Part shown: piece by piece, positions 1 to 64,000 of the stretch
Position numbering within the stretch: the stretch's first letter is position 1
Layout: each line of letters begins with the position of its first letter
Source of the DNA: an uncultured Arcobacteraceae bacterium
Lineage (GTDB): Bacteria; Campylobacterota; Campylobacteria; Campylobacterales; Arcobacteraceae
Direction of reading: 5' to 3'
NCBI GenBank assembly: GCA_964022095.1
Contig: CAXHZO010000012.1
Span: 14,424 to 78,423, forward strand
Length of the DNA stretch: 64,000 nt
Notes under the pieces: generated by a model
Databases searched by the model: none
What the model was told of the DNA's origin: nothing
What the model saw: the letters and a program-made list of their open reading frames with translations, nothing else
Made by a program: the position numbers and the translations under genes

Positions 1-384
1 AGCCCAAGATATGAACTCCAAAGAGCCACAGAATCAAATAAACTACTAGAAATAGAGATAATCGACGGTTTCCAAGGTGATGTATCAAGACCTGTAAGTA
101 CACTATCAGGAGGGGAGGGCTTCATAGTAAGTCTATCTTTAGCCTTAGGATTATCAAGTCTAGCAAGTCAAAAGATAAGTATAGATTCACTTTTCTTAGA
201 TGAAGGGTTTGGAACACTAGATAGCGATAGCTTAGAGTTAGCACTAAATGCACTAAATCAACTACAAAGTTCAGGAAAGATGGTAGGTGTGATTTCCCAT
301 GTGGAAGCACTAAAAGAGCGAATTCCATTGCAGATAAAGGTTGAGCCTAAAGGTGATGGGACGAGTGGGTTGGATTTGAATTAG
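1..384 (+). CDS. sbcC: SbcC/Rad50-family ATPase, C-terminal part (5' end outside window)
   Basis: Not in the ORF track. Frame 1 translates as ...RPVSTLSGGEGFIVSLSLALGL...SLFLDEGFGTLD...MVGVISHVEALKERI...LDLN*, giving the SbcC signature, Walker B/D-loop and H-loop. Confidence 0.9.
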   Translation, partial: SPRYELQRATESNKLLEIEIIDGFQGDVSRPVSTLSGGEGFIVSLSLALGLSSLASQKISIDSLFLDEGFGTLDSDSLELALNALNQLQSSGKMVGVISHVEALKERIPLQIKVEPKGDGTSGLDLN

Positions 385-394
385 AAGGAAATGA

Positions 395-2323
395 ATGTAT
401 TTAAAAAGTCTTAAGATAGAGAATTTTAGAAAATTTGAAAAAATAAATGTAGAGTTTACAAAAGGTTTAAATCTTCTTGTAGGTGAAAATGATGCAGGAA
501 AGACAGCAATTATAGATTCAATTAAATATGTTTTGCAGACTCAAAGTTTTGATTATATTAGACCTTCTTATGAAGATTTTTATCTAAAGCCTGAAGACAA
601 CGAAATTAATAGAACAAATGAATTTTATATTGAATGTATTTTTGAAGATTTAAAACCTTATGAAGCAAGTAGTTTTTTAGAGTGGCTAGGACTTGATGAT
701 GAAGGGAAAAGCTATTTAAAAATTTGGCTAATAGCAAAAAGAAATGATAGAAAAATATCTTATGAAATTAGAGCGGGAGCAGATGATGAAGGAAATCAAT
801 TAAATGGTGAATCACGAGATTATCTGAGAGTAATATATTTAAAAGCATTAAGAGATGCAGAAAGTGAGCTAACTCCTAAAAAAGGTTCAAGACTTTCTCA
901 AATACTTGATAGTCACGAACATTTTGAAAATAAAGAAGAACATAAGCTAAAAGAAATAATGGAAAAGACTAATGAAGAAATTGAAAAATACTTTTCTGAA
1001 GAAGACGGTAAAGAATTATTAGAAGATTTAAACACTTATTTAAAAAGTTTCTCATTATCAACAAATGAATTAAAAAGTAAATTCTTAATGAGTGGCAGTT
1101 CTTTAAAATCTATTCTTGAAAAACTTTCATTAAAACTTTTTAATCATGAAGTTTCTGAAAATAACTCTCAAGGTTTAGGTTCTCATAATTTGTTATATAT
1201 TGCAGCAGAGCTTTTATTACTGAAGAAATTAGATTATGCAGGATTAAAATTAGGACTTGTAGAAGAAATTGAAGCACATCTTCATCCTCAAACTCAAATT
1301 AAACTTATTGAAGCAATTCAAGATATTGGAGAATCTAATGATATTCAATTTATTATGACGACACATAGTCCAAATTTAGCTTCGAAAATAAAACTTAGTA
1401 ATTTGATTATTGTAAGAAATGGGAATACTTATTCTATGGGTAGTAGTTTTACTAAACTTGAAAAAGGAGATTATTACTTTTTAGAAAGATTTTTAGATTC
1501 AACTAAGGCAAACTTATTTTTTGCAAATGGAGTAATATTAGTCGAAGGTGATGCAGAAAATATATTATTACCAACAATAGCAAAATTGATGGGTAAAAGT
1601 TTATCTAATTATGGAGTTAGTATAGTTAATGTTGGAAGTGTTGCATTTTTACGATATTCGAATATTTTTCTAAGACAGTCAGAACCACATTTTATTACTC
1701 CTATTGCAGTAGTAACTGATGTAGATGTAAAACCATTTAAAAGTAAAGAAAAACTTTCTTTAAAAATAGAAAAAATAAGTAACTTTTCAATATCTGATAA
1801 GTTATTGATTTTGCCCCAAAAAATAGTAAGGAAAAAAACAAAATTTTATATTGAACGTGATTACAAATTTGAAGAAGTTGAAATTAAAAGAAATAATACT
1901 ATAGCGGAAAAAAATACAAAATATGACGAAGAAAAAGTTAAATCTTTTATCGCACCATTTTGGACACTAGAATATACACTAGCTTTAAGTAATTTATCAC
2001 CATTATTTTATCGAGCAGTATATATTTGTAAAAAAACAAAGTCACGAGATTATGTTTATACAAATGTAGAAAAAACAACTTTTATACAAGAATCGGATAT
2101 TGAATATGATGGATGGATAACATCTGGAAAAAATATAGAAGAAATTGCTTTTATAATTTATAATGATACTATGATAAAAAAAACTAATCCTCTTTCAAAA
2201 GCAGTTGTTGCTCAAGTATTTGCTCAAATTTTAGATGAAACAGATTTAACTTTATACGATATAAACTCAGATGATAAATTAAAGTATTTAGTTGATGCAA
2301 TAAACTATGTAACTGGAAGTTGA
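395..2323 (+). CDS. gajA: OLD-family ATP-dependent nuclease (ABC ATPase + TOPRIM), GajA-like
   Basis: Walker A GENDAGKT; LVEEIEAHLHP; MTTHSP; TOPRIM ILVEGDAE and DVD; directly upstream of a UvrD helicase. Confidence 0.8.
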   Translation: MYLKSLKIENFRKFEKINVEFTKGLNLLVGENDAGKTAIIDSIKYVLQTQSFDYIRPSYEDFYLKPEDNEINRTNEFYIECIFEDLKPYEASSFLEWLGLDDEGKSYLKIWLIAKRNDRKISYEIRAGADDEGNQLNGESRDYLRVIYLKALRDAESELTPKKGSRLSQILDSHEHFENKEEHKLKEIMEKTNEEIEKYFSEEDGKELLEDLNTYLKSFSLSTNELKSKFLMSGSSLKSILEKLSLKLFNHEVSENNSQGLGSHNLLYIAAELLLLKKLDYAGLKLGLVEEIEAHLHPQTQIKLIEAIQDIGESNDIQFIMTTHSPNLASKIKLSNLIIVRNGNTYSMGSSFTKLEKGDYYFLERFLDSTKANLFFANGVILVEGDAENILLPTIAKLMGKSLSNYGVSIVNVGSVAFLRYSNIFLRQSEPHFITPIAVVTDVDVKPFKSKEKLSLKIEKISNFSISDKLLILPQKIVRKKTKFYIERDYKFEEVEIKRNNTIAEKNTKYDEEKVKSFIAPFWTLEYTLALSNLSPLFYRAVYICKKTKSRDYVYTNVEKTTFIQESDIEYDGWITSGKNIEEIAFIIYNDTMIKKTNPLSKAVVAQVFAQILDETDLTLYDINSDDKLKYLVDAINYVTGS

Positions 2324-2324
2324 A

Positions 2325-4220
2325 ATGATTCAGATTACAGATAATCATATAGAAGAATTTGAAAATAGATTTGAAAACTTATCTTTTGATGCTGAAAGTA
2401 GAGCATTTATAAAATGTATAGAGTCAAAGGATATACAAGCTTGCCCAGGAGCCGGAAAAACTACTTCCTTAGTTGCTAAGCTAGATATTATTGCTTCACA
2501 AATGCCTTTTAAAGATAATAGTGGTGTTTTGGTGTTAACTCATACAAATGTTGCAGTTGATGAAATAAAAAAGAAATTAGGATTAAATGCAAAAATATTA
2601 CTTTCCTATCCGAATCATATTGGGACATTTCAATCTTTTGTCAATAAGTTTTTAGCGATACCTATGTATGTAAATATTTTTGGAAAAAAGCCTGAAAGAA
2701 TAGATTATGATTTATTTAATGAAAAACTATTACATAAACTCAATAAATATTATTTAAATAACTTTATACCTCAAAGTGCAGAAGCAAATAAGTATACGAG
2801 TTTAGAAGGTTTTATTAATGCCTTAACTGTAGAAGAAAATAGAATTAGTTTACCTCAGGCAGGAGGAAGAAGTAAAACTATCGTAAATAGAGGAAAGCCT
2901 TCTTTTAGAAATATTAAAAGAGCAAAAGATGAAAATATAATAAGGCAAGTTGTATCAGATGGCTATTTAGCTTATCATCATTGCTATGATTTAGCTAACA
3001 AATATTTGGATGACTATTCTAATATGAAAGAAGTTTTTCAAAAAAGATTTAAATATGTATTTATTGATGAAGTGCAAGATACTGATAATAATCAATTTGA
3101 AATCATAGATAAACTATTTTCAGGTAGTGATGTGATTATTCAAAAAATTGGTGACAAAAATCAAGAAATATTTTCAAATTTAAAAACACAAGCTAATGGT
3201 TGGGAAGTGGGAAGTGATGCTTTAGAAATAAAAAATACTAAAAGATTATCGTCTATTATATCTGAGAAAGTAAGTCATTTTGCAATTAATCCCCAAGAAT
3301 TAAATGGTAATAACGAAATACAGATTCAACCCAGAATACTACTATTTGATGAGAAAAATATTGGAGAATTAGTTCTTCAAAAATTTGGTGATTTAATTTT
3401 TGAAAATAATTTACAAGATTTGAGTAATTCAAAGTTTAAAGCAATTGGTGCAGTAGGTAAAGTCCATGAAAGTAAGATTACAATACCTGATTATTTTCCT
3501 TCTTTTAGTAAAAATGACAATAGGTCTTTAGAATATGAAACTTTAGTTGAAAAGATAGATTTGTTTGACAAAAAAAAGATACGAGTAAAAGACTACAGGA
3601 AAATTTTGCTAGATGTTATTATTGAGTATCTTAAAACTGAAGATATTAAATATAATGATAAATACTTTTCAAAAAATTTGTTATTGAACTATTTAAAAGA
3701 GAAAGATAAACTACAATACAAGCTTTTCAAGTTAAAGCTATTTGAAGGTGTTAAAAAACTTTCAATAAGTGAATGTGTGTTTGATATTCTAAAAGAAAAA
3801 GTAGAAATAGTATTAGAATTATTAGGAAGTAGTTTTAATGAATCTGTCTTAGTAAATATAATAAAAAACTACAAAATAGATTTATTACAAAAAACAACTC
3901 AAGATAAATATATTTATAGTAATTCAGATACTACATTTGATATTGAAATATCAACTATTCATAAAGTTAAAGGCGAAACACATACTGCAACATTAATACT
4001 TGAATCTTTTAATAGAACATATGATTTACAACAACTCTTAAAATTATTAAAAGGACTGTCATTAAGAACTAGTAATACGATTGATTTAAAAAAGAAATTA
4101 CTATATGTAGCTATGTCTCGACCCACACATTTATTGTGTTTTGCAATGAATAAAGAACATGTTAAAAGTAATGATATTAGTGAGCTTGAAGAGTGTGGAT
4201 TTATAATAGAGGAAATTTAA
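2325..4220 (+). CDS. gajB: UvrD/Rep-like SF1 helicase, GajB-like
   Basis: ACPGAGKTT, VLTHTN, FIDEVQD, GDKNQEIF, TIHKVKGET, LLYVAMSR; starts 1 bp after the OLD nuclease stop. Confidence 0.8.
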   Translation: MIQITDNHIEEFENRFENLSFDAESRAFIKCIESKDIQACPGAGKTTSLVAKLDIIASQMPFKDNSGVLVLTHTNVAVDEIKKKLGLNAKILLSYPNHIGTFQSFVNKFLAIPMYVNIFGKKPERIDYDLFNEKLLHKLNKYYLNNFIPQSAEANKYTSLEGFINALTVEENRISLPQAGGRSKTIVNRGKPSFRNIKRAKDENIIRQVVSDGYLAYHHCYDLANKYLDDYSNMKEVFQKRFKYVFIDEVQDTDNNQFEIIDKLFSGSDVIIQKIGDKNQEIFSNLKTQANGWEVGSDALEIKNTKRLSSIISEKVSHFAINPQELNGNNEIQIQPRILLFDEKNIGELVLQKFGDLIFENNLQDLSNSKFKAIGAVGKVHESKITIPDYFPSFSKNDNRSLEYETLVEKIDLFDKKKIRVKDYRKILLDVIIEYLKTEDIKYNDKYFSKNLLLNYLKEKDKLQYKLFKLKLFEGVKKLSISECVFDILKEKVEIVLELLGSSFNESVLVNIIKNYKIDLLQKTTQDKYIYSNSDTTFDIEISTIHKVKGETHTATLILESFNRTYDLQQLLKLLKGLSLRTSNTIDLKKKLLYVAMSRPTHLLCFAMNKEHVKSNDISELEECGFIIEEI

Positions 4221-4221
4221 T

Positions 4222-4527
4222 ATGAATTTATCTAAATCCTTCTACACAAAAGGCATCCAATGCCCCAAAGCACTTTGGCTTAAAAAATACAAGCCAAGTG
4301 TACTAACTCCACCTGATGAAAAAGCCCAAGCTATATTTGACACAGGAAATGTAGTAGGAAACTTAGCTTGCGAGCTTTTCCCTGATGGAAAAGAAGTACT
4401 ATACACTACAAAGTATGATGAAATGATATCAACTACAAAAGAGTGGACAGATGTGGGTGTACCAAATATCTATGAAGCTACTTTTAGCTATAAGGGTATA
4501 CTTATCATGGTAGATATTTTAAGATAA
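4222..4527 (+). pseudogene. Truncated DUF2779-family protein (N-terminal fragment)
   Basis: MNLSKSFYTKGIQCPKALWL...IYEATF...MVDIL resembles the N-terminus of much longer DUF2779 proteins; ends at 101 aa with no continuation seen. Confidence 0.6.
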
Positions 4528-4684
4528 AAAGGATAGGTGTCTTTTTTCTATTTTTTCTATAAAAATTTTGATATTGCAAAGTGTAATACTTTTAAATAAA
4601 AATACTTTTTAATGTTATTATACTTTATCGTTTTGCCAATATTAGGAAAACGATGATGTATTTATTTCAAATTAGGGTTGTGAT

Positions 4685-5420
4685 ATGAATGAATTGATAA
4701 TCGATGAAGATATAAAAATAAAATATATACCATAAGAGGTATGCAAGTTATTTTGGATAGAGACTTAGCAGAGTTGTATCAAGTAAAAGCGATAAGGCTT
4801 AGGGAACAAGTAAAAAGAAATATTGAGCGTTTTCCAGAAGATTTCATGTTTCAACTTACAGAGAAGGAAGTAGAAACCATGGTATCGCAAAATGCGATAC
4901 CTTCAAAACAACACTTGGGTGGTAGTTTGCCTTATGCATTCACAGAACAAGGCGTTTCTATGTTAAGTGCAGTACTTAAAAGTGATATAGCAATAAAAAT
5001 AAGTGTAGAAATAATAAGAACCTTTGTTAATATGAGAAAAGTTATCTCAACTAATAGTTTGATATATCAAAGATTGGATACCCTAGAAAAGAAACAAATA
5101 TCAAATGATGAAAAATTCGAGAAACTACTTAATGCTTTAGAAGATAAGTCTTTAAAACCAAAGCAAGGGATTTTTTACGATGGACAAATGTTTGATGCTT
5201 ATACTTTAAACAATTGAATCTCGACCTTAAAAAGTATAATTCTCAATATAAAAAAATACAAATAAAAAAGTTTGAAAATTCTCATGATAGATTTTTGATA
5301 TTAGATGATAATGAAATTTATCATATAGGAGCAAGTCTAAAAGACTTAGGCAAAAAATGGTTTGCTTTTTCTAAGATGGATTTAAAAAGTTTTGATGTTT
5401 TAGAAAGATTGGAAAAGTAA
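4685..5420 (+). pseudogene. ORF6N-domain DNA-binding protein, frameshifted and internally deleted
   Basis: ATG 4685 (MNELIIDEDIK) is out of frame with KNKIYTIRGMQVILDRDLAELY...RNIERFPEDFMFQL...PYAFTEQGV. GIFYDGQMFDAY is joined out of frame to KQLNLDLKKYN...SHDRFLILD...HIGASLKDLGKKWFAF. Confidence 0.75.
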
Positions 5421-5479
5421 GAGAAGTTGAAAAAACTTTAAAAGCAAATTATAATATACTTCCATAAAAAAGGAATCCT

Positions 5480-5761
5480 ATGCCAAAAGCATCAGCACGA
5501 CATATCTTAGTAAACAGTGAAAAATTAGCTAAAAAACTAAAAAAAGAGATTATCAAAGATGAAATCACTTTTGAAAAAGCTGCTAAAAAGTTCTCAAAAT
5601 GTCCTTCGAAAAAAAGTGGTGGAAATCTAGGTACATTTTCAAAAGGTGAGATGGTAAAAGAGTTTGATACTGTTGTATTCAAAGAGGATTTACATAGAGT
5701 TCATGGCCCAATCAAAACAGAGTTTGGTTTTCACTTGATTGAAATATTAGCTAGATATTAA
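5480..5761 (+). CDS. ppiC: Parvulin-type peptidyl-prolyl cis-trans isomerase
   Basis: ASARHILV, FSKCPS..SGGNLGTF, GPIKTEFGFHLI. Confidence 0.9.
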   Translation: MPKASARHILVNSEKLAKKLKKEIIKDEITFEKAAKKFSKCPSKKSGGNLGTFSKGEMVKEFDTVVFKEDLHRVHGPIKTEFGFHLIEILARY

Positions 5762-5866
5762 ACAAATAAAGAAGTTACCATAAAAAAACTATTTGCATAT
5801 ATTATAACTATACCGCCATTTATTATTTGGCTTCTTTTTTGTTTTGTTTTATCTATCATTGGTGCT

Positions 5867-6244
5867 TTGTTTTCCAAAAGAAAAATAGATATTGATTTAC
5901 AAAGAGTAAAACAAAGAGAGACTATTTGTAGTGTACTTCACAAAAAAAACTTACTAACCACTAGTGAATATGAGTTTGAAACTGTCGATGTGGCTTCTTG
6001 GTATGATGAACTTACTTTTAGGGGCTACTTATTTGTTTTAGCTCCTGTGATTTTTTTATTAAAATATTTTTCTTTTGCTGATAGTTTTGTGTTGTATGTA
6101 GTTAAAAAATGGATCAAAATACACTACTATCAAAAAAAATATAATACCAAACCAAATACTTTTTTTAGCTTTTTAATGAGTTTTTGTATTTTATTAGCTA
6201 ATTTACTTGGTCAAGTTTTATATCGCTTAGATAAAACAAAATGA
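5867..6244 (+). CDS. Hypothetical membrane protein (start may lie upstream at ATA 5780)
   Basis: Hydrophobic segments; frame stays open upstream as IKKLFAYIITIPPFIIWLLFCFVLSIIGA. Confidence 0.5.
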   Translation: MFSKRKIDIDLQRVKQRETICSVLHKKNLLTTSEYEFETVDVASWYDELTFRGYLFVLAPVIFLLKYFSFADSFVLYVVKKWIKIHYYQKKYNTKPNTFFSFLMSFCILLANLLGQVLYRLDKTK

Positions 6245-6247
6245 AAA

Positions 6248-6577
6248 CTATTCTATAGTCTCAATATTTACAAGTTCGATATGAGAATGATCTTTTTTTA
6301 TTAGTTTTTTCGCTGTTGCATCTTCTTCTGCTAGTGTTAGTAAGTCTGCGTAATCATCTTTATTTACTTCTAGTTCATATAACTCTTTTTTAGTCTCAAT
6401 TAGAATTTTACTATTTGTCTCTTTTGTAAATAAATCTAAGTTTCTAATTCCTTTAGCAAACTCATTTTTTATCGCTCTTGCAACTTTTTCATTTGATAGA
6501 AGTTTATTTAGTGTTAGCTCTAAATTAAAATCTTTTTTTGATACTACTTTATACGTCACCATAATTTTACCATCCAT
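6248..6577 (-). CDS. Hypothetical protein
   Basis: 109-aa ORF with an AAGGAG RBS upstream. Confidence 0.65.
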   Translation of the reverse strand: MDGKIMVTYKVVSKKDFNLELTLNKLLSNEKVARAIKNEFAKGIRNLDLFTKETNSKILIETKKELYELEVNKDDYADLLTLAEEDATAKKLIKKDHSHIELVNIETIE

Positions 6578-6663
6578 TTATATTCTCCTTATTGATACTT
6601 TGAATCTATACTGAATATTAACAAAAAAAATTATGATGACTAAAAAGTATTACAATTTGTAAA

Positions 6664-7020
6664 TTAAATTGCAAATTCTAATAAAATTTCCTTATCAACA
6701 ATTTTTGTTGCTTGACTAGAAGTAGCTTTTGGATCGATTTTTGGAGCATATCCTGCTTTGTGTGCTTCTTTCCATCTTTGTGCGCATAGGCACCATTTAT
6801 CACCATCTTTTAAGCCTTCAAATCCAAATTCAGGAATTGGAGTTGTCAAATCATTCCCCATTGCTTTTGAATAACCTAAAAATTCATCTGTAACTATTGC
6901 ACATACACTGTGACTTGCTACATCTTCTGTAGATGTTCTACATGTACCATCTCTATAAAACCCTGTAAGGGGTGAAGTTGAACATACTTGAAGTGGTTCA
7001 CCAAATAAATTTGTTTGCAT
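6664..7020 (-). CDS. DUF2237 family protein
   Basis: NLFGEPLQVCS..PLTGFYRDGTC...GLKDGDKWCLCAQRW. Confidence 0.85.
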   Translation of the reverse strand: MQTNLFGEPLQVCSTSPLTGFYRDGTCRTSTEDVASHSVCAIVTDEFLGYSKAMGNDLTTPIPEFGFEGLKDGDKWCLCAQRWKEAHKAGYAPKIDPKATSSQATKIVDKEILLEFAI

Positions 7021-7183
7021 AATAAATCCTTAAATATATATTTTATTTTAATTTGAATTTTTAATTGTATCACGTAGAAATAAAATTTGTCATAATCAAA
7101 ACTTATATGGGAGTTTATTCATCCTATTTTTAGCTTCTGTTGGATAATATATCTATATTAAAGATTAATTTAGTGGATAAATA

Positions 7184-8218
7184 ATGACTGTAAAAATAGA
7201 CCTTCCAAATAACAATTCATATGATATATTTATTGAAGAGTTAAAAGACTTATATTTCGATACAAAAGTTGTAGTTGTGACAAACCCAACTGTAGCTGGG
7301 TATCATTTAGATTACTTAGAATCAAAGCTTGATGCAAAAGAGTTTAGTGTGGTTACAATTCCTGATGGGGAAGAGTACAAAAATATGCAAACAATCGATA
7401 TGATTTTAGATCATTGTTTTGAAAAAAGACTTGATAGAAAATCTCTTTTAGTTGCATTTGGTGGAGGAGTGATTGGTGATATGACTGGCTTTGCTGCGTC
7501 AATTTACCAAAGAGGTATCAATTTTGTACAAATACCAACTACACTTCTTTCTCAAGTAGATGCAAGTGTTGGTGGAAAAACAGGTATAAATAATAAATAC
7601 GGGAAAAATCTAATTGGAGCTTTTCATCAACCAAAAGCTGTTCATATTGATCCTTCTATGCTAAAAACTCTTCCTAAAAGAGAGTTTGGTGCTGGAGTTG
7701 CAGAGATAGTAAAGATGGCAGTTACTTTCAACAAAGACTTTTTTGAGTGGTTAGAACAAAATGATTTAAATGTTGAAGAAAATATCCAAATAGCAATCGC
7801 AAAATCAGTAGAAACAAAAGCATATGTAGTATCTCAAGACGAAAAAGAGCATGGAATTAGAGCTGCATTAAACTATGGTCATACATTTGGACATGTTGTT
7901 GAAAATGAAACAAACTACAACACATACTTACATGGAGAAGCAGTAGGTATTGGTATGATGATGGCAAATAAACTTGCAGTAAAACTTGGAATGATGAGTG
8001 AAGAGCAAGAAAAAAGAGTCAAACTATTATTAGAAAAATATGATATTCCAACATCTTATAAAATAAAAGATGTTGAAGATTTCTATGAGCACTTTTTCTT
8101 AGATAAAAAGTCTTTAGACAATAAGATTAAATTTATTTTACCAGTTGGAATTGGTGATTGTAAAATCACTGATGAAGTTTCAAAAAATGATGTTATCGAA
8201 ATACTAAAAGGGTTCTAG
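7184..8218 (+). CDS. aroB: 3-dehydroquinate synthase
   Basis: GGGVIGDMTGFAA, PTTLLSQVDASVGGKTGIN, LNYGHTFGH, LHGEAV. Confidence 0.97.
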   Translation: MTVKIDLPNNNSYDIFIEELKDLYFDTKVVVVTNPTVAGYHLDYLESKLDAKEFSVVTIPDGEEYKNMQTIDMILDHCFEKRLDRKSLLVAFGGGVIGDMTGFAASIYQRGINFVQIPTTLLSQVDASVGGKTGINNKYGKNLIGAFHQPKAVHIDPSMLKTLPKREFGAGVAEIVKMAVTFNKDFFEWLEQNDLNVEENIQIAIAKSVETKAYVVSQDEKEHGIRAALNYGHTFGHVVENETNYNTYLHGEAVGIGMMMANKLAVKLGMMSEEQEKRVKLLLEKYDIPTSYKIKDVEDFYEHFFLDKKSLDNKIKFILPVGIGDCKITDEVSKNDVIEILKGF

Positions 8219-9955
8219 GTGATAAAGAGTTTTTTAACTTTAGTTTTTATTGTTAGTTTTAGTTTTGGTGCTTCTAGTATTGATATTATTGATAGCAAAG
8301 ATAAAGCAGAAATAAAACAAATTGAGCAAAAAATCATTGAAGAAAAATATGCTGAAGCTCAAAAAGAGTTAGAAGAGAAAAAAGCTCAAGAAATTGCTGA
8401 GCAAAAAGTTAAAGACTTAAATATGCAAAATCTTGCACAAGTTGAGCTTTTAAAAAAGAACATTTCAAAAATTGAAAATGATTTAAGAAACAACATTCTT
8501 TTAAAAAGATATTCAAACTATGTATCATATAGTAAAATCTCAGCTGAACTTGCTAACTTGCAAGACTCTTTAAAGAAAAAAAGAAATGTATCAGATGAGC
8601 ATATTTATCAATTACACAATAAAATTAGAGTTAAAGAAAATGAGTTAGAATTAATCCAAGAGTATAGAGGTTCTCCTATTGGAGGATTAATAAATCCACC
8701 AGAAATAGAAAAGTACCAGCATATATCTAATCCTTTTGGAATCATAAATGCTTTATCTCAAATAAAAAAACTTGAAAACAACCAAAAACAATTTAAACAA
8801 CTAGAAACAAGTTTAGAAGAGCTAACAACTCTTTTAGATGAAGAATTAATGTTTTATTTAGAGCTTTTCAATCTTGACCAACAAGCAGCTTATAAAGAAA
8901 AAATCACTTTTTTAGATAAACAGAAAAAAGATTTCAATATGGTTTTAGAAATTGTTGCAACTACAGAAGAGGTTTATTCTAGAAAAATAGAACAAGTTAT
9001 TTTAGAGATCAAAAACCAAATTCAAGATCAAGGTCAAAAAATTCTTTTTATTTTAACTATTATTATAGTTTTATCACTATTAGCATTTTTAGTTAAATTA
9101 ACTCTAAAAAAATACTTCTCTCAAAATGAGAGTTATTACATGACAAACAAAATCATCAACTTTACAGTTGTATTTTTGATTGTTATGGTTTTACTGTTTT
9201 CATATATTGATAATGTTTCATACTTAGTTACTATCCTTGGGTTTGCATCTGCTGGTATTGCTATTGCATTAAAAGATTGGTTTATGTCTATTTTTGGATG
9301 GATGGTTATTGTAACTTCTGGTTCTATTCAAGTTGGAGATAGAATCAAGGTTACAAGAAATGGTCTTGAAACTGTTGGTGATGTACTTGATATTTCACTA
9401 TTTAAAATTACTATTAGAGAAGATATTACTTTAACTTCATATACAGTAAATAGAAGAACAGGAAGAATTTTCTTCATCCCAAATAACTACATTTTTTCTG
9501 AAATGATTGCAAACTATACTCACTCAGGACTTAGAACAGTTTGGGATGGTATTGATATTACAATTACTTTTGATTCAAACCATAAAAAAGCTCAAAAAAT
9601 TGCAAGAGATATTTTAAAGCATTATTCAAAAGGTTATACAGATATCACTAGAAAACAGCTTTCAAAAATGAGAAGTAAGTACCAGCTAAGAGCAACAGGT
9701 GTTGAGCCTAGAGTATTTACTTTTGTAGAGCCACATGGTATTGTTATTTCTTCATGGTATTTAACAAACTCTTATGCAGCACTTGTTTTAAGAAGTACAA
9801 TGAGTCCAGAGATATTAGAGGCATTTATGAAAGAAGATGATATTCATATTGCATATCCTACTCAACAAATTAATATTAATGATACAGAAAATGGTTATGG
9901 ACCTTCTAGAAAAAAAGTTATCAAAGATTTAGAAGATGAAATCATTCAAAGATAG
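8219..9955 (+). CDS. MscS-family mechanosensitive channel with large N-terminal extracytoplasmic region
   Basis: TM helices, LGFASAGIAIALKD, IQVGDRIKV, FIPNN. Confidence 0.85.
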   Translation: MIKSFLTLVFIVSFSFGASSIDIIDSKDKAEIKQIEQKIIEEKYAEAQKELEEKKAQEIAEQKVKDLNMQNLAQVELLKKNISKIENDLRNNILLKRYSNYVSYSKISAELANLQDSLKKKRNVSDEHIYQLHNKIRVKENELELIQEYRGSPIGGLINPPEIEKYQHISNPFGIINALSQIKKLENNQKQFKQLETSLEELTTLLDEELMFYLELFNLDQQAAYKEKITFLDKQKKDFNMVLEIVATTEEVYSRKIEQVILEIKNQIQDQGQKILFILTIIIVLSLLAFLVKLTLKKYFSQNESYYMTNKIINFTVVFLIVMVLLFSYIDNVSYLVTILGFASAGIAIALKDWFMSIFGWMVIVTSGSIQVGDRIKVTRNGLETVGDVLDISLFKITIREDITLTSYTVNRRTGRIFFIPNNYIFSEMIANYTHSGLRTVWDGIDITITFDSNHKKAQKIARDILKHYSKGYTDITRKQLSKMRSKYQLRATGVEPRVFTFVEPHGIVISSWYLTNSYAALVLRSTMSPEILEAFMKEDDIHIAYPTQQININDTENGYGPSRKKVIKDLEDEIIQR

Positions 9956-9973
9956 ATTAAGGAATAAGTTTTA

Positions 9974-11242
9974 ATGAATTTTTCAAATAATAAACCAAAG
10001 GTATATTTTAAAACATTTGGTTGTAGAACAAACGTTTTTGATACTCAAGTAATGATGAGTAATCTAAAAGATTTTGAAATAACACAAGATGAGAAAACAG
10101 CAGATGTAGTTGTAATAAACTCATGTACAGTTACAAATGGTGCAGATAGTACTGCTCGTGGATATATAAATGGACTTAAGAAGCTTCCAAAAGACCCAAG
10201 AGTTGTATTTACTGGATGTGGTGTTTGGACAAAGGGTGAGAGTCTATTTAAAGAAGAAAAAATAGATTCACTTTTTGGTCATAGCGAAAAAGAAAATATC
10301 AATGAATTACTAAAAAGTGAAGAGAGATTTTTCCAAGCTGGTGATTTAGAACATATTGATGAAACTATCGTTGAAGAGTTTGTTGGTAAAAGTAGGGCAT
10401 TTATCAAAATCCAAGAAGGATGTGACTTTAGATGTTCATATTGTATTATTCCTTATGTAAGAGGTGATGCAAGAAGTTATAAAGAAGATAAAATTTTAGA
10501 GCAAGTTACAACACTAGCAGCTAATGGTTTTGGTGAATTTATTTTAACGGGAACAAATGTAGGAAGTTATGGTAAAAAACAACACACTTCTTTAGCAAAA
10601 CTTCTTAAAAAAATGTCTCAAATAAAAGGTGTTAGACGTATACGAATGGGAAGTATTGAACCTATTCAAATTGATGATGAGTTCAAAGAAATCATTAATG
10701 AACCATTTATGGCAAAACACCTTCATATCGCACTTCAACATACTTCTAAAGATATGTTGAAAATTATGAATAGAAGAAATAAAGTTTTATCTGACTTAGA
10801 ATTATTTGAATTTTTAAGAGACAATGGATATGCCTTAGGGACAGATTTTATAGTTGGGCATCCAGGTGAAACTGATGAATTATGGAAAGAAGCTATGGAA
10901 AATCTTCATAAATTTCCATTAACTCATGTTCATGCCTTTACTTATTCAAAAAGAGATGGAACACCAAGTGCAACAATGAAACCAGAAATTAGAGGTGATG
11001 TTGCTAAAATTAGATACAATGAACTAACGAAAATAATTGAACAGAAAAATATAGATTTTAGAAAAAATAATACTAAAACACTAGAAGTTTTAATAGAACA
11101 AGAAAAAAATGGAAAATATATAGGATTAGATCAATTCTTTAATCAAATAGAAGTGGAATCACCAGTTGATATAACAGGAGATTGGATTTTTATTGATGAT
11201 TACGAAGTAAAGAGTGATAAAAATGTTGCAAAATTCAAATAA
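9974..11242 (+). CDS. mtaB: tRNA t6A37 methylthiotransferase (radical SAM)
   Basis: KTFGCRTN, INSCTVT, IKIQEGCDFRCSYCIIP. Confidence 0.92.
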   Translation: MNFSNNKPKVYFKTFGCRTNVFDTQVMMSNLKDFEITQDEKTADVVVINSCTVTNGADSTARGYINGLKKLPKDPRVVFTGCGVWTKGESLFKEEKIDSLFGHSEKENINELLKSEERFFQAGDLEHIDETIVEEFVGKSRAFIKIQEGCDFRCSYCIIPYVRGDARSYKEDKILEQVTTLAANGFGEFILTGTNVGSYGKKQHTSLAKLLKKMSQIKGVRRIRMGSIEPIQIDDEFKEIINEPFMAKHLHIALQHTSKDMLKIMNRRNKVLSDLELFEFLRDNGYALGTDFIVGHPGETDELWKEAMENLHKFPLTHVHAFTYSKRDGTPSATMKPEIRGDVAKIRYNELTKIIEQKNIDFRKNNTKTLEVLIEQEKNGKYIGLDQFFNQIEVESPVDITGDWIFIDDYEVKSDKNVAKFK

Positions 11243-12704
11243 CAAAAACGATAATAAGAACATAGACAAAAACTTTAAACTTATGGCTTTATCTGCCATA
11301 GTTTTATTGATTTTATTTTTATATACAATTTATAAAAGTAGTGTACATATACAAAGTAGTTCATACTATGTGGGTGTACTGTTTTTATTTATTTTACTTT
11401 TTTTAGCATTGGTTTTAAAAGCTAATCAAGATAAAGTAAGAAAGTTTTTAAATAAAGGCAAGCCTACAAAGTCTGCTTTTAACGAAGAGCTTGTAAAAAC
11501 ACGAGCTTCTGTTTCAAATGAAGAGTTAAATACTTCTATCTCTTCTGTAACTTCAAACGTAACTTTTAAAGATATTGCAGGAATTGGTGAGATAAAAGAA
11601 GAACTAGAAGAAGTAGTTGAATTTTTAAATGAACCTAGTAAATATTTAAAATATGGTGTAAAATTACCAAAAGGTGTACTTCTTGTAGGACCTCCAGGTG
11701 TTGGTAAAACACTTATAGCAAGAGCAGTAGCAGGTGAGGCTGATGTTCCGTTTTTCTATCAAAGTGGTGCTAGTTTTGTACAAATCTATGTTGGAATGGG
11801 TGCAAAAAAAGTACGTGAACTTTTTGCAAAAGCAAAACAAAGTGCCCCTGCAATAGTATTTATTGATGAAATCGATGCAGTTGGAAAAGCAAGAAGTGGT
11901 AAGTCAAATGATGAAAGAGAAGCTACTTTAAATGAACTATTAACTCAAATGGATGGATTTGATGGCGATAGTGGTGTTATTGTAATTGCGGCAACTAATA
12001 AGATTGAAGTACTTGATGATGCACTTTTAAGAGCAGGTAGATTTGATAGAAGATTACATGTTGGATTACCTAATGTTGAAGATAGAAAGAAGATTTTAGA
12101 ACTATATTTACAAAATAAAAACCATGAATTAGATTTACATAAATTAGTAAATGACACAGCTGGATTTAGTTCAGCTGCACTTGCTACACTTATAAATGAA
12201 TCAATGTTAAATATGATTAAAAGAGATTCAAAAATCTTAGATATGGATGATATAGAAGTAGCTAAAAATAAACTTGAATTTGGTAAAAAACAAGTAAAAA
12301 TTTTAGATGAAAAACAAAAAGAGATTTTATCTATTTATCAAGCAAGTAAAGCATATATTTCTAAAACAAAGGTAGCCTTATTTGATGAAAGTGTTGCTAA
12401 AAATAATTCAACTTATCCCTCTTATCAAGAGTTATGTGAAAATATAAAAAGAGATTTAGCAGGAATCATTGGTGTAGAAGTTCTTAAAAAAGAGAAATAC
12501 GCAATAAATGAAAAAGATTTACAAAATGCAAAAAAAACCGCAACTGATATAGTTCAAACTTATGATATGGCAAATAGTATTGAAGATTTATTAGATGGTA
12601 TAAAAAATGAACTTAGAGCTGAACTGTCTCAAAATAGTGCAGAAGTTAATAGATTAAAAAATATTATGATTCAAAATGAGGTGATAACCCTTGAAGATAT
12701 CTAA
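11214..12704 (+). CDS. FtsH-like membrane AAA+ ATPase lacking the HExxH protease motif
   Basis: Two N-terminal TMs, GPPGVGKT, FIDEIDAVG, LLRAGRFDR; YQASK at the expected HEAGH position. Confidence 0.85.
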   Translation: MIKMLQNSNNKNDNKNIDKNFKLMALSAIVLLILFLYTIYKSSVHIQSSSYYVGVLFLFILLFLALVLKANQDKVRKFLNKGKPTKSAFNEELVKTRASVSNEELNTSISSVTSNVTFKDIAGIGEIKEELEEVVEFLNEPSKYLKYGVKLPKGVLLVGPPGVGKTLIARAVAGEADVPFFYQSGASFVQIYVGMGAKKVRELFAKAKQSAPAIVFIDEIDAVGKARSGKSNDEREATLNELLTQMDGFDGDSGVIVIAATNKIEVLDDALLRAGRFDRRLHVGLPNVEDRKKILELYLQNKNHELDLHKLVNDTAGFSSAALATLINESMLNMIKRDSKILDMDDIEVAKNKLEFGKKQVKILDEKQKEILSIYQASKAYISKTKVALFDESVAKNNSTYPSYQELCENIKRDLAGIIGVEVLKKEKYAINEKDLQNAKKTATDIVQTYDMANSIEDLLDGIKNELRAELSQNSAEVNRLKNIMIQNEVITLEDI

Positions 12705-13209
12705 AAGATATTTTAGTGGATTTTGCTTCAAAAACGAGAGTGAACTTTTTGAAGAGTATAGTATTCAAAATGATTTTACAATAAGTGGTTTTTCTTATGG
12801 TGCTATAAAAGCATTTGAAGAGGTTTTAAACTCAAATCAAAGAGTTGATAAACTTCAACTTTTCTCACCAGCTTTTTTTCAAACTCAAGATAAAAAATAT
12901 AAAAGAATGCAACTAATGTTTTTTAAGAAAGATTCAAATGTTTATTGTGAAAATTTTTTAAAAAATGTTGTAACTCCTTCAAATAAAGATATTTCAAAAT
13001 ATTTTAATATAGGCACTTATGAAGAGCTTGATGAGTTACTAAACTATGAGTGGAGTGAAGAAAAACTTCAAAATTTAGTTGATAGAGGTACAAAAATAGA
13101 AGTCTATTTAGGAAGTGATGATAAGATTATTGATTCACTAAAAGCTAAAGAGTTTTTTGTTAAGTTTTCAACTGTATATTTTATAAAAGAAAAAGGACAT
13201 ATTTTATGA
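12691..13209 (+). CDS. bioV: Pimeloyl-ACP methyl ester esterase BioV
   Basis: YFSGFCF, nucleophile elbow GFSYG, C-terminal GHIL; typical Campylobacterota locus. Confidence 0.8.
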   Translation: MKISKRYFSGFCFKNESELFEEYSIQNDFTISGFSYGAIKAFEEVLNSNQRVDKLQLFSPAFFQTQDKKYKRMQLMFFKKDSNVYCENFLKNVVTPSNKDISKYFNIGTYEELDELLNYEWSEEKLQNLVDRGTKIEVYLGSDDKIIDSLKAKEFFVKFSTVYFIKEKGHIL

Positions 13210-13745
13210 GCGAACAAATTGCAAGAATTGGAATAATCACTGCAAGTGATAGAGCAAGTGCTGGAGTTTATGAAGATTTATCTGGTAAAGCTATTATTGA
13301 TACTATGAACGACTATTTAACATCATCTTGGGAACCAGTTTATAGATGTATTGAAGATGATCAAACTACTATTGAAAATACTATGAAAGAGTTAGTTGAT
13401 AATGAAAATTGTTGTTTAGTTGTAACTACTGGTGGAACAGGTCCTTCTAAAAGAGATGTAACACCAGAAGCAACTGAAGCTGTATGTGATAGAATGATGC
13501 CAGGTTTTGGTGAGCTAATGAGAGCAGAATCACTTAAGTTTGTTCCAACTGCAATTTTATCAAGGCAAACAGCAGGTTTAAGAGGAAGTTCACTAATAGT
13601 AAATCTTCCAGGAAAACCAAAATCAATAAGAGAGTGTTTAGATGCAGTTTTCCCTGCGATTCCATATTGTATTGATTTAATGGAAGGACCATTTTTAGTT
13701 TGTGATGAAGAGGTTATAAAACCTTTTAGACCTAAGAAAAAGTAA
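13206..13745 (+). CDS. mog: Molybdopterin adenylyltransferase
   Basis: ITASDRAS, TTGGTGPSKRDVTPEAT, NLPGKPKSI. Confidence 0.93.
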   Translation: MSEQIARIGIITASDRASAGVYEDLSGKAIIDTMNDYLTSSWEPVYRCIEDDQTTIENTMKELVDNENCCLVVTTGGTGPSKRDVTPEATEAVCDRMMPGFGELMRAESLKFVPTAILSRQTAGLRGSSLIVNLPGKPKSIRECLDAVFPAIPYCIDLMEGPFLVCDEEVIKPFRPKKK

Positions 13746-13756
13746 ACTAATTAGAT

Positions 13757-15091
13757 ATGCTAAAATATATCTTACCTTTAGTTTTATCATTAGCAACATA
13801 TTTCCTAGCTGGTTTAGCTTTTGAACCAATTCATGCAACACTTTTATCTATAATAGTGTTGCTTGTTGTTTTATGGACAAATGAAGCTTTACCAATAGGA
13901 GTTGTATCTTTACTTCCTATTTTACTTTTCCCATCTTTTGATATTTTAAGTACTAATGCAACAACTGCAAATTATTCTAAATCTATAATATTTTTATTTT
14001 TAGGTGGATTTATGATTGCAATTGCAACAGAAAAAACAAATTTACATAAATTTATATCAAATAAGCTATTAACACTATTTCCTAGTACTACGGTTGGAGT
14101 TTTATATTCTCTTTCCATTACTTCAGCATTTTTAAGTTCACTAATTTCAAATACTACAACAGCACTATTGTTAATCCCTATTGCAATGTTTTTAACAAAT
14201 GATTTGAAGTTAAAACTTAGACTTGTTTTAGCTATTGCTTATGGTGCAAGTATTGGAGGTATTGTTACTCCAATAGGAACTCCACCAAATTTGATTTTAA
14301 TGGGCTTTATGGAACAACACTCAATGCAAACAGTTTCATTTATAAATTGGATGATTTTAACACTTCCTTTAGCTGTGATTATGTTATGTATTATTCCTTT
14401 TATTTTATCACTTGGTGCAAAAGATTTAAAATTTGATGTTGATTTAGATGAGAAAAAAAGTTTAAGTAGTGAACAAAAAAGATTACTATATATTTTAGGT
14501 TCATTAGTTGTGTTTTTACTAGCTAATTCTAAAATAGAACCTTATTACTCAGGGCTTGGAATAAATGAAAAAGGAATACTTCTTGGGTATGGATTACTAA
14601 TGTTAGTTCCAAAAATTGGTTTTTTAACATGGGAAGATACAAAGAAGATTCCATATGAGATTATATTTTTATTTGGTGCAGGTTTTTCTATTGCTACAGC
14701 TTTTTCTCAAACAGGGCTTGCAAAAGAAATAGCAAATTATTTACTGGTTTTAACAGATTTATCTCCGATATTATTGATTCTTCTTGTTGCCTCTTTAATT
14801 ACTTTTACTACTGAGATTACTTCAAATACTGCATTAATCTCAATTGCTTTACCAATAATTTATTCACTTTCTCAAGTTTCAAATATTGATCCTATGTTAA
14901 TACTTCTTGTAGCAACTATTTGTGCTTCTTATGCCTTTATGCTTCCAATAGCAACTCCACCAAATGCAATAGCTATGAGTAGTGGTGCTGTAAAAGTTAA
15001 AGAAATGGCAAAGTTTGGTTTTGTATTCAATATATTAGGGATTTTATCAGTAACTGCAATTGCACTTATTTATTGGCAGAATTATTTATAA
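13757..15091 (+). CDS. SLC13/DASS family anion permease
   Basis: ISNTTT, TPIGTPPN, TEITSNTA, PIATPPNAI. Confidence 0.9.
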   Translation: MLKYILPLVLSLATYFLAGLAFEPIHATLLSIIVLLVVLWTNEALPIGVVSLLPILLFPSFDILSTNATTANYSKSIIFLFLGGFMIAIATEKTNLHKFISNKLLTLFPSTTVGVLYSLSITSAFLSSLISNTTTALLLIPIAMFLTNDLKLKLRLVLAIAYGASIGGIVTPIGTPPNLILMGFMEQHSMQTVSFINWMILTLPLAVIMLCIIPFILSLGAKDLKFDVDLDEKKSLSSEQKRLLYILGSLVVFLLANSKIEPYYSGLGINEKGILLGYGLLMLVPKIGFLTWEDTKKIPYEIIFLFGAGFSIATAFSQTGLAKEIANYLLVLTDLSPILLILLVASLITFTTEITSNTALISIALPIIYSLSQVSNIDPMLILLVATICASYAFMLPIATPPNAIAMSSGAVKVKEMAKFGFVFNILGILSVTAIALIYWQNYL

Positions 15092-15111
15092 AAGTATTAT
15101 AGCCTTTTGGC

Positions 15112-15117
15112 TATAAT
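15112..15117 (+). promoter_or_regulatory. Sigma70 -10 box of a probably leaderless mutS2 transcript
   Basis: TATAAT lies 6 nt before ATG 15124; no RBS in between. Confidence 0.55.
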
Positions 15118-15123
15118 CCCGCC

Positions 15124-17328
15124 ATGCAAGATATATTAAAAAAACTAGACCTACAAGACTATATAGAGTCATTCTCAAAACTATTAGCAAGAGAAAAAGC
15201 TATTGTTTTAGAAGGTGATATAAATATTCACCATAGATTAATAAATGAATTATCAAAATATGATATAAAACAGCCAACAAATGTTGCAAACTTAGATACT
15301 GCATTAGTGCATATTCAAAAGCAAGGTATTTTAAAAGTTGATGATATTTTTGAATTTATTAAAATCATTAAATACTTCTCTTACTTAAAAAGATTTAACT
15401 TTGAAGGTAAATTAGCAGAGTGGATTGATAAAATCATTATCCCAAATGAAATAGAAAAAACAACTCAATACTTTGATGACAAAGCAAATTTAAAAGATGG
15501 TGTAAATGAAGATTACGACCAAGTTAAGTATGCAATTTCAAAAAACAAAGAGCAAATAAAACAAAGTTTATATAAAAGTATTAATTCACCTAAAATAAGA
15601 AGTTATTTAGTTGATTCTCAAGTACACTTTATAAACGGTGAAGAGTGTATACTAGTAAGAGGTGGATTTAACCATGTACTAAAAGCCTCTGTTATTGATA
15701 GATCAAACTCAGGGTTTTTCTATGTAATACCACATAGTGTTAGTGAATTAAAACAAAAGCAAAGTGATTTAAGAAATAAACAAGAAGAGATAGTTTTAAA
15801 AATCTGTAGAGAAATAAGTGCTTTATTTGAAAAAAACTTATTATTTTTAAAGTTTTTAAATAAAGAGTTTGATAGATTTGATCATTATCAAGCAAGATTG
15901 TTTTTTGCAAAAGTTGGAGATAAGAACTTTATTATTCCTTCTAAGAAAAACCAAAACAAATTAGTAGATTTTGCACATCCAGCATTACATGACCCAAAAC
16001 CAATTACAATTGATTTTACAAAATCAGTAATTATGATAACAGGTGTTAATGCAGGTGGTAAAACTATGATGTTAAAATCTATTTTAAGTGCAGTGTTTTT
16101 ATCAAAATATCTTATTCCATTCAAAGCTCATAAAGATACAAAAATAGGTTACTTTAAATCTATAAATGCAGTACTAGATGATCCACAAAGTGTTAAAAAC
16201 GATATTTCTACTTTTGCTGGACGTATGGTAGAATTTTCTAAACTGTTTGCTGCAAAATCTGCAATTGTTGGGGTTGATGAAATTGAACTGGGAACTGATT
16301 CAGATGAAGCTGCTAGCTTATTTAAAGTAATAATTGAAGATTTAATTCAAAGAGATATAAAAATCATTATCACAACTCACCATAAAAGATTAGCATCCTT
16401 AATGGCTGCAAATGAAAATGTAGAATTAATAGCAGCACTTTACGATGAAGAGAATCAAAAGCCAACTTATGAGTTTTTACAAGGAACTATTGGTAGATCA
16501 TATGCCTTTGAAACAGCAAGTAGATATGGAATTCCATTTAATGTAGTAAAAAGAGCTAAAGAAGTTTATGGTGATGATAAAGATAAGTTAAATGGTCTTA
16601 TTGAAAGAAGTAGTTCTTTAGAGAGAGATTATCAACTAAAACTTGCAAAACTTGAAGATGAAATATCAAAAATGGAGAGATTAACAAAAAATCTTGAAGA
16701 GCAAAAAGAGAAATTAGATGATCATATATACTCAGAAAAATCAAAACTTCATAAAGAGTATAAAGATGCTAGAGATGAAGCTAAGAAAGCTATTAAAGCT
16801 AAATTAGTAAAAGAATCACACCAGCATTTAAATATTGCCCACAAAAAAGCAAGTGAGATTAAAACAGAAAAAGTCCAAGAAGTTGGTGAGTTAAAAGTAG
16901 GGGATAGAGTTAAGTATAGAAATACAAAAGGAAGTATAGTTTCAATAAAAGGTAAAAAAGCCTTTATTGAAAATGATATGGGAATGAAAGTACAAGTTCT
17001 TCTTGTAGATTTAACTAGAAGTGGAAATCCACCAATACCAAAAGTAAAACCTAAAAAAGCAACTCTTAGTGTTCAAAAACCTGATTCTGGTCATGTAAAA
17101 CTTGATTTACATGGTCAAAGAAGTGATGAGGCTGTAGAAAACCTTGACAAGTTTTTAAGTGATGCTTTAATTGCAGGTTTTGATGAAGTGTTAGTTTATC
17201 ATGGAATTGGAACTGGTAAGTTAGCATATGCTGTAAAAGAGTTTTTAAGAACTCATCCAAGTGTAAGAGGTTTTGAAGATGCTCCTGCAAACCAAGGTGG
17301 TTTTGGAGCTAAGATTATAAAACTTTAA
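15124..17328 (+). CDS. mutS2: MutS2 family protein with Smr domain
   Basis: ITGVNAGGKT, DEIELGTD, C-terminal LDLHGQR...YHGIGTG. Confidence 0.93.
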   Translation: MQDILKKLDLQDYIESFSKLLAREKAIVLEGDINIHHRLINELSKYDIKQPTNVANLDTALVHIQKQGILKVDDIFEFIKIIKYFSYLKRFNFEGKLAEWIDKIIIPNEIEKTTQYFDDKANLKDGVNEDYDQVKYAISKNKEQIKQSLYKSINSPKIRSYLVDSQVHFINGEECILVRGGFNHVLKASVIDRSNSGFFYVIPHSVSELKQKQSDLRNKQEEIVLKICREISALFEKNLLFLKFLNKEFDRFDHYQARLFFAKVGDKNFIIPSKKNQNKLVDFAHPALHDPKPITIDFTKSVIMITGVNAGGKTMMLKSILSAVFLSKYLIPFKAHKDTKIGYFKSINAVLDDPQSVKNDISTFAGRMVEFSKLFAAKSAIVGVDEIELGTDSDEAASLFKVIIEDLIQRDIKIIITTHHKRLASLMAANENVELIAALYDEENQKPTYEFLQGTIGRSYAFETASRYGIPFNVVKRAKEVYGDDKDKLNGLIERSSSLERDYQLKLAKLEDEISKMERLTKNLEEQKEKLDDHIYSEKSKLHKEYKDARDEAKKAIKAKLVKESHQHLNIAHKKASEIKTEKVQEVGELKVGDRVKYRNTKGSIVSIKGKKAFIENDMGMKVQVLLVDLTRSGNPPIPKVKPKKATLSVQKPDSGHVKLDLHGQRSDEAVENLDKFLSDALIAGFDEVLVYHGIGTGKLAYAVKEFLRTHPSVRGFEDAPANQGGFGAKIIKL

Positions 17329-17338
17329 TCCAAAAGGA

Positions 17339-17734
17339 TTAAAGTTTATACTCTTTTAATGATTTAATAAACTCTTCCATTGTTTTATTTGCCATATCAT
17401 TTGGCGCTTCTAAGAAGTTTAATATAAATTTGTCTTTCGTTTCACAAACACCAATACTTCTAGGTCTTACTGCTAAAACTTCAGGTGTTGGTAACTCTTT
17501 ACCAAAACAAAATATTATATTTTTAGCTGCAAGTATATCGGGGTTTATCTCTCCATTTAGTGAATTAGTATGGTTATATTGGTCAAATATAGCGATAAAA
17601 GAAACAACACTATGAACATCAATTCTATCTTTTAATGCTTCAATAATTTCATCTACATTTTTATATTTTAGTTCATCTTTGTTGTACTCAATCTCAAATA
17701 TATGATACTTATCTTTAAATATTTTTTGTTTCAT
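17339..17734 (-). CDS. Conserved hypothetical protein (DUF6858-like)
   Basis: KNIIFCFGKELP...LAVRPRSIGVCE. Confidence 0.6.
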   Translation of the reverse strand: MKQKIFKDKYHIFEIEYNKDELKYKNVDEIIEALKDRIDVHSVVSFIAIFDQYNHTNSLNGEINPDILAAKNIIFCFGKELPTPEVLAVRPRSIGVCETKDKFILNFLEAPNDMANKTMEEFIKSLKEYKL

Positions 17735-17735
17735 T

Positions 17736-18284
17736 TTACTTTCCTTTTAGTGTTATAAATGATTCAATCGCACAATCCATTCTTTCTTGTACATCTTTAG
17801 CATTAATAAAAGAGTAGTCTGTTTGTATTTTATAAATTAATTTATTGGCATATTTAAAATCAAACATCAAATATCCAGCATAGCCCTTTGCTTTGTCATT
17901 ATTTTTTGATTTGTCTTCTTTGTCATTTTCATATAAATAGTATTCTATTGTTGTACTCTTATCATCATTAGTTTGAACTTCTTTTGCATATTTTTCAATA
18001 GTACTAGATAATAACCTATCTAAGTCTTCTATATAAATACTTTCTTTGATATTACTTTTCATATATTTCGAGTATTCAATATGTGATTTTATAATATAGT
18101 TTTTATTTTGAAGTGCTTCAATACCTTCTTTTATAGGACCTTCGGCAAATACTCTTTCAAAAGTAGTTGTTTTAGCTTGACAATCTAATCTTTTTATTTT
18201 TAAACTTTTAGTTGACTCTTTATATATTGCATAAAAAATAGTAGAAAAGACAATTAAAATTATAAGCGGTAAAATTTTTTTCAT
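17736..18284 (-). CDS. Hypothetical membrane-anchored/exported protein
   Basis: N-terminal hydrophobic helix; AAGGAG RBS. Confidence 0.6.
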   Translation of the reverse strand: MKKILPLIILIVFSTIFYAIYKESTKSLKIKRLDCQAKTTTFERVFAEGPIKEGIEALQNKNYIIKSHIEYSKYMKSNIKESIYIEDLDRLLSSTIEKYAKEVQTNDDKSTTIEYYLYENDKEDKSKNNDKAKGYAGYLMFDFKYANKLIYKIQTDYSFINAKDVQERMDCAIESFITLKGK

Positions 18285-18381
18285 AATTCTCCTTGGTGTT
18301 ATTAGTTAACTCAATAAGAATTATAATATAATATTAATTAGAGTTTAATAAAATATAGTTATATTTAATTATAACTATATC

Positions 18382-21300
18382 TTATAATTTACTAATTTTT
18401 AAATCAATATTAGAAGTTTTAGAAGATTGTGTTTTGACGTCGATTTTTTTAATAACTTTAATTTGTTTACTTGGAATAGATTTGTCTTTTACTAAGTAGT
18501 TCTTGATATTTTCAACTCTATTTTTTGCCATTATTTCTAAGTCTTTTTGAGTAATATTTTGTTTAGCAATAATAAACTCTTCTAAGGCTTTTTTATATGC
18601 TTTTAAATCTAAATTATCATTTTTAGTATAGCTTTGTTTTAAGTCATCAGCATCTTTATCAAAGTCTTCATATAAATCTTTTAGTAAATCTATATAATCC
18701 TCTTCATAATCTTTATTGCTTTTATCTGGAATTTCATTATTTACTATTTTTTCAAAATTTGCTTTTTTTAGTGCATATAAATCTTTTTGTTTATCATATG
18801 ATGGAGCTAATTCTAAAACAAGATCTTGTTTTTTTGTTAGTATATTTGTAATTTTATCTAAAGTCTCTTTTTGTATTGGAGTGATGTCATTTTTACCAAA
18901 ATCGAAATCAACACTATTTATCTCATTTGGGTCATATCCAAACACAGCTCCAAGTAAAGAAAATGGTGCAGTAACAGCTTTCATAATTAAATTAACAAAG
19001 GCTTTAAATACAATAGGTGCAATTGAGAACTGAGGATCATCTACATTTCCACTTACTGGTAAGTTTAAATCAATCACACCATTTGAGTCTTCAAGTAAAG
19101 CAATGGCTAATTCAAGTGGTAAAGAAACAGCATCTTCACTTTTTACCTCATCACCTAATTTTAATTGTTTTATTAAAACATTATTTTGTGCTTCAAGATT
19201 TGATTTTTCAATATTATATTTTAAATCTAAGTCAAGTCTTCCACTTGCTAGTTCTCTTCCTATAAATTTACCAGTATATGGAGTGAAGTTTTGCATTGCA
19301 ATATTTTTAAATATCATATTAATATCAGTTAAAACTTTAATACTATTTGGATTTACAACACCTGTAATTTTTGTAGTTCCATATTTATTTACAATACCAT
19401 TAACGCTTAGTTTTGAAGTACTTGATTTTTCACTTCTAAATTCACTAATCTTTCCATTTAGTTTTGATACTGTTGTTTTAAATGCAATTGGTAAGTTCTT
19501 ATCTTCAAAATTAAGTTGACCATTTTTTATATCAATTGGGCCAATATCTATTTTTTTTGTATTGTTATTACTTGTTGTTTCTTTTTTAACAACTTTTGGT
19601 TCTTCTTCTTTTTTTGTATTAGTAGATTTTGGAAGTATTACACTAATAGTTGGTTTATTTAAAACTGTTTTTGTAACCTTAAGTAGTTTATTAGAGTTGT
19701 AAATTCCAGATACACTAAGATCAATATTGCTTGCTTGAATATTTGTTTTATCTTTAGTATTTAAAAAGTTTACTCTTGGTTGAACTACTCTTATAGCATT
19801 TATATTTAAGCCAGAGGCTTTTTGTGATAATTTATTTACGTATATTTGTAAATCATTTGTTTTTAATGATATATTGTTTTTTCTATCATTAAAGTTTATA
19901 TCAGGACGACTTAGTTTAATAGTTTTTATATCTATATTAGAACCATTTAAAGCTAAACTATTTAGATCTATATTTGTCGATTTTACTAAAACACTCATTG
20001 CATTTTTTTTATCAGTTAAATTTAGATTTGGTGTATTTACTGCAATTTTATTAATATTGATTTTAGAACCATTTATCTTTAAATTGCTTGCATTGATTTT
20101 TGATTGATTTACTTTTATATTAAGTTTTGATTGTATCTCATCAAAGTTGATATTTGAAAGTGTCGTATTAAGTGAATTAACACTAATATTTGAGCCATCT
20201 ATATTTATATTATTTGCATTAATGGCATTTGAAGTTGTATTTACTCTTATACTAGACTTATCTTTAAAATTTAAGGCATTTGTATTTAGTTTTATACTAT
20301 TAATAGAAGTTTTATTATCTACTAAGTTTAGTTTGTCAAGATTTATTCCAATTTTATTTGTAATTACACTTAAAGAGTTTTTTCTATCTTCAAAACTTAC
20401 TTTTGGAGTATTTAGTGATAATTGATTTAAATCTATATTTGAATTTGCAATTTTTAGAGATGATAGTTTTGTATCTATATTTTGTGTTTTTACACTAAGA
20501 GCATTTTTATTATCACTAAATGAAATACTTGGGGCATTTAAACTAAAGTTTTTTAAATCTATATTTGAACCATTTATATCTAAAGATGCTAATTTACTAT
20601 TATTGTTTTGTGTTGATACAGTCATATTATTTACTGTATCACTATACTTAGCGTTTAGGTTTTTTAGATTTGTATTATTTAGTTTTACAATCCAAGGTTT
20701 AGTGTTTGTAGTTTCTTCTTTTGTTTCATTAGTATTACTTTTTACTAAGTTTGCAAAGTTTAAACCTGTTTTATTTTGTATCAGGTTTAGATTTAATGAA
20801 TCAATTGTAGGAGTATCTAGATATATTGATTGTTTAACTAAATCAAAATCAAACTTTGAAATATCAAACTTTTTTAAGCTCGCAATATCTGTACCATCTT
20901 GACTTAGCTTTAGATTGTTTATATTTATATTTGTAGAATTAAGTTTTATATCTATTTGTTTACTTGTATCAATATTAAAATCTAAATCTATATTTACATT
21001 TGCTTCTTTATTAAGTGCAAAATTAAAACTACTCATATCATAATCAAGTACTTCTTTTACTCTAAGATCTTCAAGTTTAGTTTTACCATACATTTTAAAA
21101 GGTACTAGTCTAAATGCACCTTCTACTGATAACTTTGTAAATTCGTTTATTTTTAATTCCAAGTCATTTGATGATAATGAGTCTTCAAATGTACCTAAAT
21201 CTCTTAGTTTATAATTTAGGTCATGTATTGTTATCTTATAAGATTTGTCATTTTTTAGTTTTGTAAAATCAATCTTAGAATTTTCTAAAAATATCTTAGA

Positions 21301-21732
21301 AACTAAAAACTTTATATCACTTGATGATTCTTGTTTTTCAGGCCCTTGTTTTGTAGTTGATGGTTTAACTAATTGTGTTAAGTTAAAAGTACCATCTTTA
21401 TTTTCTACTACATTTAAATATAGTTTTTCTAATTTTACTTCTTGTACATTTGCATGTAAATCTGTAATAGATCTAAGTAAACCTAAGTCTAAAGTTAATT
21501 TATCAAATGAAGCAGTAGGGTTTTGTAGCCCTAATTTATAGTTGTATATTCTTGCAGTTAAAGAATAAGGATTAAATTCTACTTTTTCTATACTACTTTT
21601 TAGTGTTAGATTTTCATCTAAATTTTTTATTAATTGGTCTTTTAAAACACCAGGTATTACCTTGAATCCAATAGTAGTGTATATTGCTAATATAAAGCAA
21701 AGCCACCAAAATGTTTTTTCTATTTTTCCCAT
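18382..21732 (-). CDS. DUF748/AsmA-like envelope protein with internal ~42-aa repeats
   Basis: N-terminal TM, VEFNPYSL, FTPYTGKFIG...LPLELAIALLEDSNGVIDLNLPVSGNVDDPQF, OmpA-like C-terminal region. Confidence 0.8.
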   Translation of the reverse strand: MGKIEKTFWWLCFILAIYTTIGFKVIPGVLKDQLIKNLDENLTLKSSIEKVEFNPYSLTARIYNYKLGLQNPTASFDKLTLDLGLLRSITDLHANVQEVKLEKLYLNVVENKDGTFNLTQLVKPSTTKQGPEKQESSSDIKFLVSKIFLENSKIDFTKLKNDKSYKITIHDLNYKLRDLGTFEDSLSSNDLELKINEFTKLSVEGAFRLVPFKMYGKTKLEDLRVKEVLDYDMSSFNFALNKEANVNIDLDFNIDTSKQIDIKLNSTNININNLKLSQDGTDIASLKKFDISKFDFDLVKQSIYLDTPTIDSLNLNLIQNKTGLNFANLVKSNTNETKEETTNTKPWIVKLNNTNLKNLNAKYSDTVNNMTVSTQNNNSKLASLDINGSNIDLKNFSLNAPSISFSDNKNALSVKTQNIDTKLSSLKIANSNIDLNQLSLNTPKVSFEDRKNSLSVITNKIGINLDKLNLVDNKTSINSIKLNTNALNFKDKSSIRVNTTSNAINANNINIDGSNISVNSLNTTLSNINFDEIQSKLNIKVNQSKINASNLKINGSKININKIAVNTPNLNLTDKKNAMSVLVKSTNIDLNSLALNGSNIDIKTIKLSRPDINFNDRKNNISLKTNDLQIYVNKLSQKASGLNINAIRVVQPRVNFLNTKDKTNIQASNIDLSVSGIYNSNKLLKVTKTVLNKPTISVILPKSTNTKKEEEPKVVKKETTSNNNTKKIDIGPIDIKNGQLNFEDKNLPIAFKTTVSKLNGKISEFRSEKSSTSKLSVNGIVNKYGTTKITGVVNPNSIKVLTDINMIFKNIAMQNFTPYTGKFIGRELASGRLDLDLKYNIEKSNLEAQNNVLIKQLKLGDEVKSEDAVSLPLELAIALLEDSNGVIDLNLPVSGNVDDPQFSIAPIVFKAFVNLIMKAVTAPFSLLGAVFGYDPNEINSVDFDFGKNDITPIQKETLDKITNILTKKQDLVLELAPSYDKQKDLYALKKANFEKIVNNEIPDKSNKDYEEDYIDLLKDLYEDFDKDADDLKQSYTKNDNLDLKAYKKALEEFIIAKQNITQKDLEIMAKNRVENIKNYLVKDKSIPSKQIKVIKKIDVKTQSSKTSNIDLKISKL

Positions 21733-21841
21733 TTTAAATCTCGTTAAATTTTATTTTATTATCAATTGTAGTATATTAATCTTACTTGTTAATTAAATAA
21801 ATAGGATTAAATGTTATATAAATATACATGTAAGAGGTTTT

Positions 21842-22642
21842 ATGAATAATATAAAAAAACAATTTTTAGGGTTTTACTATACACCATCACTTTTTGAAAA
21901 TATACTAGGTATAAATCAGTTTGAATTTGAAAATATAGATATAGGTAATATAAATATAGATATACAAATACAAAAGAAACTTCCATTAGGTAAAAGAATA
22001 GAGTATTTTTTTGAAGAGTATATAAAGCATAGTAGTAAATATGAATTAAAGTATAAGAATATACAAGTAATAAAAGATAAAAATACATTAGGTGAAATTG
22101 ATTTTATTTTATATGATAAAGCTAATAAGAAGTATATACACACAGAACTTGTATACAAATACTACTTATATGATACTAGTTTTGAAAATGAGATAGATAG
22201 GTATATAGGGCCAAATAGAAATGATACATTAGTCAAGAAACTAAATAAACTAAAAGAAAAACAGTTCCCACTACTTTTTAATGATCAAACTAAACAGTAT
22301 ATAGATATAGACTTTAGCAATATATATCAAAATAACTCTTTTAAGGCAAATATATATCTTCCATACAAAAAAGATGTAAATATAAATATAGTTAATAAAA
22401 AGTGTGTAAAAGGTTTTTATATAAATTTTGAACAGTTTAAGAAAGAAGATGAGTTTAAAAACTATAAATACTATTTACCACATAGATATGATTGGGTTAG
22501 TAGTATAGATAAACAAATACAATACATAGAGTATGAAGAGTCATTAAAGTATATAGAGTATTTCTTAAATCTTAAAAAATCACCATTAGTATGGCTAAAA
22601 GATGATGAGGTATACAAAGAGTTCTTTATTACTTGGTGGTAG
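21842..22642 (+). CDS. DUF1853 family protein
   Basis: LGKRIEYFF, TLGEIDFI, HTELVYKYYL, YIGPNRNDTL. Confidence 0.8.
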   Translation: MNNIKKQFLGFYYTPSLFENILGINQFEFENIDIGNINIDIQIQKKLPLGKRIEYFFEEYIKHSSKYELKYKNIQVIKDKNTLGEIDFILYDKANKKYIHTELVYKYYLYDTSFENEIDRYIGPNRNDTLVKKLNKLKEKQFPLLFNDQTKQYIDIDFSNIYQNNSFKANIYLPYKKDVNINIVNKKCVKGFYINFEQFKKEDEFKNYKYYLPHRYDWVSSIDKQIQYIEYEESLKYIEYFLNLKKSPLVWLKDDEVYKEFFITWW

Positions 22643-22710
22643 ATTAGGTTAAATTAACAATAATTGTTTATTAGATACAATCCATATAGAATAAGAAGGA
22701 TGAATATATT

Positions 22711-23811
22711 ATGACAGTTATAGAATTATTTCAAAAATTATTAAGATTTAAATCTGTTACACCTGATGATGATGGAGCATTTGATTTTATACAGGAGTAT
22801 CTAGGTGATACTTGGGAATGTATCAGTGTTGATATGGAAGGTGTTAAAAATAGATTTTATTATAAAAAATTTAATGACAATCCTCAGCACTTATGTTTTG
22901 CAGGACATATAGATGTAGTACCTCCAGGTGAAGGTTGGGATGTAGATCCATTTGCAGCTGATATTGTTGATGGAGTTATTACTGCACGTGGTACACAAGA
23001 TATGAAAAGTGGAGATGCTGCTTTTTTATATGCTTGTAAGCATGCAGTTAATTTTGATGGGACACTTAGTATTCTTATGACTTCTGATGAAGAAGGTGAA
23101 GGAACATATGGAACTATCAAGATGTTAGAACATCTAAAAGAAATAGATTTTATTCCTCAATATGCAGTAGTAGCAGAACCAACTTGTGAAGAAGTTTTTG
23201 GAGATGCTATTAAAGTAGGGCGAAGAGGTAGTATAAATGGATATATTACTATAAAAGGTAAACAAGGACATGCAGCTTACCCTGAGAAGTGTATAAATCC
23301 AGTACATAACTTCGCTGAGGTTTTACCAAGAATTGCAGGGCATAACTTAGATAATGGAGATGAATATTTTTCACCTAGTAAAATGGTTATGACAGATATT
23401 AGAGGTGGAATGGAAGTTACAAATGTAACTCCACCAAACCTAAAACTAATGTTCAATGTGAGAAATTCAACAAATACTACAAGAGAAAGTGTTGAAGAGT
23501 TTATTCATAAAAACCTAGAAGGTTTAGAATATGACTTTAGAACAACTCAAGGTTCATTTCCTTTTGTTACAAATAAAGAGTCAAAAGTAGTAAAAGCAAT
23601 GGAAAATTCAATCAAAGAAATAACAGGTGTTACTACAAAACATAGTACAGCAGGTGGAACTAGTGATGCTAGATATTTTGGTAGCTTTGGAATAGAAGCT
23701 ATTGAATTTGGTGTTATAAATGATACTATTCATAGTGTTGGTGAAAGAACTACTGTAAAAGAAGTAGAAGACTTAACAGCTGTTTATGTGGATTTGATTG
23801 AGAAGTTTTAA
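22711..23811 (+). CDS. dapE: Succinyl-diaminopimelate desuccinylase
   Basis: FAGHIDVVPPG, RGTQDMKS, TSDEEG, GRRGS, GHAAYP, GGTSDAR. Confidence 0.95.
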   Translation: MTVIELFQKLLRFKSVTPDDDGAFDFIQEYLGDTWECISVDMEGVKNRFYYKKFNDNPQHLCFAGHIDVVPPGEGWDVDPFAADIVDGVITARGTQDMKSGDAAFLYACKHAVNFDGTLSILMTSDEEGEGTYGTIKMLEHLKEIDFIPQYAVVAEPTCEEVFGDAIKVGRRGSINGYITIKGKQGHAAYPEKCINPVHNFAEVLPRIAGHNLDNGDEYFSPSKMVMTDIRGGMEVTNVTPPNLKLMFNVRNSTNTTRESVEEFIHKNLEGLEYDFRTTQGSFPFVTNKESKVVKAMENSIKEITGVTTKHSTAGGTSDARYFGSFGIEAIEFGVINDTIHSVGERTTVKEVEDLTAVYVDLIEKF

Positions 23812-23823
23812 GAGGAATAGAAA

Positions 23824-24222
23824 ATGGAAGATAACTTAACAAGATGTAGACAAAGATTTACAAACTATGAAAAATCATTGAGACATCTTGAAACTACTGT
23901 TGAAAAAGATGTTTTGAACGAGATAGAAAAAGCAGGATTAATACAGTTTTTTGAGGTAACTTTCGAGTTAGCTTGGAAAGTAATGAAAGATTTTCTCACA
24001 GCTGAGGGATATGAAGTAAAAAGTCCAAGAGCTAGTATAAAAACAGCCTTTGAATACGGACTAATAGAAAATGGAACTTTATGGCTTGAAGCTCTTGAAA
24101 AAAGAAATCTTGCATCACACACTTATGATGACCAAATACTTGATGAACTAGAAGAGTTGATAATAAACTCTTACTATCATATCTTAGAAGAGTTCAAAGA
24201 AGCTATAAAGAAAAAGCTATGA
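23824..24222 (+). CDS. HEPN protein (HI0074-like), putative RNase toxin
   Basis: GLIQFFEVTFELAWK; RX4HXY motif RNLASHTY. Confidence 0.85.
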   Translation: MEDNLTRCRQRFTNYEKSLRHLETTVEKDVLNEIEKAGLIQFFEVTFELAWKVMKDFLTAEGYEVKSPRASIKTAFEYGLIENGTLWLEALEKRNLASHTYDDQILDELEELIINSYYHILEEFKEAIKKKL

Positions 24223-24515
24223 TAGGACTTACACAAAAAGAGCTAGAGGTATTAGAAAAAGTATTTAAAAAGTTTAATAAACTAGAAGAAATAATACTTT
24301 TTGGCTCAAGAGCTTTAGGTACACATAAAAAAGCTTCTGATATAGACCTAGCAATAAAAGGTGATGTAGATATAAATACCTTGGCAAAACTAAAATACAC
24401 ACTTGAAGAAGATACTTTACTTCCATACTTCTTTGATATAGTTATATATGATAATCTTGAAAATGAAGAGCTTAGAAAGCATATTGATGAGTTTGGAAAA
24501 GTTATATTTAAATAA
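24219..24515 (+). CDS. Minimal nucleotidyltransferase (MNT), putative antitoxin
   Basis: LFGSRALGTHKKASDIDLA (GSX10DXD); ATGA overlap with the HEPN gene. Confidence 0.88.
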   Translation: MIGLTQKELEVLEKVFKKFNKLEEIILFGSRALGTHKKASDIDLAIKGDVDINTLAKLKYTLEEDTLLPYFFDIVIYDNLENEELRKHIDEFGKVIFK

Positions 24516-24543
24516 AATGATAAGTATTTAAAGGTAGTCTATA

Positions 24544-27500
24544 ATGAATAATTATATCGTTCAAAATATGACAAGATATTTGAATATAGAACATTTTTCT
24601 CAAATATTTAATAATGACTATGTATCTTATTTTGATGAAAGAATAACTAAACCAGATTTTAAAGAATTATATAATTCTAAATATTTAATGCTTGTTGCTG
24701 AACCAGGTTATGGAAAAACAAGACTTTTTAAAGAACTTGTTTTAAGAGCAAATGAAAATGACCTAAAAGTATTTTTCATTGATGCAAAACAAATTAAAAA
24801 TTCAATAAAAGAAAATATAGAAAAATGCAAAGTTATTGAATCTAATATTTCTGAAGAAAAATTACAAAAAAAGATTTATTTTTGCAATAAAGAAGATTAT
24901 ATATTAGATGATAAAACTATTATTTGTTTAGATGCTCTTGATGAATTACCTTTTTCAAACCTTTATAGTTTTTTTGAGCAAGTTGAAGAGTTTATAATTG
25001 ATAATCCAAATATAAAAGTATTTTTATCTTGTAGAACCCATCATTTAAATAAGATAGAATATGATTTATCCAACATTTCATTTGAATATTTAACTTTAGA
25101 CAAATTTTATGGAAAACAAGTTTTTAATTATCTAAAAAATAAAAATATTGATGATGAAACAATTGAAAAAATAAAAGAAAAAACAAAATTAGGAAATCTA
25201 TTTGATTTTTTATTAATTCCAAGATTTTTATACTATTTTAGTGAATTAATTCAAAATAAAAACATTGAAGAGATAATAAACTTATCAAGAAGTGAAATTT
25301 TTGAAGATTTTATATATAGAAAAATTGATAAAGAAAGAGATAAAAAGTATCCAGAATCTGAAAATCATACTATAAAAAGAGTTTTAGAAGAATTAGCATT
25401 AGTAATGAAGATTTTTCAAGTTTCTCAAATCAGTAAAGATGATTTTTTTACAATCTTTAAAGAGCTTAATCTAGGAAATATTTTTACAGGAAAAGGACTA
25501 ATAGAGAAACTATGTGATAAAAGTCTTCTAAAAGATAATATAGACTATTTAGAATTTGAAAACCAAGAGTTTTTAGATTATTTGGCTTCAAAAGAATTGA
25601 GACGTTATGAAAAAGTTGAACAAGTTTTTTTTGATATTGCACTAGAACCATACCTGAAAGAAATATATACACCTTGGTTTTATGTAATGCCTTTTGTATT
25701 AGAACAAAATCTAAATATGGTAAGCATCCTTTTGGATTTTTTAGAGAAAAACTCTAATAAAATTTTACAAGAAGAATATTTTAAAATATTAATAAGTGTT
25801 GATAGTAAATTCTTAGACGTAAAGACTAGATTAAAAATATTTGATTTAGTTTTTAATTACAACATTGAACATAATCAGTGGATGTACCCTTATTTAGATA
25901 ATTTAATCTATTTTTATGATGAGAAAGAACACTATCAAAAAATAATAGATTCAATAAATGGTGATGTTGAAACTAATAATATAAAAATCCGAAATTCAAT
26001 AGATATAATTGAGAGTTTGTGTAAAAAAGAGCTTATTAAAGCTGAACAAATAGAGTTTTGGAAAGAAAAGTTTTTAGAATGGCTAAGGCTTGATGTAAAA
26101 AAATTTAGGAATTTACATCAAGCGATAGTTTCAAGTTGTCCAGCAATTATGAAAAATGATTTTGATTGGATAAAAAAGATATATTTTATATTTGAAACAG
26201 GTATAAATGTACAATATGAATACGCAAGAACTTGTTATAAAATTGCTCCAAATGATAATTTAAGTATAGATATATATTTTAATTGTGAAAAACAATTTAA
26301 AAAAAATAAGATAGATAATATTGGAAGAATTGATGGTAATGTAAAATATATTTCAAAAGTGGATAGTTTAGATGGAATAAGGTATATTTTAGAAAAATTG
26401 ACTTCATCAAATTGGAAAGAATATTTAAGTTATATTTTTAGTACAAGTTATAGAAGTAAATTTCAAGATGATTTAGAGCAATTGATTTTAAACATTAGAA
26501 GTAATCTAAATGATGAAATTATTGAATTATTAAAAATTTTATTGATAAAAATTGTGAAATTAAAAATTAAATATGAAGAATATAGTAAATATTTACTTCA
26601 ACAAATATTTAAAATTTTAATTGAGAAAGAAATAAATTTCTTAAGTTTATTTATTGATGAACTTTATAAATTATATGAAAACAAAGAATTATATTATTTT
26701 GATTTTGAATATATTATTGAGACAGAATTATCAAAATATTTTAATAATAAAAATTTTGATGAAATATACAAAAAATTAATAACTTTTAAATTTGAAAAAA
26801 GAAATATTGATGATTTACTTATTTACTCACTTTTTTTTAATGAAAGAGTTAATAAAAAAGTAAAAAATAAAATTGAAAAAATTTATAAAAAAGAATTAAA
26901 AGTAATTGAAAAAGATAGAGAAAAGTTAAAAAATAAAAATGCACGAGATTTAAAAAATAAACAATTAGGTTTATTTAGACAGTGGGAACATAAATTAGAA
27001 CCAGAAGTAGGAAAATTTGTTAAAGATTTATTTGAATTTTACATAAAGAATAAAGAAGCTTTAGAAAAATATGAGAAGTTTGAAGAGAATAGAACTAAAA
27101 CTATTTTATGGGCTAAAAAAGTTATAAAGAATAATAATCCGTTAAATGGTAAAGTTGAAAAAAGTGGAAATAGCTCAACTGTTTTTGGAATACTTTTTTA
27201 TAAAGATGCCATAGAACTTTTATCTAAAGAAAATATTGAATTCACTACTGATGAACAAAATTTGATAGACAATGTATTTAGGTACTTACCTTTTGATATA
27301 AATCGTGAATATGAAAGTACATTAAAACTTGCAAAAAAACCTTCACCACAAGCTATACAAGATATATTAGATGTTTATGCTGGAGAAAAAAGGAAAGATA
27401 ACTTAGATATATATCATCCTCAAAATTTTTTAGAAATTTATAAACAAACTAATATAAAGGAAGCAGAACCTATACTTTTAAAAATGCTTGAGAATTCTGA

Positions 27501-28638
27501 AATAGATGAATATATTCGTAAAGAAATTATTCAGGTCCTACCTAAAGAAATATTAACTCAAGATATTATAGTTAAGTATATAAAACAAAATGGTGAATCA
27601 GATATTTTATATGAAAAATTATTGATAAATTTAATTAAAAAATTTAATGATAAAGAATCAATCAGAAAAACATTTGAAATAGTTACTAAAAAAGGTAAAG
27701 AAACTAATATACCTGAATACCAAACTAATCTATTTGGAAGTGCATTAGACTTAGAATATGGATATTCAAATGAATTAGCACTAGAACTCACTCAAATAAA
27801 TTATGATATTGAAGAAGATAAAAAGTTACTAGAAATAGCTTTAGACTTAAGGAATAAAGGTAAACATGTTAATGGATATTTTTTTGAAGAGATTGTATTT
27901 AGACATATAAAATATTTAAATCATAAAAAAACATTTGAACCTTTAATTGAAATTGAAAAGTTCCTTCAAGAAAAAAGTTCTCATAAAAACTTATATTCTT
28001 TTGAATATAGGTTCAAAGAATTAAAACAAATATATTTAGATAATTTATCAAAACCGAAACATATAATGGAAGCAATTAAAGCATATAAAAAATCAAAAAA
28101 GAGTGAATATATTACGGTTAATTCTTCTTTACATTTATTAGAGATTGTAAAAGATAGTATTTCAAATGAAATTAGAAATTGGATTGAAGTTGAAGGTGCT
28201 TATAAACATATTGGAGAATTATCAAAAAAAGATACAAATACAAATGCTGAAGATTTTATACAAAAAACAATAAAAACTCAAATTGAACTAGGTTTAGTAA
28301 AAAAAGGTTTAAGACATACAGATATTAAAATTAAAAGGGAAGAACAAACTTTAGATGATAAAAGAGCAGATTTTACAATAAATTATGGTTTTATTGGTCA
28401 AGTATTATTAGAATTAAAATTATCACATAATTCAGAATCAAAACCAACACGAAAAGATGGAAAAGATTATAAAGAAAAATTAATTAAGTATATAGGTGCT
28501 ACAAATTCTGATTATGGGTTATTTATAATTTTTAACACTAAAGAAAATAAAATAGTTTTTGAAAGACAAATAAAAGCTTTAGTAAAATTTTATGAAGATA
28601 ATGAAAATATATTTGTATTAGGAATTAATTGCTTATAA
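24544..28638 (+). CDS. NACHT/STAND NTPase with long helical region and C-terminal PD-(D/E)xK nuclease-like domain
   Basis: Walker A AEPGYGKT, Walker B ICLDALDE, FLSCR, LIPRFL, FENQEFLDYLAS; C-terminal REEQTLDDKRADF...VLLELKLS. Confidence 0.75.
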   Translation: MNNYIVQNMTRYLNIEHFSQIFNNDYVSYFDERITKPDFKELYNSKYLMLVAEPGYGKTRLFKELVLRANENDLKVFFIDAKQIKNSIKENIEKCKVIESNISEEKLQKKIYFCNKEDYILDDKTIICLDALDELPFSNLYSFFEQVEEFIIDNPNIKVFLSCRTHHLNKIEYDLSNISFEYLTLDKFYGKQVFNYLKNKNIDDETIEKIKEKTKLGNLFDFLLIPRFLYYFSELIQNKNIEEIINLSRSEIFEDFIYRKIDKERDKKYPESENHTIKRVLEELALVMKIFQVSQISKDDFFTIFKELNLGNIFTGKGLIEKLCDKSLLKDNIDYLEFENQEFLDYLASKELRRYEKVEQVFFDIALEPYLKEIYTPWFYVMPFVLEQNLNMVSILLDFLEKNSNKILQEEYFKILISVDSKFLDVKTRLKIFDLVFNYNIEHNQWMYPYLDNLIYFYDEKEHYQKIIDSINGDVETNNIKIRNSIDIIESLCKKELIKAEQIEFWKEKFLEWLRLDVKKFRNLHQAIVSSCPAIMKNDFDWIKKIYFIFETGINVQYEYARTCYKIAPNDNLSIDIYFNCEKQFKKNKIDNIGRIDGNVKYISKVDSLDGIRYILEKLTSSNWKEYLSYIFSTSYRSKFQDDLEQLILNIRSNLNDEIIELLKILLIKIVKLKIKYEEYSKYLLQQIFKILIEKEINFLSLFIDELYKLYENKELYYFDFEYIIETELSKYFNNKNFDEIYKKLITFKFEKRNIDDLLIYSLFFNERVNKKVKNKIEKIYKKELKVIEKDREKLKNKNARDLKNKQLGLFRQWEHKLEPEVGKFVKDLFEFYIKNKEALEKYEKFEENRTKTILWAKKVIKNNNPLNGKVEKSGNSSTVFGILFYKDAIELLSKENIEFTTDEQNLIDNVFRYLPFDINREYESTLKLAKKPSPQAIQDILDVYAGEKRKDNLDIYHPQNFLEIYKQTNIKEAEPILLKMLENSEIDEYIRKEIIQVLPKEILTQDIIVKYIKQNGESDILYEKLLINLIKKFNDKESIRKTFEIVTKKGKETNIPEYQTNLFGSALDLEYGYSNELALELTQINYDIEEDKKLLEIALDLRNKGKHVNGYFFEEIVFRHIKYLNHKKTFEPLIEIEKFLQEKSSHKNLYSFEYRFKELKQIYLDNLSKPKHIMEAIKAYKKSKKSEYITVNSSLHLLEIVKDSISNEIRNWIEVEGAYKHIGELSKKDTNTNAEDFIQKTIKTQIELGLVKKGLRHTDIKIKREEQTLDDKRADFTINYGFIGQVLLELKLSHNSESKPTRKDGKDYKEKLIKYIGATNSDYGLFIIFNTKENKIVFERQIKALVKFYEDNENIFVLGINCL

Positions 28639-28771
28639 TGATAATTTTACTTTACATTTTCCCAAAAAATTCTATAAAAGATAAGTAGCTTTATCATACT
28701 AGACGCTTAATATCAAACTAACATAATATAAGTTAGTATTTTTATTATTTAATCATCAAAAAGGAAATACT

Positions 28772-29182
28772 ATGAAGTCATTAAGTCCAAATCTAGCCGT
28801 AAAAGATATAAAACAAACTGTAGCATACTATCAAGATAATTTTGGTTTTGAAATTGAGATGCTTGTTGATTCCTTACAAGAAGATTTTAGTCCACAAATT
28901 AAAAAAGAAAAAGATTATATTTGGGCACTTATAAAAAATGGTGACGTTTCTGTAATGCTACAAGAAGAAAATAGTATAAAAGAAGATATTGGTGAATTTT
29001 ATAAAGATATTGGAGCTTCAATTAGTTTATATATTGAAGTAGATGATGCAGACTTCTTATACGAAAAAGTAAAAGAAAATGTTGAAGTATTGAAGCCTAT
29101 TTATACAACATGGTATGGACAAAAAGAATTCTATATAAAAGATATAAATGGGTATATTTTAGCTTTTAGTTCAAAAGTTTAA
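28772..29182 (+). CDS. VOC/glyoxalase family protein
   Basis: LSPNLAVKDI, SLYIEVDD, WYGQKEFYIKDINGYILAF. Confidence 0.85.
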   Translation: MKSLSPNLAVKDIKQTVAYYQDNFGFEIEMLVDSLQEDFSPQIKKEKDYIWALIKNGDVSVMLQEENSIKEDIGEFYKDIGASISLYIEVDDADFLYEKVKENVEVLKPIYTTWYGQKEFYIKDINGYILAFSSKV

Positions 29183-29213
29183 ATGAGAATTGATAAGATA
29201 AACATGTTAAAAA

Positions 29214-29684
29214 ATGCAAATAATAGAATATGATAAAAAATACCAAAAAGTGATACCTGAACTTTTTACTAATACTATACATAAAACATGCAACAAAGAT
29301 TATTCAAAAGAGCAATTAAATGTTTGGGCTAATATTCATATTGATTATAAAGCTTGGCATAATAGATTAAATAAAACAAAACCATATTTAGCAATAATTG
29401 ATGAGAAACTTGTAGGTTTTGTAGAGTTTTATGATGATTACATTGATTGTTTTTATGTACACAATGAATATCAAGGAAAAGGTGTAGGAAAAATGCTTAT
29501 GAATCATATTTTTAAACTAGCTAAACAGAAAGAACAATCTCTTTTAAGAGTAGATGTAAGTATTACTGCAAAAGCATTTTTTGAAAAGTTTGGTTTTACT
29601 GAAGTTAAAAAAAACATACTAAAAAGACAGAATATTCAGCTGATTAATTATAGTATGGAAAATAAAATAAATAATATAAATTAG
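29214..29684 (+). CDS. GNAT acetyltransferase (YafP-like)
   Basis: IDCFYVHNEYQGKGVGK, AKAFFEKFGF. Confidence 0.85.
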   Translation: MQIIEYDKKYQKVIPELFTNTIHKTCNKDYSKEQLNVWANIHIDYKAWHNRLNKTKPYLAIIDEKLVGFVEFYDDYIDCFYVHNEYQGKGVGKMLMNHIFKLAKQKEQSLLRVDVSITAKAFFEKFGFTEVKKNILKRQNIQLINYSMENKINNIN

Positions 29685-29692
29685 GGTTTAGT

Positions 29693-30508
29693 ATGCAATT
29701 AAAAATATATCAAATTGATGCGTTTACAGACAAAATATTCAAAGGTAATTCTGCCGCAGTAGTTATTTTAGATGATTGGTTAGGAGAAAATATTATGCAA
29801 TCAATCGCTATTGAAAATAATTTATCTGAAACTGCATTTGCAAAAAGAGTTAATAATGATACTTATGAGATAAGATGGTTTTCTCCTATAACTGAAATTG
29901 ATTTTTGTGGTCATGCAACATTGGCTACGGCATTTGTTTTATTTGAACAAAATAATACATTAAAAGAAGTTACTTTTTTAGCAAAAGCTGTTGGAAGTTT
30001 AAAAGTTAGCCAATTAGATAATGAATATATTGAAATGGTATTTCCAAATAGAAAACCGCAAAAAGTCGATTTTATTCCAGAAGAGTTAAAAAGAGGTCTT
30101 TCTATTGAACCAAAAGATGTTTTGATAAATCAGCAAGCATATTTTGTAGTTTATGAAAATGAAGAAGATGTATATAATGTACAAGTAAATCTAGACGAAA
30201 TAAAAAAATTAGGCCCTTTAGATGTTACAGTTACTGCAAAATCTAAAGAATATGATTTTATTTCAAGATACTTTTGGCCTGCAAATGGTGGCATTGAAGA
30301 TCCAGTTACAGGCTCAATGCATACAGGAGCAGCTCCCTTGTGGGCAGAAAGACTGAATAAGTATGAATTAAAAGCTTATCAGGCATCACAGCGGGGTGGT
30401 TTCTTAATATGTAAAGTAGAAAATGAAAAAGTAATTATTTTAGGTAAAGCTGTTAAATATTTAGAAGGTTATATAAATATAGAAGAAAATAAAAAGGCTA
30501 TGTTGTGA
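29693..30508 (+). CDS. PhzF-family isomerase/epimerase
   Basis: QIDAFT..FKGNSAAV, NLSETAF, EIDFCGHATLA, EDPVTGS. Confidence 0.92.
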   Translation: MQLKIYQIDAFTDKIFKGNSAAVVILDDWLGENIMQSIAIENNLSETAFAKRVNNDTYEIRWFSPITEIDFCGHATLATAFVLFEQNNTLKEVTFLAKAVGSLKVSQLDNEYIEMVFPNRKPQKVDFIPEELKRGLSIEPKDVLINQQAYFVVYENEEDVYNVQVNLDEIKKLGPLDVTVTAKSKEYDFISRYFWPANGGIEDPVTGSMHTGAAPLWAERLNKYELKAYQASQRGGFLICKVENEKVIILGKAVKYLEGYINIEENKKAML

Positions 30509-31197
30509 AAACTATTGGATTACTTGGTGGTATGAGTTGGGAAAGTACGGCTTTATATTATAAACTGATAAATGAAGAAGTGAAAAATCAACTCGGAAGT
30601 TTACACAGCGCTAAAATAGTTTTATATAGTGTTGATTTTGATGAGATAGAAAAACTTCAACATAAAGGTGACTGGGATAAAACAGCTGAAATTTTATTCA
30701 ACGCTTCTAAAAATATTGAAGATGCAAGTGCAGATTTTATAGTTTTATGTACTAATACCATGCACAAAGTATTACCTCAAATTGAAGATAAAATAGGTAT
30801 TCCTTTTTTACATATTGCAGATGCTACTGGAAATGTTTTAAGTGAATGTAATATTAAAAAAGTAGGCTTATTAGGAACTGCTTTTACGATGCAACAAGAT
30901 TTTTATAAAAATCGTATAATAGAAAACTTTGGTATTAATGTAATAGTACCAAATGAACAAGAAATGAATATAGTTCATAAAATTATATATGATGAGTTAT
31001 GTTTAGGAATAGTAAAAGAAGAATCAAAAAAACTGTACTTGAAAATAATTGATAACCTTATTTTAAATGGAGCAGAAGGTATTATCTTAGGATGTACTGA
31101 AATTGGAATGTTAGTTAAACAAGAAGATACAGATGCAAAATTATTTGATACAACATATATTCATTCAATTCAAGCTGTTAAGGAGGCTTTAAAATGA
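30505..31197 (+). CDS. Aspartate/glutamate racemase family amino-acid racemase (YgeA-like)
   Basis: IGLLGGMSWEST, LCTNTMH, ILGCTEI. Confidence 0.9.
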   Translation: MKTIGLLGGMSWESTALYYKLINEEVKNQLGSLHSAKIVLYSVDFDEIEKLQHKGDWDKTAEILFNASKNIEDASADFIVLCTNTMHKVLPQIEDKIGIPFLHIADATGNVLSECNIKKVGLLGTAFTMQQDFYKNRIIENFGINVIVPNEQEMNIVHKIIYDELCLGIVKEESKKLYLKIIDNLILNGAEGIILGCTEIGMLVKQEDTDAKLFDTTYIHSIQAVKEALK

Positions 31198-32126
31198 ATA
31201 AGTTTGAAGAAGCTTTAAAAAAACAAAAAGCAATCATTATTGATGGAGCTTTAGGAACACAAATACAAAGAAATGGTCATAATGTAAATGATTCATTATG
31301 GTCAGCTAAGTTTTTAGATGAAAATCCAAAAGTTATAAAAGATGTGCATATACAGTATTTAAACGCTGGTGCAGATATTATCATTACTTCATCTTATCAA
31401 GCTAGTTTTGAAGGATTTTTAAAAAAAGGTTTTACTCAAGAAAAAGCTGTTGAACTACTAAAATTATCTATAAATATTGCTATTGAAGCTAGAGATGACT
31501 TTTGGGAAAAATGTGATCAGCAAAATAGAATAAAACCTTTAGTTGCAGCTTCAATTGGACCTTATGGTGCATATCTAGCTGATGGTTCAGAGTATAGTGG
31601 AGATTATAAAATAAGTGACATTGAGTTAAAGGATTTTCATAAAAAAAGACTTGAAGTATTAATTCAAACAAAACCAGATATTTATGCTTTTGAAACTATT
31701 CCATCAAAAAATGAAGCAAAGATTTTGTGTGACTTAATTGAAGATTTTAATATAAAAAACTCTTGGATAAGTTTTAGTGCAAAAAATGAAAACTTTACAA
31801 ATGCCCATGATGAAATCGTTGAAGCTATAAAATATCTTAACAATTGTCATTCATTAGGTGCAGTTGGAATAAACTGTACAGCACCTCAGTATATTCCACA
31901 ACTAATTGAGAATATAAAATCTTCTACAAATAAACCTATTGTTATTTATCCAAATGGTGGTTCTAAATATAATCCTATAACTAAAAATTGGGAAAAAGGA
32001 GAAATCTCACCAATTGAATATTCAAAGATGGCTCATTTATGGTTTGAAAAAGGTGCAACAATAATTGGAGGATGTTGCGAAACTGGACCTGAAGAGATAA
32101 AACAAATTAGAAATATTTTATCTTAA
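31194..32126 (+). CDS. mmuM: Homocysteine S-methyltransferase
   Basis: IDGALGT, LWSA, SIGPYGAYLADGSEYSG, GINC, IGGCC. Confidence 0.9.
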   Translation: MNKFEEALKKQKAIIIDGALGTQIQRNGHNVNDSLWSAKFLDENPKVIKDVHIQYLNAGADIIITSSYQASFEGFLKKGFTQEKAVELLKLSINIAIEARDDFWEKCDQQNRIKPLVAASIGPYGAYLADGSEYSGDYKISDIELKDFHKKRLEVLIQTKPDIYAFETIPSKNEAKILCDLIEDFNIKNSWISFSAKNENFTNAHDEIVEAIKYLNNCHSLGAVGINCTAPQYIPQLIENIKSSTNKPIVIYPNGGSKYNPITKNWEKGEISPIEYSKMAHLWFEKGATIIGGCCETGPEEIKQIRNILS

Positions 32127-32138
32127 AAAGAGTAAATA

Positions 32139-32771
32139 GTGAATGCAATAGAATATTTAAAAAGACACCATAGTAATGATACTATTATTACAAAAGATAT
32201 AACTTTAGCAAAGTTTTGTACAGTTCAAAACAATTATAAACACAAATTTATCATCCCTTCTAATCTGTTAAATGTAGTATATAGTGGTAAAAAAATACTT
32301 CATACAGTAAATGGTGATATTGAAGTAAAAGCTGGTGAGGCTTTTTTTATGACTAAGGGTGAGTATGTGATGAGTGAAGTTATAGGTGAAGAGGATTATG
32401 AGTGTTTATTAATCTTTTTTGATCATCATGCAACTAGAAAACTAATTTCAGAGTTACCTTTTAGATTAAATATTAATAATTCAAAAGTTTTATGGAATCA
32501 AACTATGAAAAAGATTTAAGCCTTGAAGAGTTTGCTAGGCTTAGTGGTAGAAGCCTAAGTGGCTTTAAAAATGAGTTTAAATCAATATTTGATGAAAACT
32601 CCTATGAAGTGGATTTTGAAAAAAAGAGTACAGAAAGGTAGATTTCTTATTCAAGAACTTGGTTATGATGTTGGAACTGCTGCATTAAGTGTAGGATTTA
32701 AAACACATGCTCACTTTACTAGAATATATAAAGAACAATATAATTCAGCGCCTAGCTTTACAGATAAATGA
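32139..32771 (+). pseudogene. AraC-family regulator pseudogene
   Basis: Three pieces in three frames: N-terminal cupin-like part, FMESNYEKDLSLEEFARLSGRSLSGFKNEFKSIFDE (ATG 32492), and TPMKWILKKR...VGFKTHAHFTRIYK. Confidence 0.8.
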
Positions 32772-32840
32772 TTAGACTTTTTAGATAAACAATAAAGTAA
32801 AAATTATGGTTATAATACTTGAAATATAAAAGGAGTTTAT

Positions 32841-33689
32841 ATGAAGAAAATTACATTAACACTATTATCAACTGCTATTTTAGGTCTTGCAAGTACTATT
32901 ACAATAGATGGTTTTAGTTCACCTGAAAGTATGATAACAAATAATAAAAACTTGTATGTATCAAATGTAGGAAAAGAGTTGAAACCTACACAAAAAGATG
33001 GAGATGGTTTTATTTCAAAACTATCTAAAGATGGAAAAGTAGAATCTTTACATTTTATAGATGGGTTAAATGCACCGAAAGGTATGGGTATAGTAAATAA
33101 TACTCTTTATGTAGCAGATATTGATACGTTAAGAGGGTTTGATTTAAATACGAAAAAAGAGGTATTTTCTTTAATATTTAATGGAATCAGTTTTTTAAAT
33201 GATATTACTGTTAAAGATAGTAATACACTATTTGTAGGTGCAAGTGATAAAGAAGCTATTTATGAAGTGAATATCGCAGAAAAAAGTTATAAAAAACTAA
33301 TAGACTTTACAACTGCAAATGGACTTTTCTATGAAAATAATATTTTATACGCAGCGCAGCTTGGAAGTAGTGCAAAGTCTATGTTTGATGGAAAAGGTAG
33401 ACTATTTATGATTGAGTTAGATAACAATAATAAATTAACTCAATTAGGAACTTTCCAAGGTGTTTTAGATGGTGTTACTAAAGTAGGGGATAATGTTTTT
33501 GTAAGTGATTGGGGTAATGGCAAAGATACAGGTATTGTAAGAGTTTATAACCTTAAAACAAAAAAAGAAGATATCTTAAAACTTGAACCATTTATGGGTG
33601 CAGCTGATTTTTGGATAGATGACAATAAATTGTATTTACCTCAAATGATTGGTGGAAAAATTAGTATCATAAATCTTCCAGCTTTATAG
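32841..33689 (+). CDS. Exported SMP-30/gluconolactonase-like beta-propeller protein
   Basis: Signal peptide, FSSPES, DGDGFISKL, GLNAPKGM, FLNDI. Confidence 0.7.
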   Translation: MKKITLTLLSTAILGLASTITIDGFSSPESMITNNKNLYVSNVGKELKPTQKDGDGFISKLSKDGKVESLHFIDGLNAPKGMGIVNNTLYVADIDTLRGFDLNTKKEVFSLIFNGISFLNDITVKDSNTLFVGASDKEAIYEVNIAEKSYKKLIDFTTANGLFYENNILYAAQLGSSAKSMFDGKGRLFMIELDNNNKLTQLGTFQGVLDGVTKVGDNVFVSDWGNGKDTGIVRVYNLKTKKEDILKLEPFMGAADFWIDDNKLYLPQMIGGKISIINLPAL

Positions 33690-34269
33690 TTTTTCTTATT
33701 CTACTTAAATGAGTTGGTGATATACCAAGATATGAAGCAATATGATATTGCGAAAGTCTTGAAAGTATATGACCAAACTCTTGTAAAAATCTTTCATATC
33801 TTTTCCTAGCATCTTCTAAAACTAAAGAGTAAGTACTATCATCTTTTTGCATAATCCAGTGTTTTTCTAAATACAAAATATGATACATCTTTAAATCTTC
33901 AAATTTATAAAGCAATTGTCTGTATTTATCATGTTGTATATCAATTACAATAGAATCTTCAATCGCTTGAACACTAGAATTAGCAGAAGTATTTGTCAAA
34001 AGTGCAACTATAGGACCATAGATTCTATTTTCCCAAAAGAAATTTTTTGTATATTCATCACCATTTTCATTTATTGTAAATGTTCTAAATAAGCCTTTAT
34101 ATACATATGATATTGCATTTACATTGTCATATAGATCAAAGGCGTAGGCATCTTTTTTTATTTCTTTTATTGTACAAATTTGTTTTAATTCATTCCATGT
34201 TTCTTTACTAAGTGAAAAGTAAGAGTTTATTGTTTGTTTTAAACTATCAAATATTTTATCTTCATTCAT
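33667..34269 (-). CDS. Crp/Fnr family transcriptional regulator
   Basis: cNMP-like domain; QYHIASYLGISPTHLSRIRK. Confidence 0.9.
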   Translation of the reverse strand: MNEDKIFDSLKQTINSYFSLSKETWNELKQICTIKEIKKDAYAFDLYDNVNAISYVYKGLFRTFTINENGDEYTKNFFWENRIYGPIVALLTNTSANSSVQAIEDSIVIDIQHDKYRQLLYKFEDLKMYHILYLEKHWIMQKDDSTYSLVLEDARKRYERFLQEFGHILSRLSQYHIASYLGISPTHLSRIRKTIKLEDL

Positions 34270-34354
34270 TTTTGAAGATTATCAAAAAAATCAACATATG
34301 TAAATGACAAAATAAGTTTATTTATATAAACTTTCAATAAAAACAAGGTTTACA

Positions 34355-35254
34355 ATGACAGAAAAACAAAAAGCACATATTTTAGTGCTTATCGCTACTG
34401 TTTTAATAGCATTATCTTTTATTGTTTCAGGTAAATTATCAGGGCTTATTAATCCTATATCTTTAACTTTATTTAGATTTGTATTGGCATTTATTGTTTT
34501 GTTACCATTTATTTTAGTAATAAAAAAAAATAGAGTTAAAATTAAAAAAAGTTTTATGAAAGGCCTTAAAATAAGTCTTTTTTATAGTTTGTATTTTATT
34601 CTTTTATTCAAAGCTTTAGAGTACACAACAGCTTTAAATACAGCTACTTTATTTACTCTTGTTCCTTTATTAACAGCAATTTTAGCTGGTTTTATTTTCA
34701 AAGATAAATTAAATATTTTCAAAATCAGTATCTATTTATTAGGAATGATAGGAACATTAGTAGTAATATTTGATGGAAGTATAGATGCTTTTGTAAAATT
34801 AACTTTTAATTATGGAGATATTATATTTTTATTTGCCATTGTTTCAATGGCATTTTACTCTATTAGTACAAAATACTTTTATGAAGAAGATGATGAAGTT
34901 TTAGTATTAACTTTAATGACACTATTTGGCGGAATCATTTGGATGGCATTAGTTTTAGTTGCTTTTGATATACCATTACAGTGGGAGAAGATTGAAGGTA
35001 AGTATTTTAATTATATGATTTATTTAAGTATTGGTGCAACACTTTTTACTGTGTTTTTATACCAAAAAGCAACAGTAATTCTTGGTCCAAATAAAGTTAT
35101 GTCTTATGTTTATTTAAATCCGGCGGTTGTAGCAATTATTATGTATTTATTTGAAAGTCAAACTATAAATCAAAAAGTTTTCATAGGTATATTATTATCA
35201 GTTTTTGCTACAATTATTTTACTGAAACAAAATAAAAAGATAAAGAAGAATTAA
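34355..35254 (+). CDS. DMT/EamA family transporter
   Basis: About 10 TM helices, EamA-type repeats. Confidence 0.88.
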   Translation: MTEKQKAHILVLIATVLIALSFIVSGKLSGLINPISLTLFRFVLAFIVLLPFILVIKKNRVKIKKSFMKGLKISLFYSLYFILLFKALEYTTALNTATLFTLVPLLTAILAGFIFKDKLNIFKISIYLLGMIGTLVVIFDGSIDAFVKLTFNYGDIIFLFAIVSMAFYSISTKYFYEEDDEVLVLTLMTLFGGIIWMALVLVAFDIPLQWEKIEGKYFNYMIYLSIGATLFTVFLYQKATVILGPNKVMSYVYLNPAVVAIIMYLFESQTINQKVFIGILLSVFATIILLKQNKKIKKN

Positions 35255-35697
35255 TGAAAGTTACAAGAATAAAAAAACTAATGATTTCAGGTCTTAGTAC
35301 TATTACAAACAATGAACTAGAAATGAGTGAAGAAAACGGTAAGATCCCAACACTGTGGAATGATTACTTCGAAAAAGAGATTTATAAAAAGACTTTTAAT
35401 AAAGCAAATAAAGATTATATGTATGGAGTATATAGTGATTATGAAAGTGATGTAAATGGAGATTATAAAATAACAGTTGGTGTGGAGGTTACAAAACCAA
35501 AAAATGCAATTGTTATTGAAGATAAAAAGTATTTAGTTTTTGATAAACAAGGTGATATTTCTGAAATTGTTATAGATTTATGGAAAGAGATTTGGGACTA
35601 TTTTGAAAAAGAGACTACATATGAAAGAGCTTATGGTGTTGATTTTGAAAAATATGTAGCCGAAGAAGAGATCGAAATCTACATATCAATCAAATAA
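35254..35697 (+). CDS. GyrI-like small-molecule-binding protein
   Basis: KIPTLW, YGVYSDYESD, LWKEIW, RAYGVDFEKY. Confidence 0.85.
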   Translation: MKVTRIKKLMISGLSTITNNELEMSEENGKIPTLWNDYFEKEIYKKTFNKANKDYMYGVYSDYESDVNGDYKITVGVEVTKPKNAIVIEDKKYLVFDKQGDISEIVIDLWKEIWDYFEKETTYERAYGVDFEKYVAEEEIEIYISIK

Positions 35698-36447
35698 TAA
35701 AGGATTTTCGTATTTATATTTAAATCCTAATTTTGTGATCTTACTACCGTCAATAATTCTATTTTTTTTAGATATGTCTAAAAAAATAGAAGGTTCAAAA
35801 TTATGTTTAATACTGTTGTTTTTATAAACTTCTTTTTTTGTTGGAGTTATTGAAGCTGTGAGGTTAAATACTCCATTTATATTATTTTGGATTACAAAAT
35901 TCGTAGCTGATATTATATCATCTCTGTGAATATGATTTACTAAAGAGTTACTATCTTTTACTTCTTTTGCTGATAGTCTTTTACCTGCAATTCTATTCCC
36001 TCCAATTAAGCCTGAACATCTAAATATAACATCTGTTTTATCTTTTATAGCTATTTCTGCATCAAATACTTTTTGAGAAGTTGGAGTATTTATAACACTA
36101 TTTTCATCATATACTCCATCTTCTTTTGGGTAAACAGATGTTGAACTTATGAAAAAGATTTTTTCTATATCTTTTATCTTTTCATATGAGTAAATAGTAT
36201 TTAAAAACTCAACATAGTTATCAAATTTTGATGGAGGAAAATTTATAAACAGATAATTACAATCTAAAAGCTTATCTAAATTATTTGTCTGTTTTTCATT
36301 TAAAACATATGTTTCAAAGCCTAACTCTTCGTAAAAAGAGATTTTCTCTTTTGTTCTTGAAGAGACTTTTATTTTGTATTGATTTTGTAAAGATTTAGCT
36401 AGTTCTAATCCTAACCAACCAGTTCCTAGTATTGTAAATGTTTTCAT
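35686..36447 (-). CDS. NAD(P)-binding Rossmann protein (YeeZ-like SDR)
   Basis: ILGTGWLG, FISSTSVY, NHIHRDD. Confidence 0.8.
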   Translation of the reverse strand: MKTFTILGTGWLGLELAKSLQNQYKIKVSSRTKEKISFYEELGFETYVLNEKQTNNLDKLLDCNYLFINFPPSKFDNYVEFLNTIYSYEKIKDIEKIFFISSTSVYPKEDGVYDENSVINTPTSQKVFDAEIAIKDKTDVIFRCSGLIGGNRIAGKRLSAKEVKDSNSLVNHIHRDDIISATNFVIQNNINGVFNLTASITPTKKEVYKNNSIKHNFEPSIFLDISKKNRIIDGSKITKLGFKYKYENPLLFD

Positions 36448-36522
36448 GATTTGATAATATCATAAATTAAACCTTTTTATAATTATGATATTATTAAAAA
36501 TAAAAAATTATTAGGAAAAAAT

Positions 36523-36738
36523 ATGCCAATAATAAATGTAAAAATGACACATGAAGATGGTGGCGCTACAAAAGAGCAAAAAGAAGAGTTAGCAAAAGGT
36601 ATAACAGAGCTTTTTGCAAAAGTATTTAATGGTAGAGGGGCTAAAAGTGCAGTTGTAGTAATAGAAGAAATCTCAACTGATAATTATGCAATTGGTGGCG
36701 AAACTATTTCAAATATTAGAAAAAAAGTATCAAAGTAG
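36523..36738 (+). CDS. 4-oxalocrotonate tautomerase family protein
   Basis: Pro after initiator Met (MPIINVKM), TKEQKEEL, YAIGG. Confidence 0.9.
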   Translation: MPIINVKMTHEDGGATKEQKEELAKGITELFAKVFNGRGAKSAVVVIEEISTDNYAIGGETISNIRKKVSK

Positions 36739-36739
36739 T

Positions 36740-37369
36740 ATGTATTTAGAAAAGTTAAAAGATTTAGAATCAGAGTTTTTATATCAATATCCAGAAGGTT
36801 TTAAAGATGAACATTTTTTCCCTACAATGAAAAAATTTAAGCCTGAAAAACTTGAAGAGTTTGCAAAAGAGGCTTTAAAAAAAGAGAATTTTTCAAATCC
36901 AAACTTGATTGTTGAAGGCTTTTTTAAAACAGTTCAAAAATCAGTTATGGTTTCACTGTTTGATAAACTAAAATTAAAAGATGCCTTAGCTAGTTTAAAT
37001 TCATATGAAAAAGATATGTTAAGTATCGAAATATATGAACTTTTATATGGAAACCAAAAAGAGGGCTTTGAGGGCTTAGTTGAGTTTCTAGAACAATATA
37101 AATTAGCTAAATGGACTATTGTTAGTATAGTTCCTTATAGTATAAATAGACAGACACAATATTTTATAAAACCAACAACAACTAAAAATATAATCAAATA
37201 CTTGGAGTTAAAAGATGTTGTGTATAAACCAAAACCAACTTATGAGTTTTATAAAAATTACACAGGATATTTAGATGAGATGAAAAAAGAAGTAAGTGAT
37301 ACTTTAACTTTCGATAATGCAGCATTTACAGCATTTTTTAAAATTGCAATTGAAATGTGTGAGGTTTGA
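36740..37369 (+). CDS. Hypothetical protein; TGA stop completed by the inserted element
   Basis: ATG 36740 follows the tautomerase stop; TGA 37367-37369 spans the TSD/IR junction. Confidence 0.7.
   Translation: MYLEKLKDLESEFLYQYPEGFKDEHFFPTMKKFKPEKLEEFAKEALKKENFSNPNLIVEGFFKTVQKSVMVSLFDKLKLKDALASLNSYEKDMLSIEIYELLYGNQKEGFEGLVEFLEQYKLAKWTIVSIVPYSINRQTQYFIKPTTTKNIIKYLELKDVVYKPKPTYEFYKNYTGYLDEMKKEVSDTLTFDNAAFTAFFKIAIEMCEV
37360..37367 (+). repeat. 8-bp target site duplication, left copy (TGAGGTTT)
   Basis: Identical to 40912-40919; abuts the terminal IR. Confidence 0.9.
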
Positions 37370-37638
37370 GACTGTTCAGAGTTTTGTGTCAAAGTTTGAT
37401 AGTCCTAGAGTTTTAGTATAGTTAATCTTATTAATCCTAATTTGTGCCAAAACTTACAGTTTGTTGAACTTTCTATTTTAACTTAGAATCTTTTAAATTC
37501 TGAGTATGAATTTAAATTACCACTCCAAATAAATAATGGCTCTTGGGGTAGACCTTATTCTGAAAATTAGAGTTTTTTAATTATGGTTCTTGATGTTAAG
37601 TGATTCTGCTATAAAATCAAATTTGAAAAAGGAAAAAA

Positions 37639-38055
37639 ATGGAATTACCATCAATAAATTTATTCTCTTTTATTTTTAATTTAAAAAAAGAAAAACCAAA
37701 AAATGGATATTTTTTAGAATTTAATAAAAAAGGATCTGAAAATTCTAGACATCATATATTTAAAGAGAACAAAGTGATAGACTCAAGAATAGATTTAAAA
37801 AATATTTCTATGGGTGTTCTTTGGGGATACAATGGTGCTGGTCCAAGACAAGCTGCACTAGCAATACTAGCTGATTATAAGAATGATGAATTTGCCTTAA
37901 AACATTATGAGCAGTTTGCTATTGATGTTATCAATAAATTAAAACATGATAGAAATGATTTTTTGAAATTTACTACTATCCAAGATTGGATTGACAATGT
38001 TCATTTTACAGCTGATTATGCTGAATTAGAAGATGATAAAAGTGAGCAATGCTAA
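37639..38055 (+). CDS. DUF6166-like protein (cargo)
   Basis: WGYNGAGPRQAALAILADY...ALKHYEQFAIDVI; AAAGGA RBS. Confidence 0.6.
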   Translation: MELPSINLFSFIFNLKKEKPKNGYFLEFNKKGSENSRHHIFKENKVIDSRIDLKNISMGVLWGYNGAGPRQAALAILADYKNDEFALKHYEQFAIDVINKLKHDRNDFLKFTTIQDWIDNVHFTADYAELEDDKSEQC

Positions 38056-38213
38056 ATAAGTATTGGAAAGAAGGAATTCTGGGAAGGGTATTCATATTTA
38101 ATTACTTAGTCAATTTAGTAACGTGTCCTCGAAATTAAGTGTCTTAAAAATAATTAATCAAATATTTAAATAAATTATTATATTATTAAATAAATTATTT
38201 CTAGGAAATTTAT

Positions 38214-38969
38214 TTGAAAAATGCAAAAAATAGAATATCAAGAGCAGAAAGAAAATTTATAGAATTAAAAAAATTTATATTGAATAATCCCCCTTATATT
38301 TATACTTTTGAAGTTGACTTAAATAAAAAAGAATGTTGTACTTATGCAAAAGGTAATGAATCTAATATTGATGAAATTAAAATGGAAATTGGAGATTTAA
38401 TACATCAAATTAGAATTACTTTAGATAATGCATATTGGGATTGTGTTTCACCTTTTGTTAATGAAATTGAACATCGAAGTATTCAATTTCCAATTGGTAG
38501 AAGTAAAAGTGGTTATGAAAATAATCTTAAGAGTAGATTGGCTGCAAAAGTTAGTGATGATTTTTTTAATAAAATGAAAAGAATAAAAGCATATCCAGAT
38601 GAAGATGGAAATAAAATTTTATGTTTAATTAATGAACTTGATATAACAGATAAACATAAATTCCCTAATCCAATTATTGATTATACCACTGTATCAACTT
38701 CTCAATTAAAAGAACAAATCAATAATTTTCCTGAAAATATAAATATTGATAATATGATTATTAGTAATTGCCATAGACATATATGTTGGAGTATTAATAA
38801 TTACCAAATTACTAAAGAATTTATATCCATACCACCTACAACATTTCTATATGAAAAGGAATTAAATATAAATATTGGAATTAATATTAAAGATGGATTA
38901 CCATTATTAGAAACTTTACATAAAATGATTAATGAAGTAAAAAACACTATTTCAATATTATCTGAGTAG
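38214..38969 (+). CDS. Hypothetical protein, possibly HEPN-like (cargo)
   Basis: IGDLIHQIRITLDNAYW, IQFPI, LINELDITDKH; AGGA RBS before TTG. Confidence 0.55.
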   Translation: MKNAKNRISRAERKFIELKKFILNNPPYIYTFEVDLNKKECCTYAKGNESNIDEIKMEIGDLIHQIRITLDNAYWDCVSPFVNEIEHRSIQFPIGRSKSGYENNLKSRLAAKVSDDFFNKMKRIKAYPDEDGNKILCLINELDITDKHKFPNPIIDYTTVSTSQLKEQINNFPENINIDNMIISNCHRHICWSINNYQITKEFISIPPTTFLYEKELNINIGINIKDGLPLLETLHKMINEVKNTISILSE

Positions 38970-39024
38970 CATACTAGTATATATATGTTTGAAACAATAA
39001 AAAATATATTTAAAAGGAACTAAT

Positions 39025-39894
39025 ATGAAAAGAGGAATTGTAGCGACACCTGGAATTTTACATAAATTACCTCAGGGTATTCAAATGGAAAGAAGTTTAA
39101 ATTTTGATGAACTTAAATATTACATATTATATTTTAATAAAGTAGTGATTCCTTCTAATAATGGTTTATATATTGGGCTACCCAATGAGAAAGAGTTAAT
39201 CGAATCTAATCTTATTAAAAGACCAAACTATAATGTTTCAGGATTAATAGATTATGCATTATTAACAAAAATACAGACTACTGAATTAGAAAGATTACAA
39301 AAAATAAATGATAATACTTACTGGAATTTACATCAAATAGGTGGAGACTCAATTATTGCCTCTAATGAAGATCTTGTAAGAAAAGAAACAATAAAATTTA
39401 AGTTATTAAATGTTCTTCCAGTTCCTTCAGAAGATGTGAGTATTGATGAGCTTTCAATATTTAAAGAAAAGAGAAGTGACGAATTTAATTCACTACATGA
39501 AACAATTGATAATCTTTATCTTGATATATTAAAATCTCCGGATCAAGTATTCTCTGAAAGAAAAATAATAATTCAACTTCAGAATGATATTGGAAATATT
39601 CAAAAGGTTTCATCAGAGAAATGGAAAATCTTTAAAGGATATAGTTTGGATTATGACTTTACAATAGCTACTGAATTATCAACTTCAGGATTAATTGCAG
39701 GTGGTGGGGCAGGATATGTATTTGATCAAGCTCTTTTTGGTACGACATTTCCAATAGGTACAATTATAGGAGCAGCTGTTAAGGGTATTGATATTAAAGT
39801 ATTACCTAGCATGACATTAAAAAAAGAGACTCCAAACCACCAATTATCATATATATCGCATGGAATTAAGAATGGAATTATAAAGACTGTTTAA
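39025..39894 (+). CDS. DUF6236-like protein (cargo)
   Basis: YYILYFNKVVIP, LLNVLPVP...IDELSIFKEKRSDE; Gly-rich hydrophobic C-terminal stretch. Confidence 0.6.
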   Translation: MKRGIVATPGILHKLPQGIQMERSLNFDELKYYILYFNKVVIPSNNGLYIGLPNEKELIESNLIKRPNYNVSGLIDYALLTKIQTTELERLQKINDNTYWNLHQIGGDSIIASNEDLVRKETIKFKLLNVLPVPSEDVSIDELSIFKEKRSDEFNSLHETIDNLYLDILKSPDQVFSERKIIIQLQNDIGNIQKVSSEKWKIFKGYSLDYDFTIATELSTSGLIAGGGAGYVFDQALFGTTFPIGTIIGAAVKGIDIKVLPSMTLKKETPNHQLSYISHGIKNGIIKTV

Positions 39895-40307
39895 TTTAAA
39901 CTAAAGAGTCTGAATATCATTAAATCAAAAATGATAAAGGAATCTAGTTACGGTACTTAATAGAAAAGAGGAGTATATACTATATAGATATATTTCATTA
40001 CTCATAATACATGAATCTAATGACTAAAATCATGTCCAATTTTTTACTTAAAGGAATAAGAACAAAGAATATAGCTAGATATAAAAGCTTTTATTTCTTT
40101 ATTTTACAGTAATTAGAGAAAGGAATGTATTATCATAATAGACACGTATGTTAATCTTCCAAGTTACAGCAATTTCTTGATTCAATTTAATGTTCTAAAA
40201 CCACTAGTTTTTAGAACACAAACACTTATTAGTATTTTATGTTCAATAAAGTGTTCAAAATGCAAAAATCTTAATTCCCACAAAGCCTTAAGAGTTTTTG
40301 AATACTT

Positions 40308-40465
40308 TTAAAACAAACTCTTACACTCAACTTCCTGATCTCTTAGCTTATTTCCTTTGGTCTTAAGTCCAATAGTATTCTCATAGTAGGAACACCTCTC
40401 ATACTTCTTCTCTTTGTTAAGTAGGATCTTCCAGAAGCCACTAGGAACAGATATCTTATTTCTTC
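40308..40465 (-). pseudogene. C-terminal fragment of a DNA/RNA non-specific endonuclease
   Basis: IGRNKISVPSGFWKIL...ERCSYYEN...EVECKSLF*; its 5' part is replaced by the transposase remnant. Confidence 0.55.
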
Positions 40466-40862
40466 CTATGCAAATGGATAAATTGACTCTAATGGTCTTT
40501 GTTTCCATTCTTTGAGTAATGGTATAACCTTATCTGTAAAATCACTTATTGTTGCTTTTGAAAATTTCATACCAAATTTTTCAATGTGTTCAGCTATTTG
40601 GCTATAACTATTACCTAAAGCATATAAAGATAAAATCTTTTGTTCTATATGATCTGACATATGGGTTTGGTGTTTTTTAACAATATGAGGTTCGTAAGAT
40701 CCCCTTCCTGTCTCTTGGAACTTCTAACTCAATTCACCAACACTACTTTTCATAGTTTTTAAAGATTTACCATTCTTTCTATTTTTATTTATCTCAGAAG
40801 TTAGATGAGATTTTAACTCTGCTTCTAATGCAGCTTTAATTCATTCAAGTGCATCTGTTCAA
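40466..40862 (-). pseudogene. IS256-family transposase, N-terminal remnant
   Basis: AALEAELKSHL...NRKNGKSLKTMKSSVGE / ELEVPRDRKG / SYEPHIVKKHQ...IEQKILSLYALGNSY...TDKVIPLLKEWKQRPLESIYPF, with frameshifts; DDE domain absent. Confidence 0.88.
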
Positions 40863-40911
40863 TCCTTTAGAATAAATTATATAAGACTGACACAAAATTT
40901 CTAACACTCCC

Positions 40912-40919
40912 TGAGGTTT
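40912..40919 (+). repeat. 8-bp target site duplication, right copy (TGAGGTTT)
   Basis: Identical to 37360-37367. Confidence 0.9.
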
Positions 40920-42273
40920 AGTTTTTACACTCCTTACATACTTTTGCAAACTCTTTTATAGCTTGTATTATTTCATCTTCTTTAAATCCACCAAATCCCA
41001 TAGCATATAAATCATCTTTTCTATTATATATTTTTATATTTACTTTTTGAGTTTCTTTTAAAAGTAATTCTTTATTAATATTACTATTTAATTTTATAAG
41101 GATATTTAAGCCACTTCCTTCTCTTATGATTTCCATTTCATCTTTTAACTCTTTTTTTAAAGACTCTTTCATTAGATTGTGTTTTTTTCTATTTAGAGTT
41201 CTTACTTTTCTTATATGTTTGATAAAATACTCTTCTTTTAAAAATAGCTCTAATGTTTTTTGTATATCAATAGAAATACCTGAAAATGGATAGTCAAAAC
41301 ACTCTTTGTATTTTGAAATTAAGCTTTTTGGTAATATTAAGTATCCCACTCTTAGAGCTGGAGAAAATGATTTTGAGACAGTTCCAAAATATATTACTCT
41401 ATCATTATTGTTTATTCCTTGAAGGGCAGGAATTGGTTTGTTGTAATAACTTAATTCACTATCATAGTCATCTTCTATTATATAGCTATTTGTTTTTTGT
41501 GCCCATTGAAGGATTTTTATTCTATTTGCTATTGGTATTGTAACACCAGTTATATATTGATGTGCAGGAGTTAGATATATTAGTTTTGATTTGATTTTTT
41601 CAAGGTCATTTAAATCTATTCCTTGTTTTGTCATTGAAAGGTACTTTATATCATAAGACATTTGTGTAAATACTTTTTTTGCAACCCTATAAATATCCCC
41701 TTCAATAGCAATACTACTTGTAAAGTCTTTTAATAATAAAGAAACAATAAACATTGCATCTGAAAAACCACTACAAAGAACTATTTGATCTTCACTACAA
41801 TTAACTCCCCTTGAAGACCTTAAATATTTTTTTAACTCAATTCTTAATGATTCTAATCCTTGTGTATTTACATATGAGCCAAAATCAATATCTTCTTTTA
41901 ATACTTTGTTATAAACTTTATTCCATGCTTTTATAGGAAAAGTATCGCTACTTAGTTTTGCTGGATAAAAATCATATTTATATTTTTTAGTACTTGTATT
42001 TTTGTTTTGTTCATCAATAGGTTTAGTTAAGTCTTGATATAAATCTTCACTTACATAATAACCTTTTTGAGCAATACTATCTATGTACCCTTCTGCATAT
42101 AGTTGATTATAAGCATTTTGTACAGTATTTTTACTAAGATTATATTCATTTGCTAAAGTTCTAATAGAAGGTAGTTTTTCTCCAGCTTTTCTTGTGCCAT
42201 CTTTTATTCTTTCTTTTATTTGTTCATACAATTGAATATAAAGTGGTATGTCAGATTTTATAAATTTATACAT
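40918..42273 (-). CDS. MocR/GabR-family PLP-dependent transcriptional regulator
   Basis: GntR HTH PLYIQLY...LPSIRTLA...SKNTV; IIEDDYDSE; SKSFSPALRVGY; likely start ATG 42273 rather than 42315. Confidence 0.9.
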   Translation of the reverse strand: MYKFIKSDIPLYIQLYEQIKERIKDGTRKAGEKLPSIRTLANEYNLSKNTVQNAYNQLYAEGYIDSIAQKGYYVSEDLYQDLTKPIDEQNKNTSTKKYKYDFYPAKLSSDTFPIKAWNKVYNKVLKEDIDFGSYVNTQGLESLRIELKKYLRSSRGVNCSEDQIVLCSGFSDAMFIVSLLLKDFTSSIAIEGDIYRVAKKVFTQMSYDIKYLSMTKQGIDLNDLEKIKSKLIYLTPAHQYITGVTIPIANRIKILQWAQKTNSYIIEDDYDSELSYYNKPIPALQGINNNDRVIYFGTVSKSFSPALRVGYLILPKSLISKYKECFDYPFSGISIDIQKTLELFLKEEYFIKHIRKVRTLNRKKHNLMKESLKKELKDEMEIIREGSGLNILIKLNSNINKELLLKETQKVNIKIYNRKDDLYAMGFGGFKEDEIIQAIKEFAKVCKECKN

Positions 42274-42324
42274 AACTGTCCCTATAAAAAATTTATTTTT
42301 TGTATCTTGTGGCAAGTACAGTTT
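42274..42324. promoter_or_regulatory. Candidate MocR operator
   Basis: Inverted AACTGT (42274-42279) / ACAGTT (42318-42323) with internal TGTATC, between divergent genes. Confidence 0.35.
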
Positions 42325-42362
42325 AATGATATAGTACCATAATTATTTAAAAAGGAGCTAGA

Positions 42363-42965
42363 ATGTTATTTCTTGGTATGACAAAAAATAAAGAGCTAAT
42401 AGAAGAAGTTTTAACAGAAGTTGAGTATGGAACACTTGCTTTATGTAAAGATAATATTCCATATAGTCTTCCTATAAATTTTATATATGAAAAGGGTGCT
42501 ATATATTTTCATGGTTCAAAAAAAGGTAAGAAAAAAGAGTATATAAATAATAATAAATATGCCTCTTTTAGTATTGTTGAACCATACTCTGTGATACAAT
42601 CATATTTTAGTAGTGATAGTGAATTGTCTTGTCCTGCAACACATTTTTTTAGATCTGTTAGTTGTGATGGTCTTATGATTATAGTTCAAGATTATGATGA
42701 AAAAGTAAAAGCACTAGAACTTTTAATGAAAAAATTACAACCAGAAGGTAAATATATACCTATGGAAAATAAAGAAATATATGAAAAAAAGATAAATGGT
42801 GTTGAAGTTTTTAAACTAAATATAGAAAATATCAGTGGGAAATTAAAATTAGGTCAAAACCTACCTAAAAAGAGATTTGAAATGGTTTTAAACTACCTTG
42901 AAAAAAGAGGTTATGATATAGATAGACAAACTATTTCAAAAATGAAGGAGTATAGAAATGATTAA
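42363..42965 (+). CDS. Pyridoxamine 5'-phosphate oxidase-like FMN-binding protein
   Basis: YGTLAL..DNIPYSLPINF, IYFHGSKKGKK, GKLKLGQN. Confidence 0.82.
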   Translation: MLFLGMTKNKELIEEVLTEVEYGTLALCKDNIPYSLPINFIYEKGAIYFHGSKKGKKKEYINNNKYASFSIVEPYSVIQSYFSSDSELSCPATHFFRSVSCDGLMIIVQDYDEKVKALELLMKKLQPEGKYIPMENKEIYEKKINGVEVFKLNIENISGKLKLGQNLPKKRFEMVLNYLEKRGYDIDRQTISKMKEYRND

Positions 42966-43524
42966 ATATAAAATTGCAGATCTTAGTGATATAGATGATG
43001 TATTAAAACTACATAAAAGATATCAAGTTGATACTATTAATGAAGAAGATAAAAAAGATGGTTTTATTACAACTTCATTTTCTAAAGAGTTACTTGAAAA
43101 ATTAATTAATGAAGAGCAAGGTCTTTTTATAGCAAAAAAAGATGATAATATAGTTGCTTATGCGATGAGTGCTTCATGGCAGTTTTGGTCTATTTGGCCA
43201 ATGTTTGTACATATGATTAATGATTTAGAAAATTTAAACTATTTAGGTCAAAAACTTACTGTGGAAAACTCTTATCAATACGGTCCAGTTTGCGTGGATA
43301 AAGAAGTTAGAGGGAAGGGGATATTGGAAGATTTATTTGATTTTGCAAGAGTTGAAATGAATAAAAGATATCCTATTTTAGTAACATTTATAAACAAAAT
43401 TAATCCAAGATCATATGAGGCTCACACTAGAAAACTAGGATTAGAAGTTATTCAAGAGTTTGAGTTTAACAATAACAATTACTATGAATTAGTTTATGAC
43501 ACATCAAAAAGTAAAATATTGTAA
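42958..43524 (+). CDS. GNAT acetyltransferase
   Basis: YGPVCVDKEVRGKG, NPRSYEAHTRKLG. Confidence 0.8.
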   Translation: MIKYKIADLSDIDDVLKLHKRYQVDTINEEDKKDGFITTSFSKELLEKLINEEQGLFIAKKDDNIVAYAMSASWQFWSIWPMFVHMINDLENLNYLGQKLTVENSYQYGPVCVDKEVRGKGILEDLFDFARVEMNKRYPILVTFINKINPRSYEAHTRKLGLEVIQEFEFNNNNYYELVYDTSKSKIL

Positions 43525-43528
43525 GGGG

Positions 43529-43558
43529 ATCAAATCTTAACAATAGTTAAGATTTGAT
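43529..43558. terminator. Probable bidirectional intrinsic terminator
   Basis: Perfect 13-bp stem ATCAAATCTTAAC-aata-GTTAAGATTTGAT between convergent genes. Confidence 0.65.
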
Positions 43559-43565
43559 TATAATT

Positions 43566-43985
43566 TTATTTTTTATCTACACTTAATTTACCTGCTCCAA
43601 TAAACATCAATGCAATTGCTGATAACATGAATAATAATGGCAATTCTATAGCTAATCCACCAGTCTTATCATTTATTGATAGTATTTCTGAAGAGTGTAC
43701 TAAATAAATAGCAAATGCCATAGTTGATGCAAATATTAGACTACTAATTCTTGTATACAATCCTATTATTAACATAATTGGTATAATGATTTCTCCTAAA
43801 TAAACTCCATAAGCTAAAAATTCTGGTAATCCATTATTTACAACTAAAGCTTTTATACCATCAATTCCATGAGTAGCTTTACTAACTCCATGAAATAGCA
43901 TTAAAAAACCAAGTGTTAGTCTAAGTATAAGTTTTCCTAAATCAGGGCATAGTATTTGACCTAAAAAATTTTCTATTTTATTCAT
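43566..43985 (-). CDS. DoxX family membrane protein
   Basis: LILRLTLGFLMLFHGVSK, IGLYTR, GAGKLSVD. Confidence 0.88.
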   Translation of the reverse strand: MNKIENFLGQILCPDLGKLILRLTLGFLMLFHGVSKATHGIDGIKALVVNNGLPEFLAYGVYLGEIIIPIMLIIGLYTRISSLIFASTMAFAIYLVHSSEILSINDKTGGLAIELPLLFMLSAIALMFIGAGKLSVDKK

Positions 43986-44143
43986 TTTTTCTCATCCTTT
44001 ATAATAAGTATTATCATTATAGTAAAATAAATTTAAAAAGATATTACTAATTAGTATAATAATTAATATTTTTTTAATTATGAAACTAGACAAAAAGTAA
44101 AGTTATTGTATAATGGTACCTATTATAAAAGTAAAGGAACTTA

Positions 44144-44491
44144 ATGGAACAATTACCAAACTGTCCAAAATGTGGAAGTGAATACACTTATGAAGATGGA
44201 GATTTATTTATCTGCCCTGAGTGTGCACATGAGTGGTCACAAGATTCATCTTTAGAAGCAGATGATGATACTTTAGTAGTAAAAGATGCAAATGGAACAT
44301 TACTACAAGATGGAGATGATGTAACAGTTATTAAAGACTTAAAAGTTAAAGGTAGTTCTTCTGGTATAAAAGTTGGTACTAAAATTAAAGGTATTAGGTT
44401 AGTTGATGGTCATGATGGTCATAACATCGATTGTAAAGTTCCAGGTGTTGGAGCTATTAAGTTAAAACAAGAGTTTGTTAAAAAGTCTTAA
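44144..44491 (+). CDS. yjdM: Zinc-ribbon protein YjdM/PhnA
   Basis: [39 protein letters not shown]. Confidence 0.9.
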
Positions 44492-44493
44492 TT

Positions 44494-45330
44494 ATGAAAT
44501 ATCTAATTTCCAATGAAAATATTAAAGTACCTAATATGATTTATGGTACTGCTTGGAAAAAAGATAATACAACACACCTAGTTAAAACTGCTATTAAAAG
44601 TGGTTTTAAAGGTGTAGATACTGCATGTCAACCTAGGCACTATCAAGAAGATTTAGTAGGAATTGCACTAAAAGAGTGTTTTGATGAGGGTATTTTACGT
44701 AATGATATTTTCATCCAAACAAAGTTTACTCCTCTTAGTGGGCAAGATCAAAATAACATGCCATATAAGGTAACTGATAGTTTAAAAGAGCAAGTTCAAA
44801 AATCATTTGAAAAATCAAAGAAAAATTTAAATTTACAGTATATAGATTCGTACATTCTTCATACTCCAATATTACCTATAGCACATACTTTAACAGTATG
44901 GGAACAAATGCAAGAGTTTTATTATAATAGAGAAATAGGACAATTGGGAATTTCGAACTGTTATGATTTAGAAACACTTCAATATTTATACAATAATTCA
45001 GATATTAAACCTTCAGTAGTTCAAAATAGGTTTTATAATCATACTAACTATGATAAGGATATTAGAATTTGGTGTAATGAAAATGGAATTATTTATCAAA
45101 GTTTCTGGTCACTGACTGCTAATCCACATTTATTAAATAGTAATATAATTAAAAATTTATCTTCAAAATATAAAAAAACTGTTGAGCAAGTTTTCTATAA
45201 ATATTTAAATAGTATTAATATTATTCCTCTAAATGGAACAACATCAAAAGAACATATGAAGAAAGATTTAGATTTAGATAGTTTTGAGTTACCCCAAAAT
45301 GAAGTTGATTTAATCAATGAAATTTTGTAA
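44494..45330 (+). CDS. Aldo/keto reductase
   Basis: IYGTAWKK, GVDTA, FIQTKFT, LGISN, VVQNRF. Confidence 0.88.
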   Translation: MKYLISNENIKVPNMIYGTAWKKDNTTHLVKTAIKSGFKGVDTACQPRHYQEDLVGIALKECFDEGILRNDIFIQTKFTPLSGQDQNNMPYKVTDSLKEQVQKSFEKSKKNLNLQYIDSYILHTPILPIAHTLTVWEQMQEFYYNREIGQLGISNCYDLETLQYLYNNSDIKPSVVQNRFYNHTNYDKDIRIWCNENGIIYQSFWSLTANPHLLNSNIIKNLSSKYKKTVEQVFYKYLNSINIIPLNGTTSKEHMKKDLDLDSFELPQNEVDLINEIL

Positions 45331-45340
45331 GATAGAAAAT

Positions 45341-46072
45341 CTATCTTACGTCTATTCCATATTTCTTTAAAATATTAACCCAAACAATTTTATTTCCTTT
45401 TGGATCAAACATTGCAGGTGTTCCTTGAACTCCCATTTGTAGTGCTAATTCAATATTTTCATCTAATTTTTTAGTTAGTTTTTCTTTTTCACCAGCTTTA
45501 AACTTATGATTTTTAAACTTATCATCTTTTGCAGTTACATTTAGCATCGCATTAACTTTATCTTGTGGTGTTTTTTGACTCATTACATATAAAGATAAGT
45601 CATATGCATTTTTATGAAAATCAAGAGGATAATAGAAAACTCTAATTTTTACTTTATCTTCAATTTGAGGGAAATATGACTCAAACTTTCTACAATAAGG
45701 ACACTCAGGATCAGTAAATAGAATATATTCATCACTTCCTGTCCCAAATGTGAAGGCTTCTTTTCCTTTTAATATTGAAACATCAACTGGCATTGATAAT
45801 GGCATACCATTATTAACATCTAATACGTCACCTGAAATTAAATATTTTTTATCTTTTGATAAATAGATTGTATCAACTGCATTTTGAGCTTTGATATTTA
45901 AAATATATAAAGAATCAGCATCGATACCTTTTGTAATAGAAATTCCAGATTTTTTAAAGATATTTAGTTCTTCCATCTTCTTAATATCTGATTTTGATAA
46001 TTCACTTTGTGCAAATAATGTACTTGCAAGTAAAGTTGAGCCTATTACTAATTTTTTTGTATTATTAAACAT
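45341..46072 (-). CDS. DsbC-family thiol:disulfide interchange protein
   Basis: Signal peptide, FTDPECPYC, GVQGTP. Confidence 0.88.
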   Translation of the reverse strand: MFNNTKKLVIGSTLLASTLFAQSELSKSDIKKMEELNIFKKSGISITKGIDADSLYILNIKAQNAVDTIYLSKDKKYLISGDVLDVNNGMPLSMPVDVSILKGKEAFTFGTGSDEYILFTDPECPYCRKFESYFPQIEDKVKIRVFYYPLDFHKNAYDLSLYVMSQKTPQDKVNAMLNVTAKDDKFKNHKFKAGEKEKLTKKLDENIELALQMGVQGTPAMFDPKGNKIVWVNILKKYGIDVR

Positions 46073-46131
46073 TTATTATCCTATTGAAAATTTATATTAT
46101 GATACTATTTAATTGTTAACCAAACGTAAAA

Positions 46132-47289
46132 TCAAATATTTTTTAATTGTTCTTTCATATTTTTAGCTGCAAGTGCATACCCACCATTTGAAGAATCTAC
46201 AAAATGAATATGTTTTCCGTGCCTTTCAAATATTATGCAAGTCATTAAAGCTGAATCAGTTTTATGAATACCATAAACTATATTGTTCTTTTTAAACTCT
46301 TCTTCTAAATACTCTTCAAGTTTTTTTGTAGAGTCTTTATTTAATGATACTACCATTCTAATCATATCATCAAATTTTTCAGTGTCTGTTGTTCTTAGAA
46401 TTCTATTTTTATAATCAGACCACTGTCCTGAATCTTTTTTCATTAAAAAGTACCCAATTGTATTTTCTAATATCATTTGGGAAAATTTAAATATTTTTTG
46501 AAAAAAGTTATTAGAAAATAGTGAAGCTTCTGCATTTAGTTCCATTAGGTTATAACTTAGACTTAAATTTGAACTATCTAAAATAGGGTGTCTTAAGTCA
46601 TAAGAACCTGTTATGTCTTCTATTGATTTAATTATATTTTTATAAATAAGTTTTGAACTATCATCATCTTTTATAGCTTTAATTAATATAGATAAAGTTT
46701 CATCTTTTGGTGAAGGAATATTTTGCCATCTACACTCTAAGCCATCAAAGCTAGAGATATATTCTGATTCAAACTCATCTTTAATTGCATATTTCTCTTC
46801 ATCTTTTTTTAGTAGTTCTTCTGCTAGTTCTAAACCATTTCCTCTAATAATTGCTTGTGAATGTTCTTTAGATAAGGATAGTTTAGAAATTTCAATTTTA
46901 GTTCCATTCTCTTTTAACTCTTTTACACTTATAATTCCAATTCTAAGCTCTAAATCATAACTTTCTTTGGCTTTTTTTTGTGAATCAATTAAAACTTTTT
47001 TAGCTTCGCTGATTATAGAATTTGGTATCAAAACACTAGCTCCATCTCCACCAAAAGAAAATGGTAAATCAAGCTTTCTATTTATATTCAACACTCCAAT
47101 AATAAGGAGTGATGCTACAAAGTTTACTTGTTTGTACATACCAGATTCAATAGATTTTGTAGAGTTTTTTATATCACTAACTACTACACACCAATCATCA
47201 GGTACTTCTATAAAGTACTTATCTTCAGTGATTTGTGAAAAACTTGTAAAGGTGTTTAAATTTTTATAAAAATCTATTGTATTTTTCAT
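46132..47289 (-). CDS. DUF3095 family protein
   Basis: PDDWCVVVSDIKNST, PFSFGGDGA, GLECRW, KFDD, HFVD..GGYALAAK. Confidence 0.82.
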   Translation of the reverse strand: MKNTIDFYKNLNTFTSFSQITEDKYFIEVPDDWCVVVSDIKNSTKSIESGMYKQVNFVASLLIIGVLNINRKLDLPFSFGGDGASVLIPNSIISEAKKVLIDSQKKAKESYDLELRIGIISVKELKENGTKIEISKLSLSKEHSQAIIRGNGLELAEELLKKDEEKYAIKDEFESEYISSFDGLECRWQNIPSPKDETLSILIKAIKDDDSSKLIYKNIIKSIEDITGSYDLRHPILDSSNLSLSYNLMELNAEASLFSNNFFQKIFKFSQMILENTIGYFLMKKDSGQWSDYKNRILRTTDTEKFDDMIRMVVSLNKDSTKKLEEYLEEEFKKNNIVYGIHKTDSALMTCIIFERHGKHIHFVDSSNGGYALAAKNMKEQLKNI

Positions 47290-48185
47290 GTTATAAACTC
47301 AAATATTATTGCAGTTGTTAAAAATGATATTAAAATACCATAACCAACAATTGCTGAACTAAGTCTAGGCGCAAGTCCTGCCATTGATGCAATTGCACCA
47401 GCTGTAATCATAGGAGCCATTCCAGCTTCCATAATAGATACTATTGAAGCTTGATTATTCCATCCGAAAATAAAACATATCCCAAAAGCAATTAATGGTG
47501 CAATAATAAGTTTTATACTCAAAGCAACACTAAAAGGCTTTATATCTTCTTTTTGTAATTTTAGTTGTAGTTGTAATCCAACTGCGACTAAAGCAATAGG
47601 AACTATTGTACTAGAAAAAGCTTCTAAAACCTTTGAAATAGTCTCATTAAACTCTACCCCAATTAAAAAAAGTGCAATTAGAAGTGAAATGAAAGGAGGA
47701 AAAGTTAGAACTTTTACTAAAATTATTTTAAAACTTAGTTCACTTTTATTAGAGTAATACGAAGCAATAAATGTTCCATAAGTAGCAAGAGCTATAAAAG
47801 TACCAAGTTGATCATAAACCAAAACGTAAGGTAGCGCAGAATCTCCCATATAGGCATTTAGTATTGGAATACCCATAAATGATGAGTTTGTTAAAATAGA
47901 TACTAAAAGAAGAGAACCTGTAATTTCCCTTGAGAAATTAAAAAATTTACTAAGCCCTAAGACAATAAATACACTAATAGTCATTACTAACCATGATACA
48001 ACTATGGGAATAATTGCATCTACTGAGAAGTTTAATTTTGGTATTTGTAATAGTATCATTGCTGGTAAAGATATATATATTACAAATAAGTTAAGTATTG
48101 CAGGTGCTTCTTTTGAAAATATTTTTAATCTATTAAGGCCATAACCTATTGTTATGGCTAAAAGTATTAATATGAAATTTTCCAT
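47286..48185 (-). CDS. AEC family transporter
   Basis: FVIYISLPA, NSSFMGIP, KLIIAP, EAGMAPM. Confidence 0.88.
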   Translation of the reverse strand: MENFILILLAITIGYGLNRLKIFSKEAPAILNLFVIYISLPAMILLQIPKLNFSVDAIIPIVVSWLVMTISVFIVLGLSKFFNFSREITGSLLLVSILTNSSFMGIPILNAYMGDSALPYVLVYDQLGTFIALATYGTFIASYYSNKSELSFKIILVKVLTFPPFISLLIALFLIGVEFNETISKVLEAFSSTIVPIALVAVGLQLQLKLQKEDIKPFSVALSIKLIIAPLIAFGICFIFGWNNQASIVSIMEAGMAPMITAGAIASMAGLAPRLSSAIVGYGILISFLTTAIIFEFIT

Positions 48186-48203
48186 ATAATTTCTTATATA
48201 TTA

Positions 48204-48566
48204 TTATTTCGTATCACACTGAATTTCTCCAGTTATTGAGCCAAACTCTTCAACATAATCTATCCCCCATTTGTACATTTCATCTAAAATAGGTTTTAAT
48301 CTTTTTCCTGCACTACTTAAAGAGTAAACAACTTTTGGAGGAACTTGGGCAAATACTTCTCTTACTATAATATTTTTTTCCTCTAATTCTTTTAATTTTA
48401 TTGTTAAAGTTTTTTGTGTAATTTCACTAATCTCATGATGTAAATCTTTGAATCTTTTATCTCCATCAAGTAAGTGCCAAATAATTGCTAATTTCCATCT
48501 ATCATTAAATATATCTAATGTTACAGAGACTGAACATTTGTACTCTTTATCATTTATTATATACAT
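48204..48566 (-). CDS. HxlR-family winged-helix regulator
   Basis: CSVSVTLDIFNDRWK, ITQKTLTIKLKELE, VPPKVVYSL. Confidence 0.9.
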   Translation of the reverse strand: MYIINDKEYKCSVSVTLDIFNDRWKLAIIWHLLDGDKRFKDLHHEISEITQKTLTIKLKELEEKNIIVREVFAQVPPKVVYSLSSAGKRLKPILDEMYKWGIDYVEEFGSITGEIQCDTK

Positions 48567-48616
48567 TATTAAATCCTTTATTAATTAAATTATATCATAA
48601 AAGAATTAAATTCTTA

Positions 48617-48638
48617 TTACTTACCTAAAGTAAAGTAA
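48617..48638. promoter_or_regulatory. Candidate HxlR operator
   Basis: Imperfect palindrome TTACTTACCTAAAGTAAAGTAA between divergent hxlR-like and mdaB-like genes. Confidence 0.45.
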
Positions 48639-48689
48639 GAGAAAATTAAGTTTATAGAGATTATAATTTTCATCTTAAAAGGAGTTAAT

Positions 48690-49277
48690 TTGAAAAATGT
48701 ATTAATAATTAATGGTCATCAATACTATGAAAATATTGCAGAAGGGAATTTAACAAATAGTATTATTGAAAAAACTAAATATTTTTTAGAACAAAATAAT
48801 TTTAATGTAAAAATTTCAAATATTGATAAAGGGTTTGATAAAAAAGAAGAGGGTGATAATCTGTTATGGGCAAATTATGTAATCTTACAATATCCAGTTT
48901 ACTGGATGGGACTTCCATGGATTACAAAAAAATATTTTGATGAAGTTTTAGCTCAAGGTGTACATTATTTAAGTGATGGAAGAAGTAGAACTGATAGCTC
49001 TAAACTTTATGGAAGCGGAGGACTACTAAAAGGAAAGTATATGCTATCTTTAACATATAACTGTCCAGAAAGTGAGTTTGGAGATATAGAAGGTTTTTTT
49101 GAGGGTTTAACTCTTGATCAAGCTAATATTGCAACTCATAAAATATTTCAGTTTTTAGGTTTACAGAAGATGAAAAGCTTCAGTATTCATGATATATTTA
49201 AAGGAAATTTAGATATAAATATTGAAATGAAAAAATTAGAAAATAGATTAAAAGAAAACTTTAACATTGGAGAATAA
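48690..49277 (+). CDS. mdaB: MdaB-like NAD(P)H:quinone oxidoreductase
   Basis: QYPVYWMGLPW..KKYFDEV, DGRSR...YGSGGLL.GKYMLSLTYN. Confidence 0.8.
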   Translation: MKNVLIINGHQYYENIAEGNLTNSIIEKTKYFLEQNNFNVKISNIDKGFDKKEEGDNLLWANYVILQYPVYWMGLPWITKKYFDEVLAQGVHYLSDGRSRTDSSKLYGSGGLLKGKYMLSLTYNCPESEFGDIEGFFEGLTLDQANIATHKIFQFLGLQKMKSFSIHDIFKGNLDINIEMKKLENRLKENFNIGE

Positions 49278-49279
49278 AT

Positions 49280-49909
49280 ATGGACAAAACATTTATGGAA
49301 GCTATGGATTTTAGACATGCTTGTAAGATTTTCGATGAAAATAAGAAAATATCAGATGAAGATATGGATTTTATTTTAGAAACAGGTGTAAAATCACCTA
49401 GTTCTTTTGGTCAAGAGCCTTGGAAGTTTCTAGTTATAACTAATGAAGAGTTAAAAGCTAAAATTAGGCCATTTTGTTGGGATCAACCACAAATTACTAC
49501 ATGTTCACATCTGGTAATAATTTTAGCCGCTATTGATGCTGTTAGACCCGAATCTGGTTTAGTTGAGAAAAAATTAGGAAGAAAAGGTTTTCCTAAAGAT
49601 AAATTAGAATTCTATACTGGAATTTATGCTTCTCATTTAGAAGATACTTTAAGTAGTGAAGAAAATATTTTCGCATGGACTGCAAGACAAACTTACATTG
49701 CATTGGGAAATATGATGACTGCAGCTGCTACAAAAGGTATTGACTCTTGTCCTATTGAAGGTTTTGAAAAAGAGAATGTGGAAAATATTTTAGGACTTGA
49801 TACAAGTAAATATCAATTATCAGTTGTTGTACCTTTTGGTTATAGAATAGATCCACAATCTTCTCAATTAAGAGAAGATAAAGAAAATATAATTGAGTTT
49901 ATAAAATAA
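49280..49909 (+). CDS. Nitroreductase family protein
   Basis: RHACKIFD, SPSSFGQEPWKF, GIDSCPIEGF. Confidence 0.9.
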   Translation: MDKTFMEAMDFRHACKIFDENKKISDEDMDFILETGVKSPSSFGQEPWKFLVITNEELKAKIRPFCWDQPQITTCSHLVIILAAIDAVRPESGLVEKKLGRKGFPKDKLEFYTGIYASHLEDTLSSEENIFAWTARQTYIALGNMMTAAATKGIDSCPIEGFEKENVENILGLDTSKYQLSVVVPFGYRIDPQSSQLREDKENIIEFIK

Positions 49910-49973
49910 CTATAAAATGATACTTTTAAATAAAAAAAACTACTAAAAACTAACAAAAATCTTAAAAAATAAG

Positions 49974-50010
49974 AAAATGATACTATTTTTATACTCTTTC
50001 TCTATATAAT
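49974..50010 (+). promoter_or_regulatory. Promoter with tandem ATACT box (copy 1)
   Basis: AAAATGATACT-attttt-ATACT-ctttctcta-TATAAT upstream of the FIST gene; extra AAAATGATACT at 49914-49924. Confidence 0.7.
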
Positions 50011-50031
50011 TTAATAATAAAAAAATTAAGG

Positions 50032-51108
50032 ATGAAAACTATGAAAGAAGGTATATACTATCCTTGCTTCAAAGATTTTTTGAAAGAGAATAAAAACAAA
50101 GAAAATAAGCAGTTTATACTAATAGCTGAATATAGTGATTTTGAAATGGAATATTTAAATGATTATAAAGGTGATATTGTAGGTGCAATTGTTCCTTTCA
50201 TTTTATACAATACAGAGTTTTATAATAAAGGTGTAATTGCATTTAATCTACCTGAAAACTCTGATTACTTATTTGTGGAGGATATGACTAATCTGAATAA
50301 GGAAGAAGTTGAATCCTTTGATATCGAATCTTTATTGGTAGTTTTAGATGGATTAAGTCCTAATATCACACAATTTTTAGATGACTTATTTGAATATGTT
50401 CCTGAAAATACACAAATTGTTGGTGGCGGCGCAGGAAAAATGACTTTTGAGCAAGATCCTGTAATTTTCTCTAAAAATAAAGGTATTCATAATAATGCTG
50501 CACTATTAATCAAGATTTCTAATAAGTTAAATATAGGAATTGAGAATGGATGGCAATACTTAGAAGGCCCATTTATAACAACCAGTTCAGAAAAAAATGT
50601 ATTAAAAACTTTAAATTTTAAAAATGCATTTGAAGTTTATAAAGAAATAGTTCAAAAAGATAGTGGAAAAACTTTTGATGATTCTAACTTTTTTGATATT
50701 GCAAAATCATATCCCCTTGGCATTGTTAAGTATGATAAAGAAGTAATAGTCAGAGATCCTATTTTAGTTGATGAAAACAATAACCTAGTTTTAGTTGGAG
50801 ATATTCCTCAAAACTCTTCAATTCATATATTAAAAGGTGATCCTGAAAATTTAATTGCATCTTCTTCCAAAGCTGTAAGTCAAGCAAGTAAAAACATAGA
50901 TCAAAAAAGCGCATTAGTTGTATTTGATTGTATTTCAAGAAGTATATATCTAGCAGATAGATTTGTAGAAGAGTTAGAAGGTATGAAAAATAATTTATCT
51001 TTTGATACAAATTTATGTGGTGCGTTAACATTAGGAGAGATTGCTAATAATGGCGATGAGTATATAACTTTTTATAATAAGTCTTGTGTTGTAGGTGTAT
51101 TATGCTAG
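50032..51108 (+). CDS. FIST (FIST_N + FIST_C) signal transduction protein
   Basis: VVLDGLS, IVGGGAG, SYPLG, VRDP, VFDCISR, GALTLGEI...FYNKSCV. Confidence 0.85.
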   Translation: MKTMKEGIYYPCFKDFLKENKNKENKQFILIAEYSDFEMEYLNDYKGDIVGAIVPFILYNTEFYNKGVIAFNLPENSDYLFVEDMTNLNKEEVESFDIESLLVVLDGLSPNITQFLDDLFEYVPENTQIVGGGAGKMTFEQDPVIFSKNKGIHNNAALLIKISNKLNIGIENGWQYLEGPFITTSSEKNVLKTLNFKNAFEVYKEIVQKDSGKTFDDSNFFDIAKSYPLGIVKYDKEVIVRDPILVDENNNLVLVGDIPQNSSIHILKGDPENLIASSSKAVSQASKNIDQKSALVVFDCISRSIYLADRFVEELEGMKNNLSFDTNLCGALTLGEIANNGDEYITFYNKSCVVGVLC

Positions 51109-52655
51109 TAGAACAACTATCAACAGCTTATAAATGTCATAGTGCAATTGGAAATAGTATTGATTTAAAAGAGATGATTTCTGAGGTTTTAAGGGCTTTT
51201 GTTAGTGAGTCTTATGCAATTTATGGGGAGTTTTATTTAATAAAAGGTGATGATTCTTTAGAAAAAATCACTTCAATTGGCAAGTTAAAAGATTTTGATG
51301 CATCAGATTATACAAATTATGTAGAAAAAATAAATTATGTTGAAACCAAAACAACAAATGTAATTAAAATGTTTTTAGATCATGGAATTTTATTTTTGGC
51401 TTCAAAAAATAAAAGTGCTGATTGTTCATTTTTTTATTCTATGTTTGAAAGTTTAATGCCAAAACTTAACTTAAGTATTGAAGCATGTATAAACTATGAT
51501 AAGTTACTAGTATCTTATGATTTAGTAAAAAAACAGAAACTAGAATTACAAAAAGCAAACAAAACAAAAGATGAATTTTTGGCAAATATGAGTCATGAGT
51601 TAAAAACTCCTTTAAACTCTATTCTTTTAATTTCTACAATTATGTCAAAAAACAAAGAAAAGAAATATGATGAAAAAACTATAAAAAATATGAATATCAT
51701 TAAGAAGTGTTCAATTGAATTAATGGAATTAATTAATGATATCTTAGATATTTCACAAATAGAAGCTGGGAAGATAAGTATACATAATGAACCAATGAAT
51801 CTAAATACAATAGCAAATGATTTATATGATTCAATGGAAGAGATATGTTTAAACAAAGGCATAAAGCTTATAAAAAATATTAAAGGTAATGATTTTTCTA
51901 TAAATTCTGATATTAAAAGAATTAATCAAATTACAAAAAATCTAATTAGTAATGCAATAAAATTTACATCTAAAGGCAGTGTAACTATCTCACTTGAAGA
52001 ATTTGAAGATAAATTTAATTTATCAATAATTGATACAGGGATTGGAATGGAAGCTGATAACTTAGAACAAATATTTGATAGGTTCAAACAAGCAGATGGT
52101 ACTACAACTAGAAAATATGGTGGCACAGGTTTAGGCTTATCTATTTCAAAAGAACTTTCAAATTTAATTGGTGGAAATATCTTTGTTAAAAGTAAAAAAG
52201 GTGAGGGAAGTACTTTTATTTTTGAAATACCTAAAAAACCAAAAGACGTAAAATTAAAATCATCTACTGAGAGTTTAATTATAGATATTCAAGATGAATT
52301 AAAAACACAAACTCCAAAAGAGATATTTTTATTACATAGTGATGCAATTGAGCAGTTTAAATTAGCAGTCCAATTAAAAAAACTAAATTATGAGGTAATA
52401 TCTGTAATTAATCATGATAATTATATAAAAGATTTAGAGAAATTAAATTCTGAAGATTTTATAGCTATTTTAGATGAAAGATTAGTATATTTTGATGAAA
52501 TCTTGAAAAAAATAAAAGATTATAATAATAAAAATACTATAATAATAACAAAAGAAAAAGAAAAATGTAACTATGATGGAGATTATTACTTCTACTTTAA
52601 AGATAATAATAATGAATTAATGAGCAAAATAGAGCTTTTGAAAGAAGGTAAATAA
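51102..52655 (+). CDS. Soluble sensor histidine kinase with degenerate C-terminal receiver-like region
   Basis: FLANMSHELKTPLN, NLISNAIKFT, DTGIG, GGTGLGLSI; ATG 51102 overlaps the FIST stop. Confidence 0.9.
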   Translation: MLVEQLSTAYKCHSAIGNSIDLKEMISEVLRAFVSESYAIYGEFYLIKGDDSLEKITSIGKLKDFDASDYTNYVEKINYVETKTTNVIKMFLDHGILFLASKNKSADCSFFYSMFESLMPKLNLSIEACINYDKLLVSYDLVKKQKLELQKANKTKDEFLANMSHELKTPLNSILLISTIMSKNKEKKYDEKTIKNMNIIKKCSIELMELINDILDISQIEAGKISIHNEPMNLNTIANDLYDSMEEICLNKGIKLIKNIKGNDFSINSDIKRINQITKNLISNAIKFTSKGSVTISLEEFEDKFNLSIIDTGIGMEADNLEQIFDRFKQADGTTTRKYGGTGLGLSISKELSNLIGGNIFVKSKKGEGSTFIFEIPKKPKDVKLKSSTESLIIDIQDELKTQTPKEIFLLHSDAIEQFKLAVQLKKLNYEVISVINHDNYIKDLEKLNSEDFIAILDERLVYFDEILKKIKDYNNKNTIIITKEKEKCNYDGDYYFYFKDNNNELMSKIELLKEGK

Positions 52656-53770
52656 TGAATGATAAATTTAATATATTAGTTGTTGATGATATTGAAGAAA
52701 ATATCTATACTTTAGAATTATTGATAAAAGATAATTTTGATGTAAACATATATACAGCTATAAGTGCAAGTGATGCGATGAAAATTCTTCTTGAAAACCA
52801 TATTGATTTGATTTTAAGTGATGTTCAAATGCCAAATATTAATGGCTTTGAGTTTGCTCAATATCTAAAAGATGTAGAAGTTACTAAAAATATACCAATA
52901 ATTTTTATTACAGGTATTTTCGATAAAGATGAATATAAAACAAAAGGTTATGATGTTGGTGCTATTGAATATATTACTAAACCGATTGATAATGAATTAT
53001 TAATTTCTAAATTAAAAATTTATATTGATATATATAATAGATTAAGATTAAAAAACTCAGAGTTAGATAGATCAAATAATCTCTTAATACAAAGTAGTAA
53101 AATGGCAAGTGTTGGAGAACTTATGGGTGTAATTTCACATCAATTAAAACAACCATTAAATCTATTGTCATTATATTGTGATGATGCACATTATACATAC
53201 AAAACAGAAGAATTGACTGATGAGTATATGCAAGATTTTAAAGACAATACAAAAGATCAAATAGTATATATGACAAAAACAATTAATGGCTTTTTAGATT
53301 TCTTTAACCCTCACAAAAATAAACAGATGTTTACAATTGATAATGCAATACAAAATTCAATAAAACTTTTAAAAGGTAAATTGGATTCTACAAATACAAA
53401 AATTGATTGTGATATTGATGAGTCTTTAAATTGTTATGGTGTTGAGATGGAACTTTCACAAATAGTTCTAAACATAGTAAATAACGCTTTAGATGTTTTA
53501 AAAGATAGAAAAATAAAAGAGCCAGAATTATTAATTAAAAGTTATAAAAGTGGTGATAAAATAGTATTAATAATTGAAGATAACGCAGGTGGAGTTGAAA
53601 ATAATCAAATAAGTAAACTCTTTGATGCTTATTATAGTACGAAGGAAGAAGGTACTGGAATAGGTCTTTATATGGTTAGAATGATTGTTGAAAATAGTTT
53701 TCTAGGAACAATTGAGGCTAAAAATTCTAAAAAAGGTTTAAAATTTATAATTTTTTTGAATAATTATTAA
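52655..53770 (+). CDS. Receiver-histidine kinase hybrid (REC-HisKA-HATPase)
   Basis: ILVVDD, LSDVQMP, YITKP; ISHQLKQPL, EDNAGG, GTGIGL. Confidence 0.9.
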   Translation: MNDKFNILVVDDIEENIYTLELLIKDNFDVNIYTAISASDAMKILLENHIDLILSDVQMPNINGFEFAQYLKDVEVTKNIPIIFITGIFDKDEYKTKGYDVGAIEYITKPIDNELLISKLKIYIDIYNRLRLKNSELDRSNNLLIQSSKMASVGELMGVISHQLKQPLNLLSLYCDDAHYTYKTEELTDEYMQDFKDNTKDQIVYMTKTINGFLDFFNPHKNKQMFTIDNAIQNSIKLLKGKLDSTNTKIDCDIDESLNCYGVEMELSQIVLNIVNNALDVLKDRKIKEPELLIKSYKSGDKIVLIIEDNAGGVENNQISKLFDAYYSTKEEGTGIGLYMVRMIVENSFLGTIEAKNSKKGLKFIIFLNNY

Positions 53771-53805
53771 AATGATACTTTTCTAATACTATATCTTTAT
53801 ATAAT
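53769..53805 (+). promoter_or_regulatory. Promoter with tandem ATACT box (copy 2)
   Basis: AAAATGATACT-tttcta-ATACT-atatcttta-TATAAT. Confidence 0.7.
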
Positions 53806-53831
53806 TTCTATAAAGATATAGGAGGTGTAAC

Positions 53832-54524
53832 ATGAATAGTATTTTTATAGATATAAATAACAATATTGCTATGAAGTCTTTACTTGTTATTAGTGATGAC
53901 ATAAATTTTGTTCAAAAAATTAAAGAGAATCTAGATTCTAATTTTAGTATTTCATTTTTTAATGAAAGTAAATTTCAATTATTAAGTAATATAATTAATA
54001 GTTTTGATGTAATAATATTTGATAATGATAAAAAAAATCTAGAGACCTTTATTGAGAGTTTTAAAGATATTAATTCTTACGATATAAACATACCTTTAAT
54101 TGTTTTAGAATCTAAAATAAATAAAGATAATTCATTATACAAATATGCTAATGTTTTTTTAGTGTTAAAAAAACCTATAGAAATAGCTTTAATAAAAACT
54201 AATATTGATTTGTGTTTAAACTTTATAGATTCAAATAAGAAAAAGCAGTTTGAAGAAGGTTTTTATTTTGATATAAATAGAGAGTTACTATTTAAAGGGA
54301 AAGATCTAATAAAACTTACTAAAACAGAAAGAAAGCTAGTAAAGTTATTAGCTCAAAATGTAAATGTCTTAGTAACTTATGAGGAGATATCACAAAATGT
54401 ATGGAAGGGTAAAAACTTTTCTATTTATTCTTTAAGAAATGTTGTAAAGCATATTAGAGAAAAAACTAGTGAAACATTTTTGAAAAATTCTTCAAATAGA
54501 GGCTATATAATAAATACTATTTAG
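53832..54524 (+). CDS. OmpR-family regulator with atypical receiver domain
   Basis: wHTH LTKTERKLV...SLRNVVKHIR...RGY; divergent REC (VISDD, IIFD, KKP). Confidence 0.8.
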   Translation: MNSIFIDINNNIAMKSLLVISDDINFVQKIKENLDSNFSISFFNESKFQLLSNIINSFDVIIFDNDKKNLETFIESFKDINSYDINIPLIVLESKINKDNSLYKYANVFLVLKKPIEIALIKTNIDLCLNFIDSNKKKQFEEGFYFDINRELLFKGKDLIKLTKTERKLVKLLAQNVNVLVTYEEISQNVWKGKNFSIYSLRNVVKHIREKTSETFLKNSSNRGYIINTI

Positions 54525-54545
54525 TATTTATTATATAAAAAAGGC

Positions 54546-55820
54546 TTATTTAAAAAAGCCTTTTTTTGATCCATCGTCTTTTTGTTTTTCTAAATCACTA
54601 ATAATATCTTCAAGATTAGAAACTTTATCTTGTAATCTTGTTTCATCATTTTTATATAAATTTATTGTATTTTTATTGTGTTCAACTATATCAGTTAATT
54701 TTTCAATTTTTTCTAATAATTTATTTTTATCTTGTTTTAGATGAGTTATTGAACTAAGCATATTTTCTATTTCTGCATTTTTTTGTTTTACAAGGTTTAA
54801 TTTACCTTGATTATTATTCAGTTGACTTTTCTCATATGATTCTAATTGTGTTAAAAGTACTTTTTTATCTTCTGTTATTTTGTTGATTTGGATATTTAAT
54901 GAGTTGATATGTTTATTTAATTCTAGAATTTCTTTATGGCTTTTTTTATTATCTTCTGAAATTGAGTAAGCTTTTTTCTTAAATTGAACAATATTTTGAA
55001 TAATCTTTTTATTTAACTCTTTTTTCTCTTTCTCTTCATCTGTAACTTGATACCTAATAGCAAGATACTCCAGGACATTTTTGTGAGTTGAATCAAAAAT
55101 AGGCATATATATAGTTTTTAAATATATAGTTTCTTTTTCATTATTTATTGATTTTAAAGTACCTTCCCAAGTTTTACCTTCTTTGAAACAATGTTCTATT
55201 TCAGAAAGTAATTCACTATTTGTTGCTGGATCGATTATTGATTTAAAATCTTGATTTATTATTTCATCTTTTTGTTTTCCTAATAAATCGCAGAAAATAT
55301 CATTTATATATGTAATCTTATTATCTGCATTAATTCTTGTTACAAAAGTTATTTGCTCAATTGTTTTTAAGTAAATTTCTAGTTCAGTTTGTTTTTGAAT
55401 TAAACTTGATTTCAAGTAGATTTTTTCACATGTTTTAAAAACTACATTTGTCATTGTTTCCATATCTAATGGCTTTATTAAGTAATTTACAACACCAAGT
55501 TCTATGGCTTTTAATAAAACATTTGATTCATTTCTTGCTGTAACAAAGATTACAGGAACTTCATTATCAAGCTCTCTAATCTTTTCTATCATTTCTAATC
55601 CATCCATTTTTGGCATATTAATATCACTTATTACTAAATCATAATGTTCATTTGCCATATGTTTCTTTTGAAACTGTAAGTATCCTTCTAATCCATTTTC
55701 ACAAGATTCGACACTGTTAAATAGTCTTTTGAAAATTTTTTGAGATATCTCTCTTGCTTGAACTTCATCTTCAACATATAATACATTTAAACTTTTAATA
55801 AATTCCCTTAATTTTTCCAT
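54546..55820 (-). CDS. Response regulator REC-PAS-coiled coil
   Basis: VLYVEDE, ISDINMPKMDG, YLIKP; PAS ITYINDIFC...WEGTLK; long K/E/N-rich helical tail. Confidence 0.85.
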   Translation of the reverse strand: MEKLREFIKSLNVLYVEDEVQAREISQKIFKRLFNSVESCENGLEGYLQFQKKHMANEHYDLVISDINMPKMDGLEMIEKIRELDNEVPVIFVTARNESNVLLKAIELGVVNYLIKPLDMETMTNVVFKTCEKIYLKSSLIQKQTELEIYLKTIEQITFVTRINADNKITYINDIFCDLLGKQKDEIINQDFKSIIDPATNSELLSEIEHCFKEGKTWEGTLKSINNEKETIYLKTIYMPIFDSTHKNVLEYLAIRYQVTDEEKEKKELNKKIIQNIVQFKKKAYSISEDNKKSHKEILELNKHINSLNIQINKITEDKKVLLTQLESYEKSQLNNNQGKLNLVKQKNAEIENMLSSITHLKQDKNKLLEKIEKLTDIVEHNKNTINLYKNDETRLQDKVSNLEDIISDLEKQKDDGSKKGFFK

Positions 55821-55821
55821 T

Positions 55822-56550
55822 TTAACTCTTTTTATTAATATTAATTTTGTAACCTAATCCATAAACATTTTCTATGTTTAAAGAAGGGTATTTCTTTTTC
55901 AATCTAGATATAAGATTTTTTAAGTTTGCTAAATAGTCTCTACTATCATAAGTCTCATCCCATAATTCTGCAATAATTTCATCAATTGTAAATATTTTTT
56001 TAGAATCTTTTAATAGTAAATTTAAAAGAAGTAACTCTTTTTTTGTTAGTTTTACTTCTTTATTAAATTGTAATAAAGATTTGCTATTGATATTCCATGT
56101 AAAATCATTTCCCAGATTTACTATTGATTCATTATTTGTTTTTAAATAAAAATCATACTCTTTTTTTATGGTATGTTCAATAACTTCTAATAAATTATCT
56201 AAGTCTATAGGCTTTAAAATATAGTTATCAATATCTAATTGAATAGCTTTAAGCATTTTATCTGGTTCACTTCTAGCTGTAAGAAATATAAAAGGAATAT
56301 CATTATTTTGATTTCTTATTTTTTCTAGAAACTCTAGGCCATTCATTTTAGGCATGTTTATATCACTAATGATTAGATTTATTTTCTCATTAGTATTTTC
56401 AATAAAACTATATGCTTCTTCACCATCTGGTGCTGTTATTACTTTATTGAAGAATTTTTCTAGTATTGATTGCAATTTTTTTGAAGTAGATTTATCATCT
56501 TCAATATAAAGTATGTTAACTGTTTTTTTGTATTCATTTAAAGTTTTCAT
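55822..56550 (-). CDS. OmpR-family response regulator
   Basis: ILYIEDD, ISDINMP, YILKP; LTKKE...LKNLISRLKKK...NVYGLGY. Confidence 0.92.
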   Translation of the reverse strand: MKTLNEYKKTVNILYIEDDKSTSKKLQSILEKFFNKVITAPDGEEAYSFIENTNEKINLIISDINMPKMNGLEFLEKIRNQNNDIPFIFLTARSEPDKMLKAIQLDIDNYILKPIDLDNLLEVIEHTIKKEYDFYLKTNNESIVNLGNDFTWNINSKSLLQFNKEVKLTKKELLLLNLLLKDSKKIFTIDEIIAELWDETYDSRDYLANLKNLISRLKKKYPSLNIENVYGLGYKININKKS

Positions 56551-56555
56551 ACTTT

Positions 56556-56592
56556 ATTATAGCATTAAAAAGTATAAAAAAAGTATCATTTT
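56556..56592 (-). promoter_or_regulatory. Promoter with tandem ATACT box (copy 3), probably leaderless
   Basis: Minus strand AAAATGATACT-tttttt-ATACT-ttttaatgc-TATAAT, then 5 nt to the ATG. Confidence 0.7.
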
Positions 56593-56705
56593 TTAAAAAA
56601 TAACAATTATATGGCCTTAAAATTATAATTAAATTCCTTTGCTAGTATTGATTTTATTGATATTTTTAATAAATTATTTTAATTAAATAACCACTTAAAT
56701 AATAA

Positions 56706-57614
56706 TTATAAATCTAAATTACCAAGCAACTCTGAACTAAGTAGAGCTGATTCTAAATTATTGTAGTTAAAGTAATCTCCACAGATTCCAAGATTTTTTG
56801 ATTTATTTATATAGTATGGAATATCAAGTGAAGTTTTGGCAAAAGCATACTTCCACAAGTGAGGAATGATTGTAAAGCTTTCTAATTCATTTTTTAGTTT
56901 ATCATCAAATGTAGCTAAAAATTTAATTTTTAGCTGCTCTTTTGATAAGTCATTAAACTTATTTGCCCAATGTTTTTTAGAATGAATCACGTAAGAGTTA
57001 AAATCTTTATATAGATATTTTTTAGAGTTATCAACTATATTTTCAATATTTTCATTTTTATAAAACTTTGATATGTTTTGTATTTTATTATCATTTGAGT
57101 GAAGTATTAAAGAAAATACAGAATCATATGAAACAGCTTGTAGTTGTGATTTTATATCATCATCTAAAGATATATCCATTTGTAAGATTTGTGTTGCAGG
57201 AATTGTTAAAAAAAGTTTGTCAAAACCTTTATAAGTGTTTTCATTTTCATCTTTTAAATGCCATTTATTATCTATTTGTTTAGCACTTGTAATTTTTGTA
57301 TTTGTTTTTAAATCTTCACTATTTATTAAGAATTTACAGATTTTATTTATACCGCTTTTAGGGAAGAACTCATCATATCTAGCTTTTAAGACACCATTTT
57401 TAGCTAAATCTAAACAAAACTCTTTTAAATCACCTGTTATTGGTTGCAATCTTGAGGTCCCATGGTCAATAAATTTATCATCTATATACTTAGTACTAAG
57501 TCTGCCTCCAACTCCCCTTGATTTTTCAAAAATTGTTATATCATCATACTTTAACTCTAAATTATTATAAAGATTACATCCACTAAAACCAGCACCAATA
57601 ATTGCTATTTTCAT
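56706..57614 (-). CDS. Renalase-like NAD(P)/FAD-dependent oxidoreductase
   Basis: IAIIGAGFSG, FEKSRGVGGRLST, IDHG, HLWKYA, ICGDY. Confidence 0.85.
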   Translation of the reverse strand: MKIAIIGAGFSGCNLYNNLELKYDDITIFEKSRGVGGRLSTKYIDDKFIDHGTSRLQPITGDLKEFCLDLAKNGVLKARYDEFFPKSGINKICKFLINSEDLKTNTKITSAKQIDNKWHLKDENENTYKGFDKLFLTIPATQILQMDISLDDDIKSQLQAVSYDSVFSLILHSNDNKIQNISKFYKNENIENIVDNSKKYLYKDFNSYVIHSKKHWANKFNDLSKEQLKIKFLATFDDKLKNELESFTIIPHLWKYAFAKTSLDIPYYINKSKNLGICGDYFNYNNLESALLSSELLGNLDL

Positions 57615-57622
57615 TGTTTCCC

Positions 57623-59122
57623 TTACTTTCTATACACTAATCTAATTATTGCTAAAACAAAGATTCCTAAAGATATCTCTTTTAAATCTTTATCATATAA
57701 AAGTGTAAATATTGAAATAAAAATCAGCCCTAATGATAAAATAATAGGTCTAATAAAATCTTTAATCTCTTTTGCAATCCATTGTAATTGGTTATTAGAT
57801 ATTTCAATCTTTAACTCACCTTTGTTGGCTTGTTTTATTACTGATTTTAAATCCTTTACAATAAATGGAATATCTTTTATTTCATCAATTATTGTCTCTT
57901 TTATACTCTCTTTTGCTCCAAGCGCTCTTGGTAGATTATCTTGTAATATTGGTAAGATATCTTTTACACCATTGAAGTTTTCAATATATGTTGTTCCAAG
58001 ACCTTCAATAATTGCACTAACTCTTAATATATAAATAGCATCACTAGGAAGCTTAAAAGGCATATTTCTTGTACCTTCAAGTACATCAAAAGCAAGTTCT
58101 TGCATTGACTCACTATCTAAGTTGTCATTTGAAAAAATCTCAAACATCTTTTCAGTAAATTCTGCAAGTTCATTTGTAGGAGCTTCATAAGCAATAGTTC
58201 CTAATCTTTTTGAAGCACTAATATATAATTCATAGTCTCTTTCATTAGCAGCTTTAATTAACTCAATAATTGCAATTCTAATATCATTTGGCACTGTTTT
58301 AACCATACCAAAATCTAGAAAAATAATATCTCCATCTTTTGATATTAGAATATTGCCAGGGTGTGGATCAGCATGAAAATATCCATTTATAAGCATTTGA
58401 GTTGTATAAAAGTTTACTAAAGTAGCAATAACTTTTTTGAAATCAATATTATGTTTAAAAATACTTTCTTTATCATCAAATCTAAAACCCTCTTCAAAGC
58501 TCATTACAATTGCATCATCACAACAAAGTTCAGAATATGCAGTTGGAAATTTTATATTTTCTTTTTCGTAGGCTTTTGAAAATTTATTTAAATTTTTCAA
58601 CTCTTGATTTAAACTAACTTCTTGTTTTATCATCACACTAAATTCACTAATTACAGCCTCAATAGAGTTTTTTGTGTAGTGAGAGAATAGAGGTTTGAAT
58701 ATATAATTAAAAGTATTTATGATTCTTATGTCTGCTAATACTTGATCTTTAATATCTTTTCTTCTCAGTTTAACTGCAACTTTTGTATTATCATTTAAAT
58801 AAGCAACATGAACTTGACCAATAGAAGCACAAGCTATTGGTTCTTCATTGAAACTAGAAAATGGATTTTGTTTAAATGAAATATTAAATATCTCATCAAA
58901 ATCCTTTTTTGACATTTTTGGTAGTTGGTCATGAAGTTGTCTTAATTCATCTAAGTATTCTTGAGAAAAAAAATCTGCTCTTGTTGCTAATACTTGAGCA
59001 AGTTTTATAAAAGAAGCGCCCAAAAATGTAATAGTATCTTTAAGATCTTTTGGTTTTAAAGGCTTTAGTCCTAGGAAACTTTGTTTTCTTTTGATGACTA
59101 AATAAACAGTTAGTAAGAACAA
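57623..59122 (-). CDS. AarF/UbiB/ABC1 family atypical kinase (start probably further upstream)
   Basis: FIKLAQVLATRAD, ASIGQVH, VAVK, FHADPHPGN, LDFGM. Confidence 0.9.
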   Translation of the reverse strand: MFLLTVYLVIKRKQSFLGLKPLKPKDLKDTITFLGASFIKLAQVLATRADFFSQEYLDELRQLHDQLPKMSKKDFDEIFNISFKQNPFSSFNEEPIACASIGQVHVAYLNDNTKVAVKLRRKDIKDQVLADIRIINTFNYIFKPLFSHYTKNSIEAVISEFSVMIKQEVSLNQELKNLNKFSKAYEKENIKFPTAYSELCCDDAIVMSFEEGFRFDDKESIFKHNIDFKKVIATLVNFYTTQMLINGYFHADPHPGNILISKDGDIIFLDFGMVKTVPNDIRIAIIELIKAANERDYELYISASKRLGTIAYEAPTNELAEFTEKMFEIFSNDNLDSESMQELAFDVLEGTRNMPFKLPSDAIYILRVSAIIEGLGTTYIENFNGVKDILPILQDNLPRALGAKESIKETIIDEIKDIPFIVKDLKSVIKQANKGELKIEISNNQLQWIAKEIKDFIRPIILSLGLIFISIFTLLYDKDLKEISLGIFVLAIIRLVYRK

Positions 59123-59178
59123 AAAGACTTTTAATACTCTTTTTGGTGAGTAATACGTTAATTTTTTTAAAAAAGTAT

Positions 59179-59442
59179 TTATTTTAAATCCTCTTTTAAT
59201 TTTTCTATGTCATCTTTTGTCGCAACACCTAATTCATCTAAAATCTCTTTTATTGTTGATTTTAGTTCATCTTTAAACTTTTCATCACTTTCTTTGCCTT
59301 TTTTTTCAAGTGATTCTAAAAAGCTTTTTATGTCTTTTGAATCTAGTTTTCCATCATCTTCAAGTTTCTTTAATTCACTTTCTACTTTATCTTTCAGTAA
59401 TAGTGCTCCACCAAGACCTGTGTAAATAAACTCTTTTAACAT
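59179..59442 (-). CDS. Phasin-like small protein
   Basis: YTGLGGALL...LEDDGKL...LGVATKDDIEKL; directly upstream of the ABC1 kinase. Confidence 0.65.
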   Translation of the reverse strand: MLKEFIYTGLGGALLLKDKVESELKKLEDDGKLDSKDIKSFLESLEKKGKESDEKFKDELKSTIKEILDELGVATKDDIEKLKEDLK

Positions 59443-59509
59443 AATTTTTCCTTTTTTATTTATTATATGACTTTTTTATAATCTTTGGTAGTTAAAATAT
59501 GTCCTTTTA

Positions 59510-59791
59510 TTACCACGGACCTTGAAATCTAACTACTTTGTGAGATACTTTATTTTTATGCTTTGTTGTTCTTCCTTGAACCCTTTTTCTCCACCTTTTA
59601 TAAGCACTTTTAGATATTAAATCACGCATTTTATTTTTCACTTGATTTTCTGTTAGTCCATAAAGTTCATAAATAGTATCAAAAGTTGTTCTATCTTGCC
59701 AAGCCATTTCTATTAGTCGATTTAAATCACTCTCTTCAAAATCTACTTTCTTTTTTGGTTTATTACTTTTTTTTAATTTCTTGTAATACAT
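59510..59791 (-). CDS. TIGR03643 family protein
   Basis: RLIEMAWQDRTTFDTI...YKRWRKRVQGRTTKH; GGAG RBS before ATG 59791. Confidence 0.8.
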   Translation of the reverse strand: MYYKKLKKSNKPKKKVDFEESDLNRLIEMAWQDRTTFDTIYELYGLTENQVKNKMRDLISKSAYKRWRKRVQGRTTKHKNKVSHKVVRFQGPW

Positions 59792-59917
59792 TACTTCTCC
59801 TAATATAGGCAATATTTTATTATATGTAAAGAAACTTTCATACTAAAAAAATGTTCATTAAAAAATATTGTATATATATAATTATTTAGTTATAATTAAT
59901 TATTAGTGGGGAGATTA

Positions 59918-62236
59918 ATGATTAAAAAACTAATTATATTATCTATTTTTTTTATAAATATTTTACATTCAAGTGATTCTAAAACTAATATTAAGTTACA
60001 ACTTCAGTGGAAAAACCAGTATGAGTTTGCTGGTTTTTATATGGCTAAAGAAAAAGGCTATTATGATGATATTGGAGTAAATGTAGAGTTTATTGAATTT
60101 GAAAGTGGTATAGATATTGTTGACGAAGTATTATCTGGGAATAAGGATTTTGGTATTTGGAATTCATCATTAATCTCAGAATGGTTAAATGGAAAAGAAA
60201 TTACGCTACTATCTAATTATTTTAAAACTTCTCCCCTCGCTTTAATTACTAGACCAGAGATAAAAGTACCTAGTGATTTAATTGGCAAAAATATTATGAT
60301 TCACAAAGCAGATTTAAATAGTGCAAATTATCAGCAGATGTTTAATATGTTTGATATAAATAGTAAAAATACAAATTTTTATGAACCAAATTTTTCAATA
60401 AAAGATTTTGGTAGATATGATGCAATATCTATTTTTATGACAAATGAGCCTTTTGAGTTTTTAAAAAACTCTATATCATATAATATTATATATCCAAATA
60501 ATTATGGAATAGATTTAAATGATGTAAATTTATTTACTTCAAAAAAGTTTTCAAAAGAGAATCCAAAACTAACAGAAAATTTTACTAAAGCTTCAACTAA
60601 AGGTTGGAAATACGCTGTTGAAAATATTGAAGAAACGGTAAATATTATATATGAAAAATACAATACACAAAATAAATCTAAAGAGGCTTTATTATATGAG
60701 GCATATCAAAGCCAAAAGTTTATACAGTCAAAATATTATGAGTTAGGTAAAATCTATAAAGATAAACTTGAAAAGATTGCAAAACTATATATTGAGCTTG
60801 GATTAGCACAAAATTCTAAAGATATAAACGAATTTATTTATTCTAGTAATGCTGCAATTAAAATAAATGAATTAACTAATAGTGAAAAAGAGTATTTAAA
60901 AAATAAAAAAATTATAAAAATGTGTGTAGATCCCAATTGGATGCCTTTTGAATCTATTGTAGATAATGAATATAAAGGAATTTCTCAAGAGATTTTTAAT
61001 CTTATCGAAAAAAAAACTGAGTTAAATATTCAATTATATCCTACAACATCATGGCATGAAAGTTTAGAGAAAATAAAAAATAGAGATTGTGATATTTTGT
61101 CCCTAGCTATGAAGACTAAAAAAAGAGAAGAGTATTTAGATTTTACAAATCCTTATTTAAAGTATCCCTATGTTATCGCAACTCAAAAAGATAAATTATA
61201 CATTGATAAAATTGAATCTATAATTGATGAAGAGATTGCATTAGTAAAAAGTTATGCAATTAATGAAGTTCTAAAAAATATGTTTCCTAATAAAAAATTT
61301 ATAAATGTAAAAAATGTAAAAGAGGGCTTAGATTTAGTAAAAGATGGTAAAGCTTATGCCTTTATTGGTACTGTTATTTCAATAGCTTATACTATGCAAG
61401 AAAATAATTATATTAATCTAAAAATATCTGGAAAGTCAGACTTATTATTAAAACTATCTATTGCAACTAGAAATGATGAACCACATTTAAATTCTATAAT
61501 GGAAAAAGCGCTAAGTTTAATCTCTGAAAAAGAAAAACAAGAAGCTTATAAACACTGGTTTCAAGTTAAATTTGATCAAACAATTGATTATACAATGATT
61601 TGGAAAGTAGCAATTGTCTTAATTATAATTATTGCTATTTCTATATATTTTAATAATAAATTATTTAATGAAAAAAGAAAAACACAAAGAATTCTAAATA
61701 ACTTAAAGGTTTTACAAAAAGAGTTAGAACAAAAAAATAAAGAGTTAGAAAGAACCTCTATTACAGATAAACTTACAAATACATACAATAGGTATAAAAT
61801 TGATGAAGTTTTAAACTATGAATTAAAAAGAACTTTAAGAAATAAAGATACTTTTGGACTAATTTTATTAGATGTGGATTTTTTTAAATCAGTAAATGAT
61901 AAATTTGGACATAATATTGGAGATAAGGTACTAGTTTCAATTACAAAAACTGTAAAAGATAATATAAGACAATCTGATGTATTTGGACGGTGGGGTGGTG
62001 AAGAATTTTTAATTATTGTTCCAAATACGAATAAAGAAGACCTAATCTTTTTAGCACAGAAAATTAGAAGAATTATTGAAGTAACCCCTATAAGTATAGT
62101 AGGTCATAAGACTTGTAGTTTTGGTTTAACTGTATCAAAAGAAAATGATACTAGTAATAAAATAGTTGAAAGAGCTGACAATGCACTTTACTTTGCAAAA
62201 CATAATGGTAGAAATAGAGTTGAGTTTATTGATTAA
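59918..62236 (+). CDS. Diguanylate cyclase with NMT1/THI5-like and solute-binding periplasmic domains
   Basis: LQWKNQYEFAGFY, MCVDPNWMPFE, TM helix, DVDFFKSVND.FGH.IGD, RWGGEEF. Confidence 0.9.
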   Translation: MIKKLIILSIFFINILHSSDSKTNIKLQLQWKNQYEFAGFYMAKEKGYYDDIGVNVEFIEFESGIDIVDEVLSGNKDFGIWNSSLISEWLNGKEITLLSNYFKTSPLALITRPEIKVPSDLIGKNIMIHKADLNSANYQQMFNMFDINSKNTNFYEPNFSIKDFGRYDAISIFMTNEPFEFLKNSISYNIIYPNNYGIDLNDVNLFTSKKFSKENPKLTENFTKASTKGWKYAVENIEETVNIIYEKYNTQNKSKEALLYEAYQSQKFIQSKYYELGKIYKDKLEKIAKLYIELGLAQNSKDINEFIYSSNAAIKINELTNSEKEYLKNKKIIKMCVDPNWMPFESIVDNEYKGISQEIFNLIEKKTELNIQLYPTTSWHESLEKIKNRDCDILSLAMKTKKREEYLDFTNPYLKYPYVIATQKDKLYIDKIESIIDEEIALVKSYAINEVLKNMFPNKKFINVKNVKEGLDLVKDGKAYAFIGTVISIAYTMQENNYINLKISGKSDLLLKLSIATRNDEPHLNSIMEKALSLISEKEKQEAYKHWFQVKFDQTIDYTMIWKVAIVLIIIIAISIYFNNKLFNEKRKTQRILNNLKVLQKELEQKNKELERTSITDKLTNTYNRYKIDEVLNYELKRTLRNKDTFGLILLDVDFFKSVNDKFGHNIGDKVLVSITKTVKDNIRQSDVFGRWGGEEFLIIVPNTNKEDLIFLAQKIRRIIEVTPISIVGHKTCSFGLTVSKENDTSNKIVERADNALYFAKHNGRNRVEFID

Positions 62237-62960
62237 AAAACTCACTCATATAAGTTCTATACATAAGGGGAACTTGGTTTTGTTGTAGTTTTAAATTTTC
62301 TCGCTCTTTTATTGAAACTGCACTAAAGAAGCTTTTCCATAGTTTTTGGAATTTTTCTTCCTTTTGGCTAAAAGTGGGAGAATTAAATGCTGCTACTTCT
62401 TGAACTCCCATATAATCATCATTTTTGATAAATGCTAAGCCTCTAGACACATCATGTATAATAAATTTTTGGTTGTTAAATCTTTTTAGAAAGTGTTTTG
62501 CTAAAAAATACAAGACATTAAACTTACTATCAATTTTAGCATATAATGTTCCATCCTCTAGTTCTTCAAATCTTGCATAAGCATACATTTTGTGAACGAG
62601 TCTAAAAAGCTCTTGCTCTAACTTATTTAGACTAAATACTACTTCGTTATTTATATTAAAAAGTTCATTTTTATTTTTAAACCCTATTATTATGAAACCA
62701 AGTAAATCAAGCTCAAATTCTCTTGTATCGCATAAAAAAATATTTAAAATTTTTTCAAGTGCCTTTTTGGGAAACTTTTGTTTTATAGCTTCTAGAACTT
62801 TTTCACTGTTTTCTTTTGAACTTTGTATATCTATAATCTCTTCTAAAATTAATTTTTGAGGAAGAGTTTTATATATTTCATTTGGTTTTAATTTCTTATA
62901 ATATACTTCGTATACAAGGCTTAGGAAACCTTCAAAACTACCATCATAAAGTAAAATCAT
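62226..62960 (-). CDS. TIGR03915/DUF4130 putative DNA repair protein
   Basis: YDGSFEGFL, HKMYAYARF, HFLKRF, LWKSFF...ERENLKLQ. Confidence 0.85.
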   Translation of the reverse strand: MILLYDGSFEGFLSLVYEVYYKKLKPNEIYKTLPQKLILEEIIDIQSSKENSEKVLEAIKQKFPKKALEKILNIFLCDTREFELDLLGFIIIGFKNKNELFNINNEVVFSLNKLEQELFRLVHKMYAYARFEELEDGTLYAKIDSKFNVLYFLAKHFLKRFNNQKFIIHDVSRGLAFIKNDDYMGVQEVAAFNSPTFSQKEEKFQKLWKSFFSAVSIKERENLKLQQNQVPLMYRTYMSEFFNQ

Positions 62961-64000
62961 AACTCACCAGTAATATTACTATATTGAATATCAAACAAGC
63001 TTGGTTGATGTATTTTTTTCGGTTCTGGTTTGATTAGTGCTTCTTTAATGTTTTCTTTATAAAATGGTACTTGCTTTTGGAATTCTTTATTACAAGTTAT
63101 GAAGTATTTTGCTCTTTTCATAGATATCTTTAATTTTTTTAAATCATCAAATGTAAGTCTTTTAAATCTTCTAGCTTTGAGTATTTTCATAACACCTCTT
63201 GCACCAATACCAGGGATTCTAAGAAGTTCTTCTTTACTTGCAGTATTTACTTCCATAGGAAAGTATTTTAAGTTATTAAGAGCCCAAGAAGTTTTGGGAT
63301 CAATATCTTCATCAAGATTTGGAAATTCATCACTTACTATTTCATCCCAAGTAAAATCATAAAATCTAAGTAACCAATCAGCTTGATAGAGTCTATGTTC
63401 CCTTAAAAGCGGAGGTTTAGTAATAGTTGATGGAAGAAGTTTATTTGAATCATTTACTGGAATATATGCACTATAATATACTCTTTTTAAAAGTCCCTTA
63501 TCATATAAAACAGAGCTAAGTTTTAATATATCTTTATCACTTTCAGGAGTTGCCCCAACTATTAGTTGCGTACTCATACCTATTGGTTTTTTCTCTTTTT
63601 GTAAGCTTATATCTCTTGCATGTTTTAGTGGTTGTAGTACACTTTGTTTAGTTTTATTTGGTGCTAGAAGTTTTAAACTTTTATCGCTTGGAAGTTCTAT
63701 GTTTGAGCTAACTCTATTTGCTAGTTTTACTATATCTTCAACTAATTCCATACTCCCACCAGGTATAAGTTTTACATGAATATAACCATTGAACTTATAC
63801 TCATTTCTCAGAATTTTTAGTGTTCTTAAAATCAAAGTCATAGTATGGTCTTCATTTGAGATAATTCCAGAACTTAAAAATAAACCTTCAATATAATTTC
63901 TCTTATAAAAGTTTATAGTAATATCAGCAAGTTCTCTAGGAGAAAAAGCAGCTCTTGGAATATCATTTGAAACTCTATTTATACAATAAGCACAATCATA
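62957..64000 (-). CDS. TIGR03916-type putative DNA modification/repair radical SAM protein (5' end outside window)
   Basis: Frame open to the window edge: YDCAYCINRVSND...NYIEGLFLSSG; LREHRLYQADWLLRFY; HhH LLRIPGIG. Confidence 0.88.
   Translation of the reverse strand, partial: YDCAYCINRVSNDIPRAAFSPRELADITINFYKRNYIEGLFLSSGIISNEDHTMTLILRTLKILRNEYKFNGYIHVKLIPGGSMELVEDIVKLANRVSSNIELPSDKSLKLLAPNKTKQSVLQPLKHARDISLQKEKKPIGMSTQLIVGATPESDKDILKLSSVLYDKGLLKRVYYSAYIPVNDSNKLLPSTITKPPLLREHRLYQADWLLRFYDFTWDEIVSDEFPNLDEDIDPKTSWALNNLKYFPMEVNTASKEELLRIPGIGARGVMKILKARRFKRLTFDDLKKLKISMKRAKYFITCNKEFQKQVPFYKENIKEALIKPEPKKIHQPSLFDIQYSNITGEL

Follow-up and report, generated by a model that had tools for sequence, protein, structure and literature searches.

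The window analysed here is a 64,000-nucleotide stretch of DNA from an uncultured Arcobacteraceae bacterium, and the gene under study, P0001, lies in it downstream of dapE, from which it is separated by a HepT-like/MntA-like gene pair reading in the same direction (Table 1). The gap between dapE and the pair is 12 bp, the two genes of the pair overlap by 4 bp, and 28 bp separate the pair from P0001, whose GC content (0.19-0.23) is below that of dapE (0.30-0.32). The initial annotation had described P0001 as inserted after dapE; dapE does lie upstream, but the HepT-like/MntA-like pair intervenes, and what we find is not a clean single-gene insertion but a variable region some 13 kb long (window ~23.8-36.7 kb), absent from a same-genus genome. 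The equivalent hotspot in the same-genus genome G001 carries HipA. The neighbours downstream of P0001 appear to have metabolic roles (glyoxalase, GNAT, PhzF, racemase and homocysteine methyltransferase), and no PADLOC match at E<=1e-8 was found within 5 kb of P0001 in the window.

Table 1. Features of P0001 and of the genes upstream of it, in window coordinates
Feature	Position	Strand	Residues	Basis or remark
dapE	22711-23811			upstream of P0001, same direction
HepT-like/MntA-like gene pair	23824-24515			between dapE and P0001, same direction
P0001, whole gene (NACHT / helical region / PD-(D/E)xK)	24544..28638	+	1364 aa	stop codon included
NACHT module (NTPase core, helical domain, winged helix)	24661..25743	+	~40-400	approximate boundaries
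Walker A / P-loop E53-P-G-Y-G-K-T59	24700..24720	+	53-59	sequence reading and conservation
Walker B, NACHT signature D130-A-L-D-E134 (D[GAS]hDE)	24931..24945	+	130-134	sequence reading and conservation
Long helical region, presumed sensor/scaffold	25744..28236	+	~401-1231	approximate boundaries
Predicted PD-(D/E)xK restriction-endonuclease-fold domain	28237..28635	+	~1232-1364	AF2 model and VIA-align
E1236, conserved acid, first helix of nuclease core	28249..28251	+	1236	A1 and A2 alignments, helix 1232-1253
D1276, presumed catalytic aspartate, start of second strand	28369..28371	+	1276	A1 and A2 alignments, model
E1290-L-K1292, (D/E)xK on third strand	28411..28419	+	1290-1292	A1 and A2 alignments, strand 1284-1293

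P0001 is a single gene, as originally described. According to the open-reading frame list and its translation, it opens with an ATG and contains zero internal stops, and its start codon is supported because M1 is invariant in 20 aligned full-length sequences. The protein has a three-part anatomy, consisting of an N-terminal NACHT module, a helical middle and a C-terminal nuclease fold. Conservation was assessed on the alignments A1 and A2, which comprise 20 full-length relatives and 34 C-terminal sequences, and on a third set of 46 sequences.

The N-terminus is a predicted NACHT-clade STAND NTPase of the NLR type, in line with the NLR-like NACHT assignment made from the sequence. The P-loop has the form GxxxxGK[ST], with G55, G57 and K58 invariant in the 46 aligned sequences, and D130-A131-L132-D133-E134 has the form D[GAS]hDE, which the cited passages of the Kibby et al. 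preprint (10.1101/2022.07.19.500537) give as the NACHT Walker B signature, with D130, D133 and E134 likewise invariant in the 46 sequences. S162 and R164 are invariant or nearly so across the alignments, as are Walker A and the DALDE of Walker B. The AF2 model of residues 1-560 (pLDDT 86.3, pTM 0.81) presents the NLR-like order of NTPase, helical domain and winged helix, and a Foldseek search with it returned 83 matches at E<=0.001, headed by NLRC4, NLRP3, NLRP14 and NOD2 (E 1e-9 to 1e-8); the top 50 rows are all animal NLRs or NLR-containing complexes, and the alignments to NLRC4, NLRP3, NOD2, NLRP7 and NLRP9 extend over ~450-560 columns. Every match of P0001 to the Pfam models NACHT, NPHP3_N and AAA falls below threshold, with NACHT (PF05729) scoring 15.2 bits under a gathering score of 26.7. 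This model is on record for 31 of the 96 homologues, and we therefore take it to be insensitive for the divergent, AT-rich P0001. There is no space for an N-terminal effector domain because the P-loop EPGYGKT already sits at residues 53-59, in keeping with the absence of such a domain noted by the initial annotation.

Residues 401-560 and 1101-1231 are helical in the AF2 models of residues 1-560 and 1101-1364. The claim of about 900 helical residues is thus borne out for the modelled parts, that is, for residues 1-560 and 1101-1364 outside the NTPase and nuclease cores. Pfam searches returned no match for residues 201-700 or 701-1100. The helical region of ~800 residues is the presumed sensor or scaffold.

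The last ~130 residues form a predicted PD-(D/E)xK nuclease domain with a restriction endonuclease (REase)-type fold, an assignment supported by both the structural model and residue conservation. In the C-terminal AF2 model (residues 1101-1364, pLDDT 87.0), helix 1232-1253 is followed by strands 1261-1265, 1277-1281 and 1284-1293, helix 1304-1319, strand 1324-1331, helix 1336-1349 and strand 1356-1362, an order of elements that fits the alpha-beta-beta-beta-alpha-beta REase core. The residues expected to be catalytic fall where they should in the model, with an acid on helix 1, the aspartate on strand 2 and the (D/E)xK on strand 3. The underlying string reads R1265-EEQTLDDKRAD1276-F, then TINYGFIGQV, then LLE1290-L-K1292; the motif pointed out in the initial annotation is present, but the spacer from RADF to LLELK is 10 residues and not 9. 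Across 20 full-length relatives, with identities down to 22%, no substitution occurs at E1236, R1265, E1266, D1276, E1290 or K1292; these six positions likewise carry only E, R, E, D, E and K in the 34 C-terminal sequences, and E1236, D1276, E1290 and K1292 are conserved at 90% or more in the 46-sequence alignment. The motif is more than a chance occurrence, because its residues remain invariant down to 22% identity.

Structural comparison of the C-terminal model points the same way and bears out the REase-like fold proposed for this region, with restriction-type nucleases at the top, at modest scores. A wide VIA-align search gave nucleases in 15 of its top 16 rows (Z 6.9-7.9), among them Can2, CdiA-CT, BamHI, BglII, OkrAI, BpuSI, EcoRV and McrBC; all these Z scores are below 8, a range that can reflect a common arrangement according to the tool's own warning. 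Foldseek returned zero PDB matches at E<=0.001, and its weak top rows are also nucleases (best E 0.008). At the sequence level, Pfam PDDEXK_3 reaches 14.5 bits at the C-terminus (E 0.048), below its cut-off of 22, and a family-profile search of the PDB gave no sequence match to a solved structure (best E>=0.097).

P0001 belongs to a widespread family of fixed length (~1350 aa). Searches with the C-terminal domain recovered 312 clusters (50% identity) at E<=1e-3, and 96 of the best 150 belong to proteins 1200 aa or longer that match at their very C-terminus; 96 homologues of P0001, mostly full-length, were recovered. Members of the family occur in Arcobacteraceae, Sulfurimonas, Nitrospirota, Planctomycetota, gut Prevotellaceae and Patescibacteria, and the NACHT-helical-nuclease architecture is constant across these many phyla. 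Pfam DUF8371 (PF28130) is on record for 72 of these 96, the 7 closest to P0001 having no such record, and NCBI names family members merely "NACHT domain-containing protein" or "hypothetical protein". The gene is accessory and moves horizontally: a search of 60 relatives found it in 2 (G016 and G054), where its neighbours are entirely different, and G001 was among those in which it was not found. No conserved partner gene emerged, any neighbour family recurring in at most 5 of 40 loci.

The loci of the family tend to sit among defence genes. Screening 39 loci of relatives for PADLOC matches at E<=1e-8 within 5 kb, we found at least one match at 31 of them. Matching ORFs amounted to 60 of 354 at these loci vs 4 of 62 in the rest of the P0001 window, a control that is small, unmatched and drawn from one window of one genome with crude ORF calls; with this qualification, the defence-island enrichment of homologues that had been put forward as a check is observed. 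Many of the matches are to "candidate" families (PDC, HEC) or to generic HTH, WYL or methyltransferase domains, and 11 of the 39 loci hold strong matches to named systems: CBASS (L030), SIR2-HerA (L031 and L065), a type III MTase (L032), DrmA/DrmB of DISARM (L041), PD-Lambda-1 (L045), AbiEi/Eii of AbiE (L047), a type IIG RM (L057), Cas1 (L060), Gabija (L072) and a type II/IIG MTase (L075). The models of PADLOC v2.0 itself do not recognise P0001, on which mad8 alone gives a match, at E 0.007.

An antiphage role is the most likely one for the family, with indirect support from its patchy distribution and from the defence-island neighbourhoods of relatives. We consider it probable that P0001 is a single-gene, NLR-like antiphage sensor in which oligomerisation switches on the C-terminal PD-(D/E)xK nuclease. 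In such a mechanism, the NACHT NTPase would serve both as a switch driven by nucleotides and as the hub of oligomerisation, the helical region of ~800 residues that follows it as the sensor, most likely binding a phage protein, and the PD-(D/E)xK domain as the effector. The resting protein would be a closed, inactive monomer; ligand binding would permit exchange of the nucleotide and, via the NACHT modules, self-assembly, bringing the C-terminal nuclease domains together to cut DNA, which would stop phage replication and probably kill or arrest the infected cell. The trigger, oligomerisation, DNA cleavage and protection are here inferred for P0001 on the model of Avs and bNACHT proteins.

The same NACHT-nuclease machinery could also answer to another trigger and serve another beneficiary, with P0001 defending against or competing with non-phage mobile DNA, such as plasmids, or serving the elements that carry it as a module for addiction or stabilisation. 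Such a role would suit the finding of homologues with 61-65% identity on two 133-kb Arcobacter plasmids and of none among 50,697 phage records, the toxin-antitoxin genes that adjoin P0001, the HipA at the equivalent G001 hotspot and the serine recombinases present near 5 of 40 loci. However, the majority of homologue loci are on chromosomes, amid antiphage systems, both Arcobacter plasmids are typed as non-mobilisable, and the nuclease-bearing STAND proteins that have been tested are reported as antiphage in the cited literature, so that we hold this role to be unlikely.

It is distinctly unlikely, in our judgement, that P0001 is an NTP-dependent restriction-like enzyme, in which the REase domain and helical region would read DNA directly, modified or foreign DNA for example, the NTPase would gate cleavage and no phage protein would be sensed. 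An NTPase combined with a PD-(D/E)xK nuclease also makes up McrBC, which is among the structural neighbours of the C-terminal model (Z 7.0), and many "nuclease-NTPase" defence operons (see also 10.1101/2025.07.10.664194). Yet P0001 has an NTPase of the NLR NACHT type that includes a winged helix, suggestive of a switch rather than a translocase, its helical stretch of ~800 residues is reminiscent of the repeat sensors found in STAND proteins, and no methyltransferase or specificity partner is conserved beside the gene.

Fold similarity alone is no proof of activity, and the C-terminal REase-fold domain might instead bind or tether DNA or act as a sensor, the output being, for instance, NTP consumption or the recruitment of a factor. 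Invariance of the full E...D...ExK set from 89% down to ~22% identity is what an active enzyme should show, and the Pfam search found no other effector-like domain in P0001; we judge a non-effector C-terminus to be very unlikely. Joint operation of P0001 with the HepT-like and MntA-like genes as a three-gene system is highly improbable: the shared direction and small gaps would be compatible with it, as would the MntA-like (PDC-S09) genes found within 5 kb in L026 and L042, but the HepT/MntA pair is not among the recurring neighbours, the neighbours in G016, G054 and the plasmid are unrelated, and the NCBIfam names of the pair denote a self-contained toxin-antitoxin module. A role outside conflict, with P0001 serving in housekeeping or regulation as a STAND protein equipped with a domain for DNA processing, would fit the metabolic genes downstream, but is extremely improbable for a gene absent from 58 of the 60 relatives searched and spread across phyla in differing contexts, near defence genes.

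If P0001 does protect as an antiphage sensor-nuclease, the NLR-like defences of bacteria would gain a widespread family (Pfam DUF8371), and there would be a clean system for studying how an effector at the opposite end of the protein is governed by a STAND switch; the annotation of proteins that carry generic NCBI names and are missed by PADLOC v2.0 would improve as well. As the architecture is fixed and no partner gene is conserved, a single-gene test would be easy. The proposal of a poorly described defence protein is tempered by the C-terminal effectors already noted by Kibby et al. and by the two named antiphage NACHT families EruA and HyoA.

No characterised family matches P0001 over its full length, the best NCBIfam match being EruA (NF058535, "NACHT domain-containing antiphage protein EruA", 1318 positions), whose antiphage role we take from its NCBIfam name alone and which we compare through profile coordinates. 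P0001 cannot be assigned to EruA, since it scores 29.2 bits against a cut-off of 1000 and matches at the P-loop only. EruA is nonetheless similar in size and carries its NACHT at the very N-terminus: family residues ~35-330 match profile positions ~12-300, and residues ~1199-1300 match positions 1168-1244, which by coordinates cover the D...ExK strands. Matches to the model come from 32 of the 35 relatives of metagenomic origin (E<=1e-3) and from 25 of the 31 genomic ones (E<=1e-5), but with 22-64 bits against the cut-off of 1000 and with the middle ~850 residues devoid of matches. The best relative scores 64.4 bits; none of the 31 genome-derived relatives reaches the cut-off, nor does any protein in the genome of P0001 itself. 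HyoA (NF058534, "NACHT domain-containing antiphage protein HyoA", 1430 positions, cut-off 1200 bits) is matched by 24 of 35 relatives (E<=1e-3) and 13 of 31 (E<=1e-5), family residues ~20-175 corresponding to positions 10-160 and the C-terminal domain (~1155-1365), collinearly, to positions ~1232-1388. The HyoA model gives zero match to P0001 at E<=0.01, and with a best relative at 52.1 bits the family was rejected as HyoA. Judging from these profile matches, EruA and HyoA appear to share the end-to-end layout of the P0001 family.

The NTPase of Avs proteins is not known to belong to the NACHT clade. Avs3 and Avs4, described by Gao et al. in 2022, are said to carry their effector at the N-terminus and their sensor at the C-terminus. 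This arrangement, with the effector before the NTPase, was rejected for P0001, in which Walker A begins at residue 53 and the nuclease occupies the last ~130 residues. The likeness to Avs3 and Avs4 resides in the combination of STAND NTPase, large sensor and nuclease effector in a single protein and in a presumed common logic, whereby sensing of a phage protein would lead to oligomerisation and DNA cutting. Avs-type STAND proteins oligomerise upon target recognition according to the cited section of PMC13601566, which together with that of PMC13581612 outlines the general Avs mechanism.

The nuclease of P0001 is indeed at the opposite end, but the "inverted" architecture ascribed to it has apparent precedents in EruA and HyoA and a precedent in the cited passages of Kibby et al. 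(10.1101/2022.07.19.500537), where some of the effectors of bacterial NACHT proteins, the rarer ones, lie at the extreme C-terminus and are predicted to occupy the same place in the fold. The same passages describe bNACHT25, with an Mrr-like REase and catalytic D48 at the N-terminus, whereas in P0001 the nuclease forms the last ~130 residues. Upx (PDB 9wuf), a single-protein dual-nuclease defence protein according to the cited text of PMC13099982, resembles P0001 in its large size, in being encoded by a single gene and in the canonical PD-(D/E)xK core of its C-terminal domain, and its chain residues 1123-1267 align to our C-terminal model with Z 6.8 (rmsd 2.9 over 104 residues); the N-terminus of Upx is a second nuclease, whereas that of P0001 is a NACHT NTPase.

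A broader and rather doubtful reading would unite the P0001 family, EruA and HyoA in one ancient "head-first" NLR superfamily with its nuclease parked in cis. Its layout may consist of a NACHT at residue ~50, a fixed ~800-residue sensor and a PD-(D/E)xK tail, and its range may extend from Campylobacterota and gut Bacteroidota to stop-codon-recoded Patescibacteria. The strictly kept length may reflect a closed-ring resting state in which the nuclease rests against the NACHT module, to be freed or paired once the sensor has been prised open and not before, an activation geometry that may be unlike that of the Avs tetramers solved so far.

The start codon of the gene encoding P0001, the studied protein, is sound: alignments with homologues begin at residue 1, and 20 diverse sequences all share M1. 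The P-loop (E53-P-G-Y-G-K-T59) is followed by a Walker B segment (D130-A-L-D-E134) and by S162-C-R164, with G55, G57, K58, D130, D133, E134 and R164 invariant in 46 aligned sequences. The D-A-L-D-E segment matches the D[GAS]hDE signature which, according to the accessible part of the Kibby et al. preprint (10.1101/2022.07.19.500537), separates NACHT from other STAND NTPases. P0001 itself falls below the Pfam thresholds for NPHP3_N (23.8 bits vs 24.8), AAA (18.9 vs 21.2) and NACHT (15.2 vs 26.7), and PF05729 is recorded for 31 of its 96 homologues. An AF2 model of residues 1-560, generated from a 46-row alignment (pLDDT 86.3, pTM 0.81), yielded 83 Foldseek matches in the PDB at E<=0.001, and all 50 of the best rows are animal NLRs or NLR-containing complexes (in order, NLRC4 (1e-9), NLRP3, NLRP14, NOD2, NAIP/NLRC4, NLRP7, NLRP9 and NLRP1), aligned over ~450-600 columns. 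The signature, its conservation and the NLR fold matches identify the N-terminus as a NACHT module without any preceding domain. The initial annotation had placed the NTPase within about 50 residues of the start, with no N-terminal effector, in agreement with a P-loop at 53-59 and nothing ahead of the NACHT module. The region that follows (residues ~400-1230) is helical in its modelled parts, 401-560 and 1101-1231, and matches no Pfam family.

Features of the window, predicted elements of P0001 (residue numbering) and PADLOC matches at loci holding P0001 homologues (L numbers)
Feature	Location	Strand	Source or remark
Gabija pair, complete-looking: GajA 395-2320 (E 7e-214), GajB 2325-4217 (E 1e-176)	395-4217	+	PADLOC
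PDC-S05 candidate-family gene, Pfam ORF6N	4741-5214	+	PADLOC; just after Gabija pair
496-aa AAA ATPase: IetA (E 4e-44), TRIP13 more weakly	11214-12701	+	PADLOC
1116-aa protein, Pfam DUF748 whole-length (E 6e-191), weak OmpA-like tail	18382-21732	−	Present in same-genus genome G001
HepT-like and MntA-like nucleotidyltransferase pair	23824-24515	+	4-bp overlap; between dapE and P0001 gene
P0001 gene, one ORF with ATG start, 1364 codons	24544..28638	+	ORF call and translation
Helix with E1236	Residues 1232-1253		AF2 model
Strand	Residues 1261-1265		AF2 model
Strand, D1276 just before	Residues 1277-1281		AF2 model
Strand with E1290 and K1292	Residues 1284-1293		AF2 model
Helix	Residues 1304-1319		AF2 model
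Strand	Residues 1324-1331		AF2 model
Helix	Residues 1336-1349		AF2 model
Strand	Residues 1356-1362		AF2 model
CBASS cyclase and 2TM effector	L030		PADLOC
SIR2-HerA	L031, L065		PADLOC
Type III methyltransferase	L032		PADLOC
DrmA, DrmB and TmtA	L041		PADLOC
PD-Lambda-1	L045		PADLOC
AbiEi/AbiEii	L047		PADLOC
Type IIG RM and SNF2 helicase	L057		PADLOC
Cas1	L060		PADLOC
GajA and GajB	L072		PADLOC
Type II/IIG methyltransferases	L075		PADLOC

Across 20 full-length relatives ranging from 82% down to 22% identity, E1236, G1255, R1265, E1266, D1276, Y1281, G1282, E1290, K1292 and Y1316 are invariant within the last 130 positions, and the E, R, E, D, Y, E and K are again invariant at equivalent positions in 34 C-terminal sequences. 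In an AF2 model of residues 1101-1364 (pLDDT 87.0), the predicted elements follow the order of the PD-(D/E)xK alpha-beta-beta-beta-alpha-beta core, with the acids and the lysine at the expected places. The restriction endonuclease fold sought at the C-terminus is thus present in the model, and the PD-(D/E)xK-like motif that had been read there from the sequence stands and is invariant in relatives, its spacer being corrected from 9 to 10 residues. The C-terminal model has no PDB match at E<=0.001 with Foldseek, the weak best rows being SfsA, Nt.BspD6I, Bax1, BstEII, a Cas4-like protein, Can2 and Mus81. A Foldseek-independent structure search yielded 165 chains with Z of at least 5, all of them below Z 8, with nucleases in 15 of the 16 best rows (VC1899, Can2, CdiA-CT, Cdn1, BamHI, BglII, OkrAI, BpuSI, EcoRV, McrBC, BstYI, R.BspD6I, NgoMIV and LlaBIII); VC1899, Can2, CdiA-CT, BamHI and the other nucleases in these rows we take to be members of the PD-(D/E)xK superfamily. 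Since Z values below 8 may reflect a common arrangement, the nuclease assignment draws jointly on the modelled fold and on the invariance of the catalytic residues. Comparison at the sequence level gave E 0.048 for Pfam PDDEXK_3 against the C-terminus, and PDB searches yielded no meaningful match, with a best E of 0.24 for P0001 alone and E>=0.097 for the family profile. A homodimer prediction for the C-terminal 264 residues scored 0.16 against a mark of 0.42, which is informative neither for nor against dimerization.

A word-indexed search with P0001 retrieved 96 homologues at E<=1e-3, mostly of 1300-1390 aa and with a best identity of 89%, the named ones coming from Aliarcobacter cryaerophilus, A. 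butzleri, Sulfurimonas, Sulfurospirillum and Sulfurovum under the record names 'NACHT domain-containing protein' or 'hypothetical protein'. The precomputed Pfam family for 72 of these 96 is PF28130, named 'DUF8371' in the Atlas listing. When the last 264 residues served as query in an exhaustive HMMER search, 312 cluster representatives were identified at E<=1e-3 (265 at E<=1e-10). Among the best 150 of these 312, 96 are proteins of at least 1200 aa with the match at the extreme C-terminus, and the other 54 are shorter proteins in which the match likewise reaches the C-terminal end, as would fit 5'-truncated gene calls from short contigs. Given C-terminal matches throughout and no protein above 1420 aa, no other architecture was seen for the domain among the best 150 of the 312. 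A scan of species-representative genomes yielded 69 loci, the last 8 of which match the NTPase only and are not family members, and located full-length relatives in Campylobacterota, Nitrospirota, Planctomycetota, Bacteroidota (Segatella copri, Hoylesella, Hallella, Mucilaginibacter, Pedobacter and Pontibacter), Ignavibacteria, Actinomycetota, Negativicutes, Pseudomonadota and Patescibacteria. Locus L052 (3740-7690) lies in a MAG that carries the label Candidatus Peribacteria. Its homologue is fragmented under table 11 (longest overlapping ORF, 205 aa) and under table 25 has an open frame of 1242 aa that includes 15 TGA codons; TGA is probably a sense codon in this genome, through which the family probably extends into recoded Patescibacteria. 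Two further homologues, in a Nitrospirae MAG (L022, 6762-10763) and a Microbacter MAG (L074, 10001-14016), are interrupted under table 11, with longest ORFs of 1085 and 783 aa, respectively, vs tblastn matches of ~1330-1360 residues, and may be pseudogenes or assembly errors.

The P0001 gene is present in one copy in its own genome and in 2 of 60 relatives (G016, at 61% identity, and G054, at 43%), which have no neighbour besides the homologue in common with the window; the same-genus genome G001 has no homologue. Homologues at 61-65% identity are found on two 133-kb Arcobacter plasmids, one of which (CP129951.1) is annotated with a dGTPase, a DUF3800 protein and an AAA ATPase near the homologue, and none was found in 50,697 phage records. 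GC content is 0.19-0.23 within the gene, vs 0.30-0.32 across the upstream dapE and 0.25-0.29 downstream. DNA synteny between the window and G001 runs through the DUF748 gene, a DUF1853 gene and dapE, ends at the 3' end of dapE and is back at ~36.7 kb and then at ~44.1 kb. With this break, and with a HipA-family gene following dapE in G001, the P0001 gene lies in a ~13 kb variable stretch. The initial annotation's proposal of an insertion after dapE therefore holds as to the place at which synteny stops, but not as a clean single-gene insertion. The HepT-like gene between dapE and P0001 belongs to the HI0074 family (NTase_sub_bind, 102.9 bits vs a cut-off of 55.8), and the site after dapE appears to be a hotspot that collects toxin-antitoxin and defence genes. 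A second variable stretch contains a DUF6166 gene (37639-38052, + strand), and a gene annotated DUF6166 is also found 6.6 kb downstream of the homologue on CP129951.1 (L087, 20621-21037). Between ORFs 39025-39894 and 40918-42315, ~370 bp (40468-40836) have at least 5 copies at 82-84% identity spread across the G001 chromosome, with 56 bp at 92-96% identity coming after them; the sequence resembles a repeated element or an RNA gene.

For the analysis of gene neighbourhoods, 39 of the 69 loci were retained, after dropping 27 whose matches were partial or limited to the NTPase, along with 3 full-length loci (L027, L028 and L071) on contigs below 8 kb. Neighbouring ORFs were defined by crude greedy longest-ORF calls (>=90 aa, table 11), and the 354 within 5 kb of homologues were scanned against PADLOC at E<=1e-8. 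Matches were obtained for 60 of these ORFs (28/150, 20/150 and 12/54 by batch), in 31 of the 39 loci. Named systems are matched strongly and over nearly the full length in 11 loci, and the remaining matches involve candidate families (PDC-S04, S05, S09, S22, S26, S27, S45, S49, S72, S73 and HEC-01) and generic domains such as WYL, HTH and kinase. The 8 loci without a PADLOC match within 5 kb (L020, L023, L040, L052, L054, L055, L058 and L067) include several with almost no flank on one side, as well as L052, whose ORF calls are unreliable because of its TGA usage. As a rough control, small, unmatched and drawn from a single genome, 4 of 62 other ORFs in the window matched PADLOC, all four within an island of their own at 0.4-12.7 kb. 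These figures are indicative of defence-gene enrichment around P0001 homologues. Clustering of 478 neighbouring ORFs (within 7 kb, 40 loci) revealed no family in more than 5 loci and no conserved partner, the largest family (5 of 40 loci) being a serine recombinase, and the P0001-type protein appears to work alone. In the window, the Gabija pair lies ~20 kb upstream of the P0001 gene. PDC-S05 genes also occur directly upstream of homologues in L016 (8883-9908), L017 (9345-9953) and L022 (6418-6687); the Pfam assignment is ORF6N in the window and L017, and RhuM in L016.

Scanning positions 22500-29500 for promoters and terminators returned 41 promoter-like sites vs 56.6 expected, and 0 terminators. 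Two metatranscriptome runs, each from a different study, have contigs that match parts of the P0001 gene: the X16 contigs at 24520-25081, 27822-28029 and 28335-28700 (98-100% identity), and the X19 contigs in four pieces at 92-96% identity, a level at which they probably represent an allele. RNA-library contigs may contain DNA, and nothing is concluded from uncovered gene parts; at most, the contigs hint at transcription in nature of the gene or of an allele close to it.

The NACHT protein with a C-terminal nuclease recognized in the initial annotation is real and was correctly read. Beyond its observed anatomy, conservation and genomic behaviour, the best-supported reading is that P0001 follows STAND logic with the parts in another order: the helical region would sense a phage product, the NACHT module would then exchange nucleotide and oligomerize, and the clustered C-terminal nuclease domains would cut DNA. 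P0001 is a good single-gene candidate for phage challenge. In the available part of the Kibby et al. preprint (10.1101/2022.07.19.500537), bacterial NACHT proteins are antiphage, with REase and HNH DNases among their effectors, and bNACHT25 carries an N-terminal Mrr-like REase in which D48A rescues a hyperactive allele; a literature search for NACHT proteins whose nuclease or other effector is C-terminal found nothing beyond this preprint. A Nature 2026 survey (PMC13581612) distinguishes 589 STAND clades, 198 of them defence-associated, and the accessible portion of its text describes effectors at the N-terminus and sensors at the C-terminus, with no mention of effectors at the C-terminal end. 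In the accessible content of six of its supplementary files, five RefSeq accessions of relatives, 'DUF8371', EruA, HyoA and the genus names Aliarcobacter, Arcobacter, Sulfurimonas and Sulfurospirillum are absent.

P0001 is not recognized by PADLOC v2.0, and its sole NCBIfam match, confined to the P-loop, is to EruA (NF058535), at 29.2 bits vs a cut-off of 1000. Among 35 diverse metagenomic relatives, EruA is matched by 32 and HyoA (NF058534) by 24, and among 31 genome-derived relatives at E<=1e-5 by 25 and 13, respectively, with top scores of 64.4 bits for EruA and 52.1 for HyoA. On these scores, identification of P0001 as EruA or HyoA was rejected, and by profile comparison its family is neither. 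Both models are named in NCBIfam as antiphage NACHT proteins, which is the one source of these labels, as a literature search for EruA and HyoA found no antiphage paper. The matches are collinear and fall at the two ends of the family proteins: family positions ~35-330 and ~1199-1300 correspond to 12-300 and 1168-1244 of the EruA profile (1318 positions), and ~20-175 and ~1155-1365 to 10-160 and 1232-1388 of the HyoA profile (1430 positions). Judged by coordinates, the C-terminal matches cover the D...ExK strands, and EruA and HyoA appear to share the head-to-tail layout of P0001 as distant relatives. According to its report (PMC13099982), Upx is a single-protein system of non-STAND type that has a PD-(D/E)xK core at its C-terminus; its C-terminal domain is among the structural neighbours of the P0001 C-terminal model (Z 6.8). 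The P0001 family is an addition to an already recognized kind of protein, not a new kind.

Follow-up and report, generated by a model that had tools for sequence, protein, structure and literature searches.

An IS256-family element with passenger genes, probably the decayed relic of a cargo-carrying lineage in Arcobacteraceae

IS256-family elements are usually treated as bare insertion sequences (IS), which act on genes only by inserting nearby or by forming composite transposons. A locus in the 64,000-nucleotide stretch of Arcobacteraceae DNA analyzed here (hereafter, the window) raises the question of whether about 3.5 kbp of DNA between two convergent genes, including a ruined transposase gene and three apparently intact genes, is a single inserted unit of this family and, if so, what kind of element it once was. 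Based on direct reading of the sequence and a script, we delimited a unit of 3544 bp (37368–40911) with 24-bp ends, bracketed by an exact 8-bp target-site duplication (TSD), TGAGGTTT, at 37360–37367 and 40912–40919. The termini and neighbors are as follows.

36686..37369, + strand: left flanking gene, 227 aa, no Pfam family; homologues in 111 of 184 family genomes
37360..37367: left TSD copy, TGAGGTTT (sequence read and script)
37368..37391, + strand: distal terminal inverted repeat (called IRL in the earlier note on this DNA), 24/24 identical to the distal ends of seven related elements
37368..37472, + strand: conserved 'type-B' left arm, about 105 bp, 80–85% shared with elements bearing other cargo
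40888..40911, - strand: proximal (transposase-side) terminal inverted repeat (IRR of that note), 24/24 identical to the ends of both same-genome siblings and of four copies in genome G001
40912..40919: right TSD copy, TGAGGTTT (sequence read and script)
40918..42315, - strand: right flanking gene, MocR/PdxR-like regulator, 465 aa (family match)

The distal (left) end reads GAGACTGTTCAGAGTTTTGTGTCA and the proximal (right) end, as its reverse complement, GGGAGTGTTAGAAATTTTGTGTCA; they match at 18 of 24 positions, and all six mismatches fall within the first 14. An insertion that duplicated 8 bp would have kept both neighboring reading frames intact; the TGA stop codon of the left gene consists of the last T of the duplication and the first GA of the element, and that of the right gene takes in the last two duplication bases. 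These properties are those of the IS256 family, i.e., imperfect inverted repeats of about 24–30 bp with a conserved subterminal part (here, the inner 10 bp) and TSDs of 8–9 bp. The family is described as transposing by copy-out/paste-in, with 8-bp duplications and bipartite ends whose first 14 bp are variable, and the ends of ISCth4 show the same mismatch pattern as the window element (PMC7780238).

Taken alone, this geometry is not significant, because such pairs arise by chance in the AT-rich window. When an exact 8-bp direct repeat was sought around an inverted repeat of at least 18/24 (spacing 0.6–10 kb), 11 pairs were found in 20 first-order Markov shuffles of the window and two in the real one, the second of which is not a transposon but a shared upstream motif. 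These counts, and flanking genes that are not neighbors in the other species checked, speak for two unrelated leftover ends around a coincidental repeat, with no single inserted unit. We nevertheless regard coincidence as extremely unlikely. What makes the geometry significant is that each 24-mer exactly matches an end of sibling elements and that the right end lies at the family's usual distance before the transposase gene. The two ends are also correctly oriented to each other, each abuts one copy of the octamer, and, with the ends fixed, an 8/8 flank match would occur by chance at about 6e-5 given the base composition of the window (our arithmetic). The same end-to-duplication geometry recurs in 18 other elements of the lineage, each with a different perfect 8-mer.

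A tblastn search of the genome identified exactly three transposase loci, namely that of the window element and those of two siblings with the same ends, each within its own 8-bp duplication. One sibling (2863 bp) carries ArsR and an ArsP_1 permease, and its transposase gene has a nonsense codon at 362. The other (2066 bp) carries a LysE exporter and an intact 400-aa transposase of the IS256 family (NF033543, above cut-off, E=1.7e-123); its distal end differs from that of the window element at 4/24 positions. The earlier note had proposed a hidden 3.5-kb IS256-derived unit with intact ends and a TSD, to be checked by searching the genome for these repeats and a full IS256 transposase and by looking for the same ends around other cargo. 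The unit was recovered with ends identical to those of sibling elements, and both searches returned such elements, the second also among the lineage described below.

A third proposed check, an empty site with a single TGAGGTTT, gave no such allele among 184 family genomes, in the contigs of four runs, or in the JGI metagenome contigs. The exact left-flank 24-mer had no match in the JGI contigs, and no joint skipping 37368–40919 occurred in the four runs, of which X4 held the same element at the same site, X6 the left junction, and X7 and X8 the cargo block only. The left gene shows 74% DNA identity and a different downstream neighbor in the only other genome of the genus, and a PdxR-like gene lies within 1.5 kb of it at 0 of 29 loci of other species. 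The absence of an empty site is uninformative here, because one genome per species was searched and synteny of the two flanking genes is not kept in other species; the whole case for insertion accordingly lies in the duplication and the family-typical ends.

Decay of the transposase gene is evident on the proximal side of the element.

40182..40307: diverged copy of a conserved non-coding segment (alignment to intact type-B elements)
40308..40469, - strand: 3' fragment of a gene for a DNA/RNA non-specific endonuclease, matching the end of a 231-aa ORF in genome G096 at 90% identity
40469..40855, - strand: dead IS256-family transposase gene, codons up to 159 only (PF00872, E=1.9e-12)

The transposase remnant, put at about 400 bp in the earlier note and about 440 bp in our analysis, aligns to residues 36–159 of the 400-aa sibling transposase with 78% identity. 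It bears a 24-bp deletion that took the start codon, a 63-bp deletion, and small frame-breaking indels, and it is cut after codon 159, directly before the region of the first catalytic Asp in the intact siblings. The remaining part would hold only the dimerization and DNA-binding domains, judging by domain analogy, not alignment, with ISCth4 (residues 1–165 for these domains, first catalytic residue D175). The endonuclease fragment occupies the place of codons 160–400. In intact type-B elements, the conserved non-coding segment sits just 3' of the transposase stop codon; its diverged copy is still present in the window element, showing that a whole transposase gene once stood there. This segment of about 170 nt folds into two hairpins, with variation too low to show covariation, and an Rfam scan of 37200–41100 at E<=1 gave no matches. 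Transposase truncations recur in the lineage with no shared breakpoint (breaks after residues 159, 156, 219, and 141).

Given these features, the region 37368–40911 is probably what remains of an IS256-family cargo carrier (a transporter IS) that was formerly autonomous and decayed after insertion. The ancestor would have comprised, in order, a distal end, a short arm, passenger genes, the conserved non-coding segment, the transposase gene, and a proximal end, and would have entered between the two convergent genes by the copy-out/paste-in route of its family. The start codon and codons 160–400 would have been lost afterwards, with the endonuclease scrap taking the place of the latter. Because neither end differs from those of working relatives, the element would now be a non-autonomous cassette resembling a mobile insertion cassette (MIC), one that the only intact transposase among its siblings in the genome might in principle mobilize.

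Mobilization in trans had been one of two routes offered in the earlier note, and the sibling transposase makes it possible. That the unit reached its site in the present transposase-less form, as a MIC mobilized by that enzyme, is a different matter and seems to us unlikely. Elements that have intact transposases and fresh duplications share both of its ends exactly, and the lineage contains further defective derivatives whose ends are intact and whose duplications are perfect (2210 bp in G011, 3038 bp in G090, and 10,003 bp in G044). The cargo block is also nearly identical in organisms of other habitats, so at least the cargo has spread recently. Against this, the cargo copies elsewhere have different arms, and the window element is single-copy in its genome. 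The 2210-bp derivative, the only other defective one checked, is likewise single-copy, with no other transposase-gene match in its genome. The diagnostic junction between the endonuclease scrap and transposase codon 159 was absent from every other genome among the 184 searched and was not seen in the contigs of the four runs.

The interior is a mosaic, comprising an IS3-end scrap and three intact ORFs, all on the + strand; the earlier note had already seen three intact-looking cargo genes.

37474..37527, - strand: IS3-family element end remnant, 54 bp, terminus at 37527; multi-copy in relatives and metagenomes
37639..38055, + strand: cargo gene 1, DUF6166 protein, 138 aa (family match)
38214..38969, + strand: cargo gene 2, 251-aa protein, no family (cluster search)
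39025..39894, + strand: cargo gene 3, DUF6236 protein, 289 aa (family match and structure model)

Cargo gene 1 occurs at 92–97% identity in other contexts, including Aliarcobacter and Arcobacter plasmids. Cargo gene 2 is an orphan, with its own cluster and only three distant ones (35–36% identity) among 5.8 billion cluster representatives; Foldseek with its model returned nothing below E=1, and the HEPN rows were not significant. The DUF6236 protein combines a Rossmann-like domain at its N terminus with a C-terminal stretch that is hydrophobic and rich in glycine, and we weighed it as a Cam1-like CARF membrane effector (CARF sensor fold plus membrane segment). The model (mean pLDDT 67.5) gave Csm6 as its best Foldseek match (E=1.1e-3, TM 0.26), and VIA left PIN, CARF (Cam1 Z 5.7), and other Rossmann-like folds tied at Z 5–6.4. 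Among the three cargo proteins, DUF6166 alone drew a PADLOC row, a weak one to PD-Lambda-5_A (E=0.015); NCBIfam had no match for any of them, and a protein atlas feature search gave only unnamed clusters.

The cargo block is 98–99% identical to copies in other contexts, even though the element arms reach only about 80–85% with any other copy. A metagenome contig (L143) carries the same cargo at 97.9%, followed by the canonical non-coding segment and a C-terminal transposase remnant; it has no distal end left of element position ~83, so that no progenitor both complete and intact was seen with this cargo. The identity levels suggest that the present cargo may postdate the insertion, and the three-gene block was probably exchanged by recombination via repeats at its borders. 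In that case, the earlier statement that the 3.5-kb unit moved as one piece would be wrong in detail: a single IS256-type unit with a true duplication stands, but its present content need not be what moved.

To place the relic, we compared it with its relatives in Arcobacteraceae genomes and contigs, where 25 elements, including the window element, were resolved with both ends. They range from 2021 to 10,003 bp, none is a plain IS, and 19 have perfect 8-bp TSDs, two have TSDs matching at 7/8 or 6/8, and four have none. Wherever the transposase gene is intact, the passenger genes are bounded by its stop codon on one side and by the distal end on the other. In a locus survey (45 of 79 resolved), all six close relatives carry cargo, and 37 of 39 distant ones are 1294–1520 bp long. 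A tree of eight cargo-bearing and 13 plain transposases groups the cargo-bearing ones in one clade (97/95), sister to a plain 1301-bp Sulfurovum element. The compact, transposase-only form typical of IS256 (about 1.2–1.5 kb) is thus confined to more distant relatives. The 2863-bp ArsR-ArsP form is present in several genomes, from more than one genus, at sites that differ, and is 98–99.5% identical over its full length, showing that the end-cargo-transposase-end layout transposes as such.

The cargo of the relatives is diverse, including RND efflux pumps, EptA-type phosphoethanolamine transferase, ArsR/ArsP, LysE exporters, two-component systems, c-di-GMP enzymes, an E2/ThiF/JAB protein, AbiEii, and Fic. 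Unrelated cargo is found in a pair of elements whose transposase and arms agree at 99.6%, and one orthologous insertion contains 1.7 kb in one species but 7.3 kb in a second; comparisons of this kind suggest that cargo turns over in the slot faster than the transposase diverges. The slot is edged by the conserved distal arm of 55–105 bp and, in one sub-group, by the segment of about 170 bp, rich in hairpins, that follows the transposase stop codon, with an imperfect direct repeat of about 19 nt at its borders. It is possible, if doubtful, that this undescribed monophyletic lineage is a gene shuttle with a fixed cargo slot, and in the boldest form of this idea a dedicated recombination site at the borders would act alongside nested IS copies and general homologous recombination, turning the lineage into an IS-borne cassette platform.

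The single-unit layout also bears on the second route offered in the earlier note, a composite transposon with two IS copies around captured DNA, later collapsed to one remnant and a solo end. The bare left arm, which contains no transposase sequence, and another left arm standing alone on this contig (G000:C12:1908-2012) would fit such a history. However, two IS copies bracketing the cargo are not present in the window element, which has one transposase remnant and, on the left, the ordinary 105-bp distal end of the family. The intact relatives are single units with one transposase gene, the full-length 2863-bp form is found unchanged in layout at different sites, and no inner end was seen beside the transposase stop codon in the conserved segment (alignment inspected by eye only). 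With no trace of such a collapse, we consider this origin very unlikely.

Several known systems resemble the relic and its relatives. Mobile insertion cassettes, for example the IS231-associated MIC231 elements of Bacillus cereus, share with it known IS ends around passengers without a working transposase and a cognate transposase elsewhere in the genome. The term MIC is used in PMC3129680. Unlike these, the window element keeps about 440 bp of dead transposase gene and is single-copy; it looks like a decayed transporter IS, not a propagating cassette. In ISEcp1/ISCR-type units (one-ended capture), a single IS likewise moves genes downstream of its transposase gene, but the far end here is no surrogate; it is an authentic conserved end with a shared arm and many different cargos. 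The element agrees with IS256-family members (IS256, ISCth4) in its Mutator-type DDE transposase (about 400 aa when intact; NF033543, PF00872) and 8-bp duplications. It differs from them in that the window copy has no working transposase, and in that the nearest plain relatives measure 1.29–1.34 kb whereas all 25 resolved members of the close group, the window element included, span 2.0–10 kb with passenger DNA.

Transporter IS (tIS; ISfinder/TnCentral, IS1595 and IS66) provide the nearest match, with IS-like ends, a single transposase gene, unrelated passenger genes inside, and, as the 2863-bp form demonstrates, transposition of the whole unit. The transposase is of another family here, and the window copy has lost its autonomy; a functional transposase together with passengers inside the ends is found in siblings, e.g., the 2066-bp element. 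A 2021 preprint confines tIS to the IS1595 and IS66 families. A literature search outside ISfinder found no account of transporter IS in the IS256 family, and none of the present Arcobacteraceae elements.

Taken alone, the window copy is no more than an ordinary relic in decay; its value lies in leading to the lineage, an entire IS256-family clade whose members each bear genes within one unit. Annotation probably records these units merely as 'transposase plus hypothetical genes'; a related plasmid copy is annotated for its transposase only, which suggests that the earlier note was right in expecting ORF-based annotation to miss them. The lineage is a natural system for asking how a compact IS becomes a cargo carrier, and it suggests a path for gene flow within Arcobacteraceae. 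Wastewater metagenome runs also contained the cargo of the window element, and Arcobacter plasmids of chicken-meat origin carried part of it.

An exact octamer flanks the 3544-bp element on both sides, and directly inside its two copies lie 24-bp ends that match each other at 18/24 positions, with all six mismatches confined to the first 14. The ends and the duplication described in the earlier note were thus read in the sequence where it had placed them, and its dead transposase and three intact cargo genes correspond to a PF00872 piece and three intact ORFs.

Features of the element (element coordinate + 37367 = window coordinate).
37360-37367 and 40912-40919: target-site duplication TGAGGTTT, exact in both copies
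37368-37391: left (distal) end GAGACTGTTCAGAGTTTTGTGTCA, directly inside the left octamer
40888-40911: right end, reverse complement of GGGAGTGTTAGAAATTTTGTGTCA, directly inside the right octamer
Element 1-105: type-B left arm, common to elements with other cargo at 80-85% identity
Element 107-160: 54-bp terminus of an IS3-family element; a complete IS3 copy, nested in one of the elements of G001 (the one other genome of the genus), ends in sequence 83% identical to it
Element 161 to ~2815: three cargo genes and their spacers
37639-38055, + strand: DUF6166 ORF (Pfam, E=7e-17)
38214-38969, + strand: orphan ORF, no family
39025-39894, + strand: DUF6236 ORF (Pfam, E=2.6e-26)
Element ~2815-2940 (window 40182-40307): diverged copy, with a 32-bp gap, of the segment that follows the transposase stop codon in intact relatives
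Element 2941-3102: 3' end of a putative non-specific endonuclease gene; in the related genome G096, a 231-aa ORF has an end 90% identical to it; a weak PF01223 match is the sole family evidence
Element 3102-3470, - strand: transposase remnant (PF00872), codons 159 back to 36, 78% protein identity to the sibling

The insertion site is the gap between two convergent genes. The TGA stop of the left gene is formed by the last T of the duplication and the first GA of the element, and the stop codon of the right neighbor, a PdxR-like gene (NF052282, E=2.9e-126), takes the last two bases of the other octamer copy; because the stop codons are formed at these junctions, both flanking frames survived the insertion.

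When the window was scanned for exact 8-bp direct repeats flanking an inverted repeat of at least 18/24 (spacing 0.6-10 kb), two such pairs were found, compared to a total of 11 in 20 first-order Markov shuffles, and the geometry of the repeats alone is therefore no proof beyond chance. The element is secure because each 24-mer is identical to the ends of a family of elements: that of the right end has perfect matches at two more sites in the same genome and at four sites in G001, and that of the left end is found unchanged in several relatives. Once the ends are taken as given, the probability that all 8 flanking positions match by chance is ~6e-5 at this base composition (our own arithmetic). 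The second pair (49964/56595) consists of a 24-bp motif matching at 22/24 as an inverted pair (window 49964-49995 and 56571-56602), each copy adjoining AAAAAATA. It was set aside as a transposon and appears to be a shared operator, given that the genome has no other copy of the motif and that the two copies precede the first genes of a pair of convergent two-component operons, whose products are FIST, histidine-kinase and response-regulator proteins.

The genome (31 contigs, 2.57 Mb, 28% G+C) holds two further elements with these ends, each with its own duplication.

Sibling elements in the same genome.
Sibling 1, contig C3:147544-150406, 2863 bp: duplication TTAATAGA; ArsR regulator and ArsP_1 permease
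Sibling 2, end of C3 and start of C10 (55-nt overlap), 2066 bp: duplication TCCTCTTA; LysE-type exporter

The earlier note had proposed searching the genome for these ends together with a full IS256 transposase, and such a gene exists in sibling 2, where it is intact (400 aa; NF033543 IS256 family, E=1.7e-123); the transposase gene of sibling 1 has a nonsense codon at position 362. Since tblastn located exactly three transposase loci in the genome, there is a single intact transposase gene. Outside the window, on the same contig (C12:1908-2012), a solo type-B left arm, 89% identical to the arm of locus L049 and with three mismatches in the 24-mer, adjoins a 294-aa and a 284-aa ORF; no partner end was found between this arm and the contig start.

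The relatives that bear these elements are Arcobacteraceae. Ends were paired with duplications at loci of three sources (genus, family, GTDB genome collection), which yielded 25 elements with both ends resolved, including the window copy, with perfect 8-bp duplications in 19, near-perfect ones in two (7/8 and 6/8), and none in four. Their lengths range from 2021 to 10003 bp, and not one of the 25 is a plain IS. In one survey, which resolved 45 of 79 loci, all six close relatives carry cargo; 37 of the 39 distant relatives (transposase 56-84% identical) measure 1294-1520 bp, and in these 37 the transposase gene is followed by just 34-251 bp. Among plain elements, the closest is a Sulfurovum copy of 1301 bp whose ends are nearly the same. 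A phylogeny was built from 21 transposases that are intact or nearly so, 8 of them cargo-bearing and 13 plain, excluding near-duplicates of the 2863-bp form, frameshifted copies, and most plain loci. The cargo-bearing transposases group together in a single clade (support 97/95), and its sister is the Sulfurovum element.

Where the transposase is intact, cargo is found in the stretch from its stop codon to the distal arm. This is the sole position in a compact IS at which extra DNA would spare both the gene and the ends. The earlier note had also suggested looking for the same ends with other cargo, and such elements were found: Pfam assignments for 68 ORFs of these elements define at least 16 cargo sets.

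Cargo sets of the lineage.
Transport-related: ArsR-ArsP; LysE; LysE with PhzF; RND efflux systems
Signaling: sensor kinases and response regulators; GGDEF/EAL proteins
Enzymes: EptA-type transferase with diacylglycerol kinase and sulfatase; pterin and riboflavin-type enzymes
Other: an EF-hand protein; cytochrome b561 with HupE; serine recombinase; AbiEii; Fic; an E2/ThiF/JAB protein

The last of these, a 708-aa protein joining prokaryotic E2, ThiF, and JAB domains, is carried by an element in genome G035 (L124, 1106-3229); this domain set is familiar from ubiquitin-like conjugation defense operons. The 2863-bp ArsR-ArsP form is 98-99.5% identical end to end in the window's genome, G001, G094, and G096, with further copies in two other contigs, and the duplication differs in each copy (loci including L017, L047, L048, L050, and L135). 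Near-identical copies, each with a different duplication, show that the layout moves as a single unit and that its spread is recent. Variants include a G001 copy with a 26-bp insertion and a G011 derivative with a 653-bp internal deletion.

The window copy is a decayed mosaic. In its transposase remnant the start codon is lost through a 24-bp deletion; the other lesions are deletions of 63 bp and 3 bp and a +1/-1 indel pair. The last 56 bp of the element are 96% identical to intact elements. The surviving piece is upstream of the region of the sibling's first catalytic Asp; by analogy with ISCth4, in which residues 1-165 form the dimerization and DNA-binding domains and D175 is the first catalytic residue (PMC7780238, in part), the remnant may correspond to the N-terminal domains. 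In intact type-B elements, the post-stop segment spans ~170 bp directly after the transposase stop codon and contains two long hairpins with 12-bp stems (e.g., L010:2580-2774 and L031:2580-2774). Since a piece of this segment survives in the window copy, a complete transposase gene was once present, which favors decay of an autonomous element over a unit built without a transposase. A Sulfurimonas aquatica plasmid also carries a 74.6% match to the post-stop segment, adjoining a transposase gene of the IS256 family. An autonomous, cargo-carrying ancestor would have inserted via the copy-out/paste-in route, which is established for IS256 and ISCth4 (PMC7780238, in part), and would then have decayed in place while its content was remodeled by recombination.

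Contigs of two wastewater runs cover window 37455-40205 alone at ~99% identity, with unlike sequence beyond both sides. Similarly, L143, a metagenome contig from JGI, is 97.9% identical to window 37491-40221 and then runs into a post-stop segment of canonical form and the degenerate C-terminus of a transposase (residues 346-398); to the left of element position ~83 it has no likeness to the distal end. In 100-nt bins of the element, identity to L143 is 45% in the first bin, 94-100% over 201-2800, 77% in 2801-2900, and at most 54% beyond, and the arms of the window copy are only ~80-85% identical to any other copy. The near-identical shared block and the diverged arms indicate that the cargo is young and shared, whereas the arms are old and private. 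The IS256-type ends, duplication, and cargo unit of the earlier note hold, but its interpretation is supported only in part, as the present content may not be what moved. Judging from these alignments, the cargo block was probably exchanged by recombination via border repeats (the IS3 scrap and the post-stop segment). Inspection by eye also showed imperfect direct repeats of ~19 nt, matching at 14/19 positions, at both borders of the cargo slot.

The IS3 origin of element 107-160 explains its multi-copy state in relatives and its great depth in metagenome runs. Together with the DUF6166 gene downstream of it, this IS3 scrap recurs at 92-97% identity in other contexts, for instance on Arcobacter plasmids from chicken meat and on a plasmid of Aliarcobacter faecis, where a HipA-like ORF (named by eye) is the neighbor. 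These differing neighborhoods make DUF6166 an independent accessory gene, untied to the other two cargo genes. Its neighbors, named by eye from translations, are a HipA-like ORF and an XRE-type regulator in L026 (a G013 plasmid contig) and a 342-aa ORF resembling DUF4238 in L027 (G036).

Rapid cargo turnover was found elsewhere in the lineage. The elements of G033 and G157 share 99.6% nucleotide identity in transposase and arms and carry unrelated cargo. In G150 (L129, 332-2381) and G152 (L130, 318-7992), two species of one genus, the insertions have 98% identical flanks, the same octamer (one copy with one change), and 96-98% identical arms, and therefore represent one orthologous insertion. 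Their interiors (1671 bp vs 7297 bp) are unrelated, the larger encoding an EptA-type transferase, a diacylglycerol kinase, a sulfatase, a different IS256-family transposase, and a two-component pair; content can thus change in place without new transposition. Two G001 elements (L018, 3128-11989; L019) contain an IS3-family copy that cuts the transposase gene, and IS4-like and IS1182-like copies within a sensor kinase gene. By offering homology that moves with them, such nested IS copies could help new cargo to enter.

By its ends and its predicted mechanism the element belongs to the IS256 family, but it differs from the compact, transposase-only form typical of that family. Intact members of the lineage fit the transporter IS (tIS) of ISfinder/TnCentral, a notion defined for the IS1595 and IS66 families; structurally, the window copy corresponds to a mobile insertion cassette, a term used in PMC3129680 (in part). 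In the portion of the literature searched, ISfinder excepted, we found no description of an IS256-family tIS or of these Arcobacteraceae elements, and a named member may exist. The window copy is now probably a non-autonomous cassette that the intact transposase of sibling 2 might still move, the distal end of that sibling differing at 4/24 positions; no second copy of the defective unit was found in its own genome, 184 genomes, or four metagenome runs, and the other defective derivative checked, that of G011, is single-copy too. The window element itself is an ordinary decaying relic, and its value lies in the lineage of cargo-carrying IS256-family elements revealed through it.

PADLOC and NCBIfam contributed nothing on the function of the cargo proteins. 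Among 5.8 billion cluster representatives, homologs of the orphan fall into its own cluster and three distant ones (35-36% identity, one Pseudoalteromonas), and a structure search with its model (pLDDT 62.7) gave no match. The DUF6236 model (pLDDT 67.5) has a predicted Rossmann-like N-terminal domain, for which PIN, CARF (including Cam1), and other folds score alike (Z 5-6.4), below the level that exceeds a common arrangement, and a glycine-rich hydrophobic stretch at the C-terminus that is modeled with low confidence. As a lead only, this predicted architecture suggests that DUF6236 may be a sensor-plus-membrane defense effector.
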